Shown here: positions 1 to 64,000 of the stretch, one piece after another | How positions within the stretch are numbered: position 1 is the stretch's first letter | Layout: the number at the start of each line of letters is the position of its first letter | DNA from: Candidatus Bipolaricaulota bacterium | GTDB lineage: Bacteria > Bipolaricaulota > Bipolaricaulia > UBA7950 > UBA9294 | DNA length: 64,000 nucleotides | Assembly (NCBI GenBank): GCA_028278555.1 | Contig: JANQEA010000035.1 | Coordinates: 152,089-216,088 of the forward strand | Direction of reading: 5' to 3' | Notes under the pieces: generated by a model | What the model was told of the DNA's origin: nothing | Database searches by the model: none | Seen by the model: the letters and a program-made list of their open reading frames with translations, nothing else | Program-made: the position numbers and the translations under genes

Positions 1-191
1 CGAATTCCTCGCCTTCCGGGCCGGCGAGGAAGACGAATCCCTCCTCGTCTATCGCTCCGACTTCTTCCCCGACGGGATCGAGATCGCCAGCGTCACCTCC
101 CTCCGCTAGCCTGCGTGCTGCTACGCAGCACTCTCCTTGTCGCACAGATCGACACTCGGTAGCCTTCCCCTAGCAGTTCGAAAGGGATGGG

Positions 192-1100
192 ATGCTCATC
201 ATGCGAAGCGGATTCCGTCGAGCGATCGTTCTTGCGTTCACGCTCGCCTGTGCCCTTCCGATCGCGGGGTCGGAGACCGAGTTGGCCCCTCTTCGCATCG
301 GCATCTTCGCCGACCTCCACGCGCACGACACAAACTCGCCGCTCGACGACTTCGTCCTGGCGAACTGGGCCGAGCGGCTGCAGGCCTGCGTCGACGCGAT
401 GAACGCCTGGCCGGCCGATCTGATGATCCAGATGGGTGATTTCGTCAACGGCCGGTTCGTCCTCGGGGCGGAGTTCGGCGATCCGGAACGGATCCCCGCG
501 ATCCTCGAGGCGGCCGAGGCGGTCTACGCCGGGTTCGACGGCCCGCGGCATCACGTCCTCGGCAACCACGACGTCGAGGACCTGACCAAGGCCGAGTTCC
601 TCGAGCGGGTCAACGTCGACGCGACGTCCTACTCGTTCGACGCCGGCGCCTACCACTTCGTCGTTCTCGACGCGCAGTACCGCCCGGACGGGACCGATCG
701 GGAGAACGAGTTCTGGTTCATGCAGGGCTACGTCCCGCCACCCCTCCTCGAATGGCTCCGCGACGACCTCGCTGCGACCGACCGGCCGACAATCGTCTGC
801 GTGCATCAGCGGCTCGATCTCGACTTCGAGATCCGCCACGGTGGACCGGAGATCGCCAACCATACCGAGGTCCGCGACGTCCTCGTCGAGGCGGGGAACG
901 TCATCTGCGTCTTCCACGGACACGACCACTGGGGCGGCTACTCGGAGATCGACGGGATCCACTACGTCACGTTCAACGCGCTCCTCGACATGTCGTGGGG
1001 AAAGCCACACACGTGGGCTTTCGTCACCCTCGATCCGGCAGCACGGACGATCACCGTCGAAGGCGCCGGCGAGCAGCCGAACCTGATGCTCGACTACTAG
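192..1100 (+). CDS. Secreted calcineurin-like metallophosphoesterase
   Basis: Carries the GDFVNG, GNHD and GHDH phosphoesterase motifs. The N-terminus has a signal or lipoprotein-like peptide (MLIMRSGFRRAIVLAFTLACALPIAG). Assignment follows established knowledge of the MPP family motifs. Confidence 0.75.
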   Translation: MLIMRSGFRRAIVLAFTLACALPIAGSETELAPLRIGIFADLHAHDTNSPLDDFVLANWAERLQACVDAMNAWPADLMIQMGDFVNGRFVLGAEFGDPERIPAILEAAEAVYAGFDGPRHHVLGNHDVEDLTKAEFLERVNVDATSYSFDAGAYHFVVLDAQYRPDGTDRENEFWFMQGYVPPPLLEWLRDDLAATDRPTIVCVHQRLDLDFEIRHGGPEIANHTEVRDVLVEAGNVICVFHGHDHWGGYSEIDGIHYVTFNALLDMSWGKPHTWAFVTLDPAARTITVEGAGEQPNLMLDY

Positions 1101-1111
1101 GAGGTCCCTTG

Positions 1112-2101
1112 ATGAAGGCGTTCGTCACAGGCGGAACCGGGTTCCTGGGAGCCAACGTCGTCCGCGATCTGCTCGAACGGAACATCGGCGTCCGCGCCCT
1201 CTGCCGGCCGACGCCGTCGCGCGGAAACCTCGAGGGCCTCGACGTCGAGATCGTCGAGGGGGATCTTCGTGATGTGCAGTCGCTCCGCCGCGGGATGGCC
1301 GGCTGCGAGCTCGTCTTCCACGTCGGCGCCCTCTACTCGTTCTGGGTCCGACCTCCCGGTCTGATCTACGAGGTCAACGTCGATGGAACGCGGAACGTCT
1401 TCGACGCCGCCCTCGAAGAGGGGATCGCGCGGGTCGTCTACACGAGCTCGGTCGCGGCACTCGGCCTCCGCGACAATGGACATCCGGCCGACGAGACGAC
1501 CGCGACGTCACTCGCCGAGGTCGTCGGCGACTACAAGAAGACGAAGTACCTCGCCGAGCAGATCGCGCTCGAGTACAGCGCGAAGCTCCCGATCGTCATC
1601 GTCAATCCGAGCTTCCCGGTCGGACCGTGGGACGCGAAGCCGACTCCGACCGGCCAGACGATCGTCGACTTCCTCAACCGGAAGATGCCCGCCTACCTCG
1701 ATACCGGGATGAACGTCGTCGACGCCCAGGACGTCGCTCTCGGCCACTGGCTGGCCCTCGAGAAGGGGACGGTCGGCGAACGGTACATCCTCGGTGGCGA
1801 AAACGTGACGATGAAGGGGCTGTTGGATCTGCTCGCCGAGATCACCGGGTTGCCATCACCTAGAATCAGGCTCCCGTACACGCCGATCCTCGCGATGTCC
1901 TACCTAAACGCCGGGTTCTGCAAGCTCTTTCCTCGGATCACCCCGCGGATGACGCCGGAGACGATCCGGATGTCGAGCCACTACATGTACTTCGATCCGA
2001 CCAAGGCCGTCCGAGAGCTCGGTTTCCCGCAGACCCCTGCCAAGGACGCCCTCGCCAAGGCCGTCGACTGGTATGGGGAGAATGGGTACGTGAAGAACTG
2101 A
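1112..2101 (+). CDS. NAD-dependent epimerase/dehydratase family protein (HpnA/dihydroflavonol-reductase-like)
   Basis: N-terminus carries the GGTGFLGANV Rossmann motif and the product is about 330 aa. An AGGAGG ribosome-binding site sits 7 nt upstream of the ATG at 1112. The ORF track frame 752..2101 is too long at its 5' end. Confidence 0.8.
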   Translation: MKAFVTGGTGFLGANVVRDLLERNIGVRALCRPTPSRGNLEGLDVEIVEGDLRDVQSLRRGMAGCELVFHVGALYSFWVRPPGLIYEVNVDGTRNVFDAALEEGIARVVYTSSVAALGLRDNGHPADETTATSLAEVVGDYKKTKYLAEQIALEYSAKLPIVIVNPSFPVGPWDAKPTPTGQTIVDFLNRKMPAYLDTGMNVVDAQDVALGHWLALEKGTVGERYILGGENVTMKGLLDLLAEITGLPSPRIRLPYTPILAMSYLNAGFCKLFPRITPRMTPETIRMSSHYMYFDPTKAVRELGFPQTPAKDALAKAVDWYGENGYVKN

Positions 2102-2250
2102 GAGGCGGAAGTATTCGACGCGTGGCAGCTGTGAAACATCGACTTTCCACTCTCAGCGCTACGCTCACTCGACTCGCAGCGCCTGGAACACCGTCAGATC
2201 AACACTGTCTCTTCGAGCAGCGGCTTCTTGACTCTGATCGAAAGGATCAA

Positions 2251-3579
2251 CTACGGCAGCTTCTTGAGAATGGCCTTGATCTTCGAATCCAGCTTGTTCT
2301 TGAGAGTAGTGATGTTCGGGTAGAACACCACCGCGAAGTCCTTGATGTCGAAATGGAGCATCGTTCCTTCTCTTGCAGTAAAGATGACTCTCTTGTTGAC
2401 GCCGTGAGTGTATCCGATTTCGTAATAGACATTGGGTCTTTCGTGCGTGAGATCCGCAATGACGAATTGCGCTGAATCTATCGATTCCATGATCTTGTCA
2501 GTTATCTTCTCCGTATCCTCAACATCATCGACCCTGTAGGCCTTCAGATCGTTCTCTTCACATACCTCCTTGATCGCAGCGTGAACATCGTCCAGGCCTG
2601 GATCTTCCTTTGTCATGGCCATGATGATGAACACCTCTCTCGATAGCTGCGGTATCCCCGCACCGGTTTCTGCAGATGCCACAACTCCACCTCCCAATTC
2701 CCGATACAGATTAGCCAGCTTCTCCTGCTCAGCTGCAAGTTGGTGAGGTGTCTTCTTGCTTGAGTGCAAATCCTCGACCAGACTTGCAAGCCGAGCATAG
2801 CTCTGAAGCCATGCCTCTGCGATGAACCCAATCCAACGATTGTGATCCTCCACTTCGTCTACAGCGAGCAGTTCCTCGTAGTACTCAGCTCTGTTTCCCA
2901 GAAAGAAGCGATCGGTACCAATGAGCGTATGGTCGAGTCTGTATCCACCAATGAGCATAGCATAATTCGCTAGTAGACGCGCAACACGCCCGTTTCCATC
3001 TAGAAACGGGTGGATTCGGGCAATCCCGTAGTGCACAACAGCTGAGACTACCACCGGGTTAGCATCGGGATTGGATTTCACCCAGTGCAGCATAGCCTGG
3101 AGAGCAAGCGAAACTGTCTCTGGCTTCGGCGGAGTGTAGAGGATCTTGCGGTCCGGCATTCTGATAACGTAATTCTGTACTTCACGCAGCTTTCCTCCGC
3201 CGCTTCCGGGAGTGAGGCGTCGGTGGGCCTCCTGGATGAGCGGAAGACTGATGGGCGCGTCTTCTGCCGCACAATCCATTAGGTATTCGATCGCCTCTGC
3301 GTAAGCTTGAATCTCGTGTCCAGATACACCAGCATCGGGCGTGCGGATACCCCGGGGGATGCCCAGAGGGGTGTCTATCCCTGTAGCCGATAGGAACTCA
3401 CCAGATTGAAGAATGCTGATAATCTCGTCCCGGTTCTTGGAAATCGACAGTACTGTTTGAACGTAGGTGTAGTGACGCGTGATTCCCTGTAGCTTTGAGA
3501 CTAGATCAGGAGTGTAGCTGAACTCGATGCTGAAACTGTCAGTCATCTTGGACTCTGCGTTTCTCTCAACGACAGACAT
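2251..3579 (-). CDS. Fic/DOC (AMPylase-type) domain fused to a C-terminal nucleoside 2-deoxyribosyltransferase/TIR-like Rossmannoid domain
   Basis: The canonical Fic motif HPFLDGNGRVARLL sits at about residues 190-203. Residues about 316-442 carry FVIADLTHERPNVYYEIGYTHGVNKRVIF, typical of the NDT/TIR-like fold with a conserved Glu. GC is about 45-50% against about 67% in the flanks. An alternative start is MTDSFS at 3546. Confidence 0.7.
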   Translation of the reverse strand: MSVVERNAESKMTDSFSIEFSYTPDLVSKLQGITRHYTYVQTVLSISKNRDEIISILQSGEFLSATGIDTPLGIPRGIRTPDAGVSGHEIQAYAEAIEYLMDCAAEDAPISLPLIQEAHRRLTPGSGGGKLREVQNYVIRMPDRKILYTPPKPETVSLALQAMLHWVKSNPDANPVVVSAVVHYGIARIHPFLDGNGRVARLLANYAMLIGGYRLDHTLIGTDRFFLGNRAEYYEELLAVDEVEDHNRWIGFIAEAWLQSYARLASLVEDLHSSKKTPHQLAAEQEKLANLYRELGGGVVASAETGAGIPQLSREVFIIMAMTKEDPGLDDVHAAIKEVCEENDLKAYRVDDVEDTEKITDKIMESIDSAQFVIADLTHERPNVYYEIGYTHGVNKRVIFTAREGTMLHFDIKDFAVVFYPNITTLKNKLDSKIKAILKKLP

Positions 3580-3865
3580 GGTGAGACATCAGACACGCCA
3601 TTCGAGCCTCCCTTCGCTGAACCCAGACTGCCGCCACATGTTCTGACTCTCTCCCATACCAGATTACCACTGGAACTCGCGCAGTGTAGGTTACCATTGT
3701 GGAGTACGTCGATCAATGCTCCGCCAGCGAGCCAACTTCCCCCCACCTCTTCAGCCTTGCTTGAGAATCGCAATCCCATCTCCCACAGGCCGCAGCGGCC
3801 TCTGAACGGCGCGGCGTATCTCGTACTACTCGTTGATGCCGTGCAGACAGAATGCCGCCTCCAGT

Positions 3866-4246
3866 TCATCTCCTACGGAGCGGGTGCTTCCGCGCCTTCA
3901 GTGTCAGCAGACCGAACGCAATGAGCCCTGCTATTAAGGACGCGATGAATGAGAACTCCAGCTCCGGCCATGGTTTTGCTTCAAGCTGAAGACCACAGAA
4001 CGGAGCAATGAATCCGACGGCGATAGCAGCTGCAATGCCCAGGCTCAAACTCGCCATCGCACGTGTCAGAAGGTCACGCGCAAGCGATCTTCCGATTTGC
4101 AGGGCGGCCAGACCAACCAGTGCGCCAACAAGCAGATCCCAGCTGTCGTAGGTGCCAGGCGCATACTCGACTGCAAGTAACGCAGCTAGAAGGGTAGCTC
4201 CCGCCGCTCCACGGCCGACGGTAGTTTCTTGAGTCGCGTTTCTCAC
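3866..4246 (-). CDS. Small membrane protein, about 127 aa with roughly 3 predicted TM helices, hypothetical
   Basis: A GAGGAGGAG ribosome-binding site sits 5 nt upstream of the GTG start at 4246. Hydrophobic segments are TLLAALLAV, LLVGALVGLAAL, LGIAAAIAVGFIAPF and FIASLIAGLIAFGLL. It lies inside the low-GC island next to the Fic fusion gene. The ORF track gives a longer version, 3866..4309. Confidence 0.45.
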   Translation of the reverse strand: MRNATQETTVGRGAAGATLLAALLAVEYAPGTYDSWDLLVGALVGLAALQIGRSLARDLLTRAMASLSLGIAAAIAVGFIAPFCGLQLEAKPWPELEFSFIASLIAGLIAFGLLTLKARKHPLRRR

Positions 4247-4375
4247 TAGTACTCCTCCTCTCGCGATCCTCTCCCACACGCGCATCGGCATCAATGATTT
4301 CTGAGCCAATCCTGCGGATGAGGACTTGCTCGATCAAGAGCGACTACCATCCCGCTCGGAGCATCCCTGCAAGAT

Positions 4376-4773
4376 TCACTCGAACACGTTGCCAGTGACG
4401 TTCCCTGCGGCATCGGTTTCTAGCAGTCCTTTGGACGAATCCAGGAGTACGAGTTCATTCTCTCACGAGTCGCGAACCACGACGCAACGACCGATCCGGA
4501 TGTCGAACGGTTGGGCAACTGTCGTACCGCCCGCTTCCGTGAAGCAGACAGCGGCCTCGTCGGCGTTCGATACCTTTAGGTCGATCTCGGGCGGCTTGGG
4601 CTCCGTGTGAAGCACGATCTCCGTTTCGTCCTTCCCTAGCGCTAGCCAACCTCATCTTCGGTCCGCCAAAGGAGTTCCAGCCTAAGCTTGTCTCGGTAGA
4701 ACGACAGACCCGATTCGAGGTCGTCCACGGACAGCTGCACACAATCCACCTTCTCGATGAGCGGTTCGGTCAC
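4376..4773 (-). pseudogene. VOC/glyoxalase-family gene disrupted by a frameshift and in-frame stops
   Basis: The N-terminal frame reads VTEPLIEKVDCVQLSVDDLESGLSFYRDKLRLELLWRTEDEVG* with a GGAGGA ribosome-binding site before a GTG. The C-terminal part is in another frame (LHTEPKPPEIDLKVSNADEAAVCFTEAGGTTVAQPFDIRIGRCVVVRDS*ENELVLLD) with a TGA where Trp or Pro is expected. The break coincides with the palindrome CTAGCGCTAG. Confidence 0.5.
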
Positions 4774-4790
4774 GGTTTCCTCCGGAGTCT

Positions 4791-6170
4791 CTACCTCTTC
4801 AGCGCAGCCTTGACCAGCTGCCGACCTAGATCCCAGAGTCCGCCGCGGAGCTTGTGCGCTTTGTCGAGGGTCGCGTCAATGGCTGAGAGCGCGAAGTCCA
4901 CATCCTCGTCCGAGAGGATCAGCGGCGGGAGGAACTTGATGATGTTCACCCGGTGGCCCGACACCTGGGTGAGGAGCCGGTGGTCGCGCATCAGACCCAT
5001 GACAACGAGCTGGGCGAAGAGCCCGGCCTGCATCGTTTCGAGCGCCTTCCACGCCGCCTTCAGCTTGAGCGACTTCGGTGGCCCGAACTCCATCCCGATC
5101 ATCAGTCCCTTCCCGCGGACGTCGTGGAGCATCTCGTACCGCGACTGCATGTCACGGAGGCCGGCGAGGAGCCGCTCCCCCTGCCGAGCGGCATTCTCGA
5201 TCAGGTTCTCCGACTCCAGCACTTCGAGCGTCGCTAGGCCTGCCCCCATCGCCAGCTCGTTCATCCCGAACGTGTTCGAGTGGACGACGCACCGCTCGAG
5301 TCCGGAGAACGTCTTCTTGTGCAGGTCGCGGCGGATCAGGATCGCGCCGACCGGGATGAACCCGCCGGAGAGGGCCTTCGAGATCGGAACGATGTCCGGT
5401 TCGAGGCCCCAATGCTCGCCGCCGAAGAAGCGGCCGGTCCGGCCGAGTCCGGCCTGGATCTCGTCGACGATGAAGACCGTCCCGTGCTTCCGGCAGAGCC
5501 GCTGCGCCTCGGGGAGGTACTCGTCGTCCGGCATGTAGACGCCCTTTCCCTGGATCGGCTCGGCGATGAACGCGGCCACATCCGCGCGCTCAAGCTCGCG
5601 CTTGAGCGCGTTCAGGTCGTTCAACGGGACGCCCGTGGAGGGAAGGAGCTGTCCGAACCCCTCGCGGAAGTGCGGGCTCCCGTTCACCGAGAGGGCCCCG
5701 AGGGTGAGTCCATGGAACGCGTGATCGATGTAGACGAACCGGTCACGCTTCGTCGCGGCACGGGAGAACTTCAGCGATCCCTCGACCGCTTCGGCCCCGG
5801 AGTTGGTGAAGAAGACAGCGTCGAGCCCAGGGTAGCTACGCTGGGCCCGTTCGGTCAGTCGCTCGGCGAGGAGGCCGGCGAGGAGCGGACAGTCCATCTG
5901 GATCAGGTTTGGCCGATCGAGGTCGAGCAGTTGGTGAAGGGTCTCCTTCAGGACCGGATGGCTCCGGCCGACCTGGTAGACGCCGTAGCCGGAGAGGAAG
6001 TCGAGGTACCGATTCCCACCGTCGTCGTAGAGGTACGCCCCCTCGCCGCGTGTGTAGGCTACGTCGTAGTCGATGATCTGCAGGACCCTCGCCAACGCCG
6101 GATTGACGTGGCGCTTGTGCAATTCGATTTGTTCCCCGAGCCGTTCTTCGATCAGCTTCGCGATCTCCAT
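4791..6170 (-). CDS. Class III pyridoxal-phosphate aminotransferase (ornithine/GABA/putrescine aminotransferase-like)
   Basis: A 459-aa product with class III transaminase motifs (FTNSGAEAVE, DEIQAGLGRTG, pyridoxal-phosphate Lys region SKALSGG). Confidence 0.85.
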   Translation of the reverse strand: MEIAKLIEERLGEQIELHKRHVNPALARVLQIIDYDVAYTRGEGAYLYDDGGNRYLDFLSGYGVYQVGRSHPVLKETLHQLLDLDRPNLIQMDCPLLAGLLAERLTERAQRSYPGLDAVFFTNSGAEAVEGSLKFSRAATKRDRFVYIDHAFHGLTLGALSVNGSPHFREGFGQLLPSTGVPLNDLNALKRELERADVAAFIAEPIQGKGVYMPDDEYLPEAQRLCRKHGTVFIVDEIQAGLGRTGRFFGGEHWGLEPDIVPISKALSGGFIPVGAILIRRDLHKKTFSGLERCVVHSNTFGMNELAMGAGLATLEVLESENLIENAARQGERLLAGLRDMQSRYEMLHDVRGKGLMIGMEFGPPKSLKLKAAWKALETMQAGLFAQLVVMGLMRDHRLLTQVSGHRVNIIKFLPPLILSDEDVDFALSAIDATLDKAHKLRGGLWDLGRQLVKAALKR

Positions 6171-6239
6171 CCCCCACCTCCGGATCGATCATACCACTGC
6201 CGGCTCGCCCGGGTGCCGCTCGCTGGGTATCCTGACCGC

Positions 6240-7112
6240 GTGTCCGGTTCGAGGGGGTTCGCCATCCGATCGGTCTTCGCTGCAGCGCTCGTGCTGTTGG
6301 CTGTCTCGCTCTTGATCTTCGCCGACGAGCCAGACGCTGAGGCGCTCCTCGCCAAGGCCGACGCGGCCTACGATCGGTGGAGCGAACCGTTCGACTTCGC
6401 CGTCTACGAGATCGCCCTCCGCGAGGCGATCGACCTGTGGGAAGAGGCTCTTCCGCTACTGCCCGACGAGGAGCCGGCAACGCGGATCCGCGTTCTCAAT
6501 CGCCTAGCGCAGGCGTTGTTCGAACTCGCGACGGCGTACCAACCCGAGCCGCGCGATCGAGAGGCGACCTTCGAGCGTGCCCGGGACTTCGGCCTGCAAG
6601 CGCTCGAGCTCGATCCTGCATTCGTCGCGACGCGCGAGGCGGACGGCTTCCGCGCTGCCCTTCGCGCGGCGACCGACGTGAAGACGATCTTCTGGTACGG
6701 GAACACGCTCGGTTCGTGGCTCGACTTCCACCGAATGAAGGCGATCTTCGGCGGCGTTCGTGACGTCGGTGCAGCGTTCGAGCGGTCGATTGAGATCGAC
6801 GAGACCTACGATGGCGGCGGGCCGCACCGAGCGATGGGCATCTTCATCGCCCAGGCCCACTTCCTCGTCGGGAAGAGCCGCGCCGATTCGGTCGTCCACT
6901 TCGAACGGTCGATCGAAATCGATCCGACCTACCTCGAGAACTACGTGAACTACGCCGAGTACTACGCACGAGGGACCGACGACGAGCTGTTCGATCGGCT
7001 GATCGAGACCGTGCTCGCAGCGGCCGAGGATCCGGCGATCGTCGGCGCCCATCCGCTCTACAACCACCTCGCGATCGAACGGGCGCGCGGACTCGCCGCC
7101 AACCGGAAGTAG
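6240..7112 (+). CDS. Secreted TPR-like helical-repeat protein, hypothetical
   Basis: Start inferred at GTG 6240 because it gives a signal peptide (SGSRGFAIRSVFAAALVLLAVSLLIFA). The ORF track frame 5280..7112 is mostly antisense to the aminotransferase. The product is helical and repeat-rich. Confidence 0.5.
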   Translation: MSGSRGFAIRSVFAAALVLLAVSLLIFADEPDAEALLAKADAAYDRWSEPFDFAVYEIALREAIDLWEEALPLLPDEEPATRIRVLNRLAQALFELATAYQPEPRDREATFERARDFGLQALELDPAFVATREADGFRAALRAATDVKTIFWYGNTLGSWLDFHRMKAIFGGVRDVGAAFERSIEIDETYDGGGPHRAMGIFIAQAHFLVGKSRADSVVHFERSIEIDPTYLENYVNYAEYYARGTDDELFDRLIETVLAAAEDPAIVGAHPLYNHLAIERARGLAANRK

Positions 7113-7138
7113 GGCGACCTCGAGCGGAGTCCGCCCGC

Positions 7139-7831
7139 CTATTCAACGCGCCCGAGACGGGTGACGGCTTCGTAGGCGACCATGTAGCTCGCCGCGTGCA
7201 GCGGGCCGAGGAAGAGCGTCCCACTGAGCAGGATGAACAGCTCGATCGCCCAGGGCGGGATGACCGGGGCTTCCGCAATCGCGGAGAGCCCGAAGACGAT
7301 CCCCAGGACGATCGTCGGGAGGATCAGCAACAGGCTGATCCCGAAGAGTGTCCCGCGGTAGCCGGAGGTCAACTCCTTGCTCCGACGCATCGCCTCCCGT
7401 GCCCGGACAGGTGGGCCATGGGGGTTCTGCACCTCCCGATCGAGGACGACGATCGGCGCCCATGAGAACATGAGCGCGAAGACAATCGCCGGGATGACGA
7501 GCAGAACGAACCCGCCAGCGATCGCCAGGATCGTCAGAGTCTGGACGCCGGCGATCGGCGCCCAGTGCCTGAACCCCCGGAAGAGATCACGGAAGGTCGC
7601 GGGCTCGTTGCGCACGGTCTGCAGCGCGAGGAAGTACTGTCCGGCGTAGAGCGGCGCAAGCAGGACGACGTACAGCACCAGATCGAGCCAGACCCACAGA
7701 CCCGAGTCGGGGAGCACGAGGTCGATCGCCTGCTGCACTGCGAGAATGACCAGCCACGCGCCGAGGAGAAGCGGCAGCCGTCGGACGATCACGTCGACAC
7801 CCTCCCGAAGGCAAGACCACACGGAAATCAT
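7139..7831 (-). CDS. Polytopic membrane protein, hypothetical
   Basis: Has about 6 hydrophobic helices. Start chosen at the ATG (MISVWSCL) preceded by an AGGGGGGAT ribosome-binding site. The track ORF 7139..7891 is longer. Confidence 0.5.
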   Translation of the reverse strand: MISVWSCLREGVDVIVRRLPLLLGAWLVILAVQQAIDLVLPDSGLWVWLDLVLYVVLLAPLYAGQYFLALQTVRNEPATFRDLFRGFRHWAPIAGVQTLTILAIAGGFVLLVIPAIVFALMFSWAPIVVLDREVQNPHGPPVRAREAMRRSKELTSGYRGTLFGISLLLILPTIVLGIVFGLSAIAEAPVIPPWAIELFILLSGTLFLGPLHAASYMVAYEAVTRLGRVE

Positions 7832-7902
7832 TGAATCCCCCCTAACGTCAGGAAGTACAACGAGAATAGCGGGGCCACCTGAGGCCGACAAGCGCGCGGC
7901 GG

Positions 7903-8442
7903 CTAGACGAGCCGGAGGCCCATCTCGGGCAGCTCGTCCCTCGTCTTGAAGCCGAGGTTTTCGTACAGGTTCCGTCCATCGCGCGATGCGTGGAGGCTGG
8001 CTGTCGGCACCCCTTCGGATCGGAGGACGGCGAAGACATGTTCCAACAGCGCGCGGGCGATCCCCCGCCGGCGCCAGTCCGGAAGGGTCACGAGGTTCAT
8101 GATATAGCCTTCCTTGCCGACGCGGTTGGACGGACCCGGCGGGATCGAGTGGACGACGAGACCAATGCTACCGACAAGCTCACCATCGCAAGTTCCGGCT
8201 TCATCGGAACTTGCCCCGGGCTTGATGCCGCTCTCGTCGGCATCAAGCGCGACGGCGATCCAGACGCGGAAGACCTCCGTCGGGAGGGTCGCTTCGAAGT
8301 AGGCACAGCAGTCGCCGCGGATCCTCTCCCGGTTCTCCTCGTCGAGGAGGTCCATCGCGTCGAACATCGCCATTCGCAGGTCGACCAGGCGTTCGATCTC
8401 ATCGACGGCCGCCTGCCGGATCGTCCACTCGGGTGACGTCAT
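7903..8442 (-). CDS. GNAT family N-acetyltransferase
   Basis: Contains the acetyl-CoA binding motif region RRRGIARALLEHV and is 179 aa. Its start overlaps the upstream methyltransferase stop (ATGA). Confidence 0.8.
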   Translation of the reverse strand: MTSPEWTIRQAAVDEIERLVDLRMAMFDAMDLLDEENRERIRGDCCAYFEATLPTEVFRVWIAVALDADESGIKPGASSDEAGTCDGELVGSIGLVVHSIPPGPSNRVGKEGYIMNLVTLPDWRRRGIARALLEHVFAVLRSEGVPTASLHASRDGRNLYENLGFKTRDELPEMGLRLV

Positions 8443-9140
8443 GGTTTCCTCGCGACGTACAGCCCGCGGCCGGTCAGGCCCTCCGGATCATGCCGGACGT
8501 CGAGTCCGGCGGCGATGAACGCCTCGGTCATCTCCTCGACCGTGTACAGGCCGAGTTCGTGGTGCTCGACGACGTGCTCCGTCTTCTCCGGCGTCCCGAT
8601 CAAGTGATGGAGATCGAAGATCGAAACGTGTCCCTCGACGGCACTCGAGTTGATCCGCGCAATCTTCAGCTCCGGATCGTCGATGAACATGCCGTGAACG
8701 GAGTTTGGCATCCACGCGTCCGGCGTGATCCACGGCTCGATGATCAGCAGGCCGCCCGGAACGAGGTGGTCGGCCATCCGGCCGATCGCACGGTGAAGGT
8801 CGTCGTGAGTCGTCATGTAGCCGATCGAGCTGAACAGGCAGGTGATGACGTCGTAGCGCGTCTCAAGCTCGAACGTCTGCATGTCGGCGGCGTGGTACGT
8901 CAGCTCCGGGCTCCGCTCTCGGGCGATGGCGAGCAGATCCGGCGAAAGATCGAGTCCCTCGGCGTCGAAGTGCGCCTTCAGGTGTTCCAGGTGGAGCCCG
9001 GTCCCGCAGGCGACGTCGAGAAGTCGCCGCCCGCCGGTCTGAAGCTCGGCCTCGACGATCGCGACGACCTTCGCCGCCTCGGCGGCGTAGTCCTTGAATG
9101 CGTAGATCCGATCGTAGTAGCGCGCTGTCTGAGCGAACAT
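8439..9140 (-). CDS. Class I SAM-dependent methyltransferase
   Basis: Carries motif I LLDVACGTGLH and is 233 aa. Confidence 0.8.
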   Translation of the reverse strand: MFAQTARYYDRIYAFKDYAAEAAKVVAIVEAELQTGGRRLLDVACGTGLHLEHLKAHFDAEGLDLSPDLLAIARERSPELTYHAADMQTFELETRYDVITCLFSSIGYMTTHDDLHRAIGRMADHLVPGGLLIIEPWITPDAWMPNSVHGMFIDDPELKIARINSSAVEGHVSIFDLHHLIGTPEKTEHVVEHHELGLYTVEEMTEAFIAAGLDVRHDPEGLTGRGLYVARKP

Positions 9141-9200
9141 CCCGCCCCCTTTGACGATGGATCGTACCGACGCGCCCGCGGGCGATCCAGGGAGGATCGG

Positions 9201-10268
9201 CTATTCGTCGTCGGGCGGGCGATTCACCGGGCGATCGTCCTTCGGCGTCAGATCGCGCGTCCGGCCCTCGTACCAATCGAAGTACTTCAGCGTCCCGGTC
9301 TTCCCCTGCTCGATCAGCTTCCGCTTGTCGGCGCGACTGATCCCGAAGTCGGTCGTCTTGATCTTCAGCGTGTTGATGTAGACGGTCCGATGCCAGTCGT
9401 CGCTGTGGAGGTGCCGGTTGTTCTGCGCGTTCAACAGTGTCTTGATCAACGACCAGCTGTACTCGAACAGGTCGTCGATATCCCGATGAGCCGGCGGCTT
9501 CTCCCGACGGAAGACGGCGATCTCCTGTTCGGTATCGAGTCGGAAGCCGAGCGTCTGCCGGTTGTAGAAGTAGGGATTCCCCTTCGCTTCTTTCCGACGG
9601 TTGATCTTCATGTAGTACGGCGTCTTCCGGAGATGGGTCGCCCGCTCCTTCGACGGAACGTACTTCTGTCGGTCGAACAGCTTCACCGGGTAGTTGTCGA
9701 GCACCCCACCGTCGACGTAGACGTCGCCGCGTCGATTTCGGACGGCGGCGAAGAAGAGCGGGATCGACATCGACATCCGGACCGCCTTGGCGACGCGCAT
9801 GTTCGGCGTCCGCTCGGCCGAGAAGACCTCCTCAAACCCGGTGCTCAGATTCGTTCCGATCAGGTAGAGCCCCCGATGGCCCGTCCGCTTCAGCTGCGCG
9901 AAGGTGACGTCGGCCGGCTGACCTTTCGTCTCGATCCGCTTGCCGATCCACTCCTCGAAGTAGTCCCCCTTGAACCATCCGAACTCGTCGCGGAGCCGAT
10001 CGAAGTTCCGGAGCAGCCCCCATGACTTGTCGAGGAAGTTCCGGAAGTCGAGTTTCAGGAGGATGTCGAGCATCTCCTTCCTCGTGTAGCCGAGCGCGAG
10101 CAAGACCGCGTTGATCGCGCCGGCCGAGGCGCCGCCGACCCGGACAACGTCTTTCAGGATCTTCCTCTCCTCCAGGACTTCCAGGGCTCCAACGTATGCG
10201 ATCCCCTTCACTCCGCCGCCTTCGAACACGAGATTCCGAAACGGGTACTTCACACTCGCCACCTCCAT
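9201..10268 (-). CDS. Patatin-like phospholipase (PNPLA family) with a C-terminal extension
   Basis: Has the oxyanion GGGVKG and nucleophile GASAG motifs. Start probably the GTG after a GGAGGTGG ribosome-binding site. The track ORF extends to 10292. Confidence 0.75.
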   Translation of the reverse strand: MEVASVKYPFRNLVFEGGGVKGIAYVGALEVLEERKILKDVVRVGGASAGAINAVLLALGYTRKEMLDILLKLDFRNFLDKSWGLLRNFDRLRDEFGWFKGDYFEEWIGKRIETKGQPADVTFAQLKRTGHRGLYLIGTNLSTGFEEVFSAERTPNMRVAKAVRMSMSIPLFFAAVRNRRGDVYVDGGVLDNYPVKLFDRQKYVPSKERATHLRKTPYYMKINRRKEAKGNPYFYNRQTLGFRLDTEQEIAVFRREKPPAHRDIDDLFEYSWSLIKTLLNAQNNRHLHSDDWHRTVYINTLKIKTTDFGISRADKRKLIEQGKTGTLKYFDWYEGRTRDLTPKDDRPVNRPPDDE

Positions 10269-10407
10269 GTGGATCCCGATTCTTGCGCACATCCTAACGG
10301 ATGGTGTTCAAAGGAACGAAACGCGGCCTCGACCACCGTTCGGGCCGGCGCTACACTTGAACCGAGTTCTCAGCCGGAGGAAGGCGGGCGGACGATCCGA
10401 TTTGACG

Positions 10408-11400
10408 ATGGACCGGTACGAACAGATCCCGGAATCGGAGAAGCGCGATCGCTACGAGCGGCTCGCGCGGAAGGCCCTCGCCGCGTACGGGCTGCCCGAC
10501 GTGCGGCTGACCCCGATCGGCACGTCGACGCTTGACGTCTTCGAGGTATCGACGGGCGATCCTTCGAGGCACTACGCACTTCGGATCTGTCCGCCGGAGG
10601 TATCGACCGACCGACTCCAGCGTGAGATCCTCTGGCTGACGGCCCTCCGTCGCGACACGAACCTGTCGGTCCCCGAGCCGATTCTCAGCCTGGACGGTGA
10701 GCTGATCCGGAAGGTGGCTGTCGCGGGGGTTCATGGCTTCCGTCCGTGCATCCTCTTCCGCTGGGTCGAGGGCGAAACCTCCGGCGAGCTGACGCCGGAG
10801 CAGCTCCACGCCGTCGGTCGACTGATGGGACAGCTCCACGCACATGCCGAGACGTTCCGCTGGCCGGAGGAGATCACGCCGCCGCGGCGGAACGCGACGA
10901 TGATGTCCGAGGTTCTCGACGAGGATCTGGTCGCGGCGCACTACGGGCCCGTTCGTCTCGACGTCTTCCGAAAGGCGATCGAGTCGATCGCAACAACGAT
11001 GGGCCGTCTTCGGGACGGGTCGGGCGTCGCCGGCGTGATCCACGGCCGGCTGAACCCACGCCGTCTTCTCTTCGCTGAGGAGGGCGTGGGTGCCGTCGGG
11101 TTTGCGGCCTGCCGATGGGGGTACTACGCCTACGATCTCGCGACGATCCGAAGCCACGTTGCAGGACGGGAGATCGGCGCCGCGCTCGTCGCCGAACTCC
11201 TCAAAGGGTATCGATCGGTCCGCGAACTCCCGCCGGAGGTCGAGCGAGCGATTCCCGCATTCGAGGCGCTTCACTCGATCGACCGAATCCAGAAGGCGCT
11301 ACGACGGCCCGATCGAACAAGTGCGAGCGATCGGAACCTCAAGGGAGAATTCGAGGCGCTCCATCGCGGATGGACGTCCGCGGACCACTTGGAGAGATGA
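10408..11400 (+). CDS. APH/homoserine-kinase-II-fold phosphotransferase homolog, predicted catalytically inactive (pseudokinase)
   Basis: Matches the phosphotransferase family fold. The Brenner motif reads HGRLNPRRLLF instead of HGDxxxxN. The DFG-equivalent region reads VGFAAC instead of IDFxxx, and YDLA is retained. Start is the ATG at 10408. Confidence 0.65.
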   Translation: MDRYEQIPESEKRDRYERLARKALAAYGLPDVRLTPIGTSTLDVFEVSTGDPSRHYALRICPPEVSTDRLQREILWLTALRRDTNLSVPEPILSLDGELIRKVAVAGVHGFRPCILFRWVEGETSGELTPEQLHAVGRLMGQLHAHAETFRWPEEITPPRRNATMMSEVLDEDLVAAHYGPVRLDVFRKAIESIATTMGRLRDGSGVAGVIHGRLNPRRLLFAEEGVGAVGFAACRWGYYAYDLATIRSHVAGREIGAALVAELLKGYRSVRELPPEVERAIPAFEALHSIDRIQKALRRPDRTSASDRNLKGEFEALHRGWTSADHLER

Positions 11401-11451
11401 GGGGGTTGGGTGTGCCGCCCGAAGGCGACACACCCGGGTAGGTGGGTTGAG

Positions 11452-12267
11452 CTAGAAACCCCAAACGGTCGGATCGAACGTCGTCAGGCTGTCCGGCGAG
11501 AAGACCTCATCGGCGATCTCGGCGTCGGGCCGTCGACGCTCGATCAAGGTGATCAGCGTCGAGCTTTCGTCGAGCACATCGGTGCTCAGCATTTCCGCAA
11601 ACGTCAGCATCCCCTCGAACTCGGTCAGGGAGATGACTTCGATCGTCGACGAGAGGTTCCCGAGGTCGTTGTACGACTCGGCCTTCAGCATCAGGAACGC
11701 TTCGGTATCGACCCAGATGATCGAGCGGGGCGTATCGGTGTCGACGCCCTCCTTCGCGACCGATTCGATCACGTAGGCCATCCGCGTCTCCTCGCCGATC
11801 ACCAGCTCCTCCTCACGAAGGATCGTCGCCACGAAGTCGTCCCGGTCGTTCTCGCCACCGAGATCGTCGTACGACATCGAGCTCCCGGCAAAGCTGCCGC
11901 CGCGCTCCTCGTCCGAAACGAGTTCCTTCGGGATGCCGAGGAGCGGAAGGTAGAGCCAGAGGCGCGAGTCGTCGCCGTCATCGATCTCATGGGTCAGGAA
12001 GATCGTCCCGGCCACGTCGGTTGGCTCGATGAAGTAGATGAGCGAGAAGCCGGGCTTCGACAGCATCCCGAACAGGTTGCCTGAAGTCGTCCCGTCGCGG
12101 TACGTGTTGTCGAACCGAAGCGTCCCGATCATGCTCCCTTCGGCCAGCTTGTCGGCTTCCTCTTCCATCCGGTCGAGGATCTCGTCGGCGGTCAACGCCG
12201 CCGCCGCGAATCCCGCCAGAAGCACCATCACTGCCGTGATCGTCCAAACCATCGTCTTCTTGTACAT
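11452..12267 (-). CDS. LolA-like outer-membrane lipoprotein-sorting family protein (secreted)
   Basis: Has a signal peptide (MYKKTMVWTITAVMVLLAGFAAAAL). LolA-like or DUF4367-like proteins are typically found beside RND/MMPL exporters. Confidence 0.55.
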   Translation of the reverse strand: MYKKTMVWTITAVMVLLAGFAAAALTADEILDRMEEEADKLAEGSMIGTLRFDNTYRDGTTSGNLFGMLSKPGFSLIYFIEPTDVAGTIFLTHEIDDGDDSRLWLYLPLLGIPKELVSDEERGGSFAGSSMSYDDLGGENDRDDFVATILREEELVIGEETRMAYVIESVAKEGVDTDTPRSIIWVDTEAFLMLKAESYNDLGNLSSTIEVISLTEFEGMLTFAEMLSTDVLDESSTLITLIERRRPDAEIADEVFSPDSLTTFDPTVWGF

Positions 12268-12313
12268 GTCGTTCCTCCCTAGGTGATCTACCTGAATTCG
12301 TTGATCTCGTTTG

Positions 12314-14611
12314 CTATCGATCGCGCTTCCACGCTGCTCGCGACAGGAACTTCGGTTGCCACTGCACGAGGATCGCCGGGATGATCGAGATCGCCGACAG
12401 GGCGCTCACGCCCATCGTCAGTGCAATCTGCCAGCCGAACGTTCGGATTCCCTTGAACGAGGCGAAGATCAGGATGAAGAACCCGAGCGCAACCGTAAGG
12501 GCGTTGTAGGTAATGCCGCGTCCCGTCGTCTGGATCGTCGCCTGGAGCGATCGCTCGGCATTCCGGTCCTTTCGGTACTCCGCACGGAAGCGGGAGATGA
12601 AGTGGATCGAGTAGTCAACCCCGATGCCGATCGCGACGACCGAGACCATCAGCGTCATGATGTCGAGCGGCTGGCCGGTGTAGGCCATGATCCCCATCGA
12701 GAACGTCACCGTCAGGATCAGCGGAATCGCCGCAATCAGGCCGGCGACGACCGATCCCATCAAGATCATGACGAGCACGGCGACGGCAGAGATCGTCGTT
12801 GCCAGACCGATCAGCTGGCTGTTCTGCATCTGGGTGAACATCCGGTTCATCAGCGTCGTTCCGCCGATCATCCGGACTCTCATGGTTCCATCTGCAGGGA
12901 AGTGCTCGTCGAGGTAGCCTTGCACGAGCTTCGCGAGGCGGGAGACGTTGCCGGATGAGCCCATCTGATACATCCCGGTCACCGTCCCGGCGGAGAAGTC
13001 GCCGACGGCCATGTCGCCGAGTGTCCCACCCTGGAACGTGTACAGAAGCAAGAGCTGCGAGATCATCTCCCGACTCTCGGGGATGACATAGTAGGCCGGA
13101 TCGTCGGCGTTGAACTTCTCGTTCATCTGCCGGACGAGCGTCGTCAACGAGAAGGTCTTTGCGACACCGTTGTCGAGGAGGAACGCCTCCAGATCGAGCA
13201 TCGCGTTCAGCACCACCGGATCCTTCAATCCGTCCCGGCGCCCCGTATCGAACTCGACCATCAGACTCATATCACCGGAGAAGTACTCCGACGTGAAGTC
13301 GAGGATCTGAACCGCCTCGTGCTCCTCGCCGAGGAATTCCTCGTTCGACGTCTCAATTCGCAGACGCGGGATCCCGGCGACCATCACGCCGAAGATGATC
13401 AACGCCACGAGAAGGACCGTCTTCCGGTGTCCGACGATGACCTTTTCGAACGCAATGAGGACGCGCGTCAGTGGCCGGAACCCCTTCTTGCTCAGATCTC
13501 GAACTCTCGGCTTCTTCAGCAGCGAGAAGACGGCCGGAATCATCACGAGCGAGAAGAGCATCGCAGCCAAGACGCCGATTGCCGTGACGATGCCGAAATG
13601 GCGCTGAGGTACGAGGAACGCCGAAAGAAGTGACAGGAAACCGACGGCGGTCGTCAGCGAGGTCATGACCACCGGCGCCTTCATCTCCTGCATCGTGTTG
13701 AAGATCGCTTCGCGCTTCTCGATCCCCTTGGCGATCTCCTCGTTATAGCGGTTCAGGACGTGGATCGCATCGGCAATACCGATCGCCAGGAGGAGGATCG
13801 GCGCGATGAACGACATCGTCGTCATCGGGAAGCCGAGAAGGACCATTGCCCCCATCGCAACGATCACCGACAACAGCACGATCGCAATCGGCAGGAGAAT
13901 CCCGCGGATCGTCACGAACGATGCGAACAGGAGCGCGACCATCACGAGGATCGCCAGCGGAAAGAGGAGCGTCGTGTCGGCTTCCATCTCCTCCGCCATG
14001 ACCGTGTCGAAGTACGCGTCGCCGTAGATGTACAGGGTGTCACCGTCGCCGCGGTTCTCGTCGACGATGGCGACGATGTCCGGCGTGATGCCGTACTCGT
14101 CGGCCCCGACCTCGAGTTCGATGTTGATCAGCGCAGCCTGCCCGGACTCGCTGACAACGCCACCGATCAGGTTCTCATCGGCCATCAGCCGCTCGCGGAA
14201 GATCTCCATGTCTTCCGGTGTCCGCGGCGCGACGCCGTCTGGCGCGGCCTTGCGGACAGAAAGCGCCGTCTCGGTTCCGACAATCGTCTGGGAGTTCAGC
14301 GGCGTGCTGACCGCCTTGACCCCCGGAATCGCCTCGATCCCGTCGGTCATCCGCTCGATCTTTCCGAGCGTCGTCTCGTTGAAGATGCCGCCCTCGTTGA
14401 ACAGCATCACCATGATCCCCCACGACCGGCCGTACCGCTCCTCCGCCTCGTCCATCAGGACGATGATCGGATCGTCATCGGCCATGAACTCGCGGAAGTC
14501 GGTCTCCTGCTCCAGAAACTGGATCGGGTACGCAAGAGCCACGGCTAGCAACAGCGTCGCGGCGATCGTCCAGATTGGATGATCGACCGCAAATCGAATC
14601 AATCGGTTCAT
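12314..14611 (-). CDS. MMPL/RND superfamily exporter
   Basis: About 765 aa with 12 TM helices and two periplasmic loops. Start set at the ATG (MNRLIRF) that overlaps the upstream gene stop (ATGA) and follows a GAAGGG ribosome-binding site. Confidence 0.85.
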   Translation of the reverse strand: MNRLIRFAVDHPIWTIAATLLLAVALAYPIQFLEQETDFREFMADDDPIIVLMDEAEERYGRSWGIMVMLFNEGGIFNETTLGKIERMTDGIEAIPGVKAVSTPLNSQTIVGTETALSVRKAAPDGVAPRTPEDMEIFRERLMADENLIGGVVSESGQAALINIELEVGADEYGITPDIVAIVDENRGDGDTLYIYGDAYFDTVMAEEMEADTTLLFPLAILVMVALLFASFVTIRGILLPIAIVLLSVIVAMGAMVLLGFPMTTMSFIAPILLLAIGIADAIHVLNRYNEEIAKGIEKREAIFNTMQEMKAPVVMTSLTTAVGFLSLLSAFLVPQRHFGIVTAIGVLAAMLFSLVMIPAVFSLLKKPRVRDLSKKGFRPLTRVLIAFEKVIVGHRKTVLLVALIIFGVMVAGIPRLRIETSNEEFLGEEHEAVQILDFTSEYFSGDMSLMVEFDTGRRDGLKDPVVLNAMLDLEAFLLDNGVAKTFSLTTLVRQMNEKFNADDPAYYVIPESREMISQLLLLYTFQGGTLGDMAVGDFSAGTVTGMYQMGSSGNVSRLAKLVQGYLDEHFPADGTMRVRMIGGTTLMNRMFTQMQNSQLIGLATTISAVAVLVMILMGSVVAGLIAAIPLILTVTFSMGIMAYTGQPLDIMTLMVSVVAIGIGVDYSIHFISRFRAEYRKDRNAERSLQATIQTTGRGITYNALTVALGFFILIFASFKGIRTFGWQIALTMGVSALSAISIIPAILVQWQPKFLSRAAWKRDR

Positions 14612-15114
14612 CGGATCCATCCCTTCGTCGAATAGGCGGCCCAGAGCAGGCCGGGCCAAAGGTCTTCGGTCACGTCAATCCCCTCGCCGATCCCGGCAAA
14701 AACCTGCTCGATGATTCCTGCGATTGCGTCGAGCCCGGCAGCCACGCTCGGCGACAGTGCGCTCATCCCGGCGCTGACGATCCATATGTGGCTCGCCGTT
14801 CCGTCGTCCAATCCTCTCGGAAGGATGACGATCAGGTCATACGGCTCCTCGTCCACGCCGGGGAGCCGGTCGGCAAGTGGGTCGTCGTAGCTCGACATCA
14901 CATCGGCGAGCGTGATCCCCACGTCGAACATCCCAACGGAGCGGAGCGCTCCGACCAATCCTGCGACGCGCATCGTCGAGTTGAACGTCTTTGTCTCGTC
15001 GACGACCAGCACCCTGACGAGGGGCGGAGCGTCCTGCGCGAGCCCGCCAAGCGGGATCGCGATCGCGACCATCATCAGCGCAATCAACAGAGCGTGCGAG
15101 CGTTTCGACATCAC
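14608..15114 (-). CDS. Small secreted or periplasmic protein, possibly an MmpS-like accessory to the MMPL exporter
   Basis: Has an N-terminal TM or signal segment (MMSKRSHALLIALMMVAIAIPLGG) and is 168 aa. It is translationally coupled on both sides. Confidence 0.5.
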   Translation of the reverse strand: MMSKRSHALLIALMMVAIAIPLGGLAQDAPPLVRVLVVDETKTFNSTMRVAGLVGALRSVGMFDVGITLADVMSSYDDPLADRLPGVDEEPYDLIVILPRGLDDGTASHIWIVSAGMSALSPSVAAGLDAIAGIIEQVFAGIGEGIDVTEDLWPGLLWAAYSTKGWIR

Positions 15115-15617
15115 GAACCTCCTCCGTATTCGGCCATCCGTTCCTTCTTCAGTTCGGGGTATCGAACCTTCCAGCGGTCGGCCAATCGCGGAAGCTCTTC
15201 CTCGACGTAGTCGAAGAAGACCATCATCTCCAATAGTCGCTCTTTCGCCTCGATCGGTTCACCTTCGAGCGCGGCAAGACCGAGGGCCGCCAGTTCCTTG
15301 TGCCGCTGGAGGTGCTCCGTCCGCTGGACGTACATGTCCATCCAGATCCCCGGACGGATGCGATAGTAGTGGCGCCGATGTCCGGGAAGGCTCACCTTCT
15401 CAATCACACTAAGCCGCAGGAGCAGCCGGGTTGCCATGCTGATCGAACCCCGGCTCGCCTGGAGGCGCTCGGCCAGTTCGTCCATCGATAGGTACGGGGG
15501 CACACAAACCTGGAGTGCCCCCAGAACGCGGCCGGCCATGTGCGAGAGGCCATGCTCTTCCATCATGTCACCTGTCATCTCCACAAATCGCCTCTCGGCA
15601 TCGAGGGTCTTCACCAT
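15111..15617 (-). CDS. Winged-helix transcriptional regulator (GbsR/MarR-like)
   Basis: HTH region GRVLGALQVCVPPYLSMDELAERLQASRGSISMATRLL. It is the first gene of the MMPL operon, and a GAAGGAGGA ribosome-binding site precedes the ATG. Confidence 0.6.
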   Translation of the reverse strand: MVKTLDAERRFVEMTGDMMEEHGLSHMAGRVLGALQVCVPPYLSMDELAERLQASRGSISMATRLLLRLSVIEKVSLPGHRRHYYRIRPGIWMDMYVQRTEHLQRHKELAALGLAALEGEPIEAKERLLEMMVFFDYVEEELPRLADRWKVRYPELKKERMAEYGGGS

Positions 15618-15641
15618 GGATCCTCCTTCGAGCAGAGCACT

Positions 15642-15669
15642 ATTCTAATTGTTTTGTCTCTTCAGTCAA
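15642..15669 (-). promoter_or_regulatory. Sigma70-like promoter for the regulator/MMPL operon
   Basis: On the minus strand there is TTGACT, a 16-17 nt spacer, then TAGAAT, about 20 nt upstream of the regulator start. It lies in the AT-rich intergenic region. Confidence 0.45.
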
Positions 15670-15732
15670 GTTTGAAACCAGCGAACAGAAAAGGGATTGT
15701 TCACTGCCCGTTATTCACGAAACCTACACATT

Positions 15733-16518
15733 CTAGCGAGGCCGCGCCAGGAAGAGGGTTGCAACTTGGGGCCGATCGATCGACCCGCCGAATCGATCGA
15801 TCGTCGAACGGACGGCCTCCGAGAGGCTCCCGAACGTCGCACGATCGAGGGCGAGATGGTCGGAGTGCGTCCGGAGGAGTCGAAGGTATCGTTCCGTCGC
15901 GTAGGTGGATGTCCACGGGACTCTCACGACGTCTGGCTCGTCGAAGAGGCCCGAGGCGCGGATTTCGCGCAGCGTACGCTCGACCCGATCTTCCAGCGAC
16001 GACCGCCAAGAGGCACGGCCAAGCTGCGGCGCGCATGAGCGATAGACCTCGTCGAGCGCCCGGTAAACCGGTGCATCGGATCCTGGGAAGAGGTTCCAGA
16101 TGAGCGCGAGGTGGCCGGGCGATCGAAGCGCCGCGTGGGCTTTTCGGTAGCCAATCGTCGGTTCGATCCAGTGAAACGCCTGCGCCGAGACGACAAGCTC
16201 GTAGGCGCACGGCTCGACGTCCCAGGTCTCGAAGTCGGCGCAGTCGACGGTCGCATTCGGAAATCGTTCGAGGTTGTGCGCCGCCAGCCGACTCAGTTCT
16301 TCGCCGAGTTCGACCGCGGTGATCGCGTATCCACGCTTCGCCAGGAGGACGGTCAGCTGCCCGGTCCCGCAGCCGATCTCGAGAATCGATCCGCCGCCCG
16401 GGATCCCTGATCGAGCAACCAGCTCGTCGATCAGCTCCACCGGATACCCAGGACGGGCAGCATCGTAGTCGGCTGCAGCCCCGTCAAACAGCCGGCGATC
16501 GCTTCGATTGAACGTCAT
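15733..16518 (-). CDS. Class I SAM-dependent methyltransferase
   Basis: Carries motif I ILEIGCGTGQLT and is 261 aa. Confidence 0.8.
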   Translation of the reverse strand: MTFNRSDRRLFDGAAADYDAARPGYPVELIDELVARSGIPGGGSILEIGCGTGQLTVLLAKRGYAITAVELGEELSRLAAHNLERFPNATVDCADFETWDVEPCAYELVVSAQAFHWIEPTIGYRKAHAALRSPGHLALIWNLFPGSDAPVYRALDEVYRSCAPQLGRASWRSSLEDRVERTLREIRASGLFDEPDVVRVPWTSTYATERYLRLLRTHSDHLALDRATFGSLSEAVRSTIDRFGGSIDRPQVATLFLARPR

Positions 16519-16744
16519 GCCGTGGTCCTCCTGTTCAGGAATCCGGGGATTCTACGCAAGCGGATCGCCTCCGGCGAACCGGACACTCCGATTGCCGGAG
16601 ACGACGCGTTGGGCCCACCGCATCGCAGGTGGAGATCTCTCCCTTCTGCCGTAGACACACGGCGAGTCGGGGGGAGAGACGGACGCGAGACGATTCCGGG
16701 GATGCTCGGACTGTCAGTTCGCACCGTGAAGGAGGAAATCACCA

Positions 16745-17860
16745 ATGGATCCGATCGATGTTCGTGCCAAGTGGGTCGAGCCTCAGGCCGTCACTTCGTC
16801 TCGCTGCTTCGTCAAGGATCAGCACGACGTCCAGGCTGCCATCCGTGAGCTTCGCGAGAAGGCCGGAGCCACAGCGAGCGGGCCACCCGTCTGTCTCTTT
16901 CTGGGGCACGACCCGGAGAAGGGGTTCGAAGTCGAAATCGGCCTTCCGGTGTCCAATGCGGGATCGATCGGTGACCTCGAGATCAAGACGCTTCCCGGCG
17001 ATCACGTCCTCTGGACGCAGCACATCGGTCCGCACACGAAAGCCAACGGCGCGGCCGGGCTCCGCGAAACGGCCGAGCGGATGTGGGGATTCATTGCCGA
17101 GAAGAACCTTCTCGCCGGCGACAACCCGACACGCTACGTCTACCTCGAAGGGGGAGAGACACACGGCGAGCATGCCGAGCGGTACGTCACGGAGATCCAG
17201 ATCTCCTATCACTTCCCGCTCTGGATCGAGTCGCTCGAACGCGGCTTGAAGGAGCAGACCGGTGCCGAGACGGCCGCAGCCGTGACCGCCGGCGCCGATG
17301 CGGTCCGCCACAACTTCGACTCCGAGACACTCCGGTCGTGGGTCCTCGGAACGCTCGATCGCCTCGACGAATCGGTTCCGTCCGAGCGGACACGCGCCTG
17401 TGTCCTCAACGGGTGTGCCCATCGATACCCGAAGATCCAGCTCCTTCGGATGAAGGCGGCCTACGAAGAAGAAGGCGACATCCTCCGGTTCATCGAACGG
17501 CTCAATCGCGACAACGACCTGTTCCCGGCACGAATCTTCTGGAAGGGTGGGGACCCGAAGAACGTCATTTGCATCGAGAAGGTGATCCCTCCGTGGAATC
17601 GGCAGGCGTACGAGAAGGCAACCGATCCGGTTGAGAAGCGATACCTCGGCTGCTTCTGCTCGCTGGTGAAGGAGGTCATCCGCACCGGCGAGGAGCTGTC
17701 GCCGTCGTTCTGTCACTGCTCCGCCGGGTGGTTCGTCCAGATGTGGGAGACGGTTCTCGATCGAACCCCGATCCGCGTCGACATCGTCGAGTCGGTCCTC
17801 CGCGGAGACGACCGCTGCGTCTTCGCCATCCACCTTCCCGAGGAGCTGTTCGCCAAGTAA
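16745..17860 (+). CDS. GyrI-like small-molecule-binding domain protein with a Cys-rich C-terminal domain
   Basis: The first 150 aa or so resemble the GyrI-like/AraC effector-binding fold. The C-terminal domain has Cys clusters (CVLNGCAH, CFCSL, CHCSAGW), suggesting metal or cofactor binding. Confidence 0.5.
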   Translation: MDPIDVRAKWVEPQAVTSSRCFVKDQHDVQAAIRELREKAGATASGPPVCLFLGHDPEKGFEVEIGLPVSNAGSIGDLEIKTLPGDHVLWTQHIGPHTKANGAAGLRETAERMWGFIAEKNLLAGDNPTRYVYLEGGETHGEHAERYVTEIQISYHFPLWIESLERGLKEQTGAETAAAVTAGADAVRHNFDSETLRSWVLGTLDRLDESVPSERTRACVLNGCAHRYPKIQLLRMKAAYEEEGDILRFIERLNRDNDLFPARIFWKGGDPKNVICIEKVIPPWNRQAYEKATDPVEKRYLGCFCSLVKEVIRTGEELSPSFCHCSAGWFVQMWETVLDRTPIRVDIVESVLRGDDRCVFAIHLPEELFAK

Positions 17861-17866
17861 TGGGTG

Positions 17867-19096
17867 TCAGAACTCCCACTCTTCGGTGCTGAGCGTGAAG
17901 CCGCTGACGTGCTGTGGAATCGGGTCGTACAACAGCGATTCGCCTGTCCGGATCGCGTGCTCGCCGAAGCGATCTCGGATCCGATCGACTGCCTGATTCA
18001 GCCGCTCACGGCGCTGATCCTCTTGCAACAGAGGCCCGGGAAGACCGGCCTTATCCGTAAGGTTGCGAACTGAGACGCCAATCTGCGTGACCTCCTTCGG
18101 TTTCATGGGGATCTTCCGGAAGGCCGCCAGACAGGCTTGATAGATGCTGTCTCGATCATCGGTAGGCGATGCCAGTGTCACTTGTTTCCCGCGATACTCG
18201 GACGTGTCCGCACGAAACCACGCGTGGACTGTCCGCCCGACGTACCCGAGCCTTCGCAGCCGACGCGCAACCAGATCGCACAAGTTCAGAAGAACTCGAA
18301 GAGCACTCTCGATCTCGCGCAAGTCGGGCCGCAGGGTTCGCGAATGGCCGACCGATTTCGCCGCGGCAGGCTCGGTGTACGGAATCACAGGGTTCGGATC
18401 TCGGCCTTCCCCGACGGCCTTGAGGAATCGACCGTACGCCCCGAATTCGCCTTTCAGATAGGCTTCCGACGCCTTCCCCAGCTCGGCTAGGGTTCGGATC
18501 CCCGCTCTCGCCAACCGTGGTTCGATCCGATGCCCGATCCCGCAGAGCTCCCCGACGGACGTTTCGACCAACAGCTCCGGAATCTCCTCGTCGTCCAGGA
18601 AGCCGATCCCATCCGGCTTGTGTCGATATCCGATCAGCTTGGCAAAGGCCTTGCCCGAGGCAATTCCGATCGTCGCCGTGATGTACTCCCCCAGCTCATC
18701 GCGGAAGTCCGCCTTGATCTCACGCGCCATCGGGATCGGTCCCCCGCGGCGAGGCGCCTCCTGCGTGACGTCCATGAAGACCTCATCGACGCTGAAGACC
18801 TCGATCATTGGGGTGTAACGTTCCAGAATGACAAGGAATTCCTTGGTTGTTGAGAGGTAACGTTCGGCGCGGCCGGGAACGAGTACGAGGCTGGGACAGA
18901 GACGCCGCGCTTCCCAGACCGGCATCCCTGCGATCAATCCGTACTTCTTCGCTTCTCGCGATGCCGCGACGATGATCGACTTCTCCGTTGGGCGACCTGT
19001 GACGCCGATCGGTTTGCCCCGCAGGCTCGGATCATGCTGCTGTTCGACGGACGCGAAGTAGGAGTCCATGTCGAGATGCATGATCACACGTCGCAC
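17867..19096 (-). CDS. dinB: DNA polymerase IV (Y-family, DinB)
   Basis: Has the HLDMDSYFASVE catalytic motif, a Y-family palm/fingers region and a little-finger domain. Confidence 0.9.
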   Translation of the reverse strand: MRRVIMHLDMDSYFASVEQQHDPSLRGKPIGVTGRPTEKSIIVAASREAKKYGLIAGMPVWEARRLCPSLVLVPGRAERYLSTTKEFLVILERYTPMIEVFSVDEVFMDVTQEAPRRGGPIPMAREIKADFRDELGEYITATIGIASGKAFAKLIGYRHKPDGIGFLDDEEIPELLVETSVGELCGIGHRIEPRLARAGIRTLAELGKASEAYLKGEFGAYGRFLKAVGEGRDPNPVIPYTEPAAAKSVGHSRTLRPDLREIESALRVLLNLCDLVARRLRRLGYVGRTVHAWFRADTSEYRGKQVTLASPTDDRDSIYQACLAAFRKIPMKPKEVTQIGVSVRNLTDKAGLPGPLLQEDQRRERLNQAVDRIRDRFGEHAIRTGESLLYDPIPQHVSGFTLSTEEWEF

Positions 19097-19233
19097 AGTG
19101 CCTCCCGATCGCTCCGTATGCCGATGTCTTCTCGCCCCTCATTGCGGCTGATCGACGCCGTCGGGGACGTTTCCCATCCCACAAGAATACCCTCCGCAAT
19201 CGTTGAGGGAATAGCGAGCGCGAAAACGAGTGC

Positions 19234-19256
19234 GGGACGGCGCGATCGGCCGTCCC
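19234..19256 (-). terminator. Hairpin immediately downstream of the DUF885 gene stop (putative terminator)
   Basis: GGGACGGC/GCCGTCCC forms an 8-bp stem with a 7-nt loop. On the minus strand it is followed by a GUUUUC stretch. Confidence 0.4.
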
Positions 19257-19269
19257 GCGTGAGATGATT

Positions 19270-20910
19270 CTAGAGTTCGAGCGCCTGCCGCATCAGGCGC
19301 GGCGGGAGCGATCCTTGCGAGAGGAGGGTGTCGTGCATCTCGCGGAGGCTCGCGTCCGGATGCGCCTTCTTGTAGTCATCGATCAGATCGAGGATCTGGA
19401 GCTTCCCCATCAGATACGACTGGGGCTGCGTCGGCGTCTGCGTGTACCGCCGAACCTCGGCCGTCGCGTTTGCCGGCTCGAGCTGAACCTTCTCGACCAT
19501 GAAGTCGACCGCTTCCTGAACGGTCATTCCGCGGGTGTGAAGCGACACGTCGAGGATGATCCGCGCGGCACGCCAGAGCTGATCGTGAAGGCGTCCCAGC
19601 CGCTGGATCGGCTTGGCGATCCAGCCGAGCTGCTCCATCAGCTCTTCGCAGTAGAAGGCCCATCCCTCGATGAACAGCGTCGCCAGGAACGATCCCATCC
19701 GCCGCGGAATCGTTTCGGCTCGGTTCGCCCAGACGAGCTGCAAGTGATGCCCCGGATACGCCTCGTGGAGAGCGACAACGGGGAGCTTCACGTGGAAGTG
19801 CCCCTTCAGCTTCGCCTCCTTCTCCTCGTCCGACGCATTCGGATCGACCGGGGTGACGACGAAAATCCCATCCTGCTGTTCTTCGAAGATCCCGGCGTTC
19901 TGGTAGGCGGCGTAGGGGATGAGCGGGCGGATGTAGACGGGGGTCTCGATGATCTTGAGCGACTCGTCCTCGGGGATCGTGACGATCTCGTGATCGATCA
20001 CGTATTGCTTCGCACTCTCCATCGCCTCTTCGTACGCCCGGAGGAGTCCTTCGGCCGTCGGATGATCGTTCTTCGCTTCCTCGAGGAGCTCCTCGACCGA
20101 CTTCGTCGGATCGATCTCCTTCGCGACCTCCTCCATCTGCTTCTTGGTCAGCTCGAACTGCTCCCAGCCGACCTCGATCAATCGGTCGGCGTCGTAGTCG
20201 ACCATGTGGTTCTCGCGGAGGATCTCGTCGAAGAGTTCCTTCCCTACGGCGTACTCGCCTTCGGCGTTCGGGAGGACCTCGTCCCGGATGAACGCGACAT
20301 ACGCCTCCACGGCCTTCGCCGCCTCGGCGCCGACGGCGGCGATTTCCTCGGCGAGGTCGGGGGCCGCCTGCTGCGCAAGACCCGGCAGAAGCGCGCTGAA
20401 GAGCATCGGCGCCATCTGACCCTGTTCGAGTGCCGTCTCCGCCCAGACCCGCGGGACTTCGCTCGGTATGAGGACCGCCTTCGCCTCCTCGAGGACTCTC
20501 GGCACTTGGCGCGTCCGCTCGAGGGCCAGCTTCAACCGTTCGGGGAGCGGAGCGAAGTCCTTCATGAGAAGGAGGATCACGCTCCCGGTGGTCGCATCCA
20601 GGTATTGACCCGGGTTCCGGAACTGACCGCGCTGCTTCTCGTAGCCGCGGACGAAGCCTTTGAAGATCTGCGTCATCAGCGTGTGATCGACGACGGCATC
20701 GTTCGGCCAACCCGTTGTCTCCATCGCGCCCAGCTCGGTTAGGATCTCATGAATCTCTCCGTTCTGTGCATCCTGAGCCGCGCGTGTGAAATCGCCGAGT
20801 CGATCGTCGAAGCGATGATCTCCGAGTTGCGTCGCCGCGATCGGATTCAGCTCCATCAGCCGTTCGATCCAGGCGTCGGAGCGGTCGTAGAAGTGCTTCG
20901 GGTCCGTCAC
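19270..20910 (-). CDS. DUF885 family protein (metallopeptidase-like)
   Basis: Has the HEAYPGHHLQ motif characteristic of DUF885 and is 546 aa. Confidence 0.8.
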   Translation of the reverse strand: MTDPKHFYDRSDAWIERLMELNPIAATQLGDHRFDDRLGDFTRAAQDAQNGEIHEILTELGAMETTGWPNDAVVDHTLMTQIFKGFVRGYEKQRGQFRNPGQYLDATTGSVILLLMKDFAPLPERLKLALERTRQVPRVLEEAKAVLIPSEVPRVWAETALEQGQMAPMLFSALLPGLAQQAAPDLAEEIAAVGAEAAKAVEAYVAFIRDEVLPNAEGEYAVGKELFDEILRENHMVDYDADRLIEVGWEQFELTKKQMEEVAKEIDPTKSVEELLEEAKNDHPTAEGLLRAYEEAMESAKQYVIDHEIVTIPEDESLKIIETPVYIRPLIPYAAYQNAGIFEEQQDGIFVVTPVDPNASDEEKEAKLKGHFHVKLPVVALHEAYPGHHLQLVWANRAETIPRRMGSFLATLFIEGWAFYCEELMEQLGWIAKPIQRLGRLHDQLWRAARIILDVSLHTRGMTVQEAVDFMVEKVQLEPANATAEVRRYTQTPTQPQSYLMGKLQILDLIDDYKKAHPDASLREMHDTLLSQGSLPPRLMRQALEL

Positions 20911-20975
20911 GTCCCAACCTCCTTCTGATTCCTCATTTACATCTGTTTGTCGCAGCTCCGAAGCGTTCGGTTCAG

Positions 20976-21533
20976 CTAGACCTGATAACCGCTGATCTCA
21001 TCCTCCGTCGCCTCGACCCCGAGCCCGAGAACGATCCGGTTGACGAAGTTGAAGTAGGCGACAATCAGGGCGATTGAGAGGATGTCTTCATCGGAGAAGC
21101 CCGCTGTGCGGAGGGACTCGATGTCCTCCTCGATGACGTTCTCCGGGGTCTCGGTCAGCTTCTGCGCGTACTCGAGCGCGACCGTCATTTTCGGGCCGAC
21201 GTCGACCGCCTCGCGATCCTCGACGAAGCGGGCGAGACGTTCCGGATCGCGCCAGTAGTGTCCGAGCGCTTCGGCGTGATGGCGGATGCAATACGGACAG
21301 CGATTCGACGTCGAGACGACGACGGCGATCATCTCGCGCTCCTCGCGGGAGAGGTCGGACCGCGAGAACATCGTCGCCAGGTAGAGATCCATGTGCGCCG
21401 TCATCGCCTCCGGCCGAAGGCTGTGGACGGCCATGATGTTCGACAGCTTCCCGCGCTTCCCCTTGACCCTCTCGAACGCAGCGCGTAGTTCGTCGTCCGC
21501 CTCGTCTTCACCGATCACGCGGATCCAGGCCAT
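20976..21533 (-). CDS. Carboxymuconolactone decarboxylase/AhpD-like peroxidase-related family protein
   Basis: Has a CMD-domain CxxxH-like region (NRCPYCIRHH). A GAGGAGG ribosome-binding site precedes the ATG (MAWIRV) at 21533. Confidence 0.7.
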   Translation of the reverse strand: MAWIRVIGEDEADDELRAAFERVKGKRGKLSNIMAVHSLRPEAMTAHMDLYLATMFSRSDLSREEREMIAVVVSTSNRCPYCIRHHAEALGHYWRDPERLARFVEDREAVDVGPKMTVALEYAQKLTETPENVIEEDIESLRTAGFSDEDILSIALIVAYFNFVNRIVLGLGVEATEDEISGYQV

Positions 21534-21622
21534 CGATGCCTCCTCAGTCTGGCAGAATGGTCCGATCATATCCCGCCTCTTAGTGCGCATCAGCCGCTAT
21601 CGATCTCGCTCGCTCGATAGCC

Positions 21623-21650
21623 TTGACAATCGAATTCCGGAGCGTATACT
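21623..21650 (+). promoter_or_regulatory. Near-consensus sigma70 promoter (TTGACA-16 nt-TATACT)
   Basis: The -35 box TTGACA is at 21623-21628 and the -10 box TATACT at 21645-21650. It lies upstream of the membrane-protein/regulator operon. Confidence 0.6.
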
Positions 21651-21654
21651 GCAG

Positions 21655-21677
21655 AGTACTTTGCGCTGCAAAGTACT
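21655..21677 (+). promoter_or_regulatory. Perfect 23-bp palindromic operator AGTACTTTGC-GCT-GCAAAGTACT overlapping the transcription start
   Basis: Perfect 10-bp inverted repeats separated by 3 bp, immediately downstream of the -10 element. This is the typical position of a repressor operator. Confidence 0.55.
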
Positions 21678-21692
21678 TGACGGGAGAGAACT

Positions 21693-22352
21693 ATGAACCA
21701 ACTGAGTCTTCGAAACATCGAGCGCAAGAGCTGGCAAAGCACGATGGGCGGCGGGGTGATCGAGATCATGTTCGGGATCATGATGTTCGCCGGCGCGACG
21801 TCGTATCTCGTCTCCGATCTCGGCGCGCCATCCGCTGCGAGCACCGCTACGTTGATCGCCCTTCACGCCGTGGCGCTTCTATTGATGCTTTGGCTGCGGA
21901 AGCGATACGTCCTTCCGCGGGTCGGGCGGGCCGCCTTCTCGGCGAACCGAAAGCGGCGTCTCCATCGCATGCGGATCCTTCTGGGGATTTGCGTCGCGGT
22001 GACGGTCGCGCTCGTCGTGCTGACGGTCCTCGCAACGCGGACCGGGACCTCTCTCCTCGGGCCCGTTTCGGCCGCTCCCGTGGTTGCCGTCGTTGCCGTG
22101 ATCGTTCTCGTGCCGCTCGGCGCGCTCGCGATCTTCCTCGACTACCCTCGATTCCTCCTTCTTGGCGGATTGGTCGTCGGGGCGGAGGCGATCCTCGCGC
22201 TGCTCGACAAGTACGGTTCGCCGCCGTTCGACCGGACACTCGTCTTCGGCTCGATCGGCCTGATCAGTCTGATCCTCGGGTTGGTCATCTTCGCTCGCTT
22301 CCTCCGCCGCGTACCACGACCCGAACACGAGGTGATCGATCATGCCGGCTAG
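21693..22352 (+). CDS. Polytopic membrane protein, paralog A
   Basis: A GGGAGAG ribosome-binding site sits upstream. It has about 6 TM helices and a conserved VLPRVGRAAFSANRKRR loop. Confidence 0.6.
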   Translation: MNQLSLRNIERKSWQSTMGGGVIEIMFGIMMFAGATSYLVSDLGAPSAASTATLIALHAVALLLMLWLRKRYVLPRVGRAAFSANRKRRLHRMRILLGICVAVTVALVVLTVLATRTGTSLLGPVSAAPVVAVVAVIVLVPLGALAIFLDYPRFLLLGGLVVGAEAILALLDKYGSPPFDRTLVFGSIGLISLILGLVIFARFLRRVPRPEHEVIDHAG

Positions 22353-22971
22353 TCCGGGATTGAGGGAACTCGAGCGGCGCGTCTGGCTGCGGACATTCGA
22401 ACACGGGCTCTGGGACGTCGCCATCGGCCTGCTGTTACTGGCGTTCGGGATCGGCATCCTGACGGAGTTCTACTGGCTCTCCGCCATCATCGTTCCGGTC
22501 AGCCTGCCTGCGATGCGAGACCTTGCCCGACGGGCGATTGTCCCGAGGATCGGGCACGCGACGTTCCGCGGGCGGCGAAAGAGGAGCCTTGTTCACGTTC
22601 AGCTGATCCTGACCGGCCTCGCCGTCGCCGGTGCCGGGATGTTCGCGTTCACGAGCTTCGCGTCACGGGGGACGGCGCCCGACTGGATGCTCTGGATACG
22701 GTCTCACTTCATCGTCGTCATCGGGCTGATCTGGGGCGGGGCACTCGGCGTCGCCGGGTGGACCGTCGATTTTCCCCGTCTCTACGCGTACGGCGCGATC
22801 CTCTTCGGAGCTCTGCTCGCCGTCGACCTCATCCCATCCGGCTACCACCTTGCCCACGCGCTGATCGCCGTCGGCGGACTGATCGCGCTCGTCGGGGCCG
22901 CGCTGTTCATCCGCTTCACCCGTCGGTATCCGCGTCACCCCAAACCGCTCGAAGGAGCGGCCGATGACTGA
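22342..22971 (+). CDS. Polytopic membrane protein, paralog B
   Basis: Overlaps paralog A by 11 nt. Shares the loop motif IVPRIGHATFRGRRKRS and a DFPRLYAYG segment with paralog A. Confidence 0.6.
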   Translation: MPASPGLRELERRVWLRTFEHGLWDVAIGLLLLAFGIGILTEFYWLSAIIVPVSLPAMRDLARRAIVPRIGHATFRGRRKRSLVHVQLILTGLAVAGAGMFAFTSFASRGTAPDWMLWIRSHFIVVIGLIWGGALGVAGWTVDFPRLYAYGAILFGALLAVDLIPSGYHLAHALIAVGGLIALVGAALFIRFTRRYPRHPKPLEGAADD

Positions 22972-23284
22972 GGCGGAGCGCGACGATGCCCGCGGCCTGC
23001 AGATCGACCGCGCGATTCACGAGCCAGCACGCCTGCTGATCACCGCCCACCTCTACGTCGTCGAATCGGCCGACTACGTGTTCCTGATGGGGAACACCGG
23101 CCTGACATGGGGAAACCTCTCGTCGCACCTCTCCAAATTGGAGGCCACCGGCTACGTCGAGATCACCAAGGAGTTCGTCGAGAAGAAACCGCACACGATG
23201 GTCAAGCTGACGGAAGAAGGCCGGACGGCGTTCGACACCTATCGCCGCCAGATGAAGGCCCTGTTCGAGGATCTCCCGGACTGA
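22964..23284 (+). CDS. Winged-helix (HTH_34/ArsR-like) transcriptional regulator
   Basis: A 106-aa product with an HTH wing (GNTGLTWGNLSSHLSKLEATGYVEITKEF). It overlaps the upstream gene by 8 nt. Confidence 0.65.
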   Translation: MTEAERDDARGLQIDRAIHEPARLLITAHLYVVESADYVFLMGNTGLTWGNLSSHLSKLEATGYVEITKEFVEKKPHTMVKLTEEGRTAFDTYRRQMKALFEDLPD

Positions 23285-23316
23285 CAAGCGCAACCACCCG
23301 ATGGAGGAGGTGACCT

Positions 23317-23400
23317 ATGGAAGGAACCACGTGGATCCTGATCGGCCTCGGCGTTCTCGCCGTGATCGGCGCGATTATCCTCCTGTCACAGGCGAAGTAG
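23317..23400 (+). CDS. Predicted 27-aa single-TM micropeptide (MEGTTWILIGLGVLAVIGAIILLSQAK)
   Basis: A GGAGGAGG ribosome-binding site sits 5-8 nt upstream of the ATG. The product is one hydrophobic helix and is followed by a hairpin. It is not in the ORF track because it is under 60 aa. Confidence 0.3.
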   Translation: MEGTTWILIGLGVLAVIGAIILLSQAK

Positions 23401-23412
23401 AACATCTGGTCC

Positions 23413-23450
23413 GCCCGGTCGTTCTTCTTACGGCCGGGCATCTGTTTCCT
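23413..23450 (+). terminator. Hairpin after the micropeptide ORF (putative operon terminator)
   Basis: GCCCGGUC/GGCCGGGC forms an 8-bp stem with one G-U pair and an 11-nt loop, followed by AUCUGUUUCC. Confidence 0.35.
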
Positions 23451-23729
23451 CGACCGGATCGGCAATCCGAGATCGACGGCCAGGCTTCCGGACAGAAGGA
23501 CGGCGTCGATCACCCGGCTGAAGCTACCGGAACGTAAGCTTCACGGAACCGAGGTCGACTCGGACTCTCCAGCCTGTAGCCCCTATCGTGATGTACACAA
23601 CGACGTTCATGTCCCTCCTTGCACATCCAAGCGGTTCTCAGGACTGGCTCGTGAAGGTCGCATGCCGATTGCAGTGTAAGACCCAACCCTAATTCCGCGT
23701 AGCTCGTCTGTTCACATGAATGCTCAGAT

Positions 23730-23759
23730 TTGACATTCACAGAACTTCCATGATATACG
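23730..23759 (+). promoter_or_regulatory. Putative promoter of the glycine-rich protein gene (TTGACA -35, extended -10 TGaTATACG)
   Basis: Lies in an AT-rich region (about 40% GC). The spacer is 18 nt and a TG motif precedes the -10 hexamer. Confidence 0.4.
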
Positions 23760-23791
23760 GTCCCTGATTTCGACTATGGGAGATGGTTCAA

Positions 23792-25789
23792 ATGTCGAAA
23801 CTCGGGAAACGCATCTGCGTTGTGTGCGCGATCATCCTTGTGGCAGCTGTTGCTATGACCTGCGTTGCGCAGGAGTACGGAAAGGATAACCCACAAGCGT
23901 GGGGCGGATACCCTGAGGGATACAAGTTTGGTGCTGATGGAACCCAGCCGGATCATCCTGACGGATACGACGGCTGGCCAGCAGACCATCCCAACAATCC
24001 CAACAAGGGCTACGCCGGCAAAGGCGGCAAGGGCGCGGACGCGACTAAAGAAGGCCACGCAGCTGGGAATGGAGGGAAGGGTGGTGCTGGACCAAAGAAT
24101 GATGATGGCCCCCTTAATTCCTGGAACGGCGGCAAAGGCGGAGCCGGCGGAGGCAGCTCAGTTCCGGGAATACGCGGTGGAAATGGCGGCAAAGGCGGCG
24201 ATTCCACACACGGAGCCGGAGGCGATGGCGGCAATGGCGGCGATGGCGGCGAGGACGATGTGACGGTGAAGCACTCCGCCGGCGGTAACGGCGGCAAAGG
24301 CGGAGACAGCGTCAACGGTAACGGCGGCAAGGGCGGAGACGCTGGGAAGGGTAGCGACAGTGCGCCCGGCGGAAACGGCGGCGACGGAGGCACCAGCATT
24401 CATAAGACAGGAGGAGCGGGGGGTGACGGCGGCGACGGCGGCAGCAATGGCGAGGGTGGCAACGGAGGAAGTGGCGGTCACACGAGACATGGGACGGGCG
24501 GACCGGGCGGCAATGGCGGAAACGGCGGCGCGAGCAAGATTCCAGGACAGAAGGGAAAGACGGGAGGTGAGGGCGGCGATGGCGGCAATGGGTATGTCGG
24601 CGGTCCCTGCGACAAGGTAGGTAACGGGGCCGGAGGCAAGGGCGGACAAGGCGGGCAAGGCGGCGCGGGTTACTCTGGCGACGATGAGAACGACGCAACG
24701 GGCGGCGGGGATGGTGGGAAAGGCGGGGCCGGAGGAAATGCCGGAGACGGGGAAGATGCATCCGCGGGCAATGGCGGGGATGGTGGGAAAGGCGGCACAG
24801 CGAACAAGAAACCTGCAATTGGGGGCACTGGCGGGAAGGGTGGCAAGGGCGGCCGCTCTGGGCTCGGCAACAAAGGCGGCACTGGCGGAAAGGGTGGACC
24901 AGGAGGAGATGGACCAGACAAGCATGGCGGAGAAGGCGGGGCTCCTGGTGAAGGCGGAGACTATTCCCCATCTGGCCCCATGAAGCCTGGCAAAGGAGGC
25001 ATGGGTGGCAGCGGCGGAAAGGGAAGCCCCGAAAAAAAGGATCGAAGTCGTGAGAGAGGTGCCTCCGGCTCTTGTGTGAGATACGTCTGCCTTCCCTTCT
25101 CAGGTTTCGGATGGGAACGGGCTTGGACCTCGGACACTGATCGGGCCGAGTGTGTTGGCTTGGGCCTTTGCTGCGTCGGCCTAGATGTGGGCGTCGAAGT
25201 CGTGACAGTCGACCATGCCGGAATGCTGTCCGACATCATAGATCTCACACCACTGCTAGGCTGGTGGAGCAGCGAGTCGTACTCCCCGATGATCGGCGTG
25301 GCCATCACTGCGCTTCTCCCGGAATGCGGAACCGGGCTACCTCTTGTCGACATAGCCTATGGCTCGGCCAGCATCCCTGTGAGTGGTCACGCCGAGTGGA
25401 TCCTCGAAGATTCCGATTATGGACTCGCGGAGATCCAGGGCATCCTTGGCATAACCCGTGCGTCCTTGGGATTCGGGATGCGCATCGGTGCACTCTGCGA
25501 ATGCCCTGTGCTGACACCGTACGTCGACCTCAAAGCGGGAATCGCACAGTCGTGGTTAGAGTTCGAGGATGTCCAATCCGGGATGGATTCGGTAGATCTG
25601 CGGACACTGCTAGAAACTAACACAAGTGCTATCACACAGTACTACGTGCAAGCTTCCATGGGAGCCTCGTTCTCACTCGGTCCACAGCTTGACCTTCGTC
25701 TTGTCGGGACTGGAAGGATCTCGGGGGGAGCGGATCAATCAACCCATTTCGAGTTCGGGGGAAGTCTGTCACTGGGGCTCCGCTTCTAG
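23792..25789 (+). CDS. Secreted glycine-rich GGxGGxGG (PGRS-like) repeat protein with a C-terminal beta-barrel (autotransporter-like) domain
   Basis: Has a Sec signal peptide (MSKLGKRICVVCAIILVAAVAMTCVAQE). About 17 repeats of GG[NDTK]GG[KDNS]GG span residues about 75-410. The last 230 aa or so show alternating-hydrophobic beta-strands and end in LSLGLRF with a terminal Phe. Codon usage is atypical for the genome. Start is taken at the second ATG, 23792, which has the better ribosome-binding-site spacing. Confidence 0.65.
   Translation: MSKLGKRICVVCAIILVAAVAMTCVAQEYGKDNPQAWGGYPEGYKFGADGTQPDHPDGYDGWPADHPNNPNKGYAGKGGKGADATKEGHAAGNGGKGGAGPKNDDGPLNSWNGGKGGAGGGSSVPGIRGGNGGKGGDSTHGAGGDGGNGGDGGEDDVTVKHSAGGNGGKGGDSVNGNGGKGGDAGKGSDSAPGGNGGDGGTSIHKTGGAGGDGGDGGSNGEGGNGGSGGHTRHGTGGPGGNGGNGGASKIPGQKGKTGGEGGDGGNGYVGGPCDKVGNGAGGKGGQGGQGGAGYSGDDENDATGGGDGGKGGAGGNAGDGEDASAGNGGDGGKGGTANKKPAIGGTGGKGGKGGRSGLGNKGGTGGKGGPGGDGPDKHGGEGGAPGEGGDYSPSGPMKPGKGGMGGSGGKGSPEKKDRSRERGASGSCVRYVCLPFSGFGWERAWTSDTDRAECVGLGLCCVGLDVGVEVVTVDHAGMLSDIIDLTPLLGWWSSESYSPMIGVAITALLPECGTGLPLVDIAYGSASIPVSGHAEWILEDSDYGLAEIQGILGITRASLGFGMRIGALCECPVLTPYVDLKAGIAQSWLEFEDVQSGMDSVDLRTLLETNTSAITQYYVQASMGASFSLGPQLDLRLVGTGRISGGADQSTHFEFGGSLSLGLRF
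24000..25030 (+). repeat. Imperfect tandem DNA repeats (about 27-33 bp units, ggcggcaaaggcggngac-like) encoding the Gly-rich repeats
   Basis: GGCGGCAAAGGCGG and AATGGCGGCGA(T/C)GGCGG units recur through this interval. Confidence 0.6.
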
Positions 25790-25976
25790 AGTCTTGAGTT
25801 GGGAGGGTCTCAGAGGTACAGGCACAAGTTCCCGGAAGCCAAGCCTGTGGCTACTGGTGAAGGTGGCCCAGGGCCGATGACGCAATACGCCGGAGGTTCA
25901 GTCATTGCATTCATGATGGGCCACTTGTCTTGGCGGCTGGACTCCCGCCGCCAGAATTCGCGCAACGTGAACTGCG

Positions 25977-26924
25977 CTACTTGTACCGAATTCTCGGATT
26001 GACGGCGGCGTAGAGGATGTCGGCGAGCAGGTTGGCGAAGACAACGCCGATGACGACGACGATCGCGATCGCCTGGAGGAGCGGGAAGTCGCGCCGGTCG
26101 ATCGCGAAGAGGAGCAGCCGGCCGAGCCCCGGGTAGTTGAAGACGTTCTCGATGACGATGATCCCGCCGATCAGCCAGCCGAAGCTGATCGCGATCACCG
26201 TGATCGTCGGGAGGAGGGCGTTCCGCAGAACGTGCTTGAAGACGACGATCCACCTCGGGAGCCCTTTCAAGACGGCCGTCCGCACGTATGGCCGACGCAT
26301 CTGCTCAGCAACCTCGGCGCGGGTCAGCCGCGCGATGTACGCGAGGAGGACGAACGTCGCCGTCAGCGACGGGAGGATGAGGAACGGAAGCGCCTCCCAG
26401 AAGCCGGTCCCCGGCGCGATCGGCGAGCTCGCCGGGAGGAGATCGAGCCGGTGCGCGAGAAGCTCGATCAGCAGGACGCCGGTGACGAACTCGGGGAGAC
26501 CGACAACCGCCAGGCTTCCGAGGCTGATCACGTGATCGGCGATCCCGTGCTCCCGGAGTCCGGCCCAGACGCCGAGGACGACGGAGAGCGGCACGGCGAG
26601 GACGAGGGCGACGACTGCAAGCATCAGCGAATTGCGGAGCCGTTCGACGACAAGCGGTCGAACCGGAAGATCGGTCCCGAATGACGTCCCCCAGTCGCCG
26701 CGGACGAACCGTCCAAGCCACGACCCGTACTGCACGATCGCCGGTCGATTGAGGCCGAGCTCTTCGCGGAGCGCGGCGACCGCTTCCTCGCCGGCTTCGC
26801 GCCCGAGGATCACCCGCGCGACGTCCCCGGGAAGGAACTGTGTCGCCGCGAAGATCAACGCCGACGTCAACAGAAGCGTCAGCAGAAGGAAGCCGAGCCG
26901 CTGGATCAGAAGGCGTCCCATCAT
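25977..26924 (-). CDS. ABC transporter permease (DppB/OppB family)
   Basis: Has 6 TM helices and the EAA-like permease signature, and is 315 aa. Confidence 0.85.
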   Translation of the reverse strand: MMGRLLIQRLGFLLLTLLLTSALIFAATQFLPGDVARVILGREAGEEAVAALREELGLNRPAIVQYGSWLGRFVRGDWGTSFGTDLPVRPLVVERLRNSLMLAVVALVLAVPLSVVLGVWAGLREHGIADHVISLGSLAVVGLPEFVTGVLLIELLAHRLDLLPASSPIAPGTGFWEALPFLILPSLTATFVLLAYIARLTRAEVAEQMRRPYVRTAVLKGLPRWIVVFKHVLRNALLPTITVIAISFGWLIGGIIVIENVFNYPGLGRLLLFAIDRRDFPLLQAIAIVVVIGVVFANLLADILYAAVNPRIRYK

Positions 26925-29911
26925 GCATCTCCTTCGAAGAGCGGCTTCTGCATCCCCCGGAGCTCCGCGACCGGGATATGGCAGAAGATCGCGTGCCCCG
27001 ATTCATCCTGCTGCCACGGGGGAATCTCCTCGACGCAGATCGGCCCGATCCTTCGCGGACATCGCGTGTGGAATGGGCAGCCGCTCGGCCGATCGATCGG
27101 ACTTGGGATTTCGCCTTCGAGGCGAACTGCTTCCCGACCAGTCCCGCCTCCGATCGTCGGGACCGCTGACAAGAGCGCCTCCGTGTACGGGTGGTACGGC
27201 GGCGCGAAGATCTCCTCAACGCTTCCGATCTCCATCAGCCTTCCCAGATAGAGAACAGCGATGTCGTCGGAGAGATGCGAGACAACGGCCAGATCGTGGG
27301 TGATGAACAGATGTGCGCTGTCCCCGCCCGACTGGAGCTCGTCGAGAAGGTTGAGGATCCGCGCCTGGACCGAGACATCGAGCGACGAGGTCGCTTCGTC
27401 GAACAGAACGAGATCCGGACCGGCGGCAATCGCACGGGCGATCGCGACGCGCTGTTTCTCGCCGCCGGAAAGCTGATCGGGCAGCCGTGACGCGTAGGCC
27501 GCCGAGAGGCCGACGCGATCGAGAAGATCGTTCATCCGCAGGCGGACCTCGCGTCGGCCGACCTCGCCCAATCGGATCAGCGGGCGGACGAGCGTCGCTC
27601 CGACCGACAGATGCGGGTTAAGCGCCTGATCCGGATTCTGAGAGACCGACTGCAGGCGCCGGAGGGTTCCGCGCTTTCGCCCCCGGAGACCCGGGGGAAG
27701 AAGTTCATCGTCGAGGTGGATCGCGCCGGCATGGCGCGGTTCCAAGCCGAGGATCGTTCGGGCGAGCGTCGTCTTCCCGGATCCGCTCTCGCCAACCAGC
27801 CCGAGCGTCCCCCCCTCGTCGATCGACAGACTGACCCGATCGACCGCCCGGACGGCACGGCGCTCCCGGCGGCGGACTACGTCAATCAAGGAGCGGGAAA
27901 TCGGGAAGCTCGCCTCAACGCCCTCCACGCGGAGGACGGTCTTCTGGCGTTTCGTTCGGCGCTCTGGCGCCTCGCCGACGAAATCGGACTCCCAGTCCGC
28001 CTGAGAGATTTCCGCCCAACGATGACAGCGGACCGTGCGTCCGCCGTCGATCGACTCGAGGAGTGGTCGCTCCTCGCAGACCCCCGCCGCCCACGGGCAT
28101 CGCGGGCGGAAGACGCAGCCGATCGGAATCGCGTCGAGCGCCGGGATCGATCCCTCCATCGACGACAGTCGCGCGCCCCGAGCCTCTGCGCGGGGGAGGC
28201 TCGCCAGCAGTCCGGCCGTGTACGGATGGCGCGCGTTCCTCAGGAGCGCATCCGTCGGACCGGCTTCGACAAGCTCCCCGGCGTACAGAACGGCAACGTC
28301 GGTCGCGACACGCGCAATCACCCCGAGATCGTGTGTGATGTAGAGGGTTGACCGGTCTCCCTCCTGAAGAAGGTCGGCGATCAGGTCGAGGATCGTTGCC
28401 TCCGTCGTCACGTCGAGCCCGGTCGTCGGCTCGTCGAAGAGAAGAAGGCGCGGCGATGTCGACAGGCCCATCGCGATCGCCACCCGCTGCTGCATCCCGC
28501 CGGAGAGCTGGTGCGGATACCGGCGGGCAACGCGCTCCGGATCGGCGATCTGCACGCTCCGAAGAAGCTCGGTCGCCGCGCCCCGGGCCTCCTTCCGGAG
28601 CAGCGACCCATGTTGTCGAAGAATCTCAGCGATCTGTTCGCCGACCCGGATCGATGGATTGAGCGAGGCGAGCGGATCCTGCGGAACCAGACCGATCTCG
28701 GCGCCCCGGATGGCGCGCAGCTCGCGGGAAGAGAGCCCGAGCAGATCCTTCCCGTCGAAGCGAATCCCTCCGGCGCGGACCGCCCCGTTCGCCGCCAGGT
28801 ACTGCGCGAAGGCGAGGGCCAACGTCGACTTCCCCGACCCGCTCTCGCCGACCACGCCGAGCGTCTCGCCTAGGCGGAGTTCGAGATCGACGTCGCGGAC
28901 CGCGTCGAGCCATCGACCCTCTTGGAAGTACGAGACGGTCAACTGCTCGATCGACGCAATGGCCTCTCCGTTCTCGGCTGGTAATTCTGAGCCTCTCCCG
29001 GCGGACGTCCGCGCACGGAGGATCCTCCGTCGGGCTCGGGGAGAGAGCGATTCGGTCGTCGGACGAAGGGCTGTCTTCAGTCCGTCGGCGGTCAGATTGA
29101 CGCCGACGACCAGCAGCGAGATCGCTCCGGCCGGGAAGTAGAGCGACCACGGCGCAAGCCGGATGTAAATCCGCGCCTCCTTGACCATCAGGCCCCAATC
29201 CGGGCTCGGCGGCTGGACGCCAACCCCGAGAAAGCCGAGGGATGCTATGAGGAAAATCCCGTACGAGAACCGAAGGGCCGCTTCGACTGACAATGCTGGG
29301 AGGACGGACGGGAGGATCTCGCGAAGGAGGATCCACGGGAGTCGCTCGCCCCGGAGGCGGGCGGCCTCGATGAATCCGAGTGACTTGATCGCCAGGGTCT
29401 CGCTCCGGACGACGCGCGCGACGATCGGCGTGTAAACGACGGCGATCACCGCGAGAACGCTCGCCTGTGACGGACCGACCGTCCCGAGGAGGACGAGCGC
29501 AAGGAGGAGGGCCGGGATCGCGAGGAGGCTGTCAAAGACGCGCATCAACAGCTCGTCGAACAGCCCGCCGACGTATCCTGCGAGGAGCCCGAAGAGCGTC
29601 CCGGCCGTTACCGCAAGGAGGGCACCGAGCCCGGTCAGCGAGAGGATGCTCCGCGCCCCGTAAACGATCCGGCTGAAGACGTCCCGCCCGAGGTGATCGG
29701 TCCCGAACCAGTGCGCCGTCGACGGTGCCTGCCGCGCGTCGGCGTAGATCTGCTCTGTCGGTCCGTACGGCGCGATCCACGGCGCGAGGATCGCAAGAAG
29801 GACGAACAGGCAGACGATGCTCGCCCCGAACGCCGACGACGGTTTCCGATACAGGTCACGCAACACCCTGATCACCGGCCACCGCCCGCGCTTCATCTCA
29901 GAACAGTCCAT
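26921..29911 (-). CDS. Fused ABC transporter: DppC-type permease plus two ATPase domains (DppD/DppF-like)
   Basis: The N-terminal 290 aa or so form the permease. Two Walker A sites are present (GESGSGKST and GESGSGKTT) and two LSGG signatures. The C-terminus has the Cys-rich oligopeptide-ATPase tail. Confidence 0.8.
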   Translation of the reverse strand: MDCSEMKRGRWPVIRVLRDLYRKPSSAFGASIVCLFVLLAILAPWIAPYGPTEQIYADARQAPSTAHWFGTDHLGRDVFSRIVYGARSILSLTGLGALLAVTAGTLFGLLAGYVGGLFDELLMRVFDSLLAIPALLLALVLLGTVGPSQASVLAVIAVVYTPIVARVVRSETLAIKSLGFIEAARLRGERLPWILLREILPSVLPALSVEAALRFSYGIFLIASLGFLGVGVQPPSPDWGLMVKEARIYIRLAPWSLYFPAGAISLLVVGVNLTADGLKTALRPTTESLSPRARRRILRARTSAGRGSELPAENGEAIASIEQLTVSYFQEGRWLDAVRDVDLELRLGETLGVVGESGSGKSTLALAFAQYLAANGAVRAGGIRFDGKDLLGLSSRELRAIRGAEIGLVPQDPLASLNPSIRVGEQIAEILRQHGSLLRKEARGAATELLRSVQIADPERVARRYPHQLSGGMQQRVAIAMGLSTSPRLLLFDEPTTGLDVTTEATILDLIADLLQEGDRSTLYITHDLGVIARVATDVAVLYAGELVEAGPTDALLRNARHPYTAGLLASLPRAEARGARLSSMEGSIPALDAIPIGCVFRPRCPWAAGVCEERPLLESIDGGRTVRCHRWAEISQADWESDFVGEAPERRTKRQKTVLRVEGVEASFPISRSLIDVVRRRERRAVRAVDRVSLSIDEGGTLGLVGESGSGKTTLARTILGLEPRHAGAIHLDDELLPPGLRGRKRGTLRRLQSVSQNPDQALNPHLSVGATLVRPLIRLGEVGRREVRLRMNDLLDRVGLSAAYASRLPDQLSGGEKQRVAIARAIAAGPDLVLFDEATSSLDVSVQARILNLLDELQSGGDSAHLFITHDLAVVSHLSDDIAVLYLGRLMEIGSVEEIFAPPYHPYTEALLSAVPTIGGGTGREAVRLEGEIPSPIDRPSGCPFHTRCPRRIGPICVEEIPPWQQDESGHAIFCHIPVAELRGMQKPLFEGDA

Positions 29912-30072
29912 ACGGCTCCGATTCGCACGGGGCGAGTATAGAGTCTTACCTTGCTGTGCCGCATTTCAGAAGTGTGAAGGGAGGCCATCGGCCTCCCTTC
30001 GCGGCACTCAGATTCGCAGCTCACCCACACGAGAACAGAGGCCATGCCACTGTTCTCGTCCGCGTCAGGGGG

Positions 30073-31572
30073 CTAGCCCCCTGACGCGAAGACGATGCGG
30101 AAGTCGGTCCTCCCGGGGAACGCCTTCAGCTCGAGGCCGTCGAACCGATCACTGTATGCCGCAACTGCGGCGAAGAAGTAGGGGATGATGACCGGCCCGC
30201 GCTCGATCAAGATCCGCTGGATCTCGGCGTATGCGGCGACACGCTCCGCTTCGTCGAGGGTCGTTCCGGCCGTTGCAGCGAGCCCGTCGAACTCGCTGTC
30301 GCAGAAGCGAGATTCATTCCACGACGCCGCGCACGTCAGCATCGAGTTCATGTAAAACTGCGGGTACGGACGCGATCCCCAGCCGGTGATCCCGAGCTCC
30401 TTGTCCATCCAGTGGTTCTCACCGTAGTAGATGGATTCTGGCTCGACGATCACGTTGACCGTGATCCCGGCTTCGGCCCACTGCTCCTTCAGGACGACCG
30501 CCAGGTCGGGTCGGCCACCGGTGTCCGGGGTGTAGAGATCGATCGTCAGACCGTCCGGGTATCCGGCGCTGGCAAGGAGGGCCTTGGCGGCGAGCGGATC
30601 CCGCGCCGGGATCGGGGTCGATTCATCGTAGTACTCGGCGTAGAGCGGGCCGACCGGGCTATCCCGCCCGACGGCGCCGAGCCCGAGCTGAACGATCTGG
30701 AAGATCGCCTCGCGATCGGTCGCGAGCTTCATCGCCTCGATAACGAGTGGATCGTTCCCCGGTGGAATGTCGGAGCGGAGCCGGACGAGGTCGAATCCGT
30801 TCGTCGGCACGTCGACGGCAACGATTCCCGGCTCACCTTGAAGCGTGAGGAAAAGGGCCGACGACATCCGCCACGCCATGTCGACCTGCCCGCCGCGGAG
30901 CGCGTCGACCGATGCAACCTGATCGCCGAAGAAGATGAACTGCAGGCCGTCGATTCGCGGGAGACCCTCAATGAAGTAGTCCGAATTCGCCCGCATCACG
31001 ATCCGATCTTCCGGACGGTAGTCCTCGACGATGAACGGACCGGTCCCGTTGAATGCCAAGAAGTCGGTCGTCCCTCGCTTAACGATCAACGCGTGGTTGT
31101 CGCTCAGATCGTAGAGGAAGAACGGATTCGGCTCCTTCAGCTGGAACGTCACTTCGTTCGGCCCGGTGACGTCGATCCTGTCGACGTTGGCGTAGACCGA
31201 CTCGGTTGCGAACCCATTCTCCGGATCGCGGAGCCGATCGAAGGTCCAGGCGACGTCGCCAGGGACGAGCGGGCTCCCGTCGTGGAATCGAATCCCTTCC
31301 GTCAGGATGAACGTGTACTCCGTTCCGTCCTCGCTGACGACCCAGGTTGCCGCCAATCGCGGAATGATTCGGCTTCCAGCATCGACATCGACCAGGTAGT
31401 CGTAGACCGCATTTGCTACCGCGACCTCCGCGTCCGAAGAGATCAGCGCCGGATCAACCTGAACGATCGGCTGCATCGCAACGCGGAAGACCGACTCAGC
31501 GAGAGCGGCGCCCTGAATGCTCAGCAGGAGTACCACCGCCAACAGAAAGACTCGGACGATTCCTCTACGCAT
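30073..31572 (-). CDS. ABC transporter substrate-binding protein, family 5 (DppA/OppA-like)
   Basis: An AAGGAGGA ribosome-binding site precedes the ATG (MRRGIVRVFLLAVVLLLS signal peptide). The mature protein is about 500 aa. Confidence 0.8.
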   Translation of the reverse strand: MRRGIVRVFLLAVVLLLSIQGAALAESVFRVAMQPIVQVDPALISSDAEVAVANAVYDYLVDVDAGSRIIPRLAATWVVSEDGTEYTFILTEGIRFHDGSPLVPGDVAWTFDRLRDPENGFATESVYANVDRIDVTGPNEVTFQLKEPNPFFLYDLSDNHALIVKRGTTDFLAFNGTGPFIVEDYRPEDRIVMRANSDYFIEGLPRIDGLQFIFFGDQVASVDALRGGQVDMAWRMSSALFLTLQGEPGIVAVDVPTNGFDLVRLRSDIPPGNDPLVIEAMKLATDREAIFQIVQLGLGAVGRDSPVGPLYAEYYDESTPIPARDPLAAKALLASAGYPDGLTIDLYTPDTGGRPDLAVVLKEQWAEAGITVNVIVEPESIYYGENHWMDKELGITGWGSRPYPQFYMNSMLTCAASWNESRFCDSEFDGLAATAGTTLDEAERVAAYAEIQRILIERGPVIIPYFFAAVAAYSDRFDGLELKAFPGRTDFRIVFASGG

Positions 31573-31734
31573 GATGATTCCTCCTTCGATTCTCGACACA
31601 ACGACCCGGTTCAGCGGCCTCGCGCGGCCACTTCGACCAGCCTACCCGAGCCGTGTCGTTCCGATCAAGGTCAGCATCGAACGGTTCCGTCTCGGCTCCG
31701 TTTCCGAGTGCTCTGCGGCGGCTGCCCGGCTAGA

Positions 31735-32673
31735 ATGGCAGAGATCATGTCGGGAAGGACCGCACCACCGCATCGCCACATCTGGAGCGGACTCGCCAGC
31801 GTCTCCAGCGCTGGAGACGAAGCGGTCGGAATCCTCGGGATTCCATTCGACGGCGCATCGAGTTTTCGCCGTGGCTCGGCCGAGGCGCCGGACCGAATCC
31901 GCTCGCTGACGCCGCATTGCGCACCGTTCACCGAGGACGGAGCGCAGCTCGCCGGGCTCCGTCTCCGCGACTACGGGAACGTGGCAGCCAGCCCGTCGTG
32001 GGAACGGTTCGCCAACTCGGTCAGCGAAGCAGCATTGCGTGCACTCGCGCATCGGTTCGCCCTCTTCCTCGGCGGAGATCACTCGGTGACGATCCCACTC
32101 GTTGCCGCGGCCGCAGGTACAGTTTCCGGTCAGCTCGGGATTCTCCACCTCGATGCCCATCTCGATCTGATGGACACGTTCGAAGGATCGCCGTGGTCAC
32201 ACGCCTGCACGGCTCGCCGGGTCCTTGAACTCCCGCAGACCGATCCGTCTCTGATGGTGTTCGTGGGTACCCGGTCGTGGCTCGGCCGGGAGAAGGACCT
32301 CCTCTCAGCTCACCCACAGGTCGGGGTTCATACCGCCCGCGACGTCTTCGTCAACGGCGTCGGTCCGATCGCGGAAGCCGTCTGCCGGCAGCTGGAGAAT
32401 GCAGAAGCCGTCTACGTCACGATCGACATCGATGTGCTCGATCCAGCCTACGCCCCCGGAACGGGGACCCCCGAGGCCGGCGGACTCTCAACCCGCGAGC
32501 TGCTCGAACTCCTTCGGTTCGTCCTTCGAACTCTGCCGGTTCGCGCCCTCGACATCGTCGAGGTCTCCCCGCCGCTCGATCCGTCCGACGTCACGTCGTT
32601 CGCCGCGATCAAGCTGATCTACGAAGCGCTAGGGGCCATCCGGGCGGAACTCGGACAACCTGCAAGCGGCTGA
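31735..32673 (+). CDS. Agmatinase/arginase-family ureohydrolase
   Basis: Has the Mn-binding motifs GGDHSVT, DAHLD and DIDVLDPA. The track ORF 30412..32673 is over-extended at its 5' end. Confidence 0.8.
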   Translation: MAEIMSGRTAPPHRHIWSGLASVSSAGDEAVGILGIPFDGASSFRRGSAEAPDRIRSLTPHCAPFTEDGAQLAGLRLRDYGNVAASPSWERFANSVSEAALRALAHRFALFLGGDHSVTIPLVAAAAGTVSGQLGILHLDAHLDLMDTFEGSPWSHACTARRVLELPQTDPSLMVFVGTRSWLGREKDLLSAHPQVGVHTARDVFVNGVGPIAEAVCRQLENAEAVYVTIDIDVLDPAYAPGTGTPEAGGLSTRELLELLRFVLRTLPVRALDIVEVSPPLDPSDVTSFAAIKLIYEALGAIRAELGQPASG

Positions 32674-32674
32674 A

Positions 32675-33040
32675 TCAGGCGGCGCTCGTATCGGACTGCA
32701 TCATCCCGTGGAGATTCCCTTCGGGATCCTTGAAGTACGCCATCCAGCCGACGCCGGGGACGGCCATCTTCGGGAGGACGATCTCTCCGCCGTGCTCCTC
32801 GACCTTCGCGATGTACGCATCGAGATCGGGGACATCGATCGTGTTCGCGACCATCGAGTCTTCGCCCTCGCGGCGGGTGATTCCGCCATCGATCCCGTGC
32901 TCTTCCTCCCCGGTCATGACGAGCCAGTAGTCAATCGGTCCGTCCCATTTCTCGATCCGCCAGCCGAACGTCTTCTCGAAGAAACCGATCACCCGCTCCG
33001 GATCGTCCGCAGGAATCTCGAAATGCACTACGCGTGGCAT
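32675..33040 (-). CDS. VOC (glyoxalase/bleomycin-resistance) family protein
   Basis: A 121-aa product with the VOC fold pattern. Confidence 0.75.
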   Translation of the reverse strand: MPRVVHFEIPADDPERVIGFFEKTFGWRIEKWDGPIDYWLVMTGEEEHGIDGGITRREGEDSMVANTIDVPDLDAYIAKVEEHGGEIVLPKMAVPGVGWMAYFKDPEGNLHGMMQSDTSAA

Positions 33041-33098
33041 GATGCCTCCTTTTCATCCCATCCTGACTCGATCGGTGAGGCCACGCTGAAGATCCGTG

Positions 33099-34547
33099 TC
33101 AGATTCGGTGAACCTTGATGAAGTTCGTCCGTCCTTCGCTTCCGGCCGGAATCCCCCCGGCGACGACGACCATCTCACCCGGTTCCGCCTCGCCGCGCTC
33201 CAGGAGGAGGCTTCTGACCATCTCCAGCATCTCGTCGGTCGAGCCGTACGGCGGGACGAGGATCGGCGTGATCCCCCAGACGAGCGCAAGCTGCCGGAGG
33301 GTCGTCTCTCGCGGCGTGAGTGCGACGATCGGGCGCGTCGGACGCTCTCGCGCGATCTGGCGCGCTGTGTAGCCGCTCCGGGTCGAGGTGACGATCAATG
33401 CCGCGTCGATCTCACGAGCGACACGGACGGTCGCCTTCCCGATCGCGTCGGTGATCGGACGAGATCGATCGGTTCTGTCATCGATGGTCCCCTCGTCGCG
33501 ACAGGAGACCTCTCGCTCAGCGATCGCCGAGATCTCGCGGATCATCGACACGGCCTCGACCGGATGCCGTCCGACGGCCGTCTCGGCCGAGAGCATCACC
33601 GCATCGGAACCGTCGAAGATCGCGTTCGCCACGTCGCTCGCCTCAGCGCGGGTCGGCCTTGGACTCTCGATCATCGACTGGAGCATCTGCGTCGCGGTGA
33701 TCACCGGGATTCCGAGTCGGTTGCAGCGCCGGATGATCTTCTTCTGGAGAACGGGGACCTGCTGAGGCGACGTCTCAACGCCCAGATCGCCGCGGGCGAC
33801 CATCACACCATCGCTGGCGGCGAGGATCGCCGGGAGCCGCTCGATCGCCTCGCGTTTCTCGATCTTGGCGATGATCCCCACATCGATTCCCCCGGGACAC
33901 CCGTCGAGCAGCTCGCGAAGTCCGTTCAAATCGTCGGCGGCTCGGACGAATGACAGCGCGACATAATCGACACCTTGCTCGATGGCGAACCGCGCGTCCG
34001 CGCGATCCTTCACTGTCAACGCGGTGATCCCTGACGTCCCGCTCGGAGCGGCAATCCCCTTCTGCGACGACAGCTCGCCTCCAACAACGATTCGCGCGAT
34101 TAGCGTCTCCGGCCGAACCTCGCGGATCTCGGCCTCGATCAGCCCATCGTCGAGCAGGATCCGATCCCCGACGCACGCGCCGACGATCAGCTCGGGATGC
34201 GGCAACGGGATCGCGTGATCGGTTCCGTCGGATGGTCGCGTCGTGAATGCCACCCAATCACCAGCGTCGAGTCGGAGCGAGTCAACCAGTCGGCCGATCC
34301 TGAGCTTCGGTCCCTGCAGGTCGGCGATCACAGCGACGATCCCCTTCTCCTCGGCTGCGATCTCACGGACGCGCTGGATCGTCTCGGCGTGTGTCTCGTG
34401 CGTTCCATGCGAGAAGTTGACCCGCGCGACGTCCATCCCGGCACGGATCAACCGCCGGATCGCCTCGCGATCGCTCGATGCCGGCCCGAGGGTGCAGACG
34501 ATCTTCGTCTTCGTCTCCGACGCGTGGCTGACCATCGCTAGGCCTCG
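33099..34547 (-). CDS. pyk: Pyruvate kinase
   Basis: Begins MVSHASETKTKIVCTLGPAS and has the pyruvate kinase barrel and C-terminal domains, about 482 aa. The track ORF extends upstream, but no ribosome-binding site or similarity supports the extension. Confidence 0.85.
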   Translation of the reverse strand, partial: RGLAMVSHASETKTKIVCTLGPASSDREAIRRLIRAGMDVARVNFSHGTHETHAETIQRVREIAAEEKGIVAVIADLQGPKLRIGRLVDSLRLDAGDWVAFTTRPSDGTDHAIPLPHPELIVGACVGDRILLDDGLIEAEIREVRPETLIARIVVGGELSSQKGIAAPSGTSGITALTVKDRADARFAIEQGVDYVALSFVRAADDLNGLRELLDGCPGGIDVGIIAKIEKREAIERLPAILAASDGVMVARGDLGVETSPQQVPVLQKKIIRRCNRLGIPVITATQMLQSMIESPRPTRAEASDVANAIFDGSDAVMLSAETAVGRHPVEAVSMIREISAIAEREVSCRDEGTIDDRTDRSRPITDAIGKATVRVAREIDAALIVTSTRSGYTARQIARERPTRPIVALTPRETTLRQLALVWGITPILVPPYGSTDEMLEMVRSLLLERGEAEPGEMVVVAGGIPAGSEGRTNFIKVHRI

Positions 34548-35398
34548 TCCGCCGGCGAGACGATCCGATACTGCGCGGAGTCCGAGACCGGTCGGAATCC
34601 GATCTGTTGGTAGATCTTGTTCGACGTCGGATTCGCCAGGTCGGCGTAGAGCGTGCAGAACGCCTTCCCTGCGCCGAGCAGCCGCTCGCAGAGGGCTGCG
34701 ACACAGGCCGATGCGTAGCCGTTCCTCCGCTTCTCCGGAGGGGTATAGACCGCGCTGATCGTCGCGGCGTTCTCCGTTCCACGAGAGCTTCCAGCCAGAG
34801 AGGCCGGTCCATCGTGATCCCAGACGACCAGGTTCCCCGACTCCATGAACCGACGGGCGATCCCCTTCGGATCGGAGGGCGGATCTCCCGGGACGGCCTC
34901 GGTCTGGAACCCGACGATCCATTCCGCGATCAGATCGAGCTCCTCGTCAGCCACAGACCGCATCCGGCCGGGTACGCCGCTCGGCGGCTTGACGTCGTAC
35001 AAGGCGTAGATCCGCATCCGTCGTTCGACCTCCAGGCAAGAGCCCGTCCGTTCCGTCCACGCCTCCGCGAATGCCGCGGCGACACCAGCTTCCCCATTCA
35101 GCCCGGGAAGCTCTGGATCGGCTTTCGAGAGGTGCTCGACAAGCGGAACGATCGTGTCGAGGCGGCCTTCCTCGCAATGGAGAATCACCGGGAACGGGGG
35201 CGTCCGGATTGCAGCGGCCACGAGATCGGCGCCGTCCTCGACGCTCACGAAGTACGGTGGATCGCCGCCGTAGGACCGTCCGGCGCGGACGCGATCGGCG
35301 ATCCCGAGGATCAGGTTGTTCTTCGCTTCCTCGACGAGCAGGCGTTCTTCCGTCGCTTCGAGGAACGCCTTCGGGCTCGGATAGGTCGTCAGTTTCAT
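34538..35398 (-). CDS. GNAT-like acetyltransferase domain protein
   Basis: The C-terminal GNAT fold carries NGYASACVAALCERLL, and the N-terminal region is GNAT_acetyltran-like. Confidence 0.6.
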   Translation of the reverse strand: MKLTTYPSPKAFLEATEERLLVEEAKNNLILGIADRVRAGRSYGGDPPYFVSVEDGADLVAAAIRTPPFPVILHCEEGRLDTIVPLVEHLSKADPELPGLNGEAGVAAAFAEAWTERTGSCLEVERRMRIYALYDVKPPSGVPGRMRSVADEELDLIAEWIVGFQTEAVPGDPPSDPKGIARRFMESGNLVVWDHDGPASLAGSSRGTENAATISAVYTPPEKRRNGYASACVAALCERLLGAGKAFCTLYADLANPTSNKIYQQIGFRPVSDSAQYRIVSPADEA

Positions 35399-35913
35399 CG
35401 GCTTCCTGTCTCCAGCAAATCGATATACGCTCCGCTCACGCGATCCGCGTTTTCGATGCCGAGTGACTCCAGCAGTCGATCGGCGGTTGCCGCTCCCTCC
35501 TCGGTCGATTCTCCCTCCTCGAGAACGACCTCGAGTTCCATGAACGTGCCGAGGCCCTCGACTTCATCGAGGTGGATTCGCGTTCGGCCGATACGATAGA
35601 GGAACCGACGTTTCACGACCACTCCCCGAACCTCGAGTACCGCCGTGAGCATGCTCAGGAACGTCTCGGGATCGGTCGACCAGACAAGGGCGTACTCCGA
35701 GACCTTTGCGGACGAGTCGTCCGGCCGCTCGTAGTAGATCAGCTCGCACGCGTCCGGCGCGAGAACGCGGAGCTTCAGCCGACCGCGTGGCACGACGAAG
35801 AACGTGTCGTGCTGATCGAGGTTCTCAACCGGAGTCTCAGTCAGCGCTTCGGCGCGTCGGCGGAAGGCGTCGACCTCCCTGACGCGCGCCTTGACCTCAA
35901 CGTTTCTCGCCAT
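35395..35913 (-). CDS. CYTH domain protein (class IV adenylyl cyclase / triphosphatase family)
   Basis: The EVKARV N-terminal motif (ExExK) is typical of CYTH. The product is 172 aa. Confidence 0.7.
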   Translation of the reverse strand: MARNVEVKARVREVDAFRRRAEALTETPVENLDQHDTFFVVPRGRLKLRVLAPDACELIYYERPDDSSAKVSEYALVWSTDPETFLSMLTAVLEVRGVVVKRRFLYRIGRTRIHLDEVEGLGTFMELEVVLEEGESTEEGAATADRLLESLGIENADRVSGAYIDLLETGSR

Positions 35914-36676
35914 CGTTCTCCTCCCACACCTTCAGCTGTCGATCGAGCGCGGCTCGGAGACTCGGATCGATTGGTTCACGATCCGGGTCTTCGCGGCGAT
36001 GGAGCACTCGAGGCCGTTCCTCCCCATAGGGAGTGAAGCGGAGTGCAACGTGCTCCAGATAGAACCGCGCGTTCCCCGGAGGCACCGGGTCGGCGTACAA
36101 CCAATCGTCGACAAGCGGTGCGCCGAGATGCGCCATCGTCGCGCGGATCTGATGATACCGCCCGGTGTGCAGCCGGAGGAGGGCATGCGCTTCGTCCTCA
36201 CGATCGGGTGTTGGTGCAAGCGCCAGGATCTCGGTGACCGCGCGTTTCCCACCGCTTCGAACGACGATCGAACGGCCGCCGCGCGTCCGAAGGTGGACCA
36301 TGTGTACGCCGATCCACCGCTCAGGCCGATCCGACAGCGTTCCATTGACCCGCGCCAAGTAGACCTTCTCCCAGGTGCGATCTCGAAGGCTCTCGTTGTG
36401 GAATCGGATCGCGTCGGCCGACAGCGCAACCACAACGATCCCTCTCGTCACCCGGTCGAGCCGATGCGGAAGCTTCGGAGCGGCATCTCGCGCCGCCGCC
36501 GCCCGGACCCGCGCGATCAGCGAGACGCCCTTCGGATCGCTCGTCAGCTCGGTCGCCATACCGGCCGGCTTGATGACGGTGAGTTCGTGCGGACCCTCGA
36601 AGAGGATCGGCAGCCCGAGCGCGTCCCAACCGACGTTCTCTCCCCCGGCGCTGGCAACAGGCTCCACGCGTTCCAC
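35897..36676 (-). CDS. RluA-family pseudouridine synthase
   Basis: Contains the catalytic HRLDRVTRG motif with its Asp. Confidence 0.8.
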   Translation of the reverse strand: MERVEPVASAGGENVGWDALGLPILFEGPHELTVIKPAGMATELTSDPKGVSLIARVRAAAARDAAPKLPHRLDRVTRGIVVVALSADAIRFHNESLRDRTWEKVYLARVNGTLSDRPERWIGVHMVHLRTRGGRSIVVRSGGKRAVTEILALAPTPDREDEAHALLRLHTGRYHQIRATMAHLGAPLVDDWLYADPVPPGNARFYLEHVALRFTPYGEERPRVLHRREDPDREPIDPSLRAALDRQLKVWEENDGEKR

Positions 36677-37056
36677 CTCCGTCTGCCCGAGAGTCTATCG
36701 CCAGGGACCGAACGCCGAAATGGTTCGACACAAGAAAGCGAGCGCACGAGATCCCGGAGCTTCTCGCACGCTCGCCGGTGGGCGACCTTCGGTTCACGAC
36801 ATCATGGGTACTCTGCATCCTTGAAGGGCCGATGTGCGTGCCGTGATGCGGGTGTGTTCCCGCAAGCTGGCGAAAGGTGAGAGCCCGGGCCGTATTGTGC
36901 AAGGCCCAGGCTCTCGTGACTCCTCAGCGTAGGGCAACCGTAGCTCGAAGGCGTGAACCGACTGTGAACCGTCGGTGTCGTCCGTGTGTCCTGTCCATCA
37001 GCCGCGGCCCAGAGTTCGGAAAGGCTTATCCCAAGGACATTTCGCCGCTTAGGGTC

Positions 37057-37085
37057 TTGACAAGGCCTGGGGACCGGCCTATAGT
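37057..37085 (+). promoter_or_regulatory. Consensus sigma70 promoter (TTGACA-17 nt-TATAGT)
   Basis: The -35 box is at 37057-37062 and the -10 box at 37080-37085. It drives rightward transcription into a non-coding region. Confidence 0.65.
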
Positions 37086-37091
37086 GGCCGC

Positions 37092-37263
37092 GATATGCTA
37101 GAAGCAGGTAGTCCTCGGATGAGCCGGATGGGTTCGAGCGGCGTCTGCTTCTATTGGTTTTGGTACGAGTCCGGCTCCCGCGCTGCACGCTAGCCACGAC
37201 TAGCTAGCAAGAGCAGCGAAGGGGCCGGAAGACGACTGCGGGCAACCGCGGTCTTTTCTTTTT
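37092..37263 (+). ncRNA. Candidate structured small RNA or riboswitch leader, about 170 nt
   Basis: Lies between a consensus promoter and an intrinsic terminator. It contains several internal helices (UAGAAGCAG/CUGCUUCUA, UCCGGC/GCCGGA, GCUAG/CUAGC) and no ORF. Its class is not identified. Confidence 0.4.
37234..37263 (+). terminator. Intrinsic terminator: 8-bp stem with a GCAA (GNRA) tetraloop followed by UUUUCUUUUU
   Basis: GACUGCGG-GCAA-CCGCGGUC followed by a T-tract. Confidence 0.6.
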
Positions 37264-37424
37264 GCGCGGAGGTGACAGGAAGCAGGAAGCGAGTCGGAAC
37301 AGGCCCGCCCGCGAGCGCGCTTGAGAAGCGTTCCCCTCGCGGGCGGACACGGATGGACGATCGGTGCAGATCGTCCGGGTTCGGTCCGAAGGACCACCGC
37401 AAGGATAACGCGGAAGGAGACGAA

Positions 37425-38426
37425 GTGAAACGGATCATTGCGGTTGCACTACTAGGACTTGTTGTCCTCAACGTTGGATTCGCGGCGGCGGCAGCCCCGT
37501 TGAAGATCGGGATCTGCAAGATCGTCGAACATCCGGCGCTCGATGCGGTCGAACAGGGAGTCATCGACACCCTGACGGCCGCCGGATATGTCGAAGGAGT
37601 CGATGTCGAGTACCTGATCGCCAGCGCCCAGGGAGACTTCGGCACGGCGATCTCCATCGCGCAGAACTTTCTAGCCCAGAACGTCGATCTCGTCGTCGCC
37701 ATCGCCACACCGACGGCGCAGGCGGCGGTCGAGGTCTTCCGGGGCACGGACACACCGATCATCTACGGCGCCGTGACGGATCCGGTCGGGGCCGAGCTTG
37801 TGCCGAGCGCCACCGACCCGAGCGGGAACGAAAACGTGACCGGGGTCTCTGACATGATCCCCGTCGCGGCGCACCTCCGGCTCCTGAAGGAGCTGTCACC
37901 CGACATCGTCAGGATCGGAATCGTCTACAACCCGGGAGAAGCAAACTCGGCGATCCTAACGGAGATGGCCCTCGCTGCTGCGTCGGACGTCGGTGTCGAG
38001 ATCGTCACGGCGTCGGCCGATTCGACGGCGAACGTCCCGCTCGCCGCCCAGTCGCTGATCGGACGGGTCGACGCGTTCTACGTCACCACGGACAACACGG
38101 TCGTCTCGGCGATCGACTCCGTCCTGGCGGCGTCCGAGGAAGCAAAGGTTCCTTTCCTAATGGCCGATCCGACGAGCCTCGCGCAGGCGACGCTCGCCGC
38201 CGGCTTCGACTACTACGAGCATGGCTTGACCGTCGGGCAGATTGTCTTGGACGTCCTCTCCGGAGTAGGAACCGACGAGATCCCGGTGACGTACCAGCCG
38301 ACCGCCGAGGTTCACCTGAACATCGATGCGGCAGCACGGATCGGGTTCGTCTTCTCACAGGCGGTGCTCGATCAGGCCTCGGCGATCCTGTACGGCGGGA
38401 TCATCTGGGAGAAGAAACAGCCCTAG
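37425..38426 (+). CDS. ABC transporter substrate-binding protein (ABC_sub_bind/COG2984 family)
   Basis: Has a signal peptide and a GTG start after a GGAAGGAG ribosome-binding site. The ligand is unknown. Confidence 0.75.
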   Translation: MKRIIAVALLGLVVLNVGFAAAAAPLKIGICKIVEHPALDAVEQGVIDTLTAAGYVEGVDVEYLIASAQGDFGTAISIAQNFLAQNVDLVVAIATPTAQAAVEVFRGTDTPIIYGAVTDPVGAELVPSATDPSGNENVTGVSDMIPVAAHLRLLKELSPDIVRIGIVYNPGEANSAILTEMALAAASDVGVEIVTASADSTANVPLAAQSLIGRVDAFYVTTDNTVVSAIDSVLAASEEAKVPFLMADPTSLAQATLAAGFDYYEHGLTVGQIVLDVLSGVGTDEIPVTYQPTAEVHLNIDAAARIGFVFSQAVLDQASAILYGGIIWEKKQP

Positions 38427-38454
38427 TACCGGGGCAAGCAGCGACGGAGGAACG

Positions 38455-39354
38455 ATGGCTGTCCTGTGGATTCACGCGGTCGAACAAGGCCTCGCCTACG
38501 GCATCGCAGCGCTGGGTGTCTTTCTAACCTATCGCGTGCTGAAGTTCCCCGACCTGACGGTCGATGGGAGTTTCGTGACCGGGGCGGCCATCGCTTCCGT
38601 CCTCCTGATCCGATACGGCGTCGACCCGTTCACGGTCCTTCTGGTCGCGTTCGTCGCCGGAGGGATCGCCGGATTGATCACCGGGCTCCTCAACACGCGT
38701 TTGGGGATCACGAACCTCCTCGCCGGCGTGTTGACGATGATCATGCTCTACTCGATCAATCTGCGGATCATGGGACGTCCGAACCTGTCGCTTCTCCGAG
38801 TCTCGACGGCGACGCGGATCGTCGATGCCGCCTGGTCGCCGCTCGGCGCGTTCTCCGTCCTCGCGTTCATCGCGATCCTGACGATTGCGATCAAGTTCCT
38901 TCTCGACGCCTTCCTTCGCACGGAAGTCGGCTTCGCGCTCCGCGCGACCGGCGACAGCGAACGGATGATCACGGCGCAGGGGGTGAATACGAAGACGATG
39001 AAGATCCTTGGATTGGCGCTTTCCAACGGGCTTGTCGCGCTCTCCGGCGCGTTGGTCGCCCAGTACAGCGGCTTCGCCGACGTCGGGATGGGACTCGGGA
39101 CGATCGTCACCGGGCTCGCTGCAGTGATTATCGGTGGAACGCTGATCCGATCGAGTCGCGTCGGATGGATGACCGCCGGCGTTCTCCTCGGTTCGCTCGT
39201 CTACCGGATCGCCGTCATCCTCGCCCTCCGATACGGCTACGTCATCGGGTTCCAGGCGAGCGACTTGAAGCTGATCACGTCGCTTCTCGTCATCCTCGCC
39301 CTCGTTGTCCCGTACCTTCGGGAGCGGCGGATGCGGAAGGTGAGCGCATGCTGA
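38455..39354 (+). CDS. ABC transporter permease (COG4120 family)
   Basis: Has about 8 TM helices and is 299 aa. Confidence 0.75.
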   Translation: MAVLWIHAVEQGLAYGIAALGVFLTYRVLKFPDLTVDGSFVTGAAIASVLLIRYGVDPFTVLLVAFVAGGIAGLITGLLNTRLGITNLLAGVLTMIMLYSINLRIMGRPNLSLLRVSTATRIVDAAWSPLGAFSVLAFIAILTIAIKFLLDAFLRTEVGFALRATGDSERMITAQGVNTKTMKILGLALSNGLVALSGALVAQYSGFADVGMGLGTIVTGLAAVIIGGTLIRSSRVGWMTAGVLLGSLVYRIAVILALRYGYVIGFQASDLKLITSLLVILALVVPYLRERRMRKVSAC

Positions 39355-40136
39355 GCCTCGAACGCCTGTCGAAGACTTTCCAGACCGCCGCCGATCGGGT
39401 CGTCGCGATTCGCGAGACCGACCTGCACCTGGAAGAGGGAGACTTCCTGACGATCATCGGATCGAACGGTGCCGGGAAGAGCACGCTCCTCAACCTGATC
39501 GCGGGAAGCTATCCGCCGACCTCCGGGCGGATCGTGCTAAGAGGCGTCGACTTGACCGGTATCCCGGCCCATCGGAGGGCACGGCGGATCGGTCGGATCG
39601 TTCAGGATCCGCTCGCCGGGACGGCCCCTTCGATGACGGTCGCAGAGAACCTTGCCCTGGCGATGAAACGGGGCCGCCGGTCCCTTCGGCTGGCCCTCCC
39701 TCGAAGGCTCCGCCGCCGCTTCCGCGAGCAACTCACCGCCCTGAACGTCGGGTTGGAGGATCGCCTCCGATGCCGGGTCGATCTCCTCTCCGGTGGGGAG
39801 CGCCAGGCCCTCGCCGTCCTGATGGCCACGCTCGTCCCGCCCGAAGTTCTGCTCCTCGACGAGCACACCGCAGCGCTCGATCCGAGCAACGCTGCGATGA
39901 TCGTCCGACTGACGCGATCGTTCGTCGAACGTCTCAATCTGACGACCCTGATGGTCACCCACAACATGGAGCAGGCGATCGACGTCGGAACGCGTCTGAT
40001 CATGATGCACAAGGGGGAGATCATCGAGGAGCTCCACGGGGTGGAGAAGAGCCAGGCGACCGTTCCACAGCTCGTCGACCTCTTCTCGCAGCACCACGTC
40101 GTCGACGACGAGCTTCTCCTCGAACGGGTCGTCTAG
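39348..40136 (+). CDS. ABC transporter ATP-binding protein (COG1101 family)
   Basis: Walker A GSNGAGKST and the LSGGERQ signature are present. It overlaps the permease by 7 nt. Confidence 0.8.
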   Translation: MLSLERLSKTFQTAADRVVAIRETDLHLEEGDFLTIIGSNGAGKSTLLNLIAGSYPPTSGRIVLRGVDLTGIPAHRRARRIGRIVQDPLAGTAPSMTVAENLALAMKRGRRSLRLALPRRLRRRFREQLTALNVGLEDRLRCRVDLLSGGERQALAVLMATLVPPEVLLLDEHTAALDPSNAAMIVRLTRSFVERLNLTTLMVTHNMEQAIDVGTRLIMMHKGEIIEELHGVEKSQATVPQLVDLFSQHHVVDDELLLERVV

Positions 40137-40819
40137 TCCGACTTCGCCGGCCAACCGACCGGCATGATCGCCAGCGGATCTTCGGTGATCGCGAGATTGA
40201 TCTTCACCGCTTCATCGACGAACGCTCCGACGATCACCGTCCCGAGTCCGTGTGCGCCGGCCTGGAGATAGATGTTCTGGCAGACGTGTCCAACCTCGAT
40301 GTGAACGTAGCGTTCGGTACGATCTCCGTACTTGCCCGCGGTCCGGTCGAAATCGGCTACGATGACGATCATCGCCGGAGCGTCGGCCATCCAAACCTGA
40401 CCGTGCGCGGCAATCGCCACCTCGAATCGCCAATCGCCCTCGCGATGGAATTCGAGCCGGTGCCCGGACGGTTCGTAGCGGTAGATCCCCGGATCGACCC
40501 CATCCACGTTCCCGACGACCACGAAGATCTCGAGCGGGTAGAGCGCTCCGGCCGACGGGGCGGTCCGTCCGCCCCAGACGGACGTAATCCCCTGCGCCGC
40601 CCAAAGGATCTGACCAAGCTCCTCGAGTGAGAGCGGCACGTCCTGGTAGTCGCGGATCGAGCGCCGCGAGGCGAGGGCGCTCTCGACGCTCACTTCCCCG
40701 TCGAACCGCGGCTCCGGAAGATGGACGTCCTCGGCGAACAGGCATACGGAAACGCCGATCAGGAGAAACAAGCAAAACGCAGAACCTATCATCGTCTTCA
40801 CAAGCGGCCTCCCTTGCAT
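40133..40819 (-). CDS. SagB/ThcOx-type nitroreductase-family dehydrogenase with an N-terminal signal or TM segment
   Basis: Nitroreductase-fold motifs are present (RRSIRDY and the FMN-binding region) and the N-terminus is hydrophobic. The product is 228 aa. Confidence 0.6.
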   Translation of the reverse strand: MQGRPLVKTMIGSAFCLFLLIGVSVCLFAEDVHLPEPRFDGEVSVESALASRRSIRDYQDVPLSLEELGQILWAAQGITSVWGGRTAPSAGALYPLEIFVVVGNVDGVDPGIYRYEPSGHRLEFHREGDWRFEVAIAAHGQVWMADAPAMIVIVADFDRTAGKYGDRTERYVHIEVGHVCQNIYLQAGAHGLGTVIVGAFVDEAVKINLAITEDPLAIMPVGWPAKSD

Positions 40820-40872
40820 TCAGAGACTCGCTACGACACCCACCCAGGGAAGCGTCCTATGCTTCCCCGACG

Positions 40873-40898
40873 TGATGGCTGCGCCGAAGCGCAGCCAT
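40873..40898 (-). terminator. Perfect 11-bp GC-rich hairpin with a UUCG tetraloop abutting the tldD stop codon
   Basis: GATGGCTGCGC-cgaa-GCGCAGCCATC, with no clear U-tract. It may be a terminator or an RNA-stability element. Confidence 0.4.
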
Positions 40899-42364
40899 CA
40901 CGCCTTCATCACTCCGATCTGCACGTTCCGGAACCGGGCCGGCGCCGTCCCGTGGCCGGTATGCGCCCGTTGACCGGGCTGCCCCTTGCCGCAGTTCGCC
41001 GTTCCCCAGACGTTCCAGTGATCGGCATTGCAGACCGCATCGCAGTTGCCCCAGAACTCGGGCGTGATCCCGGTGTAGGTCGCGTTCTTCAGCATCCGCC
41101 CGAGCTTCCCGCTCTTGACCTCATAGGCAAGCTCGGTCCCGAATTGGAAGTTGAGCCGGCGATCGTCGATCGACCAGCTCTTGTTCGTCAGCATGTAGAC
41201 CCCGTCGTCCGTGTCGGCGATCAGGTCGTCGAGCGACCAGTCCCCGGGCATCAGGCTCACGTTGTTCATCCGGATGATCGGCACCCGGTTCCATCCGTCG
41301 GCCCGCATCGTCCCGTTGCTCCGTTCCGGAGCATCCGGGTGGATCGTCCGGAGCTGGCTCGCCGACTCCCGCGAGGTCAGGTACCCGACGAAGACCCCTT
41401 CTCGGACGATGTCGGTCTTCTGACCGGGGACGCCCTCGTCGTCGTAGCCGTAGGTCCCAAGCCCGGTCGGGGTGATCGCATCGGAGACGAGGTTGACGAC
41501 CTCCGAGCCGTAGCGGTACGTCCCGTACTTCTCCGGGGTAAGGAAGCTCGTTCCGGCAAACGCCGCCTCGGTCCCGAAGACCCGATCGAGCTCGATCGGA
41601 TGCCCACACGACTCGTGGACCTGGAGAGCCAGCTGAGGCCCATCGAGGATCAGCGTCGTCGTCGCGCTCGGACACTGCGGCGCCGACAGCAGGGCGACCG
41701 CCTCTTCGGCCGTTTGTCTCGCGTGCCCGGGGAGATCCCACGCACGGATGAACTCGTAGCCGGCCGTTCCCTGATGTCTCCCGAATGAATTCGGGTAGCT
41801 ACGCTGCTGCACTTCTCCCTCGGCGATTGCACGGACGGTGATACCAAGCCCCGACTCGACAATCGTCTGCTCGATGAAGCTCCCCTCGCTGCTGGCGAAC
41901 GTCTTCGTCTCTCGCAGGAATCCCATCGTCCCCTGGGCGATTGCCACGCCGCTGACGGCTCTCGCCTCCTTGTCGGCGGTGAGGAGGACTTCGATCTTCT
42001 CCTCCAGCGAGACCTCGAACGGATCGATCTCGAACGGAGTCCGGTAGGTATCGACGTGGACTTCGGGCGGGCCGAGGTTCACGTCTGCTTCCTTCACCCG
42101 GGCGCTCGCCATTGCGATCTCGACCGCTCGCGCCGCCACCCGGTCGATCTCATCGATCGTCAGCCGGTTGCTCGAGGCGAAACCCCACGCTCCATTGGCG
42201 ATGACCCGGACGCCGAACCCGAAGTCCTCGTCGAGGGTGAGGGTCTGGACGATCCCGTTCTTCACGCCGATATCTTGGTTCTCGCGACGGACGATCCGGA
42301 TGTCTGCATATGTTGCGCCGCCGCTCTGTGCCGTGTCGAGTGCTCGATCGGTGTATTCGCGCAT
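40898..42364 (-). CDS. tldD: TldD-family metallopeptidase
   Basis: A 488-aa product in the TldD/PmbA fold, with the HExxxH-like HESCGH motif. Confidence 0.85.
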   Translation of the reverse strand: MREYTDRALDTAQSGGATYADIRIVRRENQDIGVKNGIVQTLTLDEDFGFGVRVIANGAWGFASSNRLTIDEIDRVAARAVEIAMASARVKEADVNLGPPEVHVDTYRTPFEIDPFEVSLEEKIEVLLTADKEARAVSGVAIAQGTMGFLRETKTFASSEGSFIEQTIVESGLGITVRAIAEGEVQQRSYPNSFGRHQGTAGYEFIRAWDLPGHARQTAEEAVALLSAPQCPSATTTLILDGPQLALQVHESCGHPIELDRVFGTEAAFAGTSFLTPEKYGTYRYGSEVVNLVSDAITPTGLGTYGYDDEGVPGQKTDIVREGVFVGYLTSRESASQLRTIHPDAPERSNGTMRADGWNRVPIIRMNNVSLMPGDWSLDDLIADTDDGVYMLTNKSWSIDDRRLNFQFGTELAYEVKSGKLGRMLKNATYTGITPEFWGNCDAVCNADHWNVWGTANCGKGQPGQRAHTGHGTAPARFRNVQIGVMKA

Positions 42365-42381
42365 TTGGTTTCCCCTCCTCT

Positions 42382-43728
42382 CTAGAAGTCGGTCGTCCCG
42401 GTGAACCGGAACCCACGGATTTTCGCGGCCGGCGCAAACGTCACGATGTTGCCGAATCCCGCCTGGACCGGCTTCGCTTCGCGGCCGAGCGCCTCGACGT
42501 TCTCGAACGCTCCGAGGATGCTCTGCGTGAATCGAAGGTTCTTGAGCGGTTTCGTCACCTTCCCGTTCTCGATCAGGAATGTCCCGTCGCGCGTCATGCC
42601 GGTGAAGATCGTCTTCACCGGGTGGACCGGGTTCGTGTAGTGGAACCGTGTCACCCAGATTCCGCGCTCCGTCGACGCGATCATCTCGTCGATCGACGCC
42701 GACCCCGGAGACATCGCCAAGTGAATCGGGATCGGGCCGAGCGCATTCGGCGCCGCCAGCGCATGGCCGGTCGATGCCTTTCCCTCTTCCCGACCGGCGG
42801 TGAACGAGTCGTAGACGACGCTCCTCGCGATGCCGTTCTCGATCAGCGAGACCTGCTGTCTCGGGACCCCCTCGAAATCGAACGGAAGTGGAAAGCCCCG
42901 AGGGTCGAGGCCATTGTCCCGGATGGTGATTGCGTCGCCGGTGATCGCCTCCCCGAAGCGATCGTTCATGAAGCTCCGCTTCTCCTGAACGGAGAGCGCG
43001 CCGAGGCCGAGATATCCGAGGAAGAAGACCATGTTCGCGACAGCGGACTCTTCGAGGATCACCGTATACTCGCCGGGCTCGATCTTGACCGGATCGGCGC
43101 TCCGAACCGCCTTCTCGACGGCGATCCGGCCGACTTCCGTCGGGTCGAGGCCGGCGACGTCCTGTGCGGCCTCCGAACCATAGCCGGAGCCCGTCTCGCC
43201 CATCACGACGGTCATGACGTTCGCGGTCGTTCCGGCGTGATAGGCGCGGACCCCGAGCGAATTGCCGACGAACAGCTCGTTCGCGCTCGTCGAGAAAGCG
43301 CCCGAGGCCTCGAGGCCGTTCGCCTTCGCCTGCCGGACGATCGAACCGACACCCTCGGCACGCGTTTCGGGCGAGCAGGCGGCCGTCGACTCGACGTAGG
43401 CATTGACCGGTTGAATCGGATTGGGCTCGGGGAGAGATCGAAACTCCGGGTTCTCCTGCTGAAAGCCGGCTGCCGTCTCCGCGTTCCGGACGAGCTCGGT
43501 CAACGCAGCGTCCGTGATGTCGTTCCCCGTCGCCACACCGATCCGCTTTCCGAGGATCGATCGGACGCGCACGTTCACGTCCGTCTCCGCGACATTCTGA
43601 TGGATCGTGTTCATCGCGAACCGCGTCAGCGCTTGATCCTGGGTCGTGACCAGAACCTCCGTCTGATCCGCCGTTGCCGCGCCGAGGACAGCCTCGACAA
43701 TCGTTCTTAGTCGTGCTTCGCCTAGCAC
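42382..43728 (-). CDS. pmbA: PmbA/TldE-family metallopeptidase partner
   Basis: Has the TldD/PmbA fold. Start set at the GTG after an AAGGGGG ribosome-binding site. The track ORF extends to 43872. Confidence 0.75.
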   Translation of the reverse strand: MLGEARLRTIVEAVLGAATADQTEVLVTTQDQALTRFAMNTIHQNVAETDVNVRVRSILGKRIGVATGNDITDAALTELVRNAETAAGFQQENPEFRSLPEPNPIQPVNAYVESTAACSPETRAEGVGSIVRQAKANGLEASGAFSTSANELFVGNSLGVRAYHAGTTANVMTVVMGETGSGYGSEAAQDVAGLDPTEVGRIAVEKAVRSADPVKIEPGEYTVILEESAVANMVFFLGYLGLGALSVQEKRSFMNDRFGEAITGDAITIRDNGLDPRGFPLPFDFEGVPRQQVSLIENGIARSVVYDSFTAGREEGKASTGHALAAPNALGPIPIHLAMSPGSASIDEMIASTERGIWVTRFHYTNPVHPVKTIFTGMTRDGTFLIENGKVTKPLKNLRFTQSILGAFENVEALGREAKPVQAGFGNIVTFAPAAKIRGFRFTGTTDF

Positions 43729-43984
43729 CTTCGCCCCCTTCGTACGGTCGTTGATCGAAGTCCGCTCAGGAGAGTACCGAGCGGCCGGCGTCGCCGCCAG
43801 AGGAGGACGAGAACGAGTCACCGCTCGTTCTCGCGACGTGCGCCCTCGCAGCGTGCATCGCCGATTCGTCATCCGTCATGAGAAGCGAGGCGTTCGGCCA
43901 TCAGCCGATCCAGAGATACGAGCCATTGCTCGTTTCTCTCCCGCGACTCCGAAGGAGTCGCGCACTATACTGACGGCAGTGACC

Positions 43985-44671
43985 ATGGCAACGAAGGTCC
44001 TGGTTGTCGACGACGAACCCTGGGTCGTTCAGGCGGTCCGGAGCTACCTCGAGGAGGCACACTTCGAGGTGATCAGCGCGTACAACGGTGCCGAGGCGTT
44101 GACGCAATTCGACCGGCACGAGCCCGACCTGATCATCCTCGACTGGATGCTTCCCGAGCTCGACGGCCTGTCGGTAGCGCAGCGGATCCGCCACACGTCG
44201 AACGTCCCGATCATCATGCTGACCGCCAAGGTCGACGAAGAGGATCGGATCGCGGGCCTGGAGACCGGCGCCGACGACTACGTTGTCAAGCCGTTCAGCG
44301 CGCGGGAATTGGAGGCCCGCGTTCGTGCCGTCCTCCGTCGTTCGGCCGGTCGGAAGGCACCGATCCTGGAAGTCGGGGATCTGAGGATCGATCAGGCCGA
44401 GCGCCGGGTCTGGATCCGAGGCGAGCCCGTGGAATTGACAGCGATGGAGTTCGACCTCCTCGCGTTCCTGATGACGCATCCCGGGCGCGTCTTCACGCGA
44501 CTCGAACTCCTCGAGGGGGTCCGGGGGGAGACCTACGAGAGCTTCGAGCGCTCGATCGACTCCCACATCAAACGCCTCCGGCAGAAGATCGAGCCGGACC
44601 CGAAGAGCCCTCGGTTCGTCCTGACCGTCTTTGGTGTCGGATACAAGCTCGCCAGGGAGGACGATCAGTGA
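43985..44671 (+). CDS. OmpR-family response regulator
   Basis: The receiver domain carries DD...D...K residues and the winged-helix output domain has VFGVGYKL. Confidence 0.85.
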   Translation: MATKVLVVDDEPWVVQAVRSYLEEAHFEVISAYNGAEALTQFDRHEPDLIILDWMLPELDGLSVAQRIRHTSNVPIIMLTAKVDEEDRIAGLETGADDYVVKPFSARELEARVRAVLRRSAGRKAPILEVGDLRIDQAERRVWIRGEPVELTAMEFDLLAFLMTHPGRVFTRLELLEGVRGETYESFERSIDSHIKRLRQKIEPDPKSPRFVLTVFGVGYKLAREDDQ

Positions 44672-46005
44672 AGCTCTTCCGGAGGATGTCGTTTCAGACG
44701 AAGCTCCTCGCCGCGTTCATCGCGATCATTCTCCTGACGTCCGCCGCCGGGTACCTGTTCATCAATCAATCGGTGAAGCGCGCCTTCTCCGAGTTCGCCA
44801 CGTCGACGTACTCACCGCAGGAGCGGGCCGTCCTCGAGCTCGTCCGCACCTTCTATGAGCGGACCGGGGACCTGGAGTCCGTTCTCGACTTCCTCGGACG
44901 GGGCCGCCGCGAGGTCCCCGTTCTCCTCGCCGATCCGGAGAGAACGGTCGTCTACGCGCCCGACGAGCGATTCGTCGGGCGACGTCTCTCGGTCGACGAA
45001 CTCGCAGAGGGCACCGAGGTCGTTCTGGCGAACGGCGAAGTCTGGACGGTCATCCCCTCCCGGATCGTCCTCGGCCAGGAGATCGTCGAGCGCGGCTTCC
45101 TCTGGACGACCCGTCGAGCACTCTGGCTCGCCGGCTTCGTGGCGATCCTCGTCGCAGTTCTCCTCTCGTTCCTCCTCCTCCGGCAGATCACCCGACCACT
45201 ACGGCGCCTCGACACGGCGACCCGGCAGATCGCTCGCGGGGAATTCTCCGAGCGGGTGTCGATCGAGTCGTCCGACGAGATCGGTCGTCTCGCGCGCTCG
45301 TTCGACGAGATGGCGGAGAGCCTCGAACGGGCCGAGCGAACGAAGAAGCAGATGATCGCCGACGTCTCGCACGAGCTGCGAACGCCGCTTGCTGCGGTTC
45401 GGGGCGCGCTGGAGGGGCTCCGTGACGGACTGATCGAACCGACCTCCGAGACCCTTGCGTCGCTACATGACAAGATTCTGCTGACAACGCGGCTCGTTCG
45501 GGATCTCCATCAGCTGACGCTCGCCGACGCCGGCCGCCTGTCGATTCACCCGGCGCCATGCCGGATCGGTGAGATCGTCGGAACGATCGTCGAGACAATC
45601 GGCGTGCAGCTCGAGGATGCAAACATCCGGCTCGAGAAGCGGACGCCGGACAGTCTTCCGATGCTCATCGTCGATCGGCAGCGGATCGAGCAAGTCTTCC
45701 TCAACCTGCTCGCCAACGCGATCCGCCACACGCCGGAAGGCGGAACGATCTCGATCGAGGCACGCGAGCACACCGAAGGCGTTCTCACCAGCATCTGCGA
45801 CAGCGGGCCCGGCCTGGCGGAAGCCGACTTGGCGCACGTTTTCGACCGGTTCTACCGGGCTGATGACGCGCGGACGAGCGACAGCGGAGCCGGCCTCGGT
45901 CTCTCGATCGCCAAGGCGTTGGTCGACGCGCACGGAGGGCGGATCTGGGCTGAGAACGCGCCGTCCGGCGGCGCTTGCTTCCACGTTCTTCTCCCGACGG
46001 GGTAG
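44668..46005 (+). CDS. Sensor histidine kinase (TM sensor, HAMP, HisKA, HATPase_c)
   Basis: Has the H-box SHELRTPL and the N, G1 and G2 boxes. Its start overlaps the response-regulator stop. Confidence 0.85.
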   Translation: MKLFRRMSFQTKLLAAFIAIILLTSAAGYLFINQSVKRAFSEFATSTYSPQERAVLELVRTFYERTGDLESVLDFLGRGRREVPVLLADPERTVVYAPDERFVGRRLSVDELAEGTEVVLANGEVWTVIPSRIVLGQEIVERGFLWTTRRALWLAGFVAILVAVLLSFLLLRQITRPLRRLDTATRQIARGEFSERVSIESSDEIGRLARSFDEMAESLERAERTKKQMIADVSHELRTPLAAVRGALEGLRDGLIEPTSETLASLHDKILLTTRLVRDLHQLTLADAGRLSIHPAPCRIGEIVGTIVETIGVQLEDANIRLEKRTPDSLPMLIVDRQRIEQVFLNLLANAIRHTPEGGTISIEAREHTEGVLTSICDSGPGLAEADLAHVFDRFYRADDARTSDSGAGLGLSIAKALVDAHGGRIWAENAPSGGACFHVLLPTG

Positions 46006-46035
46006 CCGTCCCCGATTCCCGTTCCGAGAAGAGAC

Positions 46036-46061
46036 GTGCCGCCGTCCGTAGACGACGGCAC
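46036..46061. terminator. Hairpin between convergent genes (putative bidirectional terminator)
   Basis: GTGCCGCCGTC-cgta-GACGACGGCAC, with 10 of 11 positions paired. Confidence 0.35.
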
Positions 46062-46110
46062 GCGCGGGAACTGAACCGGTGGCCCAGAGGGCCGAGACTT
46101 GTCTTGGCTC

Positions 46111-46878
46111 TTAGTCGCTCACTCCTAGCTTCAACTCGAGGACTTCGATCAGCTGTTCGATCCAGTCGAGACCGCGCTGTTTCATGCCGACATGCTGGAA
46201 GCCGCCGCCAAACTGGCTCTGGCCGCCCATCCGGCGCCCCATCATCATCGATCCCCGCATTCCGTGGGCGTCTGGGGACTGCTGCGTTTGGGATGAATCT
46301 CCGAACCGCTGGCGGAACCCTTCGGCCATCTCAGATTGGTTCTCGAATCGTCCCCTGAGCCGTTCGGCGATCTGCTCACGGAGGCTGAACGCGGAACCTT
46401 CGCCCGGCTGGCCGAGCCGTCCGCGGACTCCGACGTCCCGTCCGCCGAGGAAGCCGGGGAAGATCGAATCGAGAAGCTCGCCCTGCTTCGCGGACAGGAT
46501 CTCCTTGATCCGGTCGATCGTTTCAAGCGCATGTTCACGTGCCGCCTCGAGCTGGGGTTCTGTCTCAGCGCGGAACGCCTCCAGGACCGCGTCGAGCTCT
46601 TCCGCCGTCCCGTTGAAAGCGATCATCGCCTCCTCGAGTTCGGCTCGACGGATCTCGAGTGCCTCACGCTCCTCGACGAGGCCGACGAGGAGCCCGTGGA
46701 TCTCCTCCATCTGCTCCGTTGTCAGCTCCATCCGGTTGACGAGGATCAGCAGCGGCAGATGATCCGCCTCCTCGCCTGCTCCGGCCGATTTCATGAGGAC
46801 CTGCGTGCTCGCCGGAATCGCCGCGATCACCGCGAGCAGGACCACCACCGATGCGATCCGCAGTCGTTTTCGCTTCAT
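46111..46878 (-). CDS. Spy/CpxP/ZraP-family periplasmic stress protein (LTXXQ motif)
   Basis: Has a signal peptide and the LTTEQMEEIHGLL (LTXXQ) motif. It lies adjacent to the two-component system. Confidence 0.7.
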   Translation of the reverse strand: MKRKRLRIASVVVLLAVIAAIPASTQVLMKSAGAGEEADHLPLLILVNRMELTTEQMEEIHGLLVGLVEEREALEIRRAELEEAMIAFNGTAEELDAVLEAFRAETEPQLEAAREHALETIDRIKEILSAKQGELLDSIFPGFLGGRDVGVRGRLGQPGEGSAFSLREQIAERLRGRFENQSEMAEGFRQRFGDSSQTQQSPDAHGMRGSMMMGRRMGGQSQFGGGFQHVGMKQRGLDWIEQLIEVLELKLGVSD

Positions 46879-47043
46879 CCGTTGTTCCTCCTTTTCCTCA
46901 ACATCGTGGCTCGAACGGTATCGGCCCGCCGTGAACGGGCCCGTCCAAACCTGTGGCAGGACTGTGAAGAGCTGGGCGCTTGAAGCGGAGGAGGAGGCTG
47001 TGACAAACTCGCCTTACGATCCTCAAGCGAGAAGGAGCGAACC

Positions 47044-47334
47044 ATGTCGAGAGTCGGGTGTTTGGTGCTGGTCGTCGTCTTCGCGTTGTCCGGATCCGCG
47101 CTGGCAGCACGGATCGTCTGCACGACGACGATCGTCGGAGACGTCGTCGCGCAGGTCGCCGGAGAGGGCCATTCGCTGACGGTCCTCCTTCCGATCGCCG
47201 CCGACACCGGGAGGCGGATCGTCCTCCTCTACACCGGATCGTTGAGCGGACCGGACGGGCCGGCGCCGACGTACCTCGACAAGATCCGGTTCGACGTCCG
47301 AGCAATCGTCAAGGGGTTGTCGGAGACGCCGTGA
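47044..47334 (+). pseudogene. Truncated ZnuA/TroA-like metal-binding protein (N-terminal 96-aa remnant)
   Basis: Has a signal peptide followed by RIVCTTTIVGDVVAQVAGEGHSLTVLLP, which resembles the ZnuA N-terminus and then diverges. A full solute-binding protein would be about 300 aa. Its stop overlaps the ATPase start. Confidence 0.4.
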
Positions 47335-48152
47335 GTCGCCGACGGACGCACGCGGTCCATCTGGCCGATGCCCCGGCCGTCGCCGTTCGCGATCTCTCCG
47401 TTACGCTCGACGGGGAGATCGCGCTGAGCGGAGTCACGTTCGAGCTGGAACCTGGCCGACAGCTCGCCGTCGTCGGTCCGAACGGCGCCGGGAAGACGAC
47501 GCTCCTCCGCGTCCTCGCCGGACTGATTGCCCCGGCAAGCGGCGACGTCCGGATCCACGGCCACGGTCCCTGCGGCCACATCTGCATCGCCTATGTCCCG
47601 CAGAAGAGCGGGATCGACTGGAGATTCCCCGTTACCGTCCGCGACGTCGTGATGATGGGACGGATCCAACGGATCGGCCCGTTCCGCAGGCCGAGCGCGG
47701 ACGACCGACGCGTCGTTCATGACGCGCTCGAAGCGGTCGAGCTTGCTGACCTCGGGAACCGGCAGATCGAGGCCCTCTCCGGCGGTCAGCAGCAGCGGAT
47801 GTTCCTCGCCCGAGCTCTCGCACAGGAGGCAGATGTGATCCTGTTCGACGAACCGCTCGCCGGCCTCGACATCCACTCCCGCGGTGAGATCCTCGGCGTC
47901 ATCGGCCGCCTCCGTGAGCGGAACGTCAGCGCCATCGTGGCGCTTCACGATCTCGGAATCGCCGCCGCGTCGTTCGATCGGGTCCTCCTCCTCCAGCGCC
48001 GTATGATCGGCCACGGCCCGGCCAGCGAGGTCTTCACCGAGGCAAACCTCCGCGAAGCATACGGAACCTGCCTCCACATGACCGATGGACCGTCGGGACC
48101 GTTCGTCATCCACGACACCGCCTGCACCGGAGGCGATGATGAACCTCGTTGA
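47331..48152 (+). CDS. Metal (Zn/Mn) ABC transporter ATP-binding protein (ZnuC/TroB-like)
   Basis: Walker A GPNGAGKTT and the LSGGQQQR signature are present. Start set at the GTG at 47331. Confidence 0.8.
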   Translation: MSRRRTHAVHLADAPAVAVRDLSVTLDGEIALSGVTFELEPGRQLAVVGPNGAGKTTLLRVLAGLIAPASGDVRIHGHGPCGHICIAYVPQKSGIDWRFPVTVRDVVMMGRIQRIGPFRRPSADDRRVVHDALEAVELADLGNRQIEALSGGQQQRMFLARALAQEADVILFDEPLAGLDIHSRGEILGVIGRLRERNVSAIVALHDLGIAAASFDRVLLLQRRMIGHGPASEVFTEANLREAYGTCLHMTDGPSGPFVIHDTACTGGDDEPR

Positions 48153-48999
48153 GCTGATCGTTGAGCCTCTCCGCTATCCGTTCATGATCCGGGGAATCGT
48201 CGCCGCGATGGCCGTCGGAGGTCTCTGCGGGATCGTCGGTTCGTTCGTCGTCCTCCGCGGGATGGCGTTCATGGGCGATGCAATCGCCCATTCGATCCTC
48301 CCCGGCCTCGCCGGGGGCGTCCTCGTCGCGGGACGCGGAGATCGCCGCGCTCTCTTCTGGTGGGCCCTCGGAACAGCGATCCTCGTCGCCCTCGGGATGG
48401 GTTGGATCAGCCAGCGTGGCCGCGTCCGCGAGGACACGGCCATCGGGATCGTCTTCGCCGGGATGTTCGCCCTCGGGATCGCACTCATCTCGACCGTCCG
48501 CGGCTTCGCCGTCGATCTCGTCCACTTCCTGTTCGGAAACGTGCTCGGCGTTGCGACCGTCGATCTCATCCTGATCGGAGCATTCGGCGGTGCTGTCCTC
48601 CTTCTCGTCCTCCTCTTCTACAAGGAGCTGGTCGTCGTCTCATTCGATCCGACCCTCGCGCGAACCCTCCGCCTCCCGACGGCCGCCTACCGATATCTCC
48701 TGTTCGTTCTCGTCGCGATCACCGTCGTGGTATCGCTTCAGACAGTCGGCGTCGGGCTGATGCTCGCCATGTTGATCGTCCCGGCGTCGACTGCGTTCCT
48801 CCTCGTCCGACGCCTGCCGCGGATGATGGCGATCGGAGCCCTTCTCGGCATCCTGTCCGGCGCGATCGGGCTCTATCTTTCCTTTTACTGGAGCGTCGCC
48901 TCCGGCGCGGCGATCGTCCTCGTCTCGATCGGGCTCTTCTTCGTCGCGCTTCTCGTCTCCCCGCACCGCGGACTCCTTGCACGGTTGCGGAAGGGCTGA
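48136..48999 (+). CDS. Metal ABC transporter permease (ABC-3, ZnuB/TroC-like)
   Basis: Has about 8 TM helices and is 287 aa. Confidence 0.8.
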   Translation: MMNLVELIVEPLRYPFMIRGIVAAMAVGGLCGIVGSFVVLRGMAFMGDAIAHSILPGLAGGVLVAGRGDRRALFWWALGTAILVALGMGWISQRGRVREDTAIGIVFAGMFALGIALISTVRGFAVDLVHFLFGNVLGVATVDLILIGAFGGAVLLLVLLFYKELVVVSFDPTLARTLRLPTAAYRYLLFVLVAITVVVSLQTVGVGLMLAMLIVPASTAFLLVRRLPRMMAIGALLGILSGAIGLYLSFYWSVASGAAIVLVSIGLFFVALLVSPHRGLLARLRKG

Positions 49000-49116
49000 C
49001 CAAGCCGTCTCCTCAACCTCACGAGAATCTCACCGATCGGACACTATACGCCCACCCGCACGGTCTACGACTTGGTCGTGATCAACATCAGGGCTTCAGA
49101 ATCGTAGGAGGTTCGT

Positions 49117-49698
49117 ATGAGCAGAAAGGGGCTTCGCGTTGTAGGAGCAGGGGTCGCGATTGCAGCTCTAGGATTCTCGATCTTTTTCGCCGTCGATCTT
49201 CTCTCGGCGCGGCCGGGAATGGCTCAAGAGTCGGAGGAGGGCGAAGCCGCTTCGATTGAGCTCCCGGCGTGGGCCGACTTCGAGCTCGTCGATGCGATCA
49301 CCGGGGAATCGTTCACCATCGCCGATTTCGCCGGGAAGCCGATCCTCGTCGAGAGCTTCGCCGTCTGGTGCTCGATCTGCCTCCGCCAGCAGAAGGAGAT
49401 GGCAAAGCTGATCGAGCTTGAAGGGGAATCGATCGTGCACATCTCGCTCGACACCGACCCGAATGAAGACGACATCGCAGTTCGACTGCACGCAGAGAAG
49501 CACGGGTTCACGTGGCTGTTCGCCGTTGCGCCGGTCGAGATGACGCAGGCGCTGATCGATGCGTTCGGGCTGACGGTGGTCAACGCGCCACGCGCCCCGG
49601 TGATTCTGATCGATGTCGATGGCTCGGCGAGGCTGCTCCGGAACGGCGTGAAGTCGGCGGAGGATCTCCTCGAGGAGATCTCGGGAACCGAGGAATGA
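49117..49698 (+). CDS. Thioredoxin-fold thiol:disulfide oxidoreductase (TlpA/redoxin-like)
   Basis: Has an N-terminal anchor or signal and the WCSIC active site. An AGGAGG ribosome-binding site sits upstream. Confidence 0.75.
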   Translation: MSRKGLRVVGAGVAIAALGFSIFFAVDLLSARPGMAQESEEGEAASIELPAWADFELVDAITGESFTIADFAGKPILVESFAVWCSICLRQQKEMAKLIELEGESIVHISLDTDPNEDDIAVRLHAEKHGFTWLFAVAPVEMTQALIDAFGLTVVNAPRAPVILIDVDGSARLLRNGVKSAEDLLEEISGTEE

Positions 49699-50384
49699 CG
49701 CTCCTCGCCGATCTCGCGGAATCGTTCGTCCTCGGCGTGTTGACGCCGCTTGGTGCAGTCTGCGTCCTCCCTCTCTATCCCGGCTTCCTCGCCTATCTCT
49801 CCAACCGGCTCGCAGGGCGAGAAGCGAAACGGAGCACGATCCTCCTGTTTGCGTTGAACGTGACCGGCGGGGTGGTCGCGTTCATGTTCCTGCTCGGTCT
49901 CGTCTTCACGACGATCCTGCAAGTTTCACTGACCCGCGTGATCGGTGTCATCTCGCCGATTGCGTTCGGCGTCCTGTTCGTCCTCAGCTTCCTCCTTCTC
50001 TTCGACGTCGACATCGGTCGATTTCTCCCGAAAGCGAAGGTCCCGAAGTCGAAGAGCCCGTGGTGGACGGCCTTCCTGTACGGCTTCTTCTTCGGGGCAA
50101 TCGTCGTCCCGTGCAATCCGCTGTTCATCGCCATCTTCTTCACGCGATCGGTCTCCGTCCTCGGGTTCGGGGCGAACCTCCTTCGGTTCCTCGCATTCGG
50201 GATCGGCATCGCCGCTCCGTTGCTCGCTCTCGCCGTCGTTTCGACCGCGGCATCCGGCACGGTGATCCGGTTCCTGACCCGCTACAAGTCGGTCATCAAC
50301 CGGGTCGCCGGTCTGATCATGCTCGGCATTTCGGTCTACTACCTCGTCTTCGTCTTCCGGATCTTCGACACGCTGTTCGGATAA
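49695..50384 (+). CDS. ccdA: Cytochrome c biogenesis / thiol-disulfide transfer membrane protein CcdA (DsbD family)
   Basis: Has 6 TM helices and conserved Cys residues in TM1 and TM4 (VCVLPLY; IVVPCNPLF). Confidence 0.8.
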   Translation: MTLLADLAESFVLGVLTPLGAVCVLPLYPGFLAYLSNRLAGREAKRSTILLFALNVTGGVVAFMFLLGLVFTTILQVSLTRVIGVISPIAFGVLFVLSFLLLFDVDIGRFLPKAKVPKSKSPWWTAFLYGFFFGAIVVPCNPLFIAIFFTRSVSVLGFGANLLRFLAFGIGIAAPLLALAVVSTAASGTVIRFLTRYKSVINRVAGLIMLGISVYYLVFVFRIFDTLFG

Positions 50385-50396
50385 GGAGGGATCCCG

Positions 50397-51416
50397 ATGA
50401 AACACCCTCACAGGAGAAGGCTCTACTTCGGATTGGCGACCGTTGTGGTGGCAGCCGGTCTGGCGATCGGCCTGGCACAGAGCCAGCCAGATTCCACGAC
50501 CGAACCGCACGTCGAGATCGTCAACGGACGTGAGGTCTACGTTACGGAGTCCGGGTTCCGGTACATCGTCCATCCATCGGAAATCCTGAGCGGCGGCCCG
50601 CCGATGGACGGCATCCCGTCGATCGACCGGCCAGTCTACGTTTCGGTCGAAGAGGCCGACGCGTGGATCGAGGACAACGAACTCGTCCTCGCCCTGATCC
50701 ACGGCGACGTCGTTCGCGTCTATCCGCTCCAAATCCTCGTCTGGCACGAGATTGTCAATGACACGATCGGCGGCGATCCGATCCTCGTCACCTACTGCCC
50801 CCTCTGCGGATCCGGGATCGCCTACGAGCGACGGATCGAGGGGGTCGAGGTCGAGTTCGGGACCTCGGGGAAGCTGTACAACTCGAATCTCGTGATGTAC
50901 GACCGGCGGACCGAGACCTACTGGAGTCAGATCGACGGCCTCGCGATCGTCGGCGAGCTAACCGGGATGGAGCTCGTGCCGATCTCGATCGACACGGTCG
51001 TCTGGCGTGACTGGAAGGTCGCGTATCCTAAGTCCGAGGTCCTCAGCCAGGAGACTGGCTTCAGCCGGCCGTACGGACGCGATCCGTACGGGAGCTACTA
51101 CGAGGACAGCTTCATCTGGTTCCCGGTCGCCGGGCGTGACGATCGGATTCACCCGAAGACGGTCATCTTCGGGGTCGAGGTCGATGGTGTCTACGCCGCC
51201 TACCGCGAGTCCGACCTGATCGAGCTTGGATCGATCGAGGACGTGGTCAACGGGATCCCGATCCGGATCGTCCGCGATCCGGCTGGGGTCGTCACGATCA
51301 CCGATCTGAGCACCGGCGAGGCAATCGTCAAGGAACGCGACTTCTGGTTCGCCTGGTACGCGTTCCACCCGGAGACGCTCCTCTACCTGCCTGAGGCTGA
51401 GTCGGACGGCGAGTAG
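50397..51416 (+). CDS. DUF3179 domain protein
   Basis: Carries the CPLCGSG motif, typical of DUF3179, which often accompanies thioredoxin/CcdA genes. Confidence 0.75.
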   Translation: MKHPHRRRLYFGLATVVVAAGLAIGLAQSQPDSTTEPHVEIVNGREVYVTESGFRYIVHPSEILSGGPPMDGIPSIDRPVYVSVEEADAWIEDNELVLALIHGDVVRVYPLQILVWHEIVNDTIGGDPILVTYCPLCGSGIAYERRIEGVEVEFGTSGKLYNSNLVMYDRRTETYWSQIDGLAIVGELTGMELVPISIDTVVWRDWKVAYPKSEVLSQETGFSRPYGRDPYGSYYEDSFIWFPVAGRDDRIHPKTVIFGVEVDGVYAAYRESDLIELGSIEDVVNGIPIRIVRDPAGVVTITDLSTGEAIVKERDFWFAWYAFHPETLLYLPEAESDGE

Positions 51417-51510
51417 AAGAGGAAACCCGATCACCTGCGCCCGCATTCGACGATCCATCACATGCAGGTTTTCTTGATCGCGCCTCTGCGTACTGCTACT
51501 GTCTTCGACC

Positions 51511-52389
51511 ATGCGCGTTGAGGTTCGTCCGCTGATCGCCGAGGATCGATCGCGCGTCCTCGAGATCTCCTCACAGATCTGGGAGGGCGACGACTGGGTT
51601 CCGAATGCGATCGACTCGTGGTTCGGCTCTGAGGAAGGCGAAGCAGTCGCCGCCGTTCTCGACGGAAGACTGATCGGCTTCGGTCGTCGCACATGGATCC
51701 TCCCCCGCCACGCTTGGTTCGAGGCGCTCCGATCCGATCCTGCCGCTCGCGGCGTCGGTGCCGGGCGGGCGATCACCGAGCATCTGATCGACGGTGCCCG
51801 GCGTGACGGTGCCGAGGCAATCCATCTGTCGACGTACATCGACAACGAGGCATCGATCCACATCATCGAATCCTGCGGGTTCGAGCGCGTTGCGACCTTC
51901 GCGGCGGTCGAGAAATCGGTCGACGCGAACCCTGAGAATGGGGACTTCGAGACAGGAATCGTCAGTGTATCCCAGGAGGAAACCGCGGAGTTCGTCGACC
52001 GTTCGAACTTCCTCGACCTGGCAAATCGGCGGTTCCCACGGGGGTGGAAGTTCATTCCGTTCGATCTCGATCCGCTCGAGGCCGTCGCGCGACTGGAAAC
52101 GCGGATCGGCATTCGCCGTGGCGGCAGACTCGTTGCCCTCATGTGCCTGCGCCAACCGGTCGGAGAGGCTGATGGAACCGCTCTCAACTTCGCCGACGGG
52201 GAACCGGACGACCTGAGACGGCTGCTCCGCCATGCTCACACCCTCTACCCGAGATGGAAGATCGCGGCAATGGTTCCGAAGGTCGGAAAGGAGGAGGCCG
52301 CCCTCCTCCCGATCCTCAGGGAGTTCGAGTACACCTCGTGGGACGACTACGCTCCGGCCGTCTTCGTCTACGAACTCGACCTTCGCTGA
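51511..52389 (+). CDS. GNAT family N-acetyltransferase
   Basis: A 292-aa product with an N-terminal GNAT fold (GVGAGRAITEHLI). Confidence 0.7.
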   Translation: MRVEVRPLIAEDRSRVLEISSQIWEGDDWVPNAIDSWFGSEEGEAVAAVLDGRLIGFGRRTWILPRHAWFEALRSDPAARGVGAGRAITEHLIDGARRDGAEAIHLSTYIDNEASIHIIESCGFERVATFAAVEKSVDANPENGDFETGIVSVSQEETAEFVDRSNFLDLANRRFPRGWKFIPFDLDPLEAVARLETRIGIRRGGRLVALMCLRQPVGEADGTALNFADGEPDDLRRLLRHAHTLYPRWKIAAMVPKVGKEEAALLPILREFEYTSWDDYAPAVFVYELDLR

Positions 52390-52484
52390 CGGATCGTCCC
52401 CCGAAGAAGTCATGGCCATGACTTCTCCGACGCGTCTGCGCAGCAGACGCGCAAGCCGCTATGATGTAACCATCGGAGGCAACC

Positions 52485-53261
52485 ATGGGCCCACGTGAAC
52501 TCCCAGAACTGACGCCGAGCGAGCGCGATCGATACGCGCGGCACCTTGTCTTGCCGGCGATTGGCGAGGAGGGGCAGCGGAGACTGAAGGCGGCCCGCGT
52601 CCTCGTCGTCGGACTCGGCGGTCTCGGCAGTTCAATCGTCCTCTACCTCGCAGGGGCCGGCGTCGGGCGGATCGGCGTCATCGATGACGACCGTGTAACC
52701 TTCTCCAATCTCCAGCGACAGATCGTCCACGGAGAGGCGGCCCTCGATCGCCCGAAGGTCGAGAGCGTCGCGGCTCGCCTGGCCGATCTGAATGCCGGCA
52801 TCGTCGTGGAGCCGTTCCCCGAGCGCTTCGACCGGTGTAACGGGCGACGGATCGCCGCGGAGTACGATCTGATCGTCGATGGGACGGACAACTTCGACAC
52901 CCGCTACGCGATCAACGAGGTCTGCCTGACGCTCGGGATCCCCTACGTCTACGGGGCGATCTTCCGCCTCGACGGGCAGCTCAGCCTCCTCTGCACCGAA
53001 GAGGGACCCTGCTACCGATGCCTCTTCCCCGATCCGCCTCCGCCGGGGTCCGTACTGACCGGTGAGGAGGCGGGGATCCTCGGCGCCGTGCCCGGAACGA
53101 TCGGAACGCTGCAGGCGACCGAGGCGATCAAGTGGATCGTCGGGATCGGGCAGCTCCTCGTCGGCCGCCTCCTCGTCTACGACGCGAGCACCATGCGATT
53201 CGAGGAGATCGGAATCGAAAGGAATCCTGCCTGCCCGGCCTGCGGCAGCAGGAACTCCTGA
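52485..53261 (+). CDS. ThiF/MoeB/HesA-family E1-like adenylyltransferase
   Basis: Has the GLGGLGS nucleotide-binding loop and CxxC...CxxC zinc motifs. Confidence 0.85.
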   Translation: MGPRELPELTPSERDRYARHLVLPAIGEEGQRRLKAARVLVVGLGGLGSSIVLYLAGAGVGRIGVIDDDRVTFSNLQRQIVHGEAALDRPKVESVAARLADLNAGIVVEPFPERFDRCNGRRIAAEYDLIVDGTDNFDTRYAINEVCLTLGIPYVYGAIFRLDGQLSLLCTEEGPCYRCLFPDPPPPGSVLTGEEAGILGAVPGTIGTLQATEAIKWIVGIGQLLVGRLLVYDASTMRFEEIGIERNPACPACGSRNS

Positions 53262-53277
53262 GCGAGAAAGGACCCCC

Positions 53278-54276
53278 ATGAAGCTACTCATCCTCGGCGG
53301 AACGGTCTATCTCGGGCGTGCGATCGTCGACCGCGCTCTGGCCCTCGGTCATCAAGTCACCCTGTTCCATCGCGGCCAGTCGAATCCAGACCTATTCCCG
53401 GAGGCCGAGCACATTCTCGGCGACCGCGAGCACGATCTCGATCGCCTCTCAGGGAGATCGTTCGATGCCTGTGTCGATACCTGCGGTTACGTCCCGAGGA
53501 TCGTCGGTGCGTCAGTCCGCGCCCTCACCGATGCGGTCGATCGGTATGCGTTCGTCTCGTCATTGTCGGTCTACGGCGATCCGTCCCCCGACGGCACCGC
53601 CGAGGACGGGACGCTTGCGACCATCGACGACCCGACAGTGGAGGAGATCAACGGCGAGACCTACGGCCCGCTGAAAGCACTCTGCGAAGCGGCTGTCCGC
53701 GACGCGTTCGGAGAACGAGCCCTTCTCGTCCGGCCGGGTCTGATCGTCGGACCTCACGATCCGACCGATCGGTTCACCTACTGGCCTTGGCGCGTCGCCC
53801 GTGGCGGCGAGATCCTCGCACCGGGGCGACCGGAGCGAGCAATTCAGCTGATCGATGTTCGAGATCTCGCGGCATGGATCGTCAACCTGCTCGAGATGCA
53901 GCAGTCGGGAGCGTACAACGCCGTCTCCCCTCCCGGGATGATGTCGATGGAGAGCATGCTGTGCGCCTGCCTCGAAGTCGCCGGATCGGATGGAACGCTC
54001 CAGTGGGTCGATGACGCGTTCCTCGTCGACCACGAGGTTGGCGCCTGGATCGAACTTCCGCTCTGGATCCCCGAAGACGAGCCGATCGCCCGCGGGTTCT
54101 TCGCGTTCCGACCGGATCGCGCCGTGTCGAACGGGCTGACCTTCCGACCGATCGAGGAGACCGTCCGAGCGACGCTCCATTGGGCACGCACCCGTCCCGA
54201 CAACCACGAATGGCGCGCCGGCCTGAAACCGGACCGCGAGGACGATCTACTTCGCGCATGGCGAGACGGGCCGTAG
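53278..54276 (+). CDS. NAD(P)-dependent epimerase/dehydratase family protein
   Basis: N-terminus carries the ILGGTVYLGRAIV Rossmann motif and the product is 332 aa. The track ORF start at 53062 is over-extended. Confidence 0.75.
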   Translation: MKLLILGGTVYLGRAIVDRALALGHQVTLFHRGQSNPDLFPEAEHILGDREHDLDRLSGRSFDACVDTCGYVPRIVGASVRALTDAVDRYAFVSSLSVYGDPSPDGTAEDGTLATIDDPTVEEINGETYGPLKALCEAAVRDAFGERALLVRPGLIVGPHDPTDRFTYWPWRVARGGEILAPGRPERAIQLIDVRDLAAWIVNLLEMQQSGAYNAVSPPGMMSMESMLCACLEVAGSDGTLQWVDDAFLVDHEVGAWIELPLWIPEDEPIARGFFAFRPDRAVSNGLTFRPIEETVRATLHWARTRPDNHEWRAGLKPDREDDLLRAWRDGP

Positions 54277-54291
54277 CAGTCCGGGCGACGA

Positions 54292-55866
54292 CTACCGAGC
54301 CGGGATGATGATCTCGATCTTCGCCTCATAGACAACCTGTCGATCGCGATCGACGGCCGCCTGTCTGAGCATGAACTCGATGTCCAAAGCGACGTCCCCG
54401 AAGAACGACTCTTTCCCGTTGGTGATCACGCGAATCGGCGAGGTCAGATCGAACTGCTCCGAGCTGAGGAAGATCGTGTACTGTGCGATATTCCGCGTCG
54501 TTACAGCGATCTCGTTCCCCTTCGCGCTGACGTAGATCGAGCCGGTCAGCTGGTCCCGTCGGTAGACGGAATCAGGCATCGGGACCAGTCCGAGCAGGGT
54601 CACCGAGGTTTCGTCGCGGAGGACCTCGATCTCGATCGGTTCTCCGGGGATCTTCCGCTTGATGACCGCCGCCACTTCCTGATCGGTACGGGCCGCCTGG
54701 CCATCGATCGCGACGATCTCGTCCCCGACCTCGATCCCGATTCGGTGCGCGATCCCGTCCGGTTCGACACCGACAACGACGAACCTCCCGCTGCTCGCCT
54801 CGTACGCGATACTCGCCGCGAGCCGCTTGGCGTCCTCGATCCACTCGAGGTTGATATCCTCGAACCCGGCTCCGCCCCATCGCTCGGCGATCTCATCGAT
54901 CCGAACCCAGTCGCAGCGCCCCGTCTCCGGTTGGGATGTCTCCCACAGAACCTTGGGCCGGTACGGATCCCTCTCCCACTCGGCGAGGAAAACGGTCGTC
55001 CTCGGCCACTCGTAGGGGATCATCAGAAAGAGGTTGTGCGTCGTCGGGTAGATCTCCCACTCAAATCCGACCCCCTGCATCCGCAGTTGGGCGATCAGCG
55101 AACTCTCATGGTTGATCGGGATCCCCTCGTCGTAAAGGCCGTTCGCGGCCAAGATCGGTCGGTTGATCAGGTTGCGAGGGTAGCACGGATACGGTCCGAG
55201 GCTCGGCCCGGAGACCGACCCGTACAAGGGGATGAACCCGGCCCACGGCGTCGGATCGTGGAAGGCCATCCAGTAGCTCCCGTGAGCCCCGGCGGAGAAC
55301 CCTGTGAGGAAGACACGGTTCTCATCGATGTTGCAGAGGTGCTTCACATGCGTGAGCTGTGCGAGGATGTTCTGACGCCCGGCCTCGCTCCACCACGTGG
55401 CATCGCGATCGCCGTGCGGCATGACGACGATGAAGCCGTTCTCCTCCGCCAGCTCTTCCCACATCGCCCGCTTCGGGAGGAACTCCTCGATCGTGTAGGG
55501 TCGCTGATTGACCGCCCCGTGCAGACTGAACAGGGCGGGCGTCGGAAGACTCGGATCGTACGATTCGGGGATGAAGACGTGGTAGACGCGCGTGACGCCG
55601 TCTGAGCAGACCCGATCGAGGATCCGCCAGCCGGTCTCCTCGATCGTGGAATAGGTTCGTCCGCGTCGGAGGCGTGCCGCCAGCTCCTCGCAGCCGGTTC
55701 CAAGGGCGATCAGTCGATCGATCGCTTCGTCGATCGCCGTAGGGGTGTCCGCCGCAAAGAAGGTCTCCATCGCGGCATCGAGTTCGGTCTGTCCGACGAG
55801 GATCGATCCGAGACACAAGAGAAGCAGTCCGACACCGAGGAGCACCTCACCCGATCGTCTGAGCAT
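54292..55866 (-). CDS. Secreted alpha/beta-hydrolase (esterase/PHB-depolymerase-like) fused to a PDZ domain
   Basis: Has a signal peptide, the GFSAGA nucleophile elbow, and a PDZ region with GIEVGDEIVAIDGQ. Confidence 0.65.
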   Translation of the reverse strand: MLRRSGEVLLGVGLLLLCLGSILVGQTELDAAMETFFAADTPTAIDEAIDRLIALGTGCEELAARLRRGRTYSTIEETGWRILDRVCSDGVTRVYHVFIPESYDPSLPTPALFSLHGAVNQRPYTIEEFLPKRAMWEELAEENGFIVVMPHGDRDATWWSEAGRQNILAQLTHVKHLCNIDENRVFLTGFSAGAHGSYWMAFHDPTPWAGFIPLYGSVSGPSLGPYPCYPRNLINRPILAANGLYDEGIPINHESSLIAQLRMQGVGFEWEIYPTTHNLFLMIPYEWPRTTVFLAEWERDPYRPKVLWETSQPETGRCDWVRIDEIAERWGGAGFEDINLEWIEDAKRLAASIAYEASSGRFVVVGVEPDGIAHRIGIEVGDEIVAIDGQAARTDQEVAAVIKRKIPGEPIEIEVLRDETSVTLLGLVPMPDSVYRRDQLTGSIYVSAKGNEIAVTTRNIAQYTIFLSSEQFDLTSPIRVITNGKESFFGDVALDIEFMLRQAAVDRDRQVVYEAKIEIIIPAR

Positions 55867-55989
55867 CTCGACTCCGCCTTCCGCCTCGCAGGATTCCCGA
55901 ATTCCCTCCGTCCGTTGTCGGGCGGCGCCCAGTCTAGAGCCCCGAGATGGAGAGAATGTGGAGACCGGCCGTTTCGACCCTTCTTCGGG

Positions 55990-56796
55990 CTATCCGGCCG
56001 ATCGCTCGAGATGCTCCAGTCCTGCCCAAATCCCTTCGGGAATGGAGATCCCGTCCGGCGGGTGGACTTCGAGAACCCCCGTCCCGGCGAACCCGATCCG
56101 GTCGAGCGCGTCGAGGGTGCGCTGCCAATCGATCGTCCCTCCGCCGGGGACGAGATGTTCGTCCTCTTCGCCATGCCCGTCGTGGAGATGGAGATGGACG
56201 AGCTGTCCGGCGTAGCGCTCGATGTAATCGACGATCGGCTCCCGCCCGGCGTCTCGAGAGAGATGCGCATGCCCGACATCGATACAGATCCCGACGTTTG
56301 ACGTCTCGGGGTCGTCGCCGACTTCCTCGAGAACCCGATCGAGTGTCGAGATCGAGTGTCGGACGTTCTCCACCGCCAATCGGACGCCCCGTTCCGCGGC
56401 GTAGCCGGCGATCCGTCGAATCTCAGGTGTATCGATCCGATCGTCCGGATCTTTCAGTCCGAGGCATACGGGATGGAGGACGAGCATCTCTCCGCCGACG
56501 CATGCGGCAAAATCGATCTCTCGCCGAAGGCTGGCCGGATCCCATCTCCAGTAGATTCCCCGAGTATGAACCGTGACGAACGCCGCCGCCCGGCAGGCCT
56601 CCGCAAGCTCGGTGATCTCCGCTTCGTCCGTCTCCGGAGCGTCGAGCGCCTTCGAACCCCAAACCTCGACACCAAGCGCCGGATCGATCGCCAAGATCGC
56701 TCGGACGGCTTCCGAGAGTGACGGCCACTCCCCGGGAGGGCGACGCCCGTAGAATCCCCAGATACTCGCTCCGAGCCGGAACCCGACGTCGGTCAT
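55990..56796 (-). CDS. Sugar-phosphate isomerase/epimerase (xylose-isomerase-like TIM barrel)
   Basis: Shows the TIM-barrel metal-binding pattern (HxD...E). Start set at MTDVG. Confidence 0.65.
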   Translation of the reverse strand: MTDVGFRLGASIWGFYGRRPPGEWPSLSEAVRAILAIDPALGVEVWGSKALDAPETDEAEITELAEACRAAAFVTVHTRGIYWRWDPASLRREIDFAACVGGEMLVLHPVCLGLKDPDDRIDTPEIRRIAGYAAERGVRLAVENVRHSISTLDRVLEEVGDDPETSNVGICIDVGHAHLSRDAGREPIVDYIERYAGQLVHLHLHDGHGEEDEHLVPGGGTIDWQRTLDALDRIGFAGTGVLEVHPPDGISIPEGIWAGLEHLERSAG

Positions 56797-56812
56797 CGAG
56801 GGGCCTCCTTGG

Positions 56813-58132
56813 CTAGACAGTCTCGATCGTCTCGCGGAACGAGACCCCGAGTTCGGCCAACTCGGCAAGGACCGGCCCGTAGATCTCCGGGATCACCGGG
56901 GTGTGGACCCCCGTCAGCGCGATCTCGCCCTGGAGGATCCTTCGCGCCGCGATCGCGGCCGGCAGCCCGACGAGCCTCGACATCGACGAATCGCCGTTCG
57001 GAATCCCATAGTCGATCATCGTCGAGGTTACCTTTTCCGTCCGGTCCGAATACTCGGCAACGAACTCATGCTGCATAACGAGCATGTCTCGTTCCCCGGA
57101 CGTGTACTCCATCTTCGAGAGCATCCGCGAGGCGACGACGTCGAGGTAGGTCGTGTCCCTTGCCGGGATCGGATCGCTTCCGAGAAGGCCGAGCCATTCG
57201 AAGTCGGTGATGGGTTTGGCGTCGACGGCGATCCCGAGACGGTTCGCCAGATCCGCCTTCAGATCTGTTCCGTCGGAGCCGATCAGGCGCGCGAGCAGCT
57301 CGCCGAACGTCAGCCCGGCGAGATCGTCTCGCTCCGTCTCGTCCAAGAGGCCGAGATCGACGACCGCCTTCAGCGTATCGCACCATTCCGGGTAGCGGAG
57401 CGTCCCTCGGAACATGCTCCGGACCGTCGGGATGTCATAGGTCTCGATGTAGGGGATCGAGTCGCGATTCGGATAGACCTCGAGGTGTCCGAATCCGACG
57501 ATCGGGCAGACCCAGTGGTGAGCGAACAGCTCCGGGCCGGGGACGTCGACAACCTCGCCGTCCTTCAAGAATCGCGCCGGATTCTTCCCCGCGAGGATCA
57601 CCCCGCGTGGCGCCCACGAGAATTTGTAGCCGAACGGGTTGTCGTTCGCGTCGGGCGCGGGGAGCCCTCCGGTGTTCGAGGTGAACGACACGAGCGTTCC
57701 GCCGGACTCCCGAATCCGATCGATGACCTGCATCGCCGACATGTGATCGATTCCCGGATCGACGCCGATCTCGTTCAACAGAAGGACGCCGGCCCCACGC
57801 GCCGCGCTGTCCAAGGCTCGCATCTCGTCTTTCACGTAGGAGGTCGTCACCATCTGCTTCCGGTGCTCGACGCAGAATCGCGCGACGAGTGGGTGGTAGA
57901 CATACGGGAGAAGGCTGATCGATAGATCGTGCTCGGCGATCAGGCGTTCCAGCTCTGTTTCTTCCGTGACGTCGAGCGCCAGCGCCGTGCCGTTCGATGC
58001 GCCGCCGATCAGCCGCTTCGCCTTCTCCACCGTCCGGCTGGCGATGGTGACATGAAACCCTTCCACATCGAGCAGGTAGCGAACGAGCGGACCGGCAACG
58101 AGGCCGGCCCCGAGGACGAGTACGCGCTTCAT
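56813..58132 (-). CDS. Saccharopine dehydrogenase (NAD(P)-binding) family protein
   Basis: Has the N-terminal VLVLGAGLVAGP Rossmann motif and a saccharopine dehydrogenase C-terminal domain. Confidence 0.75.
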   Translation of the reverse strand: MKRVLVLGAGLVAGPLVRYLLDVEGFHVTIASRTVEKAKRLIGGASNGTALALDVTEETELERLIAEHDLSISLLPYVYHPLVARFCVEHRKQMVTTSYVKDEMRALDSAARGAGVLLLNEIGVDPGIDHMSAMQVIDRIRESGGTLVSFTSNTGGLPAPDANDNPFGYKFSWAPRGVILAGKNPARFLKDGEVVDVPGPELFAHHWVCPIVGFGHLEVYPNRDSIPYIETYDIPTVRSMFRGTLRYPEWCDTLKAVVDLGLLDETERDDLAGLTFGELLARLIGSDGTDLKADLANRLGIAVDAKPITDFEWLGLLGSDPIPARDTTYLDVVASRMLSKMEYTSGERDMLVMQHEFVAEYSDRTEKVTSTMIDYGIPNGDSSMSRLVGLPAAIAARRILQGEIALTGVHTPVIPEIYGPVLAELAELGVSFRETIETV

Positions 58133-58136
58133 CGAT

Positions 58137-59480
58137 TCACTCCTTTGGCGCGGCCGTGCCGGCCGCTTCGAGGTGTTTGCCAATGCCACGATATTCGGGG
58201 GCCAGGTCGCCGCGATGACAGATAACGGCCCGTTTCAGTTCCGGGGGAAGGTCAAGCCCGTCGAACGGCTCGCGATAGTCGGCCGCGGCGATCGCGGGGA
58301 CGAACCCCTTCAGAATCGCGCTGAAGTAGGTCGATGCCTCACGCGGAAGCTCGGTCGGAAGGATCTCGACCGCCATCATCACCGGCCCGGTCCCCTCGAT
58401 TCCCGGACGGATCGATCCGTTCGTTGGATCGTAGACGTAGACAGGATTGTCCGGTTCGGTCCCCTTGACAGTGATCTGGATCGATCCCTCGACGTCGCAA
58501 GAGATGTCGCCGATAACGCGGAGGGTCGGCTGGCCTGCCGCGTAGAGATCTCGGATCGACTCCACCGTCACCAGGCGGGGGTACTTCGGCTCCCAGTAGA
58601 TGCAGTTGACGAGCGCGTGGAGCTTCGACAGATACCGATCGAACGCGCCGCGGTAGCGCTCCGGATGGGCGTAGTACTCCTCCAGATCGAACGGTTTTCC
58701 GTCGACCAGCGGAAGGACCGTATCCTCCTCGCGGAAGACTGTCACGACGACCGGCCGGTTCGGATCAGCCGTCGGACCTTCTGGGGCGAGGAGATCACTC
58801 GGAGGGACGACCGTCGTCGGGAGAAGGTTGAGGATCTCTTGCGCCCCTTTCGAGACGTTCCCGTACCCGGCGACCCCGATCATCAACGGGTCAATCGCCT
58901 CCGGCAGACCTTCCGATGCGATCCGCTCGCCGACGGCGCGGATCGCGCGTTTCGCCTCGTCGAGGTCCGCATACGCCGATGCCTGCCGGATCTCTTCGAG
59001 CGGCGTCGAAATCCCCTCCCAGGCGAGCCGTCGCCCGAGCGTCCAAAGCGTGTCGATCGCTCCGGCCAGGCCGGCGTAGTTGCCGAAGAAGATAAGTCGT
59101 CGCCCGGCTTCGTCGACGATCCTTTCGTAGTCGATGATCGTGCAGCGAAGGTCGAGACACCGCTGGAGCATCGGCATGTTCGCCGGCTGCGCCTTGATCG
59201 TGTGGGAGAAGAAAACGTAGACCGTCTCCGCCTCGAAAGCATCGACGGGGATCTCCTTCAGGCCGATGACGATCGGACACCCTGAGAGTCGATCGACGAC
59301 CTCCAGACCCGCATCGCGGTACTCGGCGTCGCTGAAGGCTCTCTTGGCCGATGACTCAACCGAAAACGCAAGGCCCGTCTCTTCAGTCAGCGCGTGAAGG
59401 TGTTCTGGGGTCAGGGGAACGCGCCGCTCCCACTCGTACATATCCTCGTGTCGAATCCCGATCCGATCGCCCATCCGCAC
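58137..59480 (-). CDS. Alanine-dehydrogenase/PNT-domain protein, lysine-ketoglutarate reductase-like
   Basis: Has N- and C-terminal AlaDH/PNT domains with GVAGYGNVSKGA. It is paired with the saccharopine dehydrogenase gene. Confidence 0.65.
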   Translation of the reverse strand: MRMGDRIGIRHEDMYEWERRVPLTPEHLHALTEETGLAFSVESSAKRAFSDAEYRDAGLEVVDRLSGCPIVIGLKEIPVDAFEAETVYVFFSHTIKAQPANMPMLQRCLDLRCTIIDYERIVDEAGRRLIFFGNYAGLAGAIDTLWTLGRRLAWEGISTPLEEIRQASAYADLDEAKRAIRAVGERIASEGLPEAIDPLMIGVAGYGNVSKGAQEILNLLPTTVVPPSDLLAPEGPTADPNRPVVVTVFREEDTVLPLVDGKPFDLEEYYAHPERYRGAFDRYLSKLHALVNCIYWEPKYPRLVTVESIRDLYAAGQPTLRVIGDISCDVEGSIQITVKGTEPDNPVYVYDPTNGSIRPGIEGTGPVMMAVEILPTELPREASTYFSAILKGFVPAIAAADYREPFDGLDLPPELKRAVICHRGDLAPEYRGIGKHLEAAGTAAPKE

Positions 59481-59594
59481 CGCCCTTCAAACGTGCTTGC
59501 CTGCTCAGGCGCGAAGTATACCGAACCGCCTGAAGAGGGACAAAAGCCCGTCCCTGACAGTGATACCGCCCGTGCGCCGACGACGATGGCTGAC

Positions 59595-60389
59595 CTAGCG
59601 GAGACCCCACCGCTCGAAGGCCCGTTTGCCTTCCCGGGAGAAGAAGAGCCAGCGTTGGATCCCCTCCATGTCGTGGTGGAACGTCTCGCCAGATTCGTCG
59701 AGGAACGCCCGGACCGCCTCGACGAGTTCTCTCGTCTGCTCGGATTCCGGAACCCCTTGCAGACAAACGGCACGAGAGAGGAGATCGTCTGGAACGCCCA
59801 GAAGTCGCAGTTCCTCCTCGCTCCAGTGCTTCGTCGCCGCCCACGAGCCCTTCACGAGGAAGAGGAGCTTGACGAGTGCGTTGAGTGCATCGCCGTAGAG
59901 AAGGCGAAGGTCGAGTGTCGGAGCGGTCTCGACTCGATTCGACGTCTTTCGCGCTCGGCCGAGCCGGTAGAGGAACTCGAGGAAGTGGATTGTCATCCGT
60001 TCCTGCCGAACGTCCTCGGGGAGTTCCGCGAGACGCTCGATGACCGGTCCGATCCGCCCCTCCGGATCGTGAAGGACCACCGCGTGCTGATACGGCTGAT
60101 GGAAGAGGTCGAGCGTCGAGTCGGTCAGCCCGACGAAGTCGGACCAGGGGATCAGATAGAACTCGTAGTCGACGATCGGCCGTTCGCCTTCCGGCGTTCC
60201 CTCCTTGTAGACGAAGACCTGCCGCTCCTCGTCGGGAGTCCGCTCGTAGACGGCGTTCTCGACGATCACCTCGATGTCGTAGTCGGACAGTCCATCCCGA
60301 TACGGGCGTGTCATCGACCCAAGAAGGTAGATCCCAACCACGCCCTCTCTCCCGACGTACGGCTCGATCAGTTCACGCGCTCGCTCCAT
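59595..60389 (-). CDS. Nucleotidyltransferase, ANT(6)/AadK-like (streptomycin adenylyltransferase family)
   Basis: Has the GS...SDYDI nucleotidyltransferase motif (LLGSMTRPYRDGLSDYDIEVIV). A GGGAGG ribosome-binding site precedes the ATG at 60389. GC is about 55-57%. Confidence 0.6.
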   Translation of the reverse strand: MERARELIEPYVGREGVVGIYLLGSMTRPYRDGLSDYDIEVIVENAVYERTPDEERQVFVYKEGTPEGERPIVDYEFYLIPWSDFVGLTDSTLDLFHQPYQHAVVLHDPEGRIGPVIERLAELPEDVRQERMTIHFLEFLYRLGRARKTSNRVETAPTLDLRLLYGDALNALVKLLFLVKGSWAATKHWSEEELRLLGVPDDLLSRAVCLQGVPESEQTRELVEAVRAFLDESGETFHHDMEGIQRWLFFSREGKRAFERWGLR

Positions 60390-60443
60390 CGGCAACCTCC
60401 CGATCCCACAAAGATGAAGCCCGCGAGTGGCCTCGCGGGCTGG

Positions 60444-60516
60444 TGGGTGGTACAGGGCTCGAACCTGTGACCTCATGCACGTCAAGCATGCGCTCTCCCA
60501 GCTGAGCTAACCACCC
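60444..60516 (-). tRNA. tRNA-Val (anticodon GAC)
   Basis: The 73-nt cloverleaf has a 7-bp acceptor stem GGGTGGT/ACCACCC, a GTTCGAG T-loop and the anticodon loop TTGACGT. Confidence 0.85.
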
Positions 60517-60527
60517 ATCTCGTGCTC

Positions 60528-60602
60528 TGGAGGCGGCGACCGGATTCGAACCGGTGAATCAGGGATTTGCAGTCCCTTGCCTTACCGCTTGGCTACGCCG
60601 CC
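60528..60602 (-). tRNA. tRNA-Cys (anticodon GCA), CCA encoded
   Basis: Acceptor stem GGCGGCG/CGCCGCC, anticodon loop CTGCAAA and a U73 discriminator typical of Cys. The terminal CCA is present. Confidence 0.85.
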
Positions 60603-60664
60603 GACAGGCCCTCGATTATACGAGACCCGGAAACCCGGATCAATTCACGCTTCCGCTCGGCCGA

Positions 60665-62110
<1,446 letters not shown>

Positions 62111-62122
62111 CTATCCCACGGA

Positions 62123-62974
62123 TCAGGTCGTTCGAAGCGCCTCCGCTCCCCCAATGATGTCAGCGATCTCTCGCGTGATCGCCTGCTGTCTCGCCTTGTT
62201 GTACGCGCGGGTCAACCCCTTCAGCAGATCCTCGGCATTGTCGGTCGCGTTCTTCATCGCTTGGCGGCGGATCGCGTCCTCGCTCGTCTTCGTCTCGAGG
62301 AGCGCCGCGTAGAGCCTCCCCTGCAGGCTCAGCCGAAGCGACACGTCGAGCATCTCGATCACGCTCGGCTCGACGAGCACGTCGTTCAGCACCGACTCTG
62401 TCGTAACCGGCAGGAAGTCCTCCACAACAAGCGTCTGCTTCAGATCGGAGACGAACCGCATGTAGACCAGCACGATCCTCCCGACGCGCCCTCCGAGGTA
62501 GAGATCGATCAGATCCCCGGCCATCCGCCGCGCCGTCTCGGCGGACGGCGGATCGTAGGTGTGCGAGTAGCTGAGGAGCGGCTCGACGCCGCGCCGGGAG
62601 AAGTAGGAGCGCGCCTTCTCGCCGCCGGCAAGCAGCTCCGCTTCCGTGCCCTCCTGGAGCAATTCCTCGCCTTTCCGGTTGATGTCCCCCTTGTAGCGGC
62701 CGCAGAGTCCCCGATCGGAGTTGAGGACCATGACGCCGAGTGCCTCGGATCCGTTCGGCGCCATCAGCGGATGCGGTTCGACGTCCGGGGGAATCCGACC
62801 GATCAGCTGCGCAATGTAGCCATCGAGCTCCTCGAGGTACGGGCGAACCTCGGCGAGGCGTCGCTTCATCCGCGTCACCTTCGTCATCGCGATCGCGTTC
62901 ATCGCACGGGTAATCTGCGCGATGTTCTCGATGTTCCCGATGCGCCCTTTAATCGCCCTGACGTGTTGTGCCAC
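62123..62974 (-). CDS. atpG: F1 ATP synthase gamma subunit
   Basis: A 283-aa product with gamma-subunit termini (MAQHVRAIKGRI...). Confidence 0.9.
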   Translation of the reverse strand: MAQHVRAIKGRIGNIENIAQITRAMNAIAMTKVTRMKRRLAEVRPYLEELDGYIAQLIGRIPPDVEPHPLMAPNGSEALGVMVLNSDRGLCGRYKGDINRKGEELLQEGTEAELLAGGEKARSYFSRRGVEPLLSYSHTYDPPSAETARRMAGDLIDLYLGGRVGRIVLVYMRFVSDLKQTLVVEDFLPVTTESVLNDVLVEPSVIEMLDVSLRLSLQGRLYAALLETKTSEDAIRRQAMKNATDNAEDLLKGLTRAYNKARQQAITREIADIIGGAEALRTT

Positions 62975-63057
62975 ATCTTCTCCTCTGCTTCATCGACCAG
63001 GAGAACGGCGCTCGTCGCCGTTCTCCACCGTGATCGGCGGTCGGCTTCGACCGTCGA

Positions 63058-64000
63058 TCACGCAAACGTCTTCTTGAACTCGCCGATCGCCTCTTCCAGC
63101 TGCGAGCGGATCTCGTCGGTCATCCGCCGTTCCTCGCGGATCATCGTGAGGATCTCGCCCCGCTCCTCACGGATGAACTTCAGCCACTCCCGTTCGAACC
63201 GACGGACATCAGCGACCTCCACATCGACGACGTGGTTCTCGACCCCGACATAGATCGCGACAATCTGCTCCTCGACAGGCATCGGCTGGTACTGCTCCTG
63301 CTTGAGGATCTCCATCAGACGATCGCCCCGCGCCAGCTGCGCCTTCGACTCGTCGTCGAGGTCGGCCGAGAACTCGGCGAACGCCTCCAGTTCGCGGTAC
63401 TGAGATAGCTCGAGCCGGAGCGGACCGGCGATCTGAGACATCGCCTTGATCTGCGCCTCGCCGCCGACGCGCGACACCGAGAACCCGACATTGATCGCCG
63501 GACGGAATCCCTGGTTGAACAGATCGGTCTCGAGATAGATCTGACCGTCTGTGATGCTGATTACATTCGTCGGGATGTAGGCGGTGATGTCTCCGGCCTT
63601 TGTCTCGATGATCGGGAAGGCTGTCAGCGAGCCTCCGCCCTGCTCGTCGGCGAGGCGGACCGCCCGCTCGAGGAGCCGCGAGTGGGTGTAGAAGATGTCG
63701 CCAGGATAGGCCTCGCGCCCCGGCGGTCGCCGGAGGAGGAGGGAGAGCTCGCGATAAGCAACGGCGTGCTTCGACAAATCGTCGTAGACGATGAACGCAT
63801 CCCGTCCCTGGTAGGTGAAGTACTCGGCCATCGCGCATCCGGCGTAGGGGGCGAGGTACTGCATCGGTGTCGGCGAGTTCGCGTCGGCGACGACGACGAT
63901 CGTGTAGTCCATCGCATCGTACTTGGTCAGGGTGTCGACGATCCGCGCGACCGTCGACGCCTTTTGCCCGATCGCAACGTACACGCAGACAACGTCCTCT
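63058..64000 (-). CDS. atpA: F1 ATP synthase alpha subunit (3' portion; gene continues beyond the window end)
   Basis: The C-terminal 310 aa or so of the alpha subunit (..[41 protein letters not shown]..). The true start lies upstream of position 64000. Confidence 0.9.

What the first reader, a model, noticed from the sequence alone, without database searches (positions are those of the whole stretch)
2102..4375. Low-GC island of about 2.3 kb inserted between a housekeeping epimerase gene and a broken VOC gene
GC drops from about 66-68% in the flanks to about 43-52% across 2100-4375, for example 43% at 2461-2520. The segment carries only two plausible genes, the Fic fusion and a small TM protein, both antisense to the flanking operon, and abuts a VOC gene carrying a frameshift and premature stops. 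Together these look like a horizontally acquired cargo island, the usual home of toxin or defence modules. This is the most likely place for an undescribed system in the window.
Basis: seen in the sequence. Interest (0 to 1): 0.8.

Follow-up and report, generated by a model that had tools for sequence, protein, structure and literature searches.

The report
Acquired island carrying Fic–glycosidase toxin gene
A 2.7-kb stretch of foreign, low-GC DNA sits exactly between two converging housekeeping genes and carries one intact gene for a very rare two-enzyme fusion (a protein-AMPylating Fic domain joined to a nucleotide-cleaving domain), which looks like a single-gene anti-phage or toxin module; its function has not been tested.

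Summary
The GC dip is real. Positions 2102-4790 are 54.6% GC against 63.6±1.3% for the rest of the window (z = -6.8). This is the lowest-GC and most deviant tetranucleotide stretch in the 64 kb.

Two related Bipolaricaulota-type genomes have the epimerase and the aminotransferase abutting, with overlapping stop codons. The insert therefore runs from stop codon to stop codon, and the broken VOC gene lies inside it rather than flanking it.

All island genes are co-directional with the aminotransferase. They are antisense only to the epimerase.

The one convincing intact gene (2251-3579, minus strand, 442 aa) fuses two domains:
- a SoFic-like Fic AMPylase with an intact HPFLDGNGRVAR motif but no (S/T)xxxE(G/N) inhibitory motif and no wHTH tail;
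- a C-terminal NDT/DNPH1/MilB/TIR-type N-glycosidase module with the catalytic Glu conserved.

That module is common and is fused to many other N-terminal domains. The Fic fusion itself is represented by only two clusters among 1.84 billion cluster representatives.

Homologues lie beside ThsB-TIR, AbiV and Ppl-like genes. dN/dS is about 0.08.

The TM ORF has no homologue. ORF108 is not gene-like. No mobility genes, flanking repeats, antitoxin or RNA element were found.

Verdict: a horizontally acquired insert carrying a new architectural variant of known defence or toxin domains. Its function is inferred, not shown.

The parts
2102..4790 (.). Horizontally acquired low-GC insert (2,689 nt) between the stop codons of two convergent host genes. 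The left junction may lie 2-3 codons inside the epimerase: its last residues are KN*, where the relatives have WR* or RGGSAG*.
   Evidence: GC is 0.546 against 0.636±0.013 (z = -6.8) and it is the largest tetranucleotide outlier. In L008 the two stop codons overlap (CTAG); in L013 the 3' ends overlap by about 12 nt.
2251..3579 (-). Intact 442-aa Fic / NDT-like fusion gene, the only conserved intact cargo gene. The true start may be Met12 (3546), judging from the homologues.
   Evidence: Pfam Fic E 1.4e-19, PADLOC SoFic E 5.9e-38, PADLOC 'Effector TIR' E 9.5e-13. Full-length homologues P0002, P0003 and P0121 are 56% identical and P0004 is 80%. dN/dS against L019 is 0.08.
2755..3522 (-). Fic (AMPylase) domain, residues about 20-275, with the target-binding beta-hairpin flap at residues 138-148.
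   Evidence: AlphaFold model mea4ff56c817a. The top Foldseek PDB hits are FICD and SoFic 3eqx/3zcn, E about 5e-8. phmmer against SoFic gives E 5e-14.
2977..3012 (-). Fic catalytic motif HPFLDGNGRVAR (H190-R201).
   Evidence: A regular-expression match in all five family members; the residues are invariant in A1. They align to SoFic H198/R206, and Y233 aligns to Y241 (PMC12249575).
3370..3393 (-). Family-conserved LSxxGIDT (residues 63-70), at the place where class II Fic proteins carry the inhibitory (S/T)xxxE(G/N) helix. The canonical motif is absent.
   Evidence: No [ST]xxxE[GN] occurs anywhere in P0001-P0004 or P0121, whereas the nearest Fic relatives have SSQIEG or SSRIEG. The model has low confidence here (pLDDT below 50 at residues 69-82).
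2647..2748 (-). Predicted disordered linker (residues 278-311) between the two domains. It takes the place of the wHTH C-terminal domain of SoFic.
   Evidence: pLDDT is 30-57. No HTH family was found by Pfam.
2260..2640 (-). C-terminal NDT / DNPH1 / MilB / TIR-type N-glycosidase-like module (residues 314-440). The putative nucleophile is E387 (codon 2419-2421), and D376 is invariant.
3580..3865 (-). 286-nt spacer upstream of the Fic fusion. It holds most of ORF108 (3543-3869), which is judged not to be a gene.
   Evidence: ORF108 has no Pfam, PADLOC or NCBIfam hit and has GC1 below GC2 (0.495 against 0.624). There is no Rfam hit, no tandem repeat, and the fold is no better than shuffles (z = +1.5).
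3866..4309 (-). ORFan ORF of 147 aa (141 aa as called in the source record) with about 3-4 hydrophobic segments. Whether it is a gene is unverified, and it is not a conserved partner of the Fic fusion.
   Evidence: The only hit among 5.8 billion proteins is itself, P0240. There are no family hits above noise. It is absent from L001-L006 and L019.
4376..4773 (-). VOC/glyoxalase-family pseudogene with one frameshift near 4645 and one in-frame stop at 4463-4465. It is part of the insert.
   Evidence: Three-frame translations. There is no VOC at this locus in L007-L017.
1112..2101 (+). Left flank: host HpnA-type NAD-dependent sugar epimerase, convergent with the island genes.
   Evidence: TIGR03466 scores 434.9 bits against a cut-off of 367.65. 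GC3 is 0.867. The orthologue abuts the aminotransferase in L008 and L013.
4791..6170 (-). Right flank: host class-III aminotransferase, co-directional with and upstream of the island genes.
   Evidence: Pfam Aminotran_3 E 1.3e-88. GC3 is 0.874. Orthologues are 72-89% identical in Bipolaricaulota/Acetothermia-labelled MAGs.

Best explanation
**What it is.** The segment 2102-4790 is DNA acquired by horizontal transfer. It was inserted exactly between the 3' ends of two convergent host genes (an HpnA-type epimerase and a class-III aminotransferase) in a Bipolaricaulota-like genome.

**State of the cargo.** Most of it is decayed or doubtful: a VOC pseudogene, an ORFan membrane-like ORF and a non-coding spacer. 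One gene is intact and under purifying selection. It encodes a 442-aa single-polypeptide toxin or abortive-infection candidate.

**Proposed mechanism.**
- The N-terminal SoFic-type Fic domain would AMPylate a cellular target. For SoFic that target is EF-Tu, which blocks translation.
- The C-terminal NDT/DNPH1/TIR-type module would cleave the N-glycosidic bond of NAD+ or of a nucleotide. This is what TIR NADases and the retron Ec86 NDT effector do.
- This module replaces the wHTH tail that controls SoFic.
- The canonical inhibitory glutamate is missing. Control of the Fic domain must therefore come from somewhere else, probably from the state of the C-terminal module, for example its oligomerisation.

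**Shown:** foreign composition, the insertion point, the domain identities, intact catalytic motifs, rarity of the fusion, defence-gene neighbours of homologues, and purifying selection.

**Inferred:** AMPylation, glycosidase activity, the substrates, toxicity, the anti-phage role and the coupling between the two domains.
For: **Insertion**
- Composition is foreign: z = -6.8, and GC3 is 0.56-0.59 against 0.87 in the flanks.
- The site is empty in L008 and L013, where the stop codons overlap.

**Fic domain**
- Pfam E 1.4e-19 and PADLOC SoFic E 5.9e-38.
- phmmer against SoFic structures gives E 5e-14, with H190, R198 and Y233 aligned to the ATP-binding residues (PMC12249575).
- Foldseek finds FICD and SoFic.
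- The catalytic motif is invariant in the family.

**C-terminal module**
- E387 aligns with the NDT nucleophile and is invariant in 105-108 sequences.
- All 105 relatives tested match the PADLOC CBASS 'Effector TIR' model.
- One relative is fused to the T6SS carrier Hcp, the position normally taken by a toxin.
- One relative lies between tail genes of a viral contig.

**Context of homologues**
- L001 lies beside a ThsB_TIR gene and an HNH fragment. L002 lies beside HEPN_AbiV and a Ppl-like ATPase.
- The kinase-NDT relative in L103 lies beside ThsB_TIR + SLATT and QueC + Ogg.

**Selection**
- dN/dS against L019 is 0.08: 0.15 for the Fic part and 0.03 for the NDT part.

**Literature**
- SoFic is a defence protein (bioRxiv 10.1101/2022.05.11.491447).
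- It is toxic through AMPylation and is controlled by its C-terminal domain (PMC12249575).
- It targets EF-Tu (bioRxiv 10.64898/2026.07.09.737422).
- NDT domains have been predicted as C-terminal Abi toxins (PMC3710099).
- The retron Ec86 effector has an NDT-like domain (bioRxiv 10.1101/2023.08.16.553469).
Against: - There is no experimental evidence for any activity or for defence.
- Only two independent genomic contexts exist for the full-length fusion, so the guilt-by-association argument is thin.
- Other carriers of the C-terminal module sit among ordinary metabolic or transporter genes (L018 and L106).
- The island has no integrase, transposase, tRNA or flanking repeats, so how it arrived is unknown.
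- The canonical inhibitory motif is absent and no antitoxin was found. This leaves open how a cell tolerates the protein, or whether the Fic domain is toxic at all.
- The window protein scores below Pfam's gathering cut-off for Nuc_deoxyrib_tr (21.6 against 28.8 bits) and for CAP12-PCTIR_TIR (13.2 against 24.7).
- The substrate of the C-terminal module cannot be read from the fold, which sits between NMP hydrolases and TIR NADases.
- dS against L019 is saturated (1.4), so the dN/dS value is only approximate.
- The closest relative, L007 (89%), breaks inside the aminotransferase, so the age and distribution of the insert within the species are unknown.
Confidence: 0.6

Rival explanations
1. A decaying remnant of a larger mobile element with no current role. 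The Fic fusion is simply the last ORF not yet broken, or it is kept only as a selfish addiction toxin rather than as immunity.
For: - The neighbouring cargo is degraded or doubtful: a VOC pseudogene, an ORFan and a non-gene-like ORF108.
- No mobility genes remain.
- A related copy in L019 is 5'-truncated and bracketed by 55-nt repeats, which shows that this gene family does decay.
Against: - The ORF is intact over 442 codons and both catalytic motifs are preserved.
- dN/dS is 0.08 against the 77%-identical copy.
- No cognate antitoxin ORF was found, which argues against a classical addiction module.
Confidence: 0.15
2. A physiological regulator rather than an immune protein. The Fic domain would reversibly AMPylate and deAMPylate a host protein, as FICD does for BiP and as proposed for SoFic and EF-Tu. 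The C-terminal module would act as a nucleotide-binding sensor or oligomerisation domain without catalysis.
For: - SoFic has been described as a dual transcriptional and translational regulator with constitutive deAMPylation (bioRxiv 10.64898/2026.07.09.737422).
- Some carriers of the module lie among ordinary genes.
Against: - The catalytic Glu and Asp of the module are invariant across more than 100 sequences with very different partners.
- The module is fused to Hcp in the toxin position.
- The gene is foreign, rare and patchily distributed, unlike a housekeeping regulator.
- The fusion lacks the wHTH DNA-binding domain.
Confidence: 0.12
3. An effector detached from a multi-gene signalling system of the CBASS, Pycsar or Thoeris type. 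The C-terminal module would be the NADase and would be activated by a nucleotide signal made by a gene elsewhere in the genome.
For: - The PADLOC CBASS 'Effector TIR' model matches at E 9.5e-13, and ThsB matches weakly.
- One relative carries a UniRef name beginning 'CD-NTase-associated p...'.
- L001 has a ThsB_TIR neighbour.
Against: - There is no CD-NTase, pyrimidine cyclase or ThsA-like gene in the island.
- None lies next to P0090, P0105 or the L002 copy.
- No known signal-binding domain (SAVED, STING, SLOG, cNMP-binding) was detected in the protein.
Confidence: 0.08
4. An assembly or binning artefact: a foreign fragment joined into the contig by mis-assembly of a metagenome.
For: - The source is a metagenome-assembled genome.
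- The composition change is abrupt.
- The nearest relative's contig (L007) breaks close to this site.
Against: - Both flanks are syntenic with L008 and L013 right up to the stop codons, so two precise chimeric joins would be needed.
- The VOC gene has its own Shine-Dalgarno sequence and GTG start 18 nt after the aminotransferase stop.
- The proteins are recorded on a single 407,888-nt contig.
Confidence: 0.05

Closest known systems
SoFic, the class II Fic AMPylase of Shewanella oneidensis / E. coli 'Sofic'; single-gene anti-phage system of Millman et al. 2022
   Same: - The Fic core has the canonical HPFLDGNGRxxR motif and a beta-hairpin flap.
- The ATP-contacting His, Arg and Tyr are conserved.
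- It is the best PADLOC hit and among the best PDB matches.
- It is a single gene carried on foreign DNA.
   Different: - Only about 30-36% identical to the nearest ordinary Fic proteins.
- Scores 69.6 bits against a cut-off of 550 for the NCBIfam SoFic equivalog.
- Has no (S/T)xxxE(G/N) inhibitory motif.
- The wHTH C-terminal domain that EcSofic needs for toxicity (PMC12249575) is replaced by a disordered linker and an NDT/TIR-like domain.
- There is no room for a downstream AS1-like ORF: only 149 nt separate the gene from the epimerase stop.
NDT superfamily N-glycosidases (nucleoside 2-deoxyribosyltransferase, DNPH1/Rcl, MilB, BcmB), including the NDT-like effector of retron Ec86
   Same: - The motif IADLT...NVYYEIGYAH lines up with IADLS...AFELGYAA of a solved NDT, placing E387 on the nucleophile.
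- In the retron Ec86 effector, the NDT-like part lies within a larger defence protein (bioRxiv 10.1101/2023.08.16.553469).
   Different: - Sequence identity to solved members is only 11-20%.
- The score is below Pfam's gathering cut-off.
- Oligomeric state and substrate are unknown.
- It is not associated with a reverse transcriptase or an msDNA.
TIR-domain NADase effectors (Cap12 TIR-STING, TIR-SAVED, PycTIR, ThsB, SARM1)
   Same: - The PADLOC CBASS 'Effector TIR' model matches the window protein and all 105 relatives tested.
- A catalytic Glu sits in the equivalent position. The published SARM1/MilB comparison is cited from my own knowledge.
   Different: - Pfam TIR-type models are not met: CAP12-PCTIR_TIR scores E 0.094, 13.2 against 24.7 bits.
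- There is no signal-sensing domain and no cyclase nearby.
- The top structural hits are NMP hydrolases rather than TIRs.
Abi-type proteins with a variable N-terminal domain and a C-terminal enzymatic toxin (Anantharaman et al. 2013, PMC3710099)
   Same: - The architecture follows the same logic. One C-terminal catalytic module, 40-63% identical, is joined to many different N-terminal domains: kinases, AAA+, HEAT, Hcp and Fic.
- NDT was explicitly listed there as such a toxin.
   Different: - Here the N-terminal partner is itself a catalytically intact toxin-type enzyme (Fic) rather than a presumed binding domain.
- None of the AbiJ-type N-terminal domains named in that paper was detected.

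Membership tests
SoFic defence protein (class II Fic AMPylase) | Fic core motif HxFx(D/E)GNGRxxR | tested here: met
   HPFLDGNGRVAR at residues 190-201, invariant in the five family members.
SoFic defence protein (class II Fic AMPylase) | N-terminal inhibitory helix with (S/T)xxxE(G/N) | tested here: not met
   A regular-expression search finds no match anywhere in P0001-P0004 or P0121. The nearest ordinary Fic relatives carry SSQIEG or SSRIEG. The family has a conserved LSxxGIDT instead.
SoFic defence protein (class II Fic AMPylase) | C-terminal winged-helix domain that contacts the AMPylase domain (needed for toxicity in EcSofic) | tested here: not met
   Residues 278-311 are predicted disordered and 314-440 form an alpha/beta NDT/TIR-like fold. 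There is no HTH family in Pfam. The PADLOC SoFic match stops at profile position 282 of 361.
SoFic defence protein (class II Fic AMPylase) | Score above the curated family cut-off (NCBIfam NF046030 equivalog) | tested here: not met
   69.6 bits against a cut-off of 550.
SoFic defence protein (class II Fic AMPylase) | Protein AMPylation and protection against phage | not testable with these tools
   Requires biochemistry and plaque assays.
Class I Fic toxin-antitoxin (VbhT/VbhA type) | Adjacent small antitoxin gene supplying the (S/T)xxxE(G/N) helix | tested here: not met
   A six-frame scan of 2090-4800 gives 4 motif matches, all in non-coding-looking frames, where I estimate about 4 by chance. 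Homologous loci share no small neighbour gene.
NDT superfamily (Nuc_deoxyrib_tr / DNPH1 / MilB) | Flavodoxin-like NDT fold | tested here: met
   [not shown]
NDT superfamily (Nuc_deoxyrib_tr / DNPH1 / MilB) | Catalytic nucleophile Glu at the start of the helix after the 'D...' strand | tested here: met
   E387 aligns with the Glu of AFELGYAAALGK in NDT 6qai, although the profile match is weak (E 0.56). It is invariant in 105-108 sequences, as is D376.
NDT superfamily (Nuc_deoxyrib_tr / DNPH1 / MilB) | Pfam PF05014 gathering score | tested here: not met
   21.6 bits against 28.8 for the window protein. 86 of 105 relatives match at E up to 1e-3.
NDT superfamily (Nuc_deoxyrib_tr / DNPH1 / MilB) | N-glycosidic bond cleavage or transfer on (deoxy)nucleosides or nucleotides | not testable with these tools
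   Requires an enzyme assay.
TIR NADase effectors (CAP12/PycTIR, ThsB) | Match to TIR family models above threshold | tested here: inconclusive
   [not shown]
CBASS / Pycsar / Thoeris multi-gene systems | Signal-producing partner (CD-NTase, pyrimidine cyclase or ThsB/ThsA pair) in the same locus | tested here: not met
   No such gene lies in 2102-4790 or in the immediate flanks. None lies next to P0090 or P0105.
Genomic island (horizontally acquired insert) | Deviant composition and absence from the same site in related genomes | tested here: met
   z = -6.8 for GC, and the top tetranucleotide outlier. The site is empty in L008 and L013.
Genomic island (horizontally acquired insert) | Mobility signature: integrase or transposase, tRNA target, flanking direct repeats | tested here: not met
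   There is no such ORF. The only tRNAs lie at 60.4 kb. The only notable repeat is a 15-nt pair that is not at the junctions.

The most novel reading that the evidence does not exclude
**Reading.** The Fic / NDT-like protein is an undescribed kind of single-protein abortive-infection system in which the two enzymes are functionally coupled rather than merely tethered.

**Possible forms of coupling:**
- The widespread C-terminal N-glycosidase module is the shared killing effector of a large uncharacterised family whose N-terminal partners include kinases, AAA+, HEAT and Fic. The Fic domain would then act as the infection sensor or switch, for example by auto-AMPylation or by AMPylation of a phage protein that releases the glycosidase.
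- Alternatively, the glycosidase acts on the AMP moiety or on nucleotides that the Fic reaction handles.

**Why regulation may be new.** Both SoFic control elements, the inhibitory Glu and the wHTH domain, are missing. Regulation would therefore have to work by a new mechanism.
Probability: 0.2. Interest if true: 0.75.

Novelty: new variant of a known kind. Interest (0 to 1): 0.5.

Why it matters
If the gene is active, it would be the first example of a Fic AMPylase hard-wired to a nucleotide or NAD+ N-glycosidase. That would combine two separately known ways of shutting down an infected cell, a translation block and metabolite depletion, in one polypeptide.

It would also lack both known SoFic control elements. 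This makes it a natural experiment on how Fic toxicity is gated.

More broadly, it draws attention to a very common and highly conserved C-terminal module. The module is 40-63% identical across proteins with unrelated N-termini. It is found in defence islands, on an Hcp carrier and among phage tail genes. Apart from a PADLOC CBASS-effector model, it appears to be uncharacterised.

For genome annotation, the locus shows that the insertion boundary and the 'native' status of a neighbouring pseudogene cannot be read from GC content alone. Synteny moved the boundary by about 400 nt.

Tried and rejected
1. **Flanking repeats or att sites.** The only notable pair is an exact 15-nt direct repeat (1962-1976 and 4492-4506). 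I estimate about 0.015 expected by chance. It lies inside the epimerase and the VOC remnant, not at the junctions, so I treat it as chance.
2. **tRNA target.** None is nearer than 60.4 kb.
3. **The MITE-like 55-nt repeat that brackets the truncated copy in L019.** It is absent from the window.
4. **A trans-acting antitoxin with the inhibitory motif.** Motif matches are at chance level and fall in non-coding-looking frames.
5. **ORF108 as a gene.** It has no family hits and a non-coding GC-by-position pattern.
6. **The TM ORF as a conserved partner.** It has no homologues and is absent from homologous loci.
7. **An RNA element in the 286-nt spacer.** There is no Rfam match, no tandem repeat, and the fold is no better than shuffles.
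8. **Promoter and terminator scan.** It found nothing above the shuffle expectation.
9. **Source record look-up by exact protein.** P0001, P0240 and the window ORF are not on record.
10. **Metagenome scan with the family alignment.** The patterns chosen came from the generic Fic motif, so it returned only ordinary Fic loci and gave no new fusion contexts.
11. **Plasmid and phage collections.**
   - There is no DNA match for the island in the plasmid collection (phages were not searched with the island DNA).
   - No record in either collection covers at least 80% of the protein.
   - There is no close viral relative of the fusion.
12. **DUF4062 TIR-like NADase (Swarozyc).** I considered this family, but there is no Pfam match.


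Full report
**1. The observation**

A sliding 200-nt GC profile falls from 0.64-0.69 in the flanks to 0.465-0.60 between about 2100 and 4800. In 1-kb bins, the two lowest of the whole 64-kb window are 2001-3000 (0.521) and 3001-4000 (0.551).

Exact figures:

| Region | GC |
|---|---|
| 2102-4375 | 0.540 |
| 2102-4790 | 0.546 |
| Same-size windows outside the island | 0.636 ± 0.013 |

- The z-score for 2102-4790 is -6.8.
- It is the lowest-GC stretch and the largest strand-symmetrised tetranucleotide outlier of all same-size windows.
- Third-codon-position GC is 0.585 for the Fic ORF and 0.561 for the TM ORF, against 0.867 for the epimerase and 0.874 for the aminotransferase.

The compositional anomaly is real and far beyond local fluctuation.

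**2. Gene layout**

Every ORF of interest in the segment lies on the minus strand:

| Feature | Coordinates |
|---|---|
| Fic fusion | 2251-3579 |
| ORF108 | 3543-3869 |
| TM ORF | 3866-4309 |
| VOC remnant | 4376-4773 |
| Aminotransferase (right flank) | 4791-6170 |

Only the epimerase (1112-2101, plus strand) is on the other strand. The island genes are therefore co-directional with, and downstream of, the aminotransferase, and convergent with the epimerase. They are not 'antisense to the flanking operon' as a whole.

The epimerase scores above the curated cut-off for HpnA, TIGR03466 (434.9 against 367.65 bits). The aminotransferase is class III (Pfam E 1.3e-88).

The VOC remnant has these features:
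- a GTG start behind a GGAGGA box, 18 nt after the aminotransferase stop;
- a frameshift near 4645;
- an in-frame stop at 4463-4465;
- its natural stop at 4376-4378.

**3. Synteny and boundaries**

I scanned one genome per species (GTDB representatives) with the aminotransferase. This returned eleven loci, most from MAGs labelled Bipolaricaulota or Acetothermia, at 72-89% identity. A tblastn of all window proteins against them gave the following:
- In L008 (75%) and L013 (72%) the gene order TAtT/TPR protein, aminotransferase, epimerase is the same as in the window, but the aminotransferase and epimerase touch.
- In L008 the two stop codons overlap in CTAG. In L013 the 3' ends overlap by about 12 nt (compared).
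- No VOC, TM or Fic homologue is present in any of these loci.

The insert is therefore the whole interval between the two stop codons, 2102-4790 (2,689 nt), and the VOC pseudogene is cargo rather than a native flank. The epimerase ends in KN*, where the relatives have WR* or RGGSAG*. The left junction may therefore lie two or three codons inside the gene.

The closest relative, L007 (89%), breaks inside the aminotransferase and is uninformative.

I found no mobility signature:
- no integrase or transposase;
- no tRNA nearer than 60.4 kb;
- no junction repeats.

How the DNA arrived is unknown.

**4. The cargo other than the Fic gene**

- **TM ORF.** Its only match among 5.8 billion proteins is itself (P0240, the 141-aa version called on the same 407,888-nt contig). 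Family hits are at noise level only. It has three or four hydrophobic stretches. It may be a real orphan membrane protein or a chance ORF. It is not a conserved partner, because none of the homologous Fic-fusion loci has it.
- **ORF108.** It has no hits, and its GC1 is below its GC2, which is not coding-like.
- **The 286-nt spacer upstream of the Fic gene.** It has no Rfam match, no tandem repeat, and folds no better than shuffles.

**5. The Fic fusion: N-terminal half**

- Pfam Fic matches residues 110-207 (E 1.4e-19). The PADLOC SoFic model matches residues 87-279 (E 5.9e-38), but only profile positions 91-282 of 361.
- The best solved relatives by sequence are SoFic structures (E 5e-14). 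H190, R198 and Y233 align to the ATP-contacting H198, R206 and Y241 (residues named in PMC12249575).
- An AlphaFold model (pLDDT 75.9; the Fic core is mostly above 80) shows the helical Fic fold with a beta-hairpin flap. Foldseek returns FICD and SoFic.
- The catalytic motif HPFLDGNGRVAR is present and invariant in the family.

Two defining SoFic features are missing:
- There is no (S/T)xxxE(G/N) inhibitory motif anywhere in any of the five family members. The nearest ordinary Fic proteins (30-36% identical) carry SSQIEG or SSRIEG. The family instead has a conserved LSxxGIDT at residues 63-70, in a region the model does not resolve.
- The winged-helix C-terminal domain, which EcSofic needs for toxicity (PMC12249575), is replaced.

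The NCBIfam SoFic equivalog scores 69.6 bits against a cut-off of 550. This is a SoFic-like Fic domain, not a SoFic orthologue.

I found no adjacent antitoxin. Motif matches in six frames are at chance level, and only 149 nt separate the gene from the epimerase.

**6. The Fic fusion: C-terminal half**

- Residues 314-440 were modelled alone with 108 aligned sequences. The model has pLDDT 90.6 and forms a flavodoxin-like alpha/beta domain.
- Foldseek ranks DNPH1 and BcmB first.
- A profile of the family aligns IADLThER...PNV..YYEIGYAhAlgK with IADLSPFRskePDCgtAFELGYAAALGK of a solved NDT. This places E387 on the catalytic nucleophile (weak E-value, exact motif register).
- E387 is invariant in 105-108 sequences, together with F317, M320, D376, N383, G389, F410 and D411.
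- The window protein is below Pfam's cut-off for Nuc_deoxyrib_tr (21.6 against 28.8 bits), but 86 of 105 relatives match at E up to 1e-3. All 105 match the PADLOC CBASS 'Effector TIR' model.

The domain is a catalytically intact member of the NDT/TIR assemblage of N-glycosidases. The fold does not reveal its substrate, which could be NAD+, an NMP or dNMP, or something else.

**7. Rarity of the fusion and spread of the module**

I ran an exhaustive HMMER search of 1.84 billion cluster representatives. It gave 22,160 hits at E up to 1e-3. Among the best 150, only two carry both domains: P0002 (56% identical, full length) and P0004 (80%, a fragment). All the others match only residues about 305-442.

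- The word-indexed search of 5.8 billion proteins agrees.
- No plasmid (72,556 records) or phage (50,697 records) covers at least 80% of the protein.
- No viral contig encodes a close relative.

The C-terminal module, by contrast, is abundant and strikingly conserved. It is 40-63% identical at the C-termini of proteins whose N-termini are:
- guanylate-kinase / AAA_33-type kinases;
- RuvB-like AAA+ ATPases;
- HEAT repeats;
- a Csa3-like domain;
- an nSTAND3 NTPase;
- in P0044, the T6SS carrier Hcp.

The Hcp fusion places the module where evolved Hcp proteins carry their toxins.

**8. Genomic contexts of relatives**

| Locus | Protein | Neighbours |
|---|---|---|
| L001 | Full-length fusion | ThsB_TIR gene (Pfam E 6e-18) and an HNH fragment |
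| L002 | Full-length fusion | HEPN_AbiV gene (E 3e-22) and a 946-aa Ppl-like ATPase (PADLOC E 2e-22) |
| L103 | Kinase-module protein | ThsB_TIR + SLATT, QueC + Ogg-HhH, a DEAD helicase and baeRF |
| L100 | 283-aa module protein | A 1287-aa tail protein and a tape-measure-like gene of a viral contig |
| L018 | Module protein P0090 | Lone insertion next to a DUF4160/DUF2442 pair |
| L106 | Module protein P0105 | Lone insertion among solute-binding-protein genes |

The association with conflict genes is suggestive, but it rests on few cases.

In L019 the nearest relative (77% nucleotide identity) is 5'-truncated and bracketed by exact 55-nt repeats that contain an inverted repeat. The family therefore does undergo disruption.

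**9. Selection**

By the Nei-Gojobori method, dN/dS between the window gene and L019 is 0.08 over 280 codons. It is 0.15 for the Fic part and 0.03 for the NDT-like part. dS is saturated, so the values are approximate. Both domains have been kept by purifying selection.

**10. Interpretation**

The best reading is a horizontally acquired, largely decayed insert whose one maintained gene encodes a two-enzyme toxin or abortive-infection candidate.

The Fic half should work like SoFic:
- SoFic is a defence protein (bioRxiv 10.1101/2022.05.11.491447).
- It is toxic through AMPylation (PMC12249575).
- It AMPylates EF-Tu switch I and blocks translation (bioRxiv 10.64898/2026.07.09.737422).

The C-terminal half should work like NDT/TIR effectors:
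- NDT domains were predicted as C-terminal Abi toxins (PMC3710099).
- The retron Ec86 effector uses an NDT-like domain and, according to that preprint, depletes adenine derivatives (bioRxiv 10.1101/2023.08.16.553469).

Both SoFic control elements are absent. The way the protein is kept off is therefore unknown, and it is the most interesting open point.

All activities, targets and the defence role are inferences. Nothing here tests them.

The rivals, in the order listed under rival explanations:
- a relic or selfish toxin;
- a physiological regulator;
- an orphaned effector of a signalling system;
- an assembly artefact.

**11. Novelty and score**

Each domain belongs to a described family with a described role in defence. 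The combination, and the loss of both SoFic regulatory features, is not described in the literature I could search. It is extremely rare in sequence space.

I rate it a new variant of a known kind, with moderate interest (0.5). The higher-value reading is functional coupling of the two enzymes and a large uncharacterised family built on the shared module. I give that reading about 0.2 probability.

Noticed in passing
L019:1-1351 (ENA ERZ23498363 scaffold_705088): The nearest relative of the Fic fusion (77% nucleotide identity to window 2262-3142) is 5'-truncated. It is bracketed by exact 55-nt direct repeats (1-55 and 1145-1199). These pair with an inverted copy at 1014-1038 (core GGGGACAGACCACG), which looks like the ends of a MITE or IS. 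The repeat is absent from the window.
   Followed up: partly
window 22500-26000, especially ORF 23783-25789 (+): This is the second-largest tetranucleotide outlier of the window. It contains a 668-aa ORF with no Pfam hit and an extreme purine bias on the coding strand (GC skew up to +0.40 and AT skew +0.50 at 24.2-24.9 kb). GC dips flank it at 23.6-23.9 kb (0.51) and 25.4-25.85 kb (0.547).
   Followed up: partly
proteins P0005-P0120 and P0241-P0376; loci L018, L103-L107: The C-terminal NDT/TIR-like module is an abundant and highly conserved cassette, 40-63% identical. It is fused to unrelated N-termini: GK/AAA_33 kinases, RuvB-like AAA+, HEAT, Csa3_N, nSTAND3 and Hcp. Apart from a PADLOC CBASS 'Effector TIR' model, the family seems uncharacterised. 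In L103 it sits in an island with ThsB_TIR + SLATT and QueC + Ogg.
   Followed up: partly
L100:5581-6432 and L101 (IMG/VR viral contigs): A 283-aa protein ending in the same module lies between a 1287-aa tail protein gene and a 1104-aa tape-measure-like gene. This is the position typical of phage 'moron' genes.
   Followed up: no
L002-L006, first ~190 nt: Five independent metagenome contigs carrying the 56%-identical fusion all begin 133-192 nt upstream of its start codon. This suggests a recurrent assembly break, perhaps a repeat or a hypervariable junction, at the same place.
   Followed up: no
window 1962-1976 and 4492-4506: An exact 15-nt direct repeat, CGATCCGGATGTCGA, has one copy inside the epimerase and one inside the VOC remnant. 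I estimate about 0.015 such pairs by chance in 3.2 kb. Neither copy is at an insert junction, so I treat it as coincidence.
   Followed up: yes
window 1112-2101: The flanking epimerase scores above the curated cut-off for HpnA, the hopanoid-associated sugar epimerase (TIGR03466). The genome's nearest relatives are labelled Bipolaricaulota or Acetothermia. I did not look for other hopanoid genes.
   Followed up: no

What the first reader, a model, noticed from the sequence alone, without database searches (positions are those of the whole stretch)
2251..3579. Fic (AMPylase-motif) domain fused to a nucleoside-2-deoxyribosyltransferase/TIR-like Rossmannoid domain
The N-terminal 280 aa or so carry the complete Fic active-site motif HPFLDGNGRVAR. 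The His, both Gly, the Asn and both Arg required for NMP transfer are all present. I could not find an inhibitory (S/T)xxxE(G/N) helix in cis, and no FicA-like antitoxin ORF is nearby. The C-terminal 125 aa or so (VFIIMAM...FVIADLTHERPNVYYEIGYTHGVNKRVIF) match the NDT/TIR-like flavodoxin-like fold. The conserved acidic residue in YYEIGY corresponds to the catalytic Glu of N-glycosidases, and NAD+- or nucleotide-degrading TIR/NDT-like effectors are common anti-phage effectors. I am not aware of a described Fic-NDT/TIR fusion. It could be a bifunctional effector, or an AMPylation-regulated NADase or nucleotidase.
Basis: partly seen in the sequence, partly recalled or inferred. Interest (0 to 1): 0.8.

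Follow-up and report, generated by a model that had tools for sequence, protein, structure and literature searches.

The report
Rare Fic AMPylase fused to N-glycosidase module
A horizontally acquired gene encodes a rare two-headed protein: a protein-AMPylating Fic enzyme joined to a nucleotide-cleaving domain that bacterial immune systems use. It is most likely a self-contained anti-phage or toxin protein, but nobody has tested this combination.

Summary
ORF 2251..3579 (minus strand, 442 aa) carries a Fic domain (Pfam E=1.4e-19) with an intact HPFLDGNGRVAR loop (H190–R201). A conserved linker joins it to a 125-aa C-terminal Rossmannoid module (aa 314–440).

The module belongs to the TIR/NDT superfamily:
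- PADLOC CBASS "Effector TIR" model, E=9.5e-13.
- Profile hits to NDT and DNPH1.

No canonical inhibitory motif and no FicA-like antitoxin is present.

The module is not unique to this protein. It is a promiscuous C-terminal "warhead" found in 506 loci of species-representative genomes. It is attached to at least 47 unrelated N-terminal domains and has no conserved partner gene. It is homologous (hhalign 98%) to the enzymatic head of a ThsI-like (type VIII Thoeris) effector.

The Fic fusion itself is very rare: two clusters among 1.84 billion representatives, and no description in the searchable literature. Orthologues sit beside defence genes. Here the gene lies in a low-GC islet (GC3 0.585 against 0.82–0.88 in neighbours).

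Best reading: a stand-alone abortive-infection or toxin protein, and a new architectural variant of known kinds. Function is untested. Interest is moderate (0.5).

The parts
2251..3579 (-). Whole ORF, 442 aa: Fic domain, conserved linker, TIR/NDT-like module. ATG 3546 (M12) is an alternative start.
3322..3579 (-). N-terminal helical region (aa 1-86). It includes helix 24-46, the counterpart of the SoFic dimerisation helix, and a degenerate alpha-inh region. There is no (S/T)xxxE(G/N). E61 (3397-3399) and D69 (3373-3375) are conserved among orthologues.
   Evidence: SoFic helix from 10.64898/2026.07.09.737422
2743..3321 (-). Fic core (aa 87-279), class II/SoFic-like.
   Evidence: Pfam E=1.4e-19; PADLOC SoFic E=5.9e-38; PDB SoFic/FICD E~5e-14; Foldseek FICD/SoFic
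3136..3168 (-). Predicted beta-hairpin 'flap' (aa 138-148, VIRMPDRKILY), which docks the target in Fic enzymes.
   Evidence: DSSP strands 138-140 and 145-148 in the AF2 model. The role is inferred from Fic-family knowledge.
2977..3012 (-). Fic catalytic loop HPFLDGNGRVAR (H190-R201), invariant in all five fusion sequences.
2641..2796 (-). Helical linker (aa 262-313). Its core, aa 280-313 (QLxxEQEKLxNLYRExGG..GIPxLS), is 68% identical to the 56%-identity orthologues, as conserved as the module.
2260..2640 (-). C-terminal TIR/NDT-superfamily Rossmannoid module (aa 314-440), a putative N-glycosidase effector domain.
2404..2442 (-). Signature motif ERPNVYYEIGYTH (E380-H392). The invariant E387 (2419-2421) aligns with the catalytic Glu of NDT and DNPH1.
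2347..2355 (-). Invariant H409-F410-D411 motif after beta-4 of the module.
3566..3614 (-). Strong Shine-Dalgarno AAGGGAGG (3607-3614), followed by an out-of-frame 11-codon mini-ORF (3601..3566, MACLMSHHVCR*) that overlaps the annotated start codon.
   Evidence: function not tested
1962..1976 (.). Left copy of a perfect 15-nt direct repeat (CGATCCGGATGTCGA) bracketing the low-GC islet.
4492..4506 (.). Right copy of the same 15-nt direct repeat.

Best explanation
The gene encodes a self-contained, horizontally acquired conflict protein, either an abortive-infection-type anti-phage defence or a toxin, with two enzymatic heads.

Shown:
- The N-terminal head is a SoFic-like (class II-derived) Fic nucleotidyl-transferase with a complete catalytic loop.
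- It has lost the recognisable auto-inhibitory (S/T)xxxE(G/N) helix.
- The wHTH C-terminal domain that regulates SoFic has been replaced by a 125-aa TIR/NDT-superfamily module with an invariant catalytic-type Glu (E387).
- That module is a mobile 'warhead'. It sits at the C-terminus of dozens of unrelated N-terminal domains, has no conserved partner gene, and is homologous to effector domains of CBASS and ThsI-like Thoeris proteins.

Inferred:
- The module hydrolyses the N-glycosidic bond of a nucleotide (NMP/dNMP as in DNPH1 and MilB, or NAD+ as in TIR domains) and so depletes an essential metabolite.
- The Fic half occupies the position that sensor, regulator or oligomerisation domains occupy in sister proteins. 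By analogy with SoFic, its activity probably depends on dimerisation, and it AMPylates a cellular target such as EF-Tu.
- A phage-derived or stress cue would drive assembly through the Fic N-terminal helix and the conserved linker. Both activities would switch on and growth would stop.
For: Architecture:
- Pfam, PADLOC and PDB hits.
- Both catalytic motifs and the linker are invariant in five independent fusion sequences.

Fic half:
- Nearest relatives are Fic_N+Fic+wHTH proteins at 36% identity or less.
- The motif [ST]xxxE[GN] is present in 100 of 118 relatives and absent here.
- The model fits FICD and SoFic.

Module as an enzyme or effector:
- F317, M320, D376, N383, E387, G389, F410 and D411 are invariant across 120 proteins.
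- E387 aligns to the NDT/DNPH1 nucleophile.
- The only PADLOC match in 11 module proteins is the CBASS 'Effector TIR' model.
- hhalign gives 98.2% (E=5e-14) to the enzymatic head of a TPR-S protein lying in a TIR+SLATT locus.
- That protein matches the validated type VIII Thoeris effector ThsI as described in 10.64898/2025.12.03.692087.
- Hcp-module fusions exist.

Stand-alone and mobile:
- 506 loci in species genomes across many phyla and archaea.
- No neighbour cluster occurs in more than 4 of 80 loci.
- At least 47 N-terminal classes.

Defence context of orthologues:
- ThsB-TIR operon (L001).
- AbiV-HEPN plus an SMC-like ATPase (L013).
- A sister family sits inside an R-M/AAA_15/Mrr island (L006).

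Foreign origin here:
- GC 0.516 and GC3 0.585, against 0.82-0.88 in neighbours.
- A 15-nt direct repeat flanks the islet.

SoFic precedent:
- It AMPylates EF-Tu, needs dimerisation, and its C-terminal domain regulates toxicity.
Against: - No experiment exists on this protein or any close relative.
- Pfam scores for the module are below the gathering thresholds.
- The substrate is undecided.
- The window's neighbourhood is housekeeping genes, not a defence island.
- An uninhibited Fic toxin with no antitoxin should be hard to maintain. Either an unrecognised cis-inhibition exists (E61, D69 or the module itself) or the Fic head is not a free-running toxin.
- The full-length model is only moderate (pLDDT 62.6) and gives no reliable inter-domain geometry.
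- The Hcp-module example lies on an integrative element without T6SS genes. Hcp may therefore act there as an oligomerisation scaffold rather than as proof of a secreted toxin.
Confidence: 0.45

Rival explanations
1. The module is a ligand sensor rather than an enzyme. It would bind a nucleotide signal (for example a cADPR isomer made by a TIR protein encoded elsewhere, or a cyclic nucleotide) and gate the Fic toxin. It would then take over the regulatory role of the SoFic C-terminal domain, much as the SLOG domain gates SIR2 in ThsA.
For: - The module replaces exactly the domain that regulates SoFic toxicity.
- A ThsB-TIR operon lies 1.5 kb from the orthologue in L001.
- P0015 (P-loop + module) follows Ogg-QueC-TIR-SLATT in L002 and L019.
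Against: - The invariant Glu lies at the catalytic position of NDT, DNPH1 and TIR enzymes.
- PADLOC's homologous model is an effector.
- In the ThsI-like protein the sensor is thought to be TPR-S and the homologous domain is the enzymatic head.
- Only 1 of 80 module loci has a TIR or SLATT gene nearby, and the window has none.
- The TIR genes in L001 and L002 already have their own adjacent effector-type partners.
Confidence: 0.18
2. AMPylation acts as an internal switch. The Fic head does not attack a cellular target. It auto-AMPylates, or AMPylates and de-AMPylates the module or linker, so that the glycosidase module is the only killing activity and Fic is its regulator.
For: - In sister proteins the N-terminal position is filled by NTP-using or scaffold domains (P-loop kinases, RuvB-like AAA+, nucleotide cyclase, HEAT, STALD/SLOG, Hcp) that look regulatory.
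- SoFic auto-AMPylates and switches between AMPylation and deAMPylation with its oligomeric state.
- The linker is as conserved as the module.
Against: - The predicted target-docking flap and the complete catalytic loop are retained, as in target-directed Fic enzymes.
- No acceptor Tyr, Thr or Ser could be pinpointed.
- Nothing distinguishes this reading from the best explanation without experiments.
Confidence: 0.2
3. The protein has a non-conflict role. It would be a metabolic or regulatory enzyme that couples nucleotide salvage (an NDT- or DNPH1-like activity) with AMPylation-based regulation, with no part in defence or toxicity.
For: - The window's neighbours are housekeeping genes.
- The PF05014 family includes genuine salvage enzymes.
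- Many module proteins sit alone among metabolic genes (L009, L010).
Against: - Strongly atypical GC3 and a repeat-flanked islet.
- Extreme rarity and a patchy distribution.
- Defence-gene neighbours of the orthologues.
- Promiscuous domain shuffling, integron-integrase or integrative-element contexts.
- Homology to validated immune effectors.
Confidence: 0.1
4. The fusion is an artefact or a decaying gene: a mis-assembly, or a frameshift-joined pair of genes that is not expressed as one protein.
For: - The annotated ATG lacks a properly spaced Shine-Dalgarno, and a strong SD serves an out-of-frame mini-ORF instead.
- The neighbouring 147-aa ORF is an orphan.
Against: - The same full-length architecture recurs at 56% and 80% identity in independent assemblies from JGI, ENA and Logan.
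- Those copies have no stops, an invariant linker and intact catalytic motifs.
Confidence: 0.02

Closest known systems
SoFic (Shewanella oneidensis Fic; single-gene anti-phage system 'SoFic'; PDB 3EQX, 3ZCN)
   Same: - Class II-type Fic fold and HxFxDGNGRxxR loop.
- Best PADLOC (E=5.9e-38) and PDB sequence hits.
- An N-terminal helix in the position of the SoFic dimerisation helix.
- Single-gene, mobile, defence-island-associated in orthologues.
   Different: - Only about 20-36% identity.
- NCBIfam equivalog score 69.6 against 550.
- Fic_N and the inhibitory SxxxEG motif are not recognisable.
- The wHTH C-terminal domain is replaced by the TIR/NDT-like module.
- No downstream AS1-like antitoxin gene.
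ThsI, effector of type VIII Thoeris ('CMP hydrolase' + TPR; 10.64898/2025.12.03.692087), represented here by the TPR-S protein of Rhizobium plasmid NZ_CP104156 (L097)
   Same: - Homologous enzymatic domain: hhalign 98.2%, E=5e-14.
- Shared FxxM.., ADLT..N.NVxYExG..HA and .FD motifs.
- An immune effector built on an NDT-superfamily head.
   Different: - In ThsI the domain is N-terminal and followed by a TPR-S sensor. It works with an adjacent ThsB TIR that makes cADPR.
- Here the domain is C-terminal and preceded by Fic. No TIR gene is nearby, and identity is only about 28%.
- I did not have the published ThsI sequences. The identification of L097 as ThsI-like rests on architecture, context and TIR homology.
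Cap12/Pycsar-type TIR effectors (PF10137; TIR-STING, TIR-SAVED; PADLOC PDLC00733 CBASS 'Effector TIR')
   Same: - PDLC00733 matches the module at E=9.5e-13.
- A similar R.NV..E.G motif.
- The same logic of a variable sensor domain plus a glycosidase head.
   Different: - PF10137 is far below threshold (13.2 against 24.7 bits).
- No CD-NTase or cyclase gene is nearby.
- No STING or SAVED sensor is present.
- NADase activity is not shown.
DNPH1/Rcl, MilB/BcmB and nucleoside 2-deoxyribosyltransferases (PF05014 clan)
   Same: - Best PDB profile hits.
- The catalytic Glu aligns.
   Different: - Identity is 15-20%.
- Pfam is below the gathering score.
- No Gly-rich phosphate loop of DNPH1 is evident.
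- Fused to a signalling or toxin domain and mobile, unlike the salvage enzymes.
Swarozyc / DUF4062 TIR-like NADases (10.64898/2026.05.01.722283)
   Same: A single-gene defence in which a TIR/NDT-like head is joined to an auxiliary domain by helical stalks and is activated by assembly.
   Different: - No PF13271 match for this protein.
- The TIR-like head is N-terminal in Swarozyc.
- It is a different subfamily.

Membership tests
Fic/Fido family (PF02661) | Pfam score above the gathering threshold | tested here: met
   71.1 bits against 24, E=1.4e-19
Fic/Fido family (PF02661) | Catalytic loop HxFx(D/E)GNGRxxR typical of NMP-transferring Fic enzymes | tested here: met
   HPFLDGNGRVAR at aa 190-201, invariant in 5 fusion sequences
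Fic/Fido family (PF02661) | All-helical Fic fold with a beta-hairpin flap | tested here: met
   AF2 Fic region pLDDT 70-90 with a hairpin at 138-148; Foldseek hits FICD and SoFic with prob 1.00
Fic/Fido family (PF02661) | AMP-transferase activity | not testable with these tools
   Needs a biochemical assay
SoFic (NCBIfam NF046030 equivalog; SoFic defence system) | Full-length equivalog score of at least 550 bits | tested here: not met
   69.6 bits, covering only aa 143-257
SoFic (NCBIfam NF046030 equivalog; SoFic defence system) | N-terminal inhibitory helix with (S/T)xxxE(G/N) (class II) | tested here: not met
   No regex match, against 100 of 118 relatives with one. Three alignment methods disagree on the equivalent residue.
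SoFic (NCBIfam NF046030 equivalog; SoFic defence system) | C-terminal wHTH domain | tested here: not met
   Relatives carry PF11972 or other HTH domains. Here aa 314-440 form the Rossmannoid module.
Class I Fic toxin-antitoxin (FicT/FicA, VbhT/VbhA) | Adjacent small antitoxin ORF carrying the inhibitory motif | tested here: not met
   Six-frame scan of 1200-5200 gave only 4 chance-level matches in implausible frames
Nucleoside 2-deoxyribosyltransferase family (PF05014) | Pfam gathering score | tested here: not met
   21.6 bits against 28.8. 94 of 120 and 95 of 136 module proteins give E<=1e-3 hits.
Nucleoside 2-deoxyribosyltransferase family (PF05014) | Catalytic Glu nucleophile at the N-terminus of the helix after the central strand | tested here: met
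   E387 aligns with the Glu of FELGYA in 6qai and YELG in DNPH1, and is invariant in the family
Nucleoside 2-deoxyribosyltransferase family (PF05014) | NDT/DNPH1-type fold | tested here: met
   [not shown]
TIR domain, Cap12/Pycsar type (PF10137) | Pfam gathering score | tested here: not met
   13.2 bits against 24.7
TIR domain, Cap12/Pycsar type (PF10137) | Match to a curated defence-effector TIR model | tested here: met
   PADLOC PDLC00733, E=9.5e-13. The same model hits all 10 other module proteins tested.
TIR domain, Cap12/Pycsar type (PF10137) | NAD+ hydrolase activity that depends on oligomerisation | not testable with these tools
   Needs enzymology and structure determination
Thoeris type VIII (ThsB + ThsI) | Enzymatic head homologous to the ThsI 'CMP hydrolase' domain | tested here: met
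   hhalign 98.2%, E=4.8e-14 to the ThsI-like protein of L097. Caveat: the published ThsI sequences themselves were not available.
Thoeris type VIII (ThsB + ThsI) | TPR-S sensor domain in the effector | tested here: not met
   No TPR-S or MAP3K_TRAF_bd hit in the query. Both are present in L097.
Thoeris type VIII (ThsB + ThsI) | Adjacent ThsB-type TIR gene | tested here: not met
   No TIR or SLATT homologue anywhere in the 64-kb window. Only 1 of 80 module loci has one.
Swarozyc / DUF4062 (PF13271) | PF13271 match | tested here: not met
   No hit at E<=1

The most novel reading that the evidence does not exclude
The two heads could act in sequence on the same adduct. Fic would AMPylate a target protein such as EF-Tu. 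The tethered N-glycosidase module would then cleave the adenine from the protein-bound AMP. That would leave a phosphoribosyl mark that deAMPylases cannot remove, making this an irreversible two-step protein modification of a kind not yet described for Fic enzymes.

The evidence allows this reading but does not require it:
- Both catalytic sites are invariant.
- The 34-aa linker is as conserved as the module.
- The module's closest folds, DNPH1 and MilB, act on nucleoside 5'-monophosphates, the same chemical group as a protein-linked AMP.
Probability: 0.05. Interest if true: 0.85.

Novelty: new variant of a known kind. Interest (0 to 1): 0.5.

Why it matters
If the protein is active, it would be the first example of a Fic AMPylase wired in one polypeptide to a nucleotide-cleaving immune effector. 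It would offer a natural experiment on how SoFic-type toxins are controlled: the regulatory wHTH domain and the inhibitory Glu are both gone, yet the gene is maintained.

It also draws attention to a large, mostly uncharacterised family of single-gene "X + NDT/TIR-like module" proteins. They occur in about 500 species-level genomes, with at least 47 N-terminal types, in both bacteria and archaea. Their warhead is homologous to the effector head of type VIII Thoeris and of a CBASS effector.

Finding the module's substrate (NMP/dNMP or NAD+) and its activation rule in one tractable member would probably carry over to the whole family.

Tried and rejected
1. ThsB-TIR as an obligate partner (Thoeris-like system). 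This was prompted by TIR genes near the orthologue in L001 and near P0015 in L002. I rejected it as a general rule. No TIR or SLATT homologue exists in the window. Only 1 of 80 genome loci has one. No neighbour cluster recurs in more than 4 of 80 loci. The TIRs in L001 and L002 already have their own adjacent partners.

2. The upstream 147-aa membrane ORF (3866..4309) as an operon partner. Rejected: it is an orphan that matches only itself among 5.8 billion proteins, and it is not similar to the neighbours of the orthologues.

3. A FicA/VbhA-type antitoxin or an AS1-like downstream gene. None was found.

4. DUF4062/Swarozyc membership. No Pfam hit.

5. Phage origin. The fusion is absent from IMG/VR, and the module is rare there. 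Only distant module homologues occur in Streptococcus and Staphylococcus prophages.

6. A combined Fic-plus-module alignment (A2) for structure prediction. MAFFT misplaced the Fic homologues onto the module, so I used two separate alignments (A3, A4).

7. Locating the inhibitory Glu by alignment. MAFFT, ungapped register and hhalign gave three different answers. Model coordinates could not be read, so no distances were measured.

8. Exact-sequence look-up of the window protein's contig. It is not on record. The source organism could not be named.

9. A metagenome scan for more fusions.

10. The afdb50 fold library was unavailable.

11. Literature searches for a described Fic-TIR/NDT fusion found nothing.
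Full report
**1. What is in the sequence**

A single uninterrupted ORF runs from 3579 to 2251 on the minus strand (442 aa).

The gene sits in a compositional islet. Its GC is 0.516 and its GC3 is 0.585. The seven flanking genes have GC3 of 0.82–0.88: a metallophosphoesterase, an NAD-epimerase, a class III aminotransferase, a TAtT-like TPR protein, DUF975, a GNAT and a methyltransferase.

A perfect 15-nt direct repeat (1962–1976 and 4492–4506) brackets the islet.

The only other ORF in the islet is a 147-aa hydrophobic ORF (3866..4309). It is an orphan with no homologue among 5.8 billion proteins.

The gene is therefore a recent horizontal acquisition placed among housekeeping genes.

**2. The Fic half**

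- Pfam PF02661 matches aa 110–207 at E=1.4e-19.
- The PADLOC SoFic model matches aa 87–279 at E=5.9e-38.
- The best solved relatives are SoFic and FICD, at E about 5e-14.
- The catalytic loop HPFLDGNGRVAR (H190–R201) is complete.
- An AF2 model built on 74 sequences gives pLDDT 70–90 for the Fic core, with the expected β-hairpin flap at aa 138–148. It superposes on FICD, SoFic and Dde_2494.

The nearest sequence relatives are ordinary Fic_N+Fic(+wHTH) proteins at 36% identity or less. NCBIfam's SoFic equivalog is missed by a wide margin, 69.6 bits against 550.

The strict inhibitory motif [ST]xxxE[GN] is present in 100 of 118 relatives, usually as SSQIEG 138 residues before the catalytic His. 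It is absent from the query and its orthologues.

Three ways of aligning the region disagree on where the inhibitory Glu would fall:
- MAFFT puts it at F62, next to the conserved E61.
- The ungapped register puts it at G60.
- hhalign puts it at D51, which is not conserved.

AF2 is unconfident for residues 62–85. The α-inh element is therefore degenerate, though a non-canonical inhibitor (E61, or D69 in a conserved "GIDT") cannot be excluded.

No FicA/VbhA-like antitoxin ORF and no downstream small gene is present.

**3. The C-terminal module**

The module spans aa 314–440. Pfam scores are below threshold (PF05014 21.6 bits against 28.8; PF10137 13.2 against 24.7), but the match is not a chance one.

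- The PADLOC CBASS "Effector: TIR" model PDLC00733 matches at E=9.5e-13.
- A family profile hits NDT (6qai, E=0.0018), DNPH1/Rcl (E=0.01–0.05), Cap12 (E=0.12) and the CMP N-glycosidases. E387 falls on their catalytic Glu.
- An AF2 model of the module alone is confident (pLDDT 91, pTM 0.85).
- Foldseek ranks DNPH1, MilB, Rcl and BcmB first (TM 0.66–0.74), with TIRs interleaved.

Across 120 homologues the invariant residues are F317, M320, D376, N383, E387, G389, F410 and D411. The block E380-R-P-N-V-Y-Y-E-I-G-Y-A-H392, K396, T406, H409 and Y420 are near-invariant. All of these lie at strand ends or helix starts, as in a Rossmannoid active site; that placement is my inference.

**4. The module is a promiscuous warhead**

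Position and partners:
- In the first 120 homologues the module is almost always at the very C-terminus, behind variable N-termini.
- Pfam-recognisable partners include guanylate-kinase or P-loop kinases, RuvB-like AAA+, HEAT, Hcp, a nucleotide cyclase, CBS, HARE-HTH and STALD/SLOG. Most partners have no Pfam match.
- Clustering 287 N-terminal regions gives at least 47 unrelated classes. The Fic class has five sequences.

Distribution:
- A scan of 185,579 species-representative genomes found 506 module loci across many bacterial phyla and several archaeal orders.
- In 80 of these loci no neighbour family recurs in more than four loci. The two most frequent are an integron-type integrase and a DUF5131-like protein.
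- Only one of the 80 loci carries TIR, SLATT, QueC and Ogg genes.
- Module proteins are thus mostly stand-alone and mobile.

Relation to known defence effectors:
- PADLOC recognises the module in ten diverse members only through the CBASS TIR-effector model.
- A Rhizobium plasmid locus (L097) encodes TIR–QueC–Ogg–TIR–PfkB. Divergently it encodes an [NDT-like + MAP3K_TRAF_bd/TPR-S] protein, then DUF4231 (SLATT), then TIR.
- The TIR next to that pair is homologous to the validated type VIII Thoeris TIRs (E about 1e-17 to 1e-18).
- The head of its TPR-S protein is homologous to the module (hhalign 98.2%, E=4.8e-14). By phmmer that protein hits 75 of the 79 module ORFs.
- This matches the published description of ThsI ("CMP hydrolase and TPR"), an effector triggered by canonical cADPR (10.64898/2025.12.03.692087).

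**5. Rarity and context of the Fic fusion**

- An exhaustive HMMER pass over 1.84 billion cluster representatives found only two clusters with both halves: P0002 (432 aa, 56% identity) and the fragment P0004 (80% identity).
- In the 15-billion-protein collection I found P0001, P0002, P0375, P0003 and P0004.
- All five keep both catalytic motifs and an invariant linker.
- Identity to the 56% orthologues is 38–39% in the N-terminal helices, 52–54% in the Fic core, 68% in the linker and 67–71% in the module.
- None of the 80 loci encoding the nearest ordinary Fic proteins has a module fused or within 8 kb.
- The fusion is absent from IMG/VR.
- The orthologues sit beside defence-type genes: a ThsB-TIR two-gene operon in L001, and an AbiV-type HEPN protein plus a 946-aa SMC-like ATPase in L013.
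- A sister module family lies inside a type I R-M/AAA_15-21/NOV_C/Mrr island.
- Literature searches found no description of a Fic–TIR/NDT fusion.

**6. How it most likely works**

Shown:
- Two intact catalytic signatures in one conserved polypeptide.
- Loss of the canonical cis-inhibitory motif and of the wHTH domain.
- Homology of the module to immune effector heads.
- Stand-alone, mobile genomics.

From published work on SoFic:
- It AMPylates switch I of EF-Tu.
- AMPylation and toxicity require homodimerisation through an N-terminal helix.
- The C-terminal domain regulates toxicity.
- An E. coli Sofic has a downstream antitoxin.

From the Swarozyc work: a TIR-like head is activated when its auxiliary domain assembles on a phage protein.

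Inferred for this protein:
- It is an abortive-infection-type or toxin protein.
- The Fic half occupies the sensor, regulator or oligomeriser position, and probably also AMPylates a target.
- The module hydrolyses a nucleotide N-glycosidic bond. The substrate is undecided: NMP/dNMP is slightly favoured by fold ranking, and NAD+ is favoured by the TIR-effector homology.

I put 0.45 on this reading. The rivals are:
- the module as a ligand sensor gating Fic (0.18);
- AMPylation as a purely internal switch for the glycosidase (0.20);
- a non-conflict metabolic role (0.10);
- an artefact (0.02).

**7. Comparison with known families, and novelty**

The protein is a bona fide Fic-family member. It is not a SoFic equivalog, because three defining features fail. 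Its module belongs to the TIR/NDT superfamily but passes neither the PF05014 nor the PF10137 threshold. It is homologous to ThsI-like heads yet fails the Thoeris membership tests, having no TPR-S domain and no ThsB gene nearby.

The pairing of Fic with this module is undescribed and very rare. Both parts, however, are known effector classes, and domain shuffling of this sort is typical of defence genes. I therefore rate it a new variant of a known kind, with moderate interest (0.5).

**8. Limits**

- There are no experiments on this protein.
- The source organism was not identified.
- The afdb50 library was unavailable.

Noticed in passing
window 1962-1976 and 4492-4506: A perfect 15-nt direct repeat (CGATCCGGATGTCGA), spaced 2530 nt apart, brackets the low-GC islet holding the Fic-module gene. 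The left copy lies inside the 3' end of the epimerase gene. It could be an att-like or target duplication of a 2.5-kb inserted cassette. There is no integrase inside the islet.
   Followed up: partly
window 3566-3614 (minus strand): A strong Shine-Dalgarno (AAGGGAGG) lies 5 nt before an out-of-frame ATG (3601). That ATG opens an 11-codon mini-ORF (MACLMSHHVCR*) overlapping the annotated start ATG 3579, which itself lacks a properly spaced SD. This could be a leader peptide or translational coupling. Orthologues align from about residue 11, so ATG 3546 (M12) is an alternative start.
   Followed up: partly
window 3866-4309 (minus strand): A 147-aa hydrophobic ORF (TTG start, GC3 0.56) lies upstream on the same strand in the same islet. 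It is an orphan whose only match in 5.8 billion proteins is itself. It is either a spurious ORF or a lineage-specific gene.
   Followed up: yes
L013-L016 (contigs carrying P0375): All four independent contigs carrying the 56%-identity orthologue begin 190-192 nt upstream of its start codon. This suggests a repeat or a strain-variable junction at that point.
   Followed up: no
L002 5014-9077; L019 2318-6381: An operon-like row: Ogg(HhH)-QueC-ThsB_TIR-SLATT, followed 296 nt later by a P-loop-kinase-like + module protein (P0015). It resembles the rare published operons with both ThsH (SLATT) and ThsI effectors, but with a different N-terminal domain on the ThsI-like protein. It is a candidate variant Thoeris effector.
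   Followed up: partly
L097 (Rhizobium sophoriradicis plasmid NZ_CP104156, record 14003-24431): A dense TIR locus: TIR-QueC-Ogg-TIR(467 aa)-PfkB kinase, then divergently an NDT-like+TPR-S protein, DUF4231/SLATT and another TIR. That makes three TIR genes and two effector types in 10 kb.
   Followed up: partly
L081 6001-7950 (Mariniflexile sp. AS56 chromosome): A module-bearing protein is immediately followed by a second gene encoding an NDT-like head plus TPR-S (428 aa). Two paralogous warhead proteins sit side by side.
   Followed up: no
L099 (contig carrying the Hcp-module fusion P0044): The Hcp-module fusion lies on a small integrative element (tyrosine integrase, HTH_17 excisionase-like protein, AAA_25) with no T6SS genes within 7 kb. 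Hcp may serve there as a ring-forming scaffold rather than a secretion carrier.
   Followed up: partly
L021, L039 and other genome loci: The most recurrent neighbours of module genes, each in 4 of 80 loci, are an integron-type integrase and a DUF5131-like (phage Gp37/Gp68-type) protein. This hints that some module genes travel as integron cassettes or with phage-derived elements.
   Followed up: no
L047, L052, L063, L074, L080-L082, L085 (one N-terminal class, 13 members): One N-terminal partner class weakly matches STALD, the Sir2- and TIR-associating SLOG family (E=9e-4). A SLOG-sensor + module architecture would parallel ThsA (SLOG + SIR2).
   Followed up: no
phage records H26-H40: Distant module homologues (26-35% identity) are encoded by Streptococcus, Staphylococcus and Lactobacillus temperate phages, for example Streptococcus phage SM1 gp11. 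They are annotated as hypothetical proteins.
   Followed up: no
window 60441-60602 (minus strand): A tRNA-Val(GAC) and tRNA-Cys(GCA) pair. These are the only tRNA genes in the window and are unrelated to the finding.
   Followed up: no

Follow-up and report, generated by a model that had tools for sequence, protein, structure and literature searches.

A conserved palindrome at the promoter of a membrane-protein operon, a probable operator for the HTH_34 regulator encoded in the same operon

The perfect 23-bp palindrome AGTACTTTGC-GCT-GCAAAGTACT, located at positions 21655..21677 of the window (i.e. the whole 64 kb stretch of DNA that was analysed), is probably the operator by which a 106-aa winged-helix protein of the HTH_34 family binds and represses its own operon. 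According to the mechanism proposed here from sequence comparisons, a dimer of this protein would place its two recognition helices (residues ~49-62) in successive major grooves, where they would contact the hexamers ACTTTG (21658-21663) and CAAAGT (21669-21674). As the site lies 4 nt after the -10 box and over the predicted transcription start, the bound dimer should block RNA polymerase; by covering the -10/+1 region, it would either exclude the polymerase or stop the formation of the open complex. The genes repressed in this manner would be those of two membrane proteins, of the regulator itself and of a 27-aa microprotein, leading to a negative feedback. The co-encoded membrane proteins would deliver the inducing signal, for example by holding the repressor at the membrane (sequestration), a role proposed because the regulator lacks a sensor domain and because its translation is always coupled to theirs.

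Negative autoregulation by promoter occlusion is a textbook mechanism and is not new. What is unusual is the extent of the conservation of the protein and of its putative operator across bacterial phyla and archaea, together with partner proteins that have not been named. For one clade of HTH_34 regulators, the locus supplies a precise candidate operator (ACTTTG-N5-CAAAGT) placed at a defined distance from its promoter. The recognition helix and the DNA site of this clade have hardly changed, while the promoter has switched between the sigma-70 and the TATA types. This would be a natural case in which a single repressor-operator pair serves two distinct transcription machineries. The locus also offers a starting point for studying what the unnamed membrane-protein family and the conserved 27-aa microprotein do.

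Promoter, palindrome and operon in the window

The promoter comprises a -35 hexamer TTGACA (21623..21628, plus strand) and, after a 16-nt spacer, a -10 hexamer TATACT (21645..21650, plus strand), both identified by reading the sequence and by a promoter scan. It scores 11/12 as a sigma-70-like promoter and is the sole such site that the scan found in 20500-24000, in agreement with the preliminary description of this DNA, which had already given both hexamers and their spacing. The arms of the palindrome (21655-21664 and 21668-21677; unstranded), which had been described as perfectly symmetric, are indeed 10 bp long and 100% complementary in the repeat analysis. By contrast, the palindrome had been said to follow TATACT at once, and this has to be corrected: 4 nt, GCAG (21651-21654), intervene, and the gap is itself conserved, with the consensus rCAr. 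The earlier placing of the palindrome over the +1 agrees with the promoter geometry, which predicts that transcription starts at about 21655-21658, 6-8 nt past the -10 box and within the left arm. The palindrome ends 15 nt before an ATG at 21693, and a Shine-Dalgarno-like GGGAGAG (21682..21688, plus strand) is found 4 nt before this ATG.

The putative operator core, ACTTTG-N5-CAAAGT (21658..21674, unstranded), has its two hexamer centres 11 bp apart, i.e. about one helical turn, which is the spacing looked for in a repressor-operator pair. An auxiliary half-site, CAGAGT (21652..21657, unstranded; consensus CArAGT), recognized by repeat analysis and in the site alignment, is present on the promoter-proximal side. 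Combined with 21658-21663, it makes up another palindrome, which overlaps the first, and it recurs as a direct repeat at 21669-21674 with a spacing of 17 bp. Longer direct repeats, CTGCAGAGTACTT (21649-21661) and CTGCAAAGTACTT (21666-21678), are likewise 17 bp apart. Therefore, the region can be read as a series of four hexamers: CAGAGT, ACTTTG, (N5), CAAAGT and ACTTGA.

The perfect symmetry of the arms had also been put forward as rare by chance. When perfect inverted repeats are counted (arm length of 10 bp or more, loop no longer than 10 nt), this holds against shuffled sequences, which contain only 0-5 of them, but not within the window, where 28 overlapping matches correspond to about 16 distinct repeats. 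Therefore, symmetry alone is weak evidence for an operator. The palindrome is set apart from the other inverted repeats of the window by its richness in AT (the window has 63% GC), by its position at a promoter and by its phylogenetic conservation. The approximately 15 others, at 5585, 8188, 8220, 15774, 19232, 29976, 30061, 31800, 40872, 42599, 43808, 44957, 52405, 60418 and 63000, are mostly GC-rich, such as the palindrome with 14-bp arms CGCGTCAGGGGGCTAGCCCCCTGACGCG at 30061-30088. A second perfect palindrome of the same intergenic region, GCTATCGA-N10-TCGATAGC (21596-21621), abuts the -35 box and is not conserved among the closest orthologous loci. A reading of the 23-bp palindrome as a terminator was also considered and rejected: its stem is AT-rich (3/10 G-C pairs) and is followed by TGACGGGAG, it is located between two gene starts, and it is absent from the results of the terminator scan.

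The operon located downstream on the plus strand begins with gene 1 (21693..22352) and gene 2 (22342..22971), which overlaps gene 1 by 11 nt; they encode membrane proteins of 219 and 209 aa, respectively, each predicted to have six helices. Gene 2 is a paralogue of gene 1 (28% identity, E = 5e-14), and neither matches any family above cut-off in Pfam, NCBIfam or PADLOC. All 21 proteins retrieved by a search for homologues of gene 1 are labelled 'hypothetical', and the AF2 model of its product has a low confidence (pLDDT 54). In the closest loci (L001-L006 of the comparison presented below), a TGACGGGAGAG stretch near the ribosome-binding site is conserved. Gene 3 (22964..23284), which overlaps gene 2 by 8 nt, encodes the 106-aa HTH_34 protein, so that the earlier assignment of a winged-helix regulator to the third gene of the operon is confirmed. 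A fourth gene (23317..23400, plus strand), preceded by the strong ribosome-binding site GGAGGAGG, is probably also part of the operon. This ORF, missing from the ORF list, would encode a 27-aa microprotein made of a single hydrophobic helix, MEGTTWILIGLGVLAVIGAIILLSQAK, and a related protein is conserved directly 3' of the regulator in the 16 loci showing it (L001 and L003-L018). The operon could end at a terminator-like GC-rich hairpin with a weak T-run (23413..23439, plus strand) seen in a consensus scan only. Further downstream, a 668-aa ORF (23783-25789, plus strand), which carries a long region of glycine-rich GGxGGxGG repeats and whose C-terminal part ends with SLGLRF, has no Pfam match.

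On the other side of the palindrome, a divergent gene (20976-21533, minus strand) encodes a CMD/AhpD-like 'peroxidase-related enzyme' (TIGR01926, 155 bits). Its start is most probably at 21533, according to the profile alignment and to a GAGGAGG motif. The possibility that the operator chiefly serves this gene was rejected: the gene occupies this divergent position in just 4 other loci (L002, L006, L010 and L130), and the promoter scan found no minus-strand promoter in 20500-24000. It may be co-regulated in this lineage and lies outside the conserved module.

The regulator and its association with the site

The 106-aa protein matches the HTH_34 profile (PF13601) with 85 bits for a cut-off of 27, over profile positions 2-79 of 80. 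Its scores remain below the cut-offs of the PadR profile (17.8 bits versus 27), of the ArsR profile HTH_5 (16.2 versus 22) and of the NCBIfam profile HTH_metalloreg (20.3 versus 55). No MarR family is found among its Pfam matches, and MarR proteins appear only as weak matches to PDB chains (E about 5e-5). The AF2 model (pLDDT 86) displays a winged helix-turn-helix (wHTH) followed by a long C-terminal helix, in the order H-H-E-H-H-E-E-H, and is devoid of any sensor domain. The nearest solved relatives are dimeric wHTH regulators, several of which (MftR, AbfR, OhrR and HsmR) have been solved on palindromic operators; among the fold neighbours, 1UB9 is followed by PadR proteins of the short type and by repressors of the MarR family. 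Neither a characterised HTH_34 member nor an HTH_34 binding site was found in the collections of papers and structures searched, and the literature on HTH_34/PF13601, on PH1061/1UB9, on the motif or on DUF4153/CreD with a winged helix provided nothing relevant.

A search for homologues returned 4,889 matches, the best 120 of the 4,889 being 74-100% identical to the regulator. Between bacterial phyla and several archaeal lineages, the identity reaches 56-91%. The region of the recognition helix (about residues 49-62, WGNLSSHLSKLE) is invariant, as LTWGNLSSHLS-LE, in an alignment of 26 orthologues, and the helix is still 80-99% conserved per column in regulators that are encoded beside the same DNA motif and are only 26-43% identical overall.

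The neighbourhood of the regulator gene was compared in 81 loci, 80 of which come from a regulator-anchored scan of a genome collection, the last one being the window. The bacterial MAGs are labelled as Bipolaricaulota/'Thermotogae', Chloroflexota, Atribacteria, Acidobacteriota and Neomarinimicrobiota, and the archaeal ones as Thor-, Heimdall-, Bathy-, Micr- and Undinarchaeota and Halobacteriota. In order to limit selection bias, only the core ACTTTG-N5-CAAAGT was searched for, with at most one mismatch. It was found exactly once in 65 of the 81 loci, always upstream of the regulator, for a total of 1.2 matches in shuffled loci. In most loci, a palindrome like that of the window lies 0.65-2.1 kb upstream of the regulator gene, separated from it by one to three genes encoding membrane proteins of about 200-230 aa. 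The core columns are invariant or nearly so across the 65 sites, C21659 (C5), G21663, C21669 and G21673 (G19) being invariant. Among the 16 loci devoid of a core match, 8 are carried by contigs cut off upstream and 2 have a site with two mismatches in the right place. A degenerate CAAAGA-N11-CAAAGT repeat is retained in L035-L037, no site is found in L004, L034 and L073, and L076 shows a lone match with two mismatches downstream of the regulator. Globally, a clear operator site is absent from 6 of the 81 orthologous loci.

A reciprocal test started from the motif: a scan of metagenomes for AGTACTTTG-N5-CAAAGTACT alone returned at least 120 contigs, of which 120 were sorted. Sixty of them encode an HTH_34 relative, whose gene is located downstream of the site in 53 cases (median distance of 617 bp). 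Thirteen others carry the membrane-protein gene and end before the regulator, so that 73 of the 120 contigs harbour genes of the module. Whereas 39 contigs are too short on one side to be judged, 8 have flanks of at least 2.5 kb on both sides and carry neither HTH_34 nor other module genes. Therefore, the motif also occurs away from the regulator gene; these regulator-free sites may be members of its regulon or may be shared with another factor.

The existence of such contigs would fit a reading in which the palindrome is the operator of a different transcription factor, encoded elsewhere, while the HTH_34 protein has another target; the site of L200, which adjoins a PadR-family gene, would also be in keeping with it. 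This reading is nevertheless unlikely, as the site and the regulator gene are associated in both the regulator-anchored and the motif-anchored sets, across phyla and in both domains, and as this association persists although the intervening genes vary in number and belong to at least two families. Furthermore, these loci share no other conserved regulator gene, and the site and the recognition helix are equally invariant.

The preliminary description had seen in the palindrome the site of a dimeric repressor, had proposed the protein encoded by the third gene as its binder and had suggested a search for further copies. Comparative data now support the first proposal through the 65 loci sharing site and regulator and through the fixed position of the site at the promoter, and the second through the co-occurrence of the site with this very gene and the invariance of the recognition helix; both the identity of the binder and repression as the sign of its effect are inferred from sequence comparisons. 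Within the window, searches with the 23-mer, the half-site and the core, with up to 3 mismatches, revealed no further operator copy, the 23-mer being unique in the 64 kb even with 3 mismatches allowed (none in shuffles). However, the site occurs many times in other genomes, and these occurrences outweigh the missing second copy.

Promoter geometry, half-sites and the level of constraint

A sigma-70 promoter scoring at least 8/12 is found in 45 of the 46 bacterial loci, with a -10 box that ends 3-8 nt (mode 4) before the palindrome; a TTGACA-like hexamer is present at the same relative position, also in 45 of the 46. The information content of the region was computed over 59, then 123 oriented sites. 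The alignment displays a TAnnnT signal at -9 to -4 relative to the palindrome and a conserved rCAr at -3 to 0, outside the positions used for the selection of the sites: C is found at -2 in 80 and A at -1 in 102 of these 123 sites, while the signal at the mirror positions 24-26 is weak. The hexamers at 4-9 and 15-20 are near-invariant, and weaker signals are seen at 21-26 and 32-36.

The archaeal loci show another arrangement. In all seven loci from Thorarchaeota (L029, L039, L043, L052, L059, L063 and L067), a TATA-like box is located 14-15 nt upstream of the palindrome. In Halobacteriota/Bathyarchaeia (L023, L051, L053 and L078), the TATA-like box immediately follows the palindrome and is itself followed by further CAAAGT half-sites. 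The pair formed by the protein and the site is thus kept while the promoter type switches with the domain, sigma-70 versus TATA, which argues that the archaeal labels are not simply due to binning errors.

The promoter geometry also bears on the sign of the effect. Some archaeal activators bind just upstream of the TATA box, and the main palindrome of Halobacteriota/Bathyarchaeia occupies such a position, as would be expected if the HTH_34 protein bound the palindrome as an activator or with a dual role. This appears quite unlikely, since these archaeal loci also have half-sites downstream of the TATA-like box and since the bacterial sites begin just past the -10 box and cover the predicted start. 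A protein bound at such a place is expected to block RNA polymerase. Moreover, the near-consensus promoter of the window should need no activation. Repression by occlusion is therefore retained as the probable effect, with a start site predicted from the promoter geometry.

The auxiliary CArAGT (21652-21657) and the weaker half-sites found every 17 bp suggest that more dimers could bind, which would be aligned beside the first one. As the half-sites repeat every 17 bp, the 12-14-bp palindrome CAAAGT|ACTTTG was also considered as the binding unit. It is less likely, as the strongly conserved hexamers are those of the inner pair, 11 bp apart; half-site centres separated by 6 bp are ill-suited to a wHTH dimer. 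Some loci carry two overlapping full palindromes offset by exactly 17 bp (L163, 4775-4814; L136, 436-475; L022, L031 and L074), an offset that matches the 17-bp half-site repeat of the window.

The level at which the palindrome is constrained can be deduced from the pattern of its changes. Counts by column pair and by structure pair agree: 83.4% of the cells can pair versus 81.8% in shuffled alignments, and pairs in which both positions have changed number 3 versus 4.4 in shuffles, i.e. there is no excess of compensatory changes. The six core pairs are either invariant or broken without compensation; pair 4/20 is found as A-C 8 times and as G-T 5 times, and pair 7/17 as C-A 6 times. The pair that would close a loop varies independently (C-A 18, T-G 17, C-G 16 and T-A 10). 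Only the two outer pairs (positions 1-2 with 22-23) show a symmetric co-variation above shuffles, which can reflect co-evolution with a dimer or shared ancestry, and which a hairpin would show as well. The arms are therefore conserved as a sequence without compensatory change, which places the constraint on double-stranded DNA and not on an RNA hairpin.

These data make it very unlikely that the palindrome works as RNA, through a 5'-terminal stem-loop that would modulate the stability or translation of the mRNA, instead of as protein-bound DNA. Admittedly, the transcribed 23-mer can form a 10-bp stem, and the outer arm positions co-vary to some extent. However, the fold of 21655-21720, although its MFE reaches -14.3 kcal/mol, is unremarkable (z = -1.39), no Rfam match was found in 21300-22000 at E <= 1, and the stem does not reach the ribosome-binding site. 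Furthermore, the predicted start falls within the left arm in bacteria, and within the palindrome or past it in archaea, so that the full stem would be left untranscribed. As for a merely incidental palindrome, either a chance inverted repeat or one of the hairpin-forming repeats that the window contains in number (about 16, as mentioned above), this reading has a negligible probability and is refuted by conservation: the sequence recurs, at an unchanged place relative to the promoter, in 65 orthologous loci, and it is found on at least 120 metagenome contigs, for about one match expected by chance over all loci.

Possible wider regulon and relationships with known systems

Several observations suggest that the operator may also control genes located outside of the module. 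In eight distant HTH_34 loci (L115, L118, L127, L141, L142, L144, L170 and L183), the operator is present twice, at an interval of about 1 kb: the first copy precedes a gene of about 200 aa and the regulator, whereas the second is located directly after the regulator gene. This second site precedes creD-like genes in three or more lineages, uppS in L142 and L170, or the gene of an unnamed 260-aa protein in L118. Exact copies of the palindrome also occur on metagenome contigs that lack the regulator, in the promoter regions of genes related to isoprenoids, the envelope and the membrane. In three lineages, 55-62% identical (L086, L100 and L195), the site directly follows sigma-70 promoters of ispH/lytB. 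It adjoins htrA-like protease genes in two lineages (L086 and L112) and uppS in two lineages, including the regulator-free contig L121, and it also adjoins a DUF4153 gene in L172 and, on contigs selected by the motif, a gene of the unnamed 260-aa family. Such a wider regulon is only a lead, because the contigs selected by the motif alone cannot be assigned to regulator-bearing genomes.

A broader proposal can be formulated from these data, although it is doubtful at this stage. The HTH_34 regulator, its membrane partner(s) and ACTTTG-N5-CAAAGT might constitute an ancient signalling module of Bacteria and Archaea, in which the membrane proteins would sense the state of the envelope or of isoprenoid lipid carriers and would release or capture the repressor, and which would control a wider regulon in many lineages.

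Among proteins of solved structure, the closest relative by sequence (E = 1e-6) is PH1061 from Pyrococcus horikoshii (1UB9), described as a 'transcriptional regulator homologue', whose fold superposes on that of the regulator with a TM of 0.80-0.85 and 29% identity. Both are proteins of about 100 aa that consist of a wHTH and a C-terminal helix and lack any ligand-binding domain. The literature searched mentions no DNA target, operon role or signal for PH1061. Unlike PH1061, the present regulator is part of a clade with much stronger conservation, whose members are invariably found with membrane-protein genes and a defined operator.

Short PadR regulators, such as Rv3488, are also small wHTH dimers with a C-terminal dimerisation helix (TM of 0.67-0.70). 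PadR regulators commonly control their own expression through a palindrome in their promoter, and their genes are frequently neighbours of membrane-protein genes. However, the present regulator, with its subthreshold Pfam PadR score, is not a member of this family by that criterion, and the consensus pair of PadR half-sites, ATGT-N8-ACAT, differs from ACTTTG-N5-CAAAGT. The MarR repressors, including OhrR (OhrR-ohrA, 1Z9C), AbfR, MftR and HsmR, have a related fold and bind as dimeric wHTH proteins to an inverted repeat overlapping the -10 box and the start of the operon that they control. They are longer (about 140-160 aa), and their N- and C-terminal helices form a dimer interface that senses ligands or redox state, whereas the present regulator has no such domain in its 106 aa. 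The ArsR/SmtB proteins are small wHTH repressors that act on imperfect inverted repeats over their own promoters; the present regulator falls below the HTH_5 and metalloregulator cut-offs, although some data sources label its homologues as 'ArsR family'.

For the signal step, the sequestration of Mlc by PtsG and the BlaI/MecI repressors with BlaR1/MecR1 provide cases in which an integral membrane protein controls a sensorless repressor or is encoded together with it. The likeness to Mlc-PtsG and BlaI-BlaR1 is used here as a working hypothesis, by analogy for this step only and with no implication of homology. Globally, the proposed system would work like an autorepression of the MarR, PadR or ArsR type, carried out by a protein that belongs to HTH_34.
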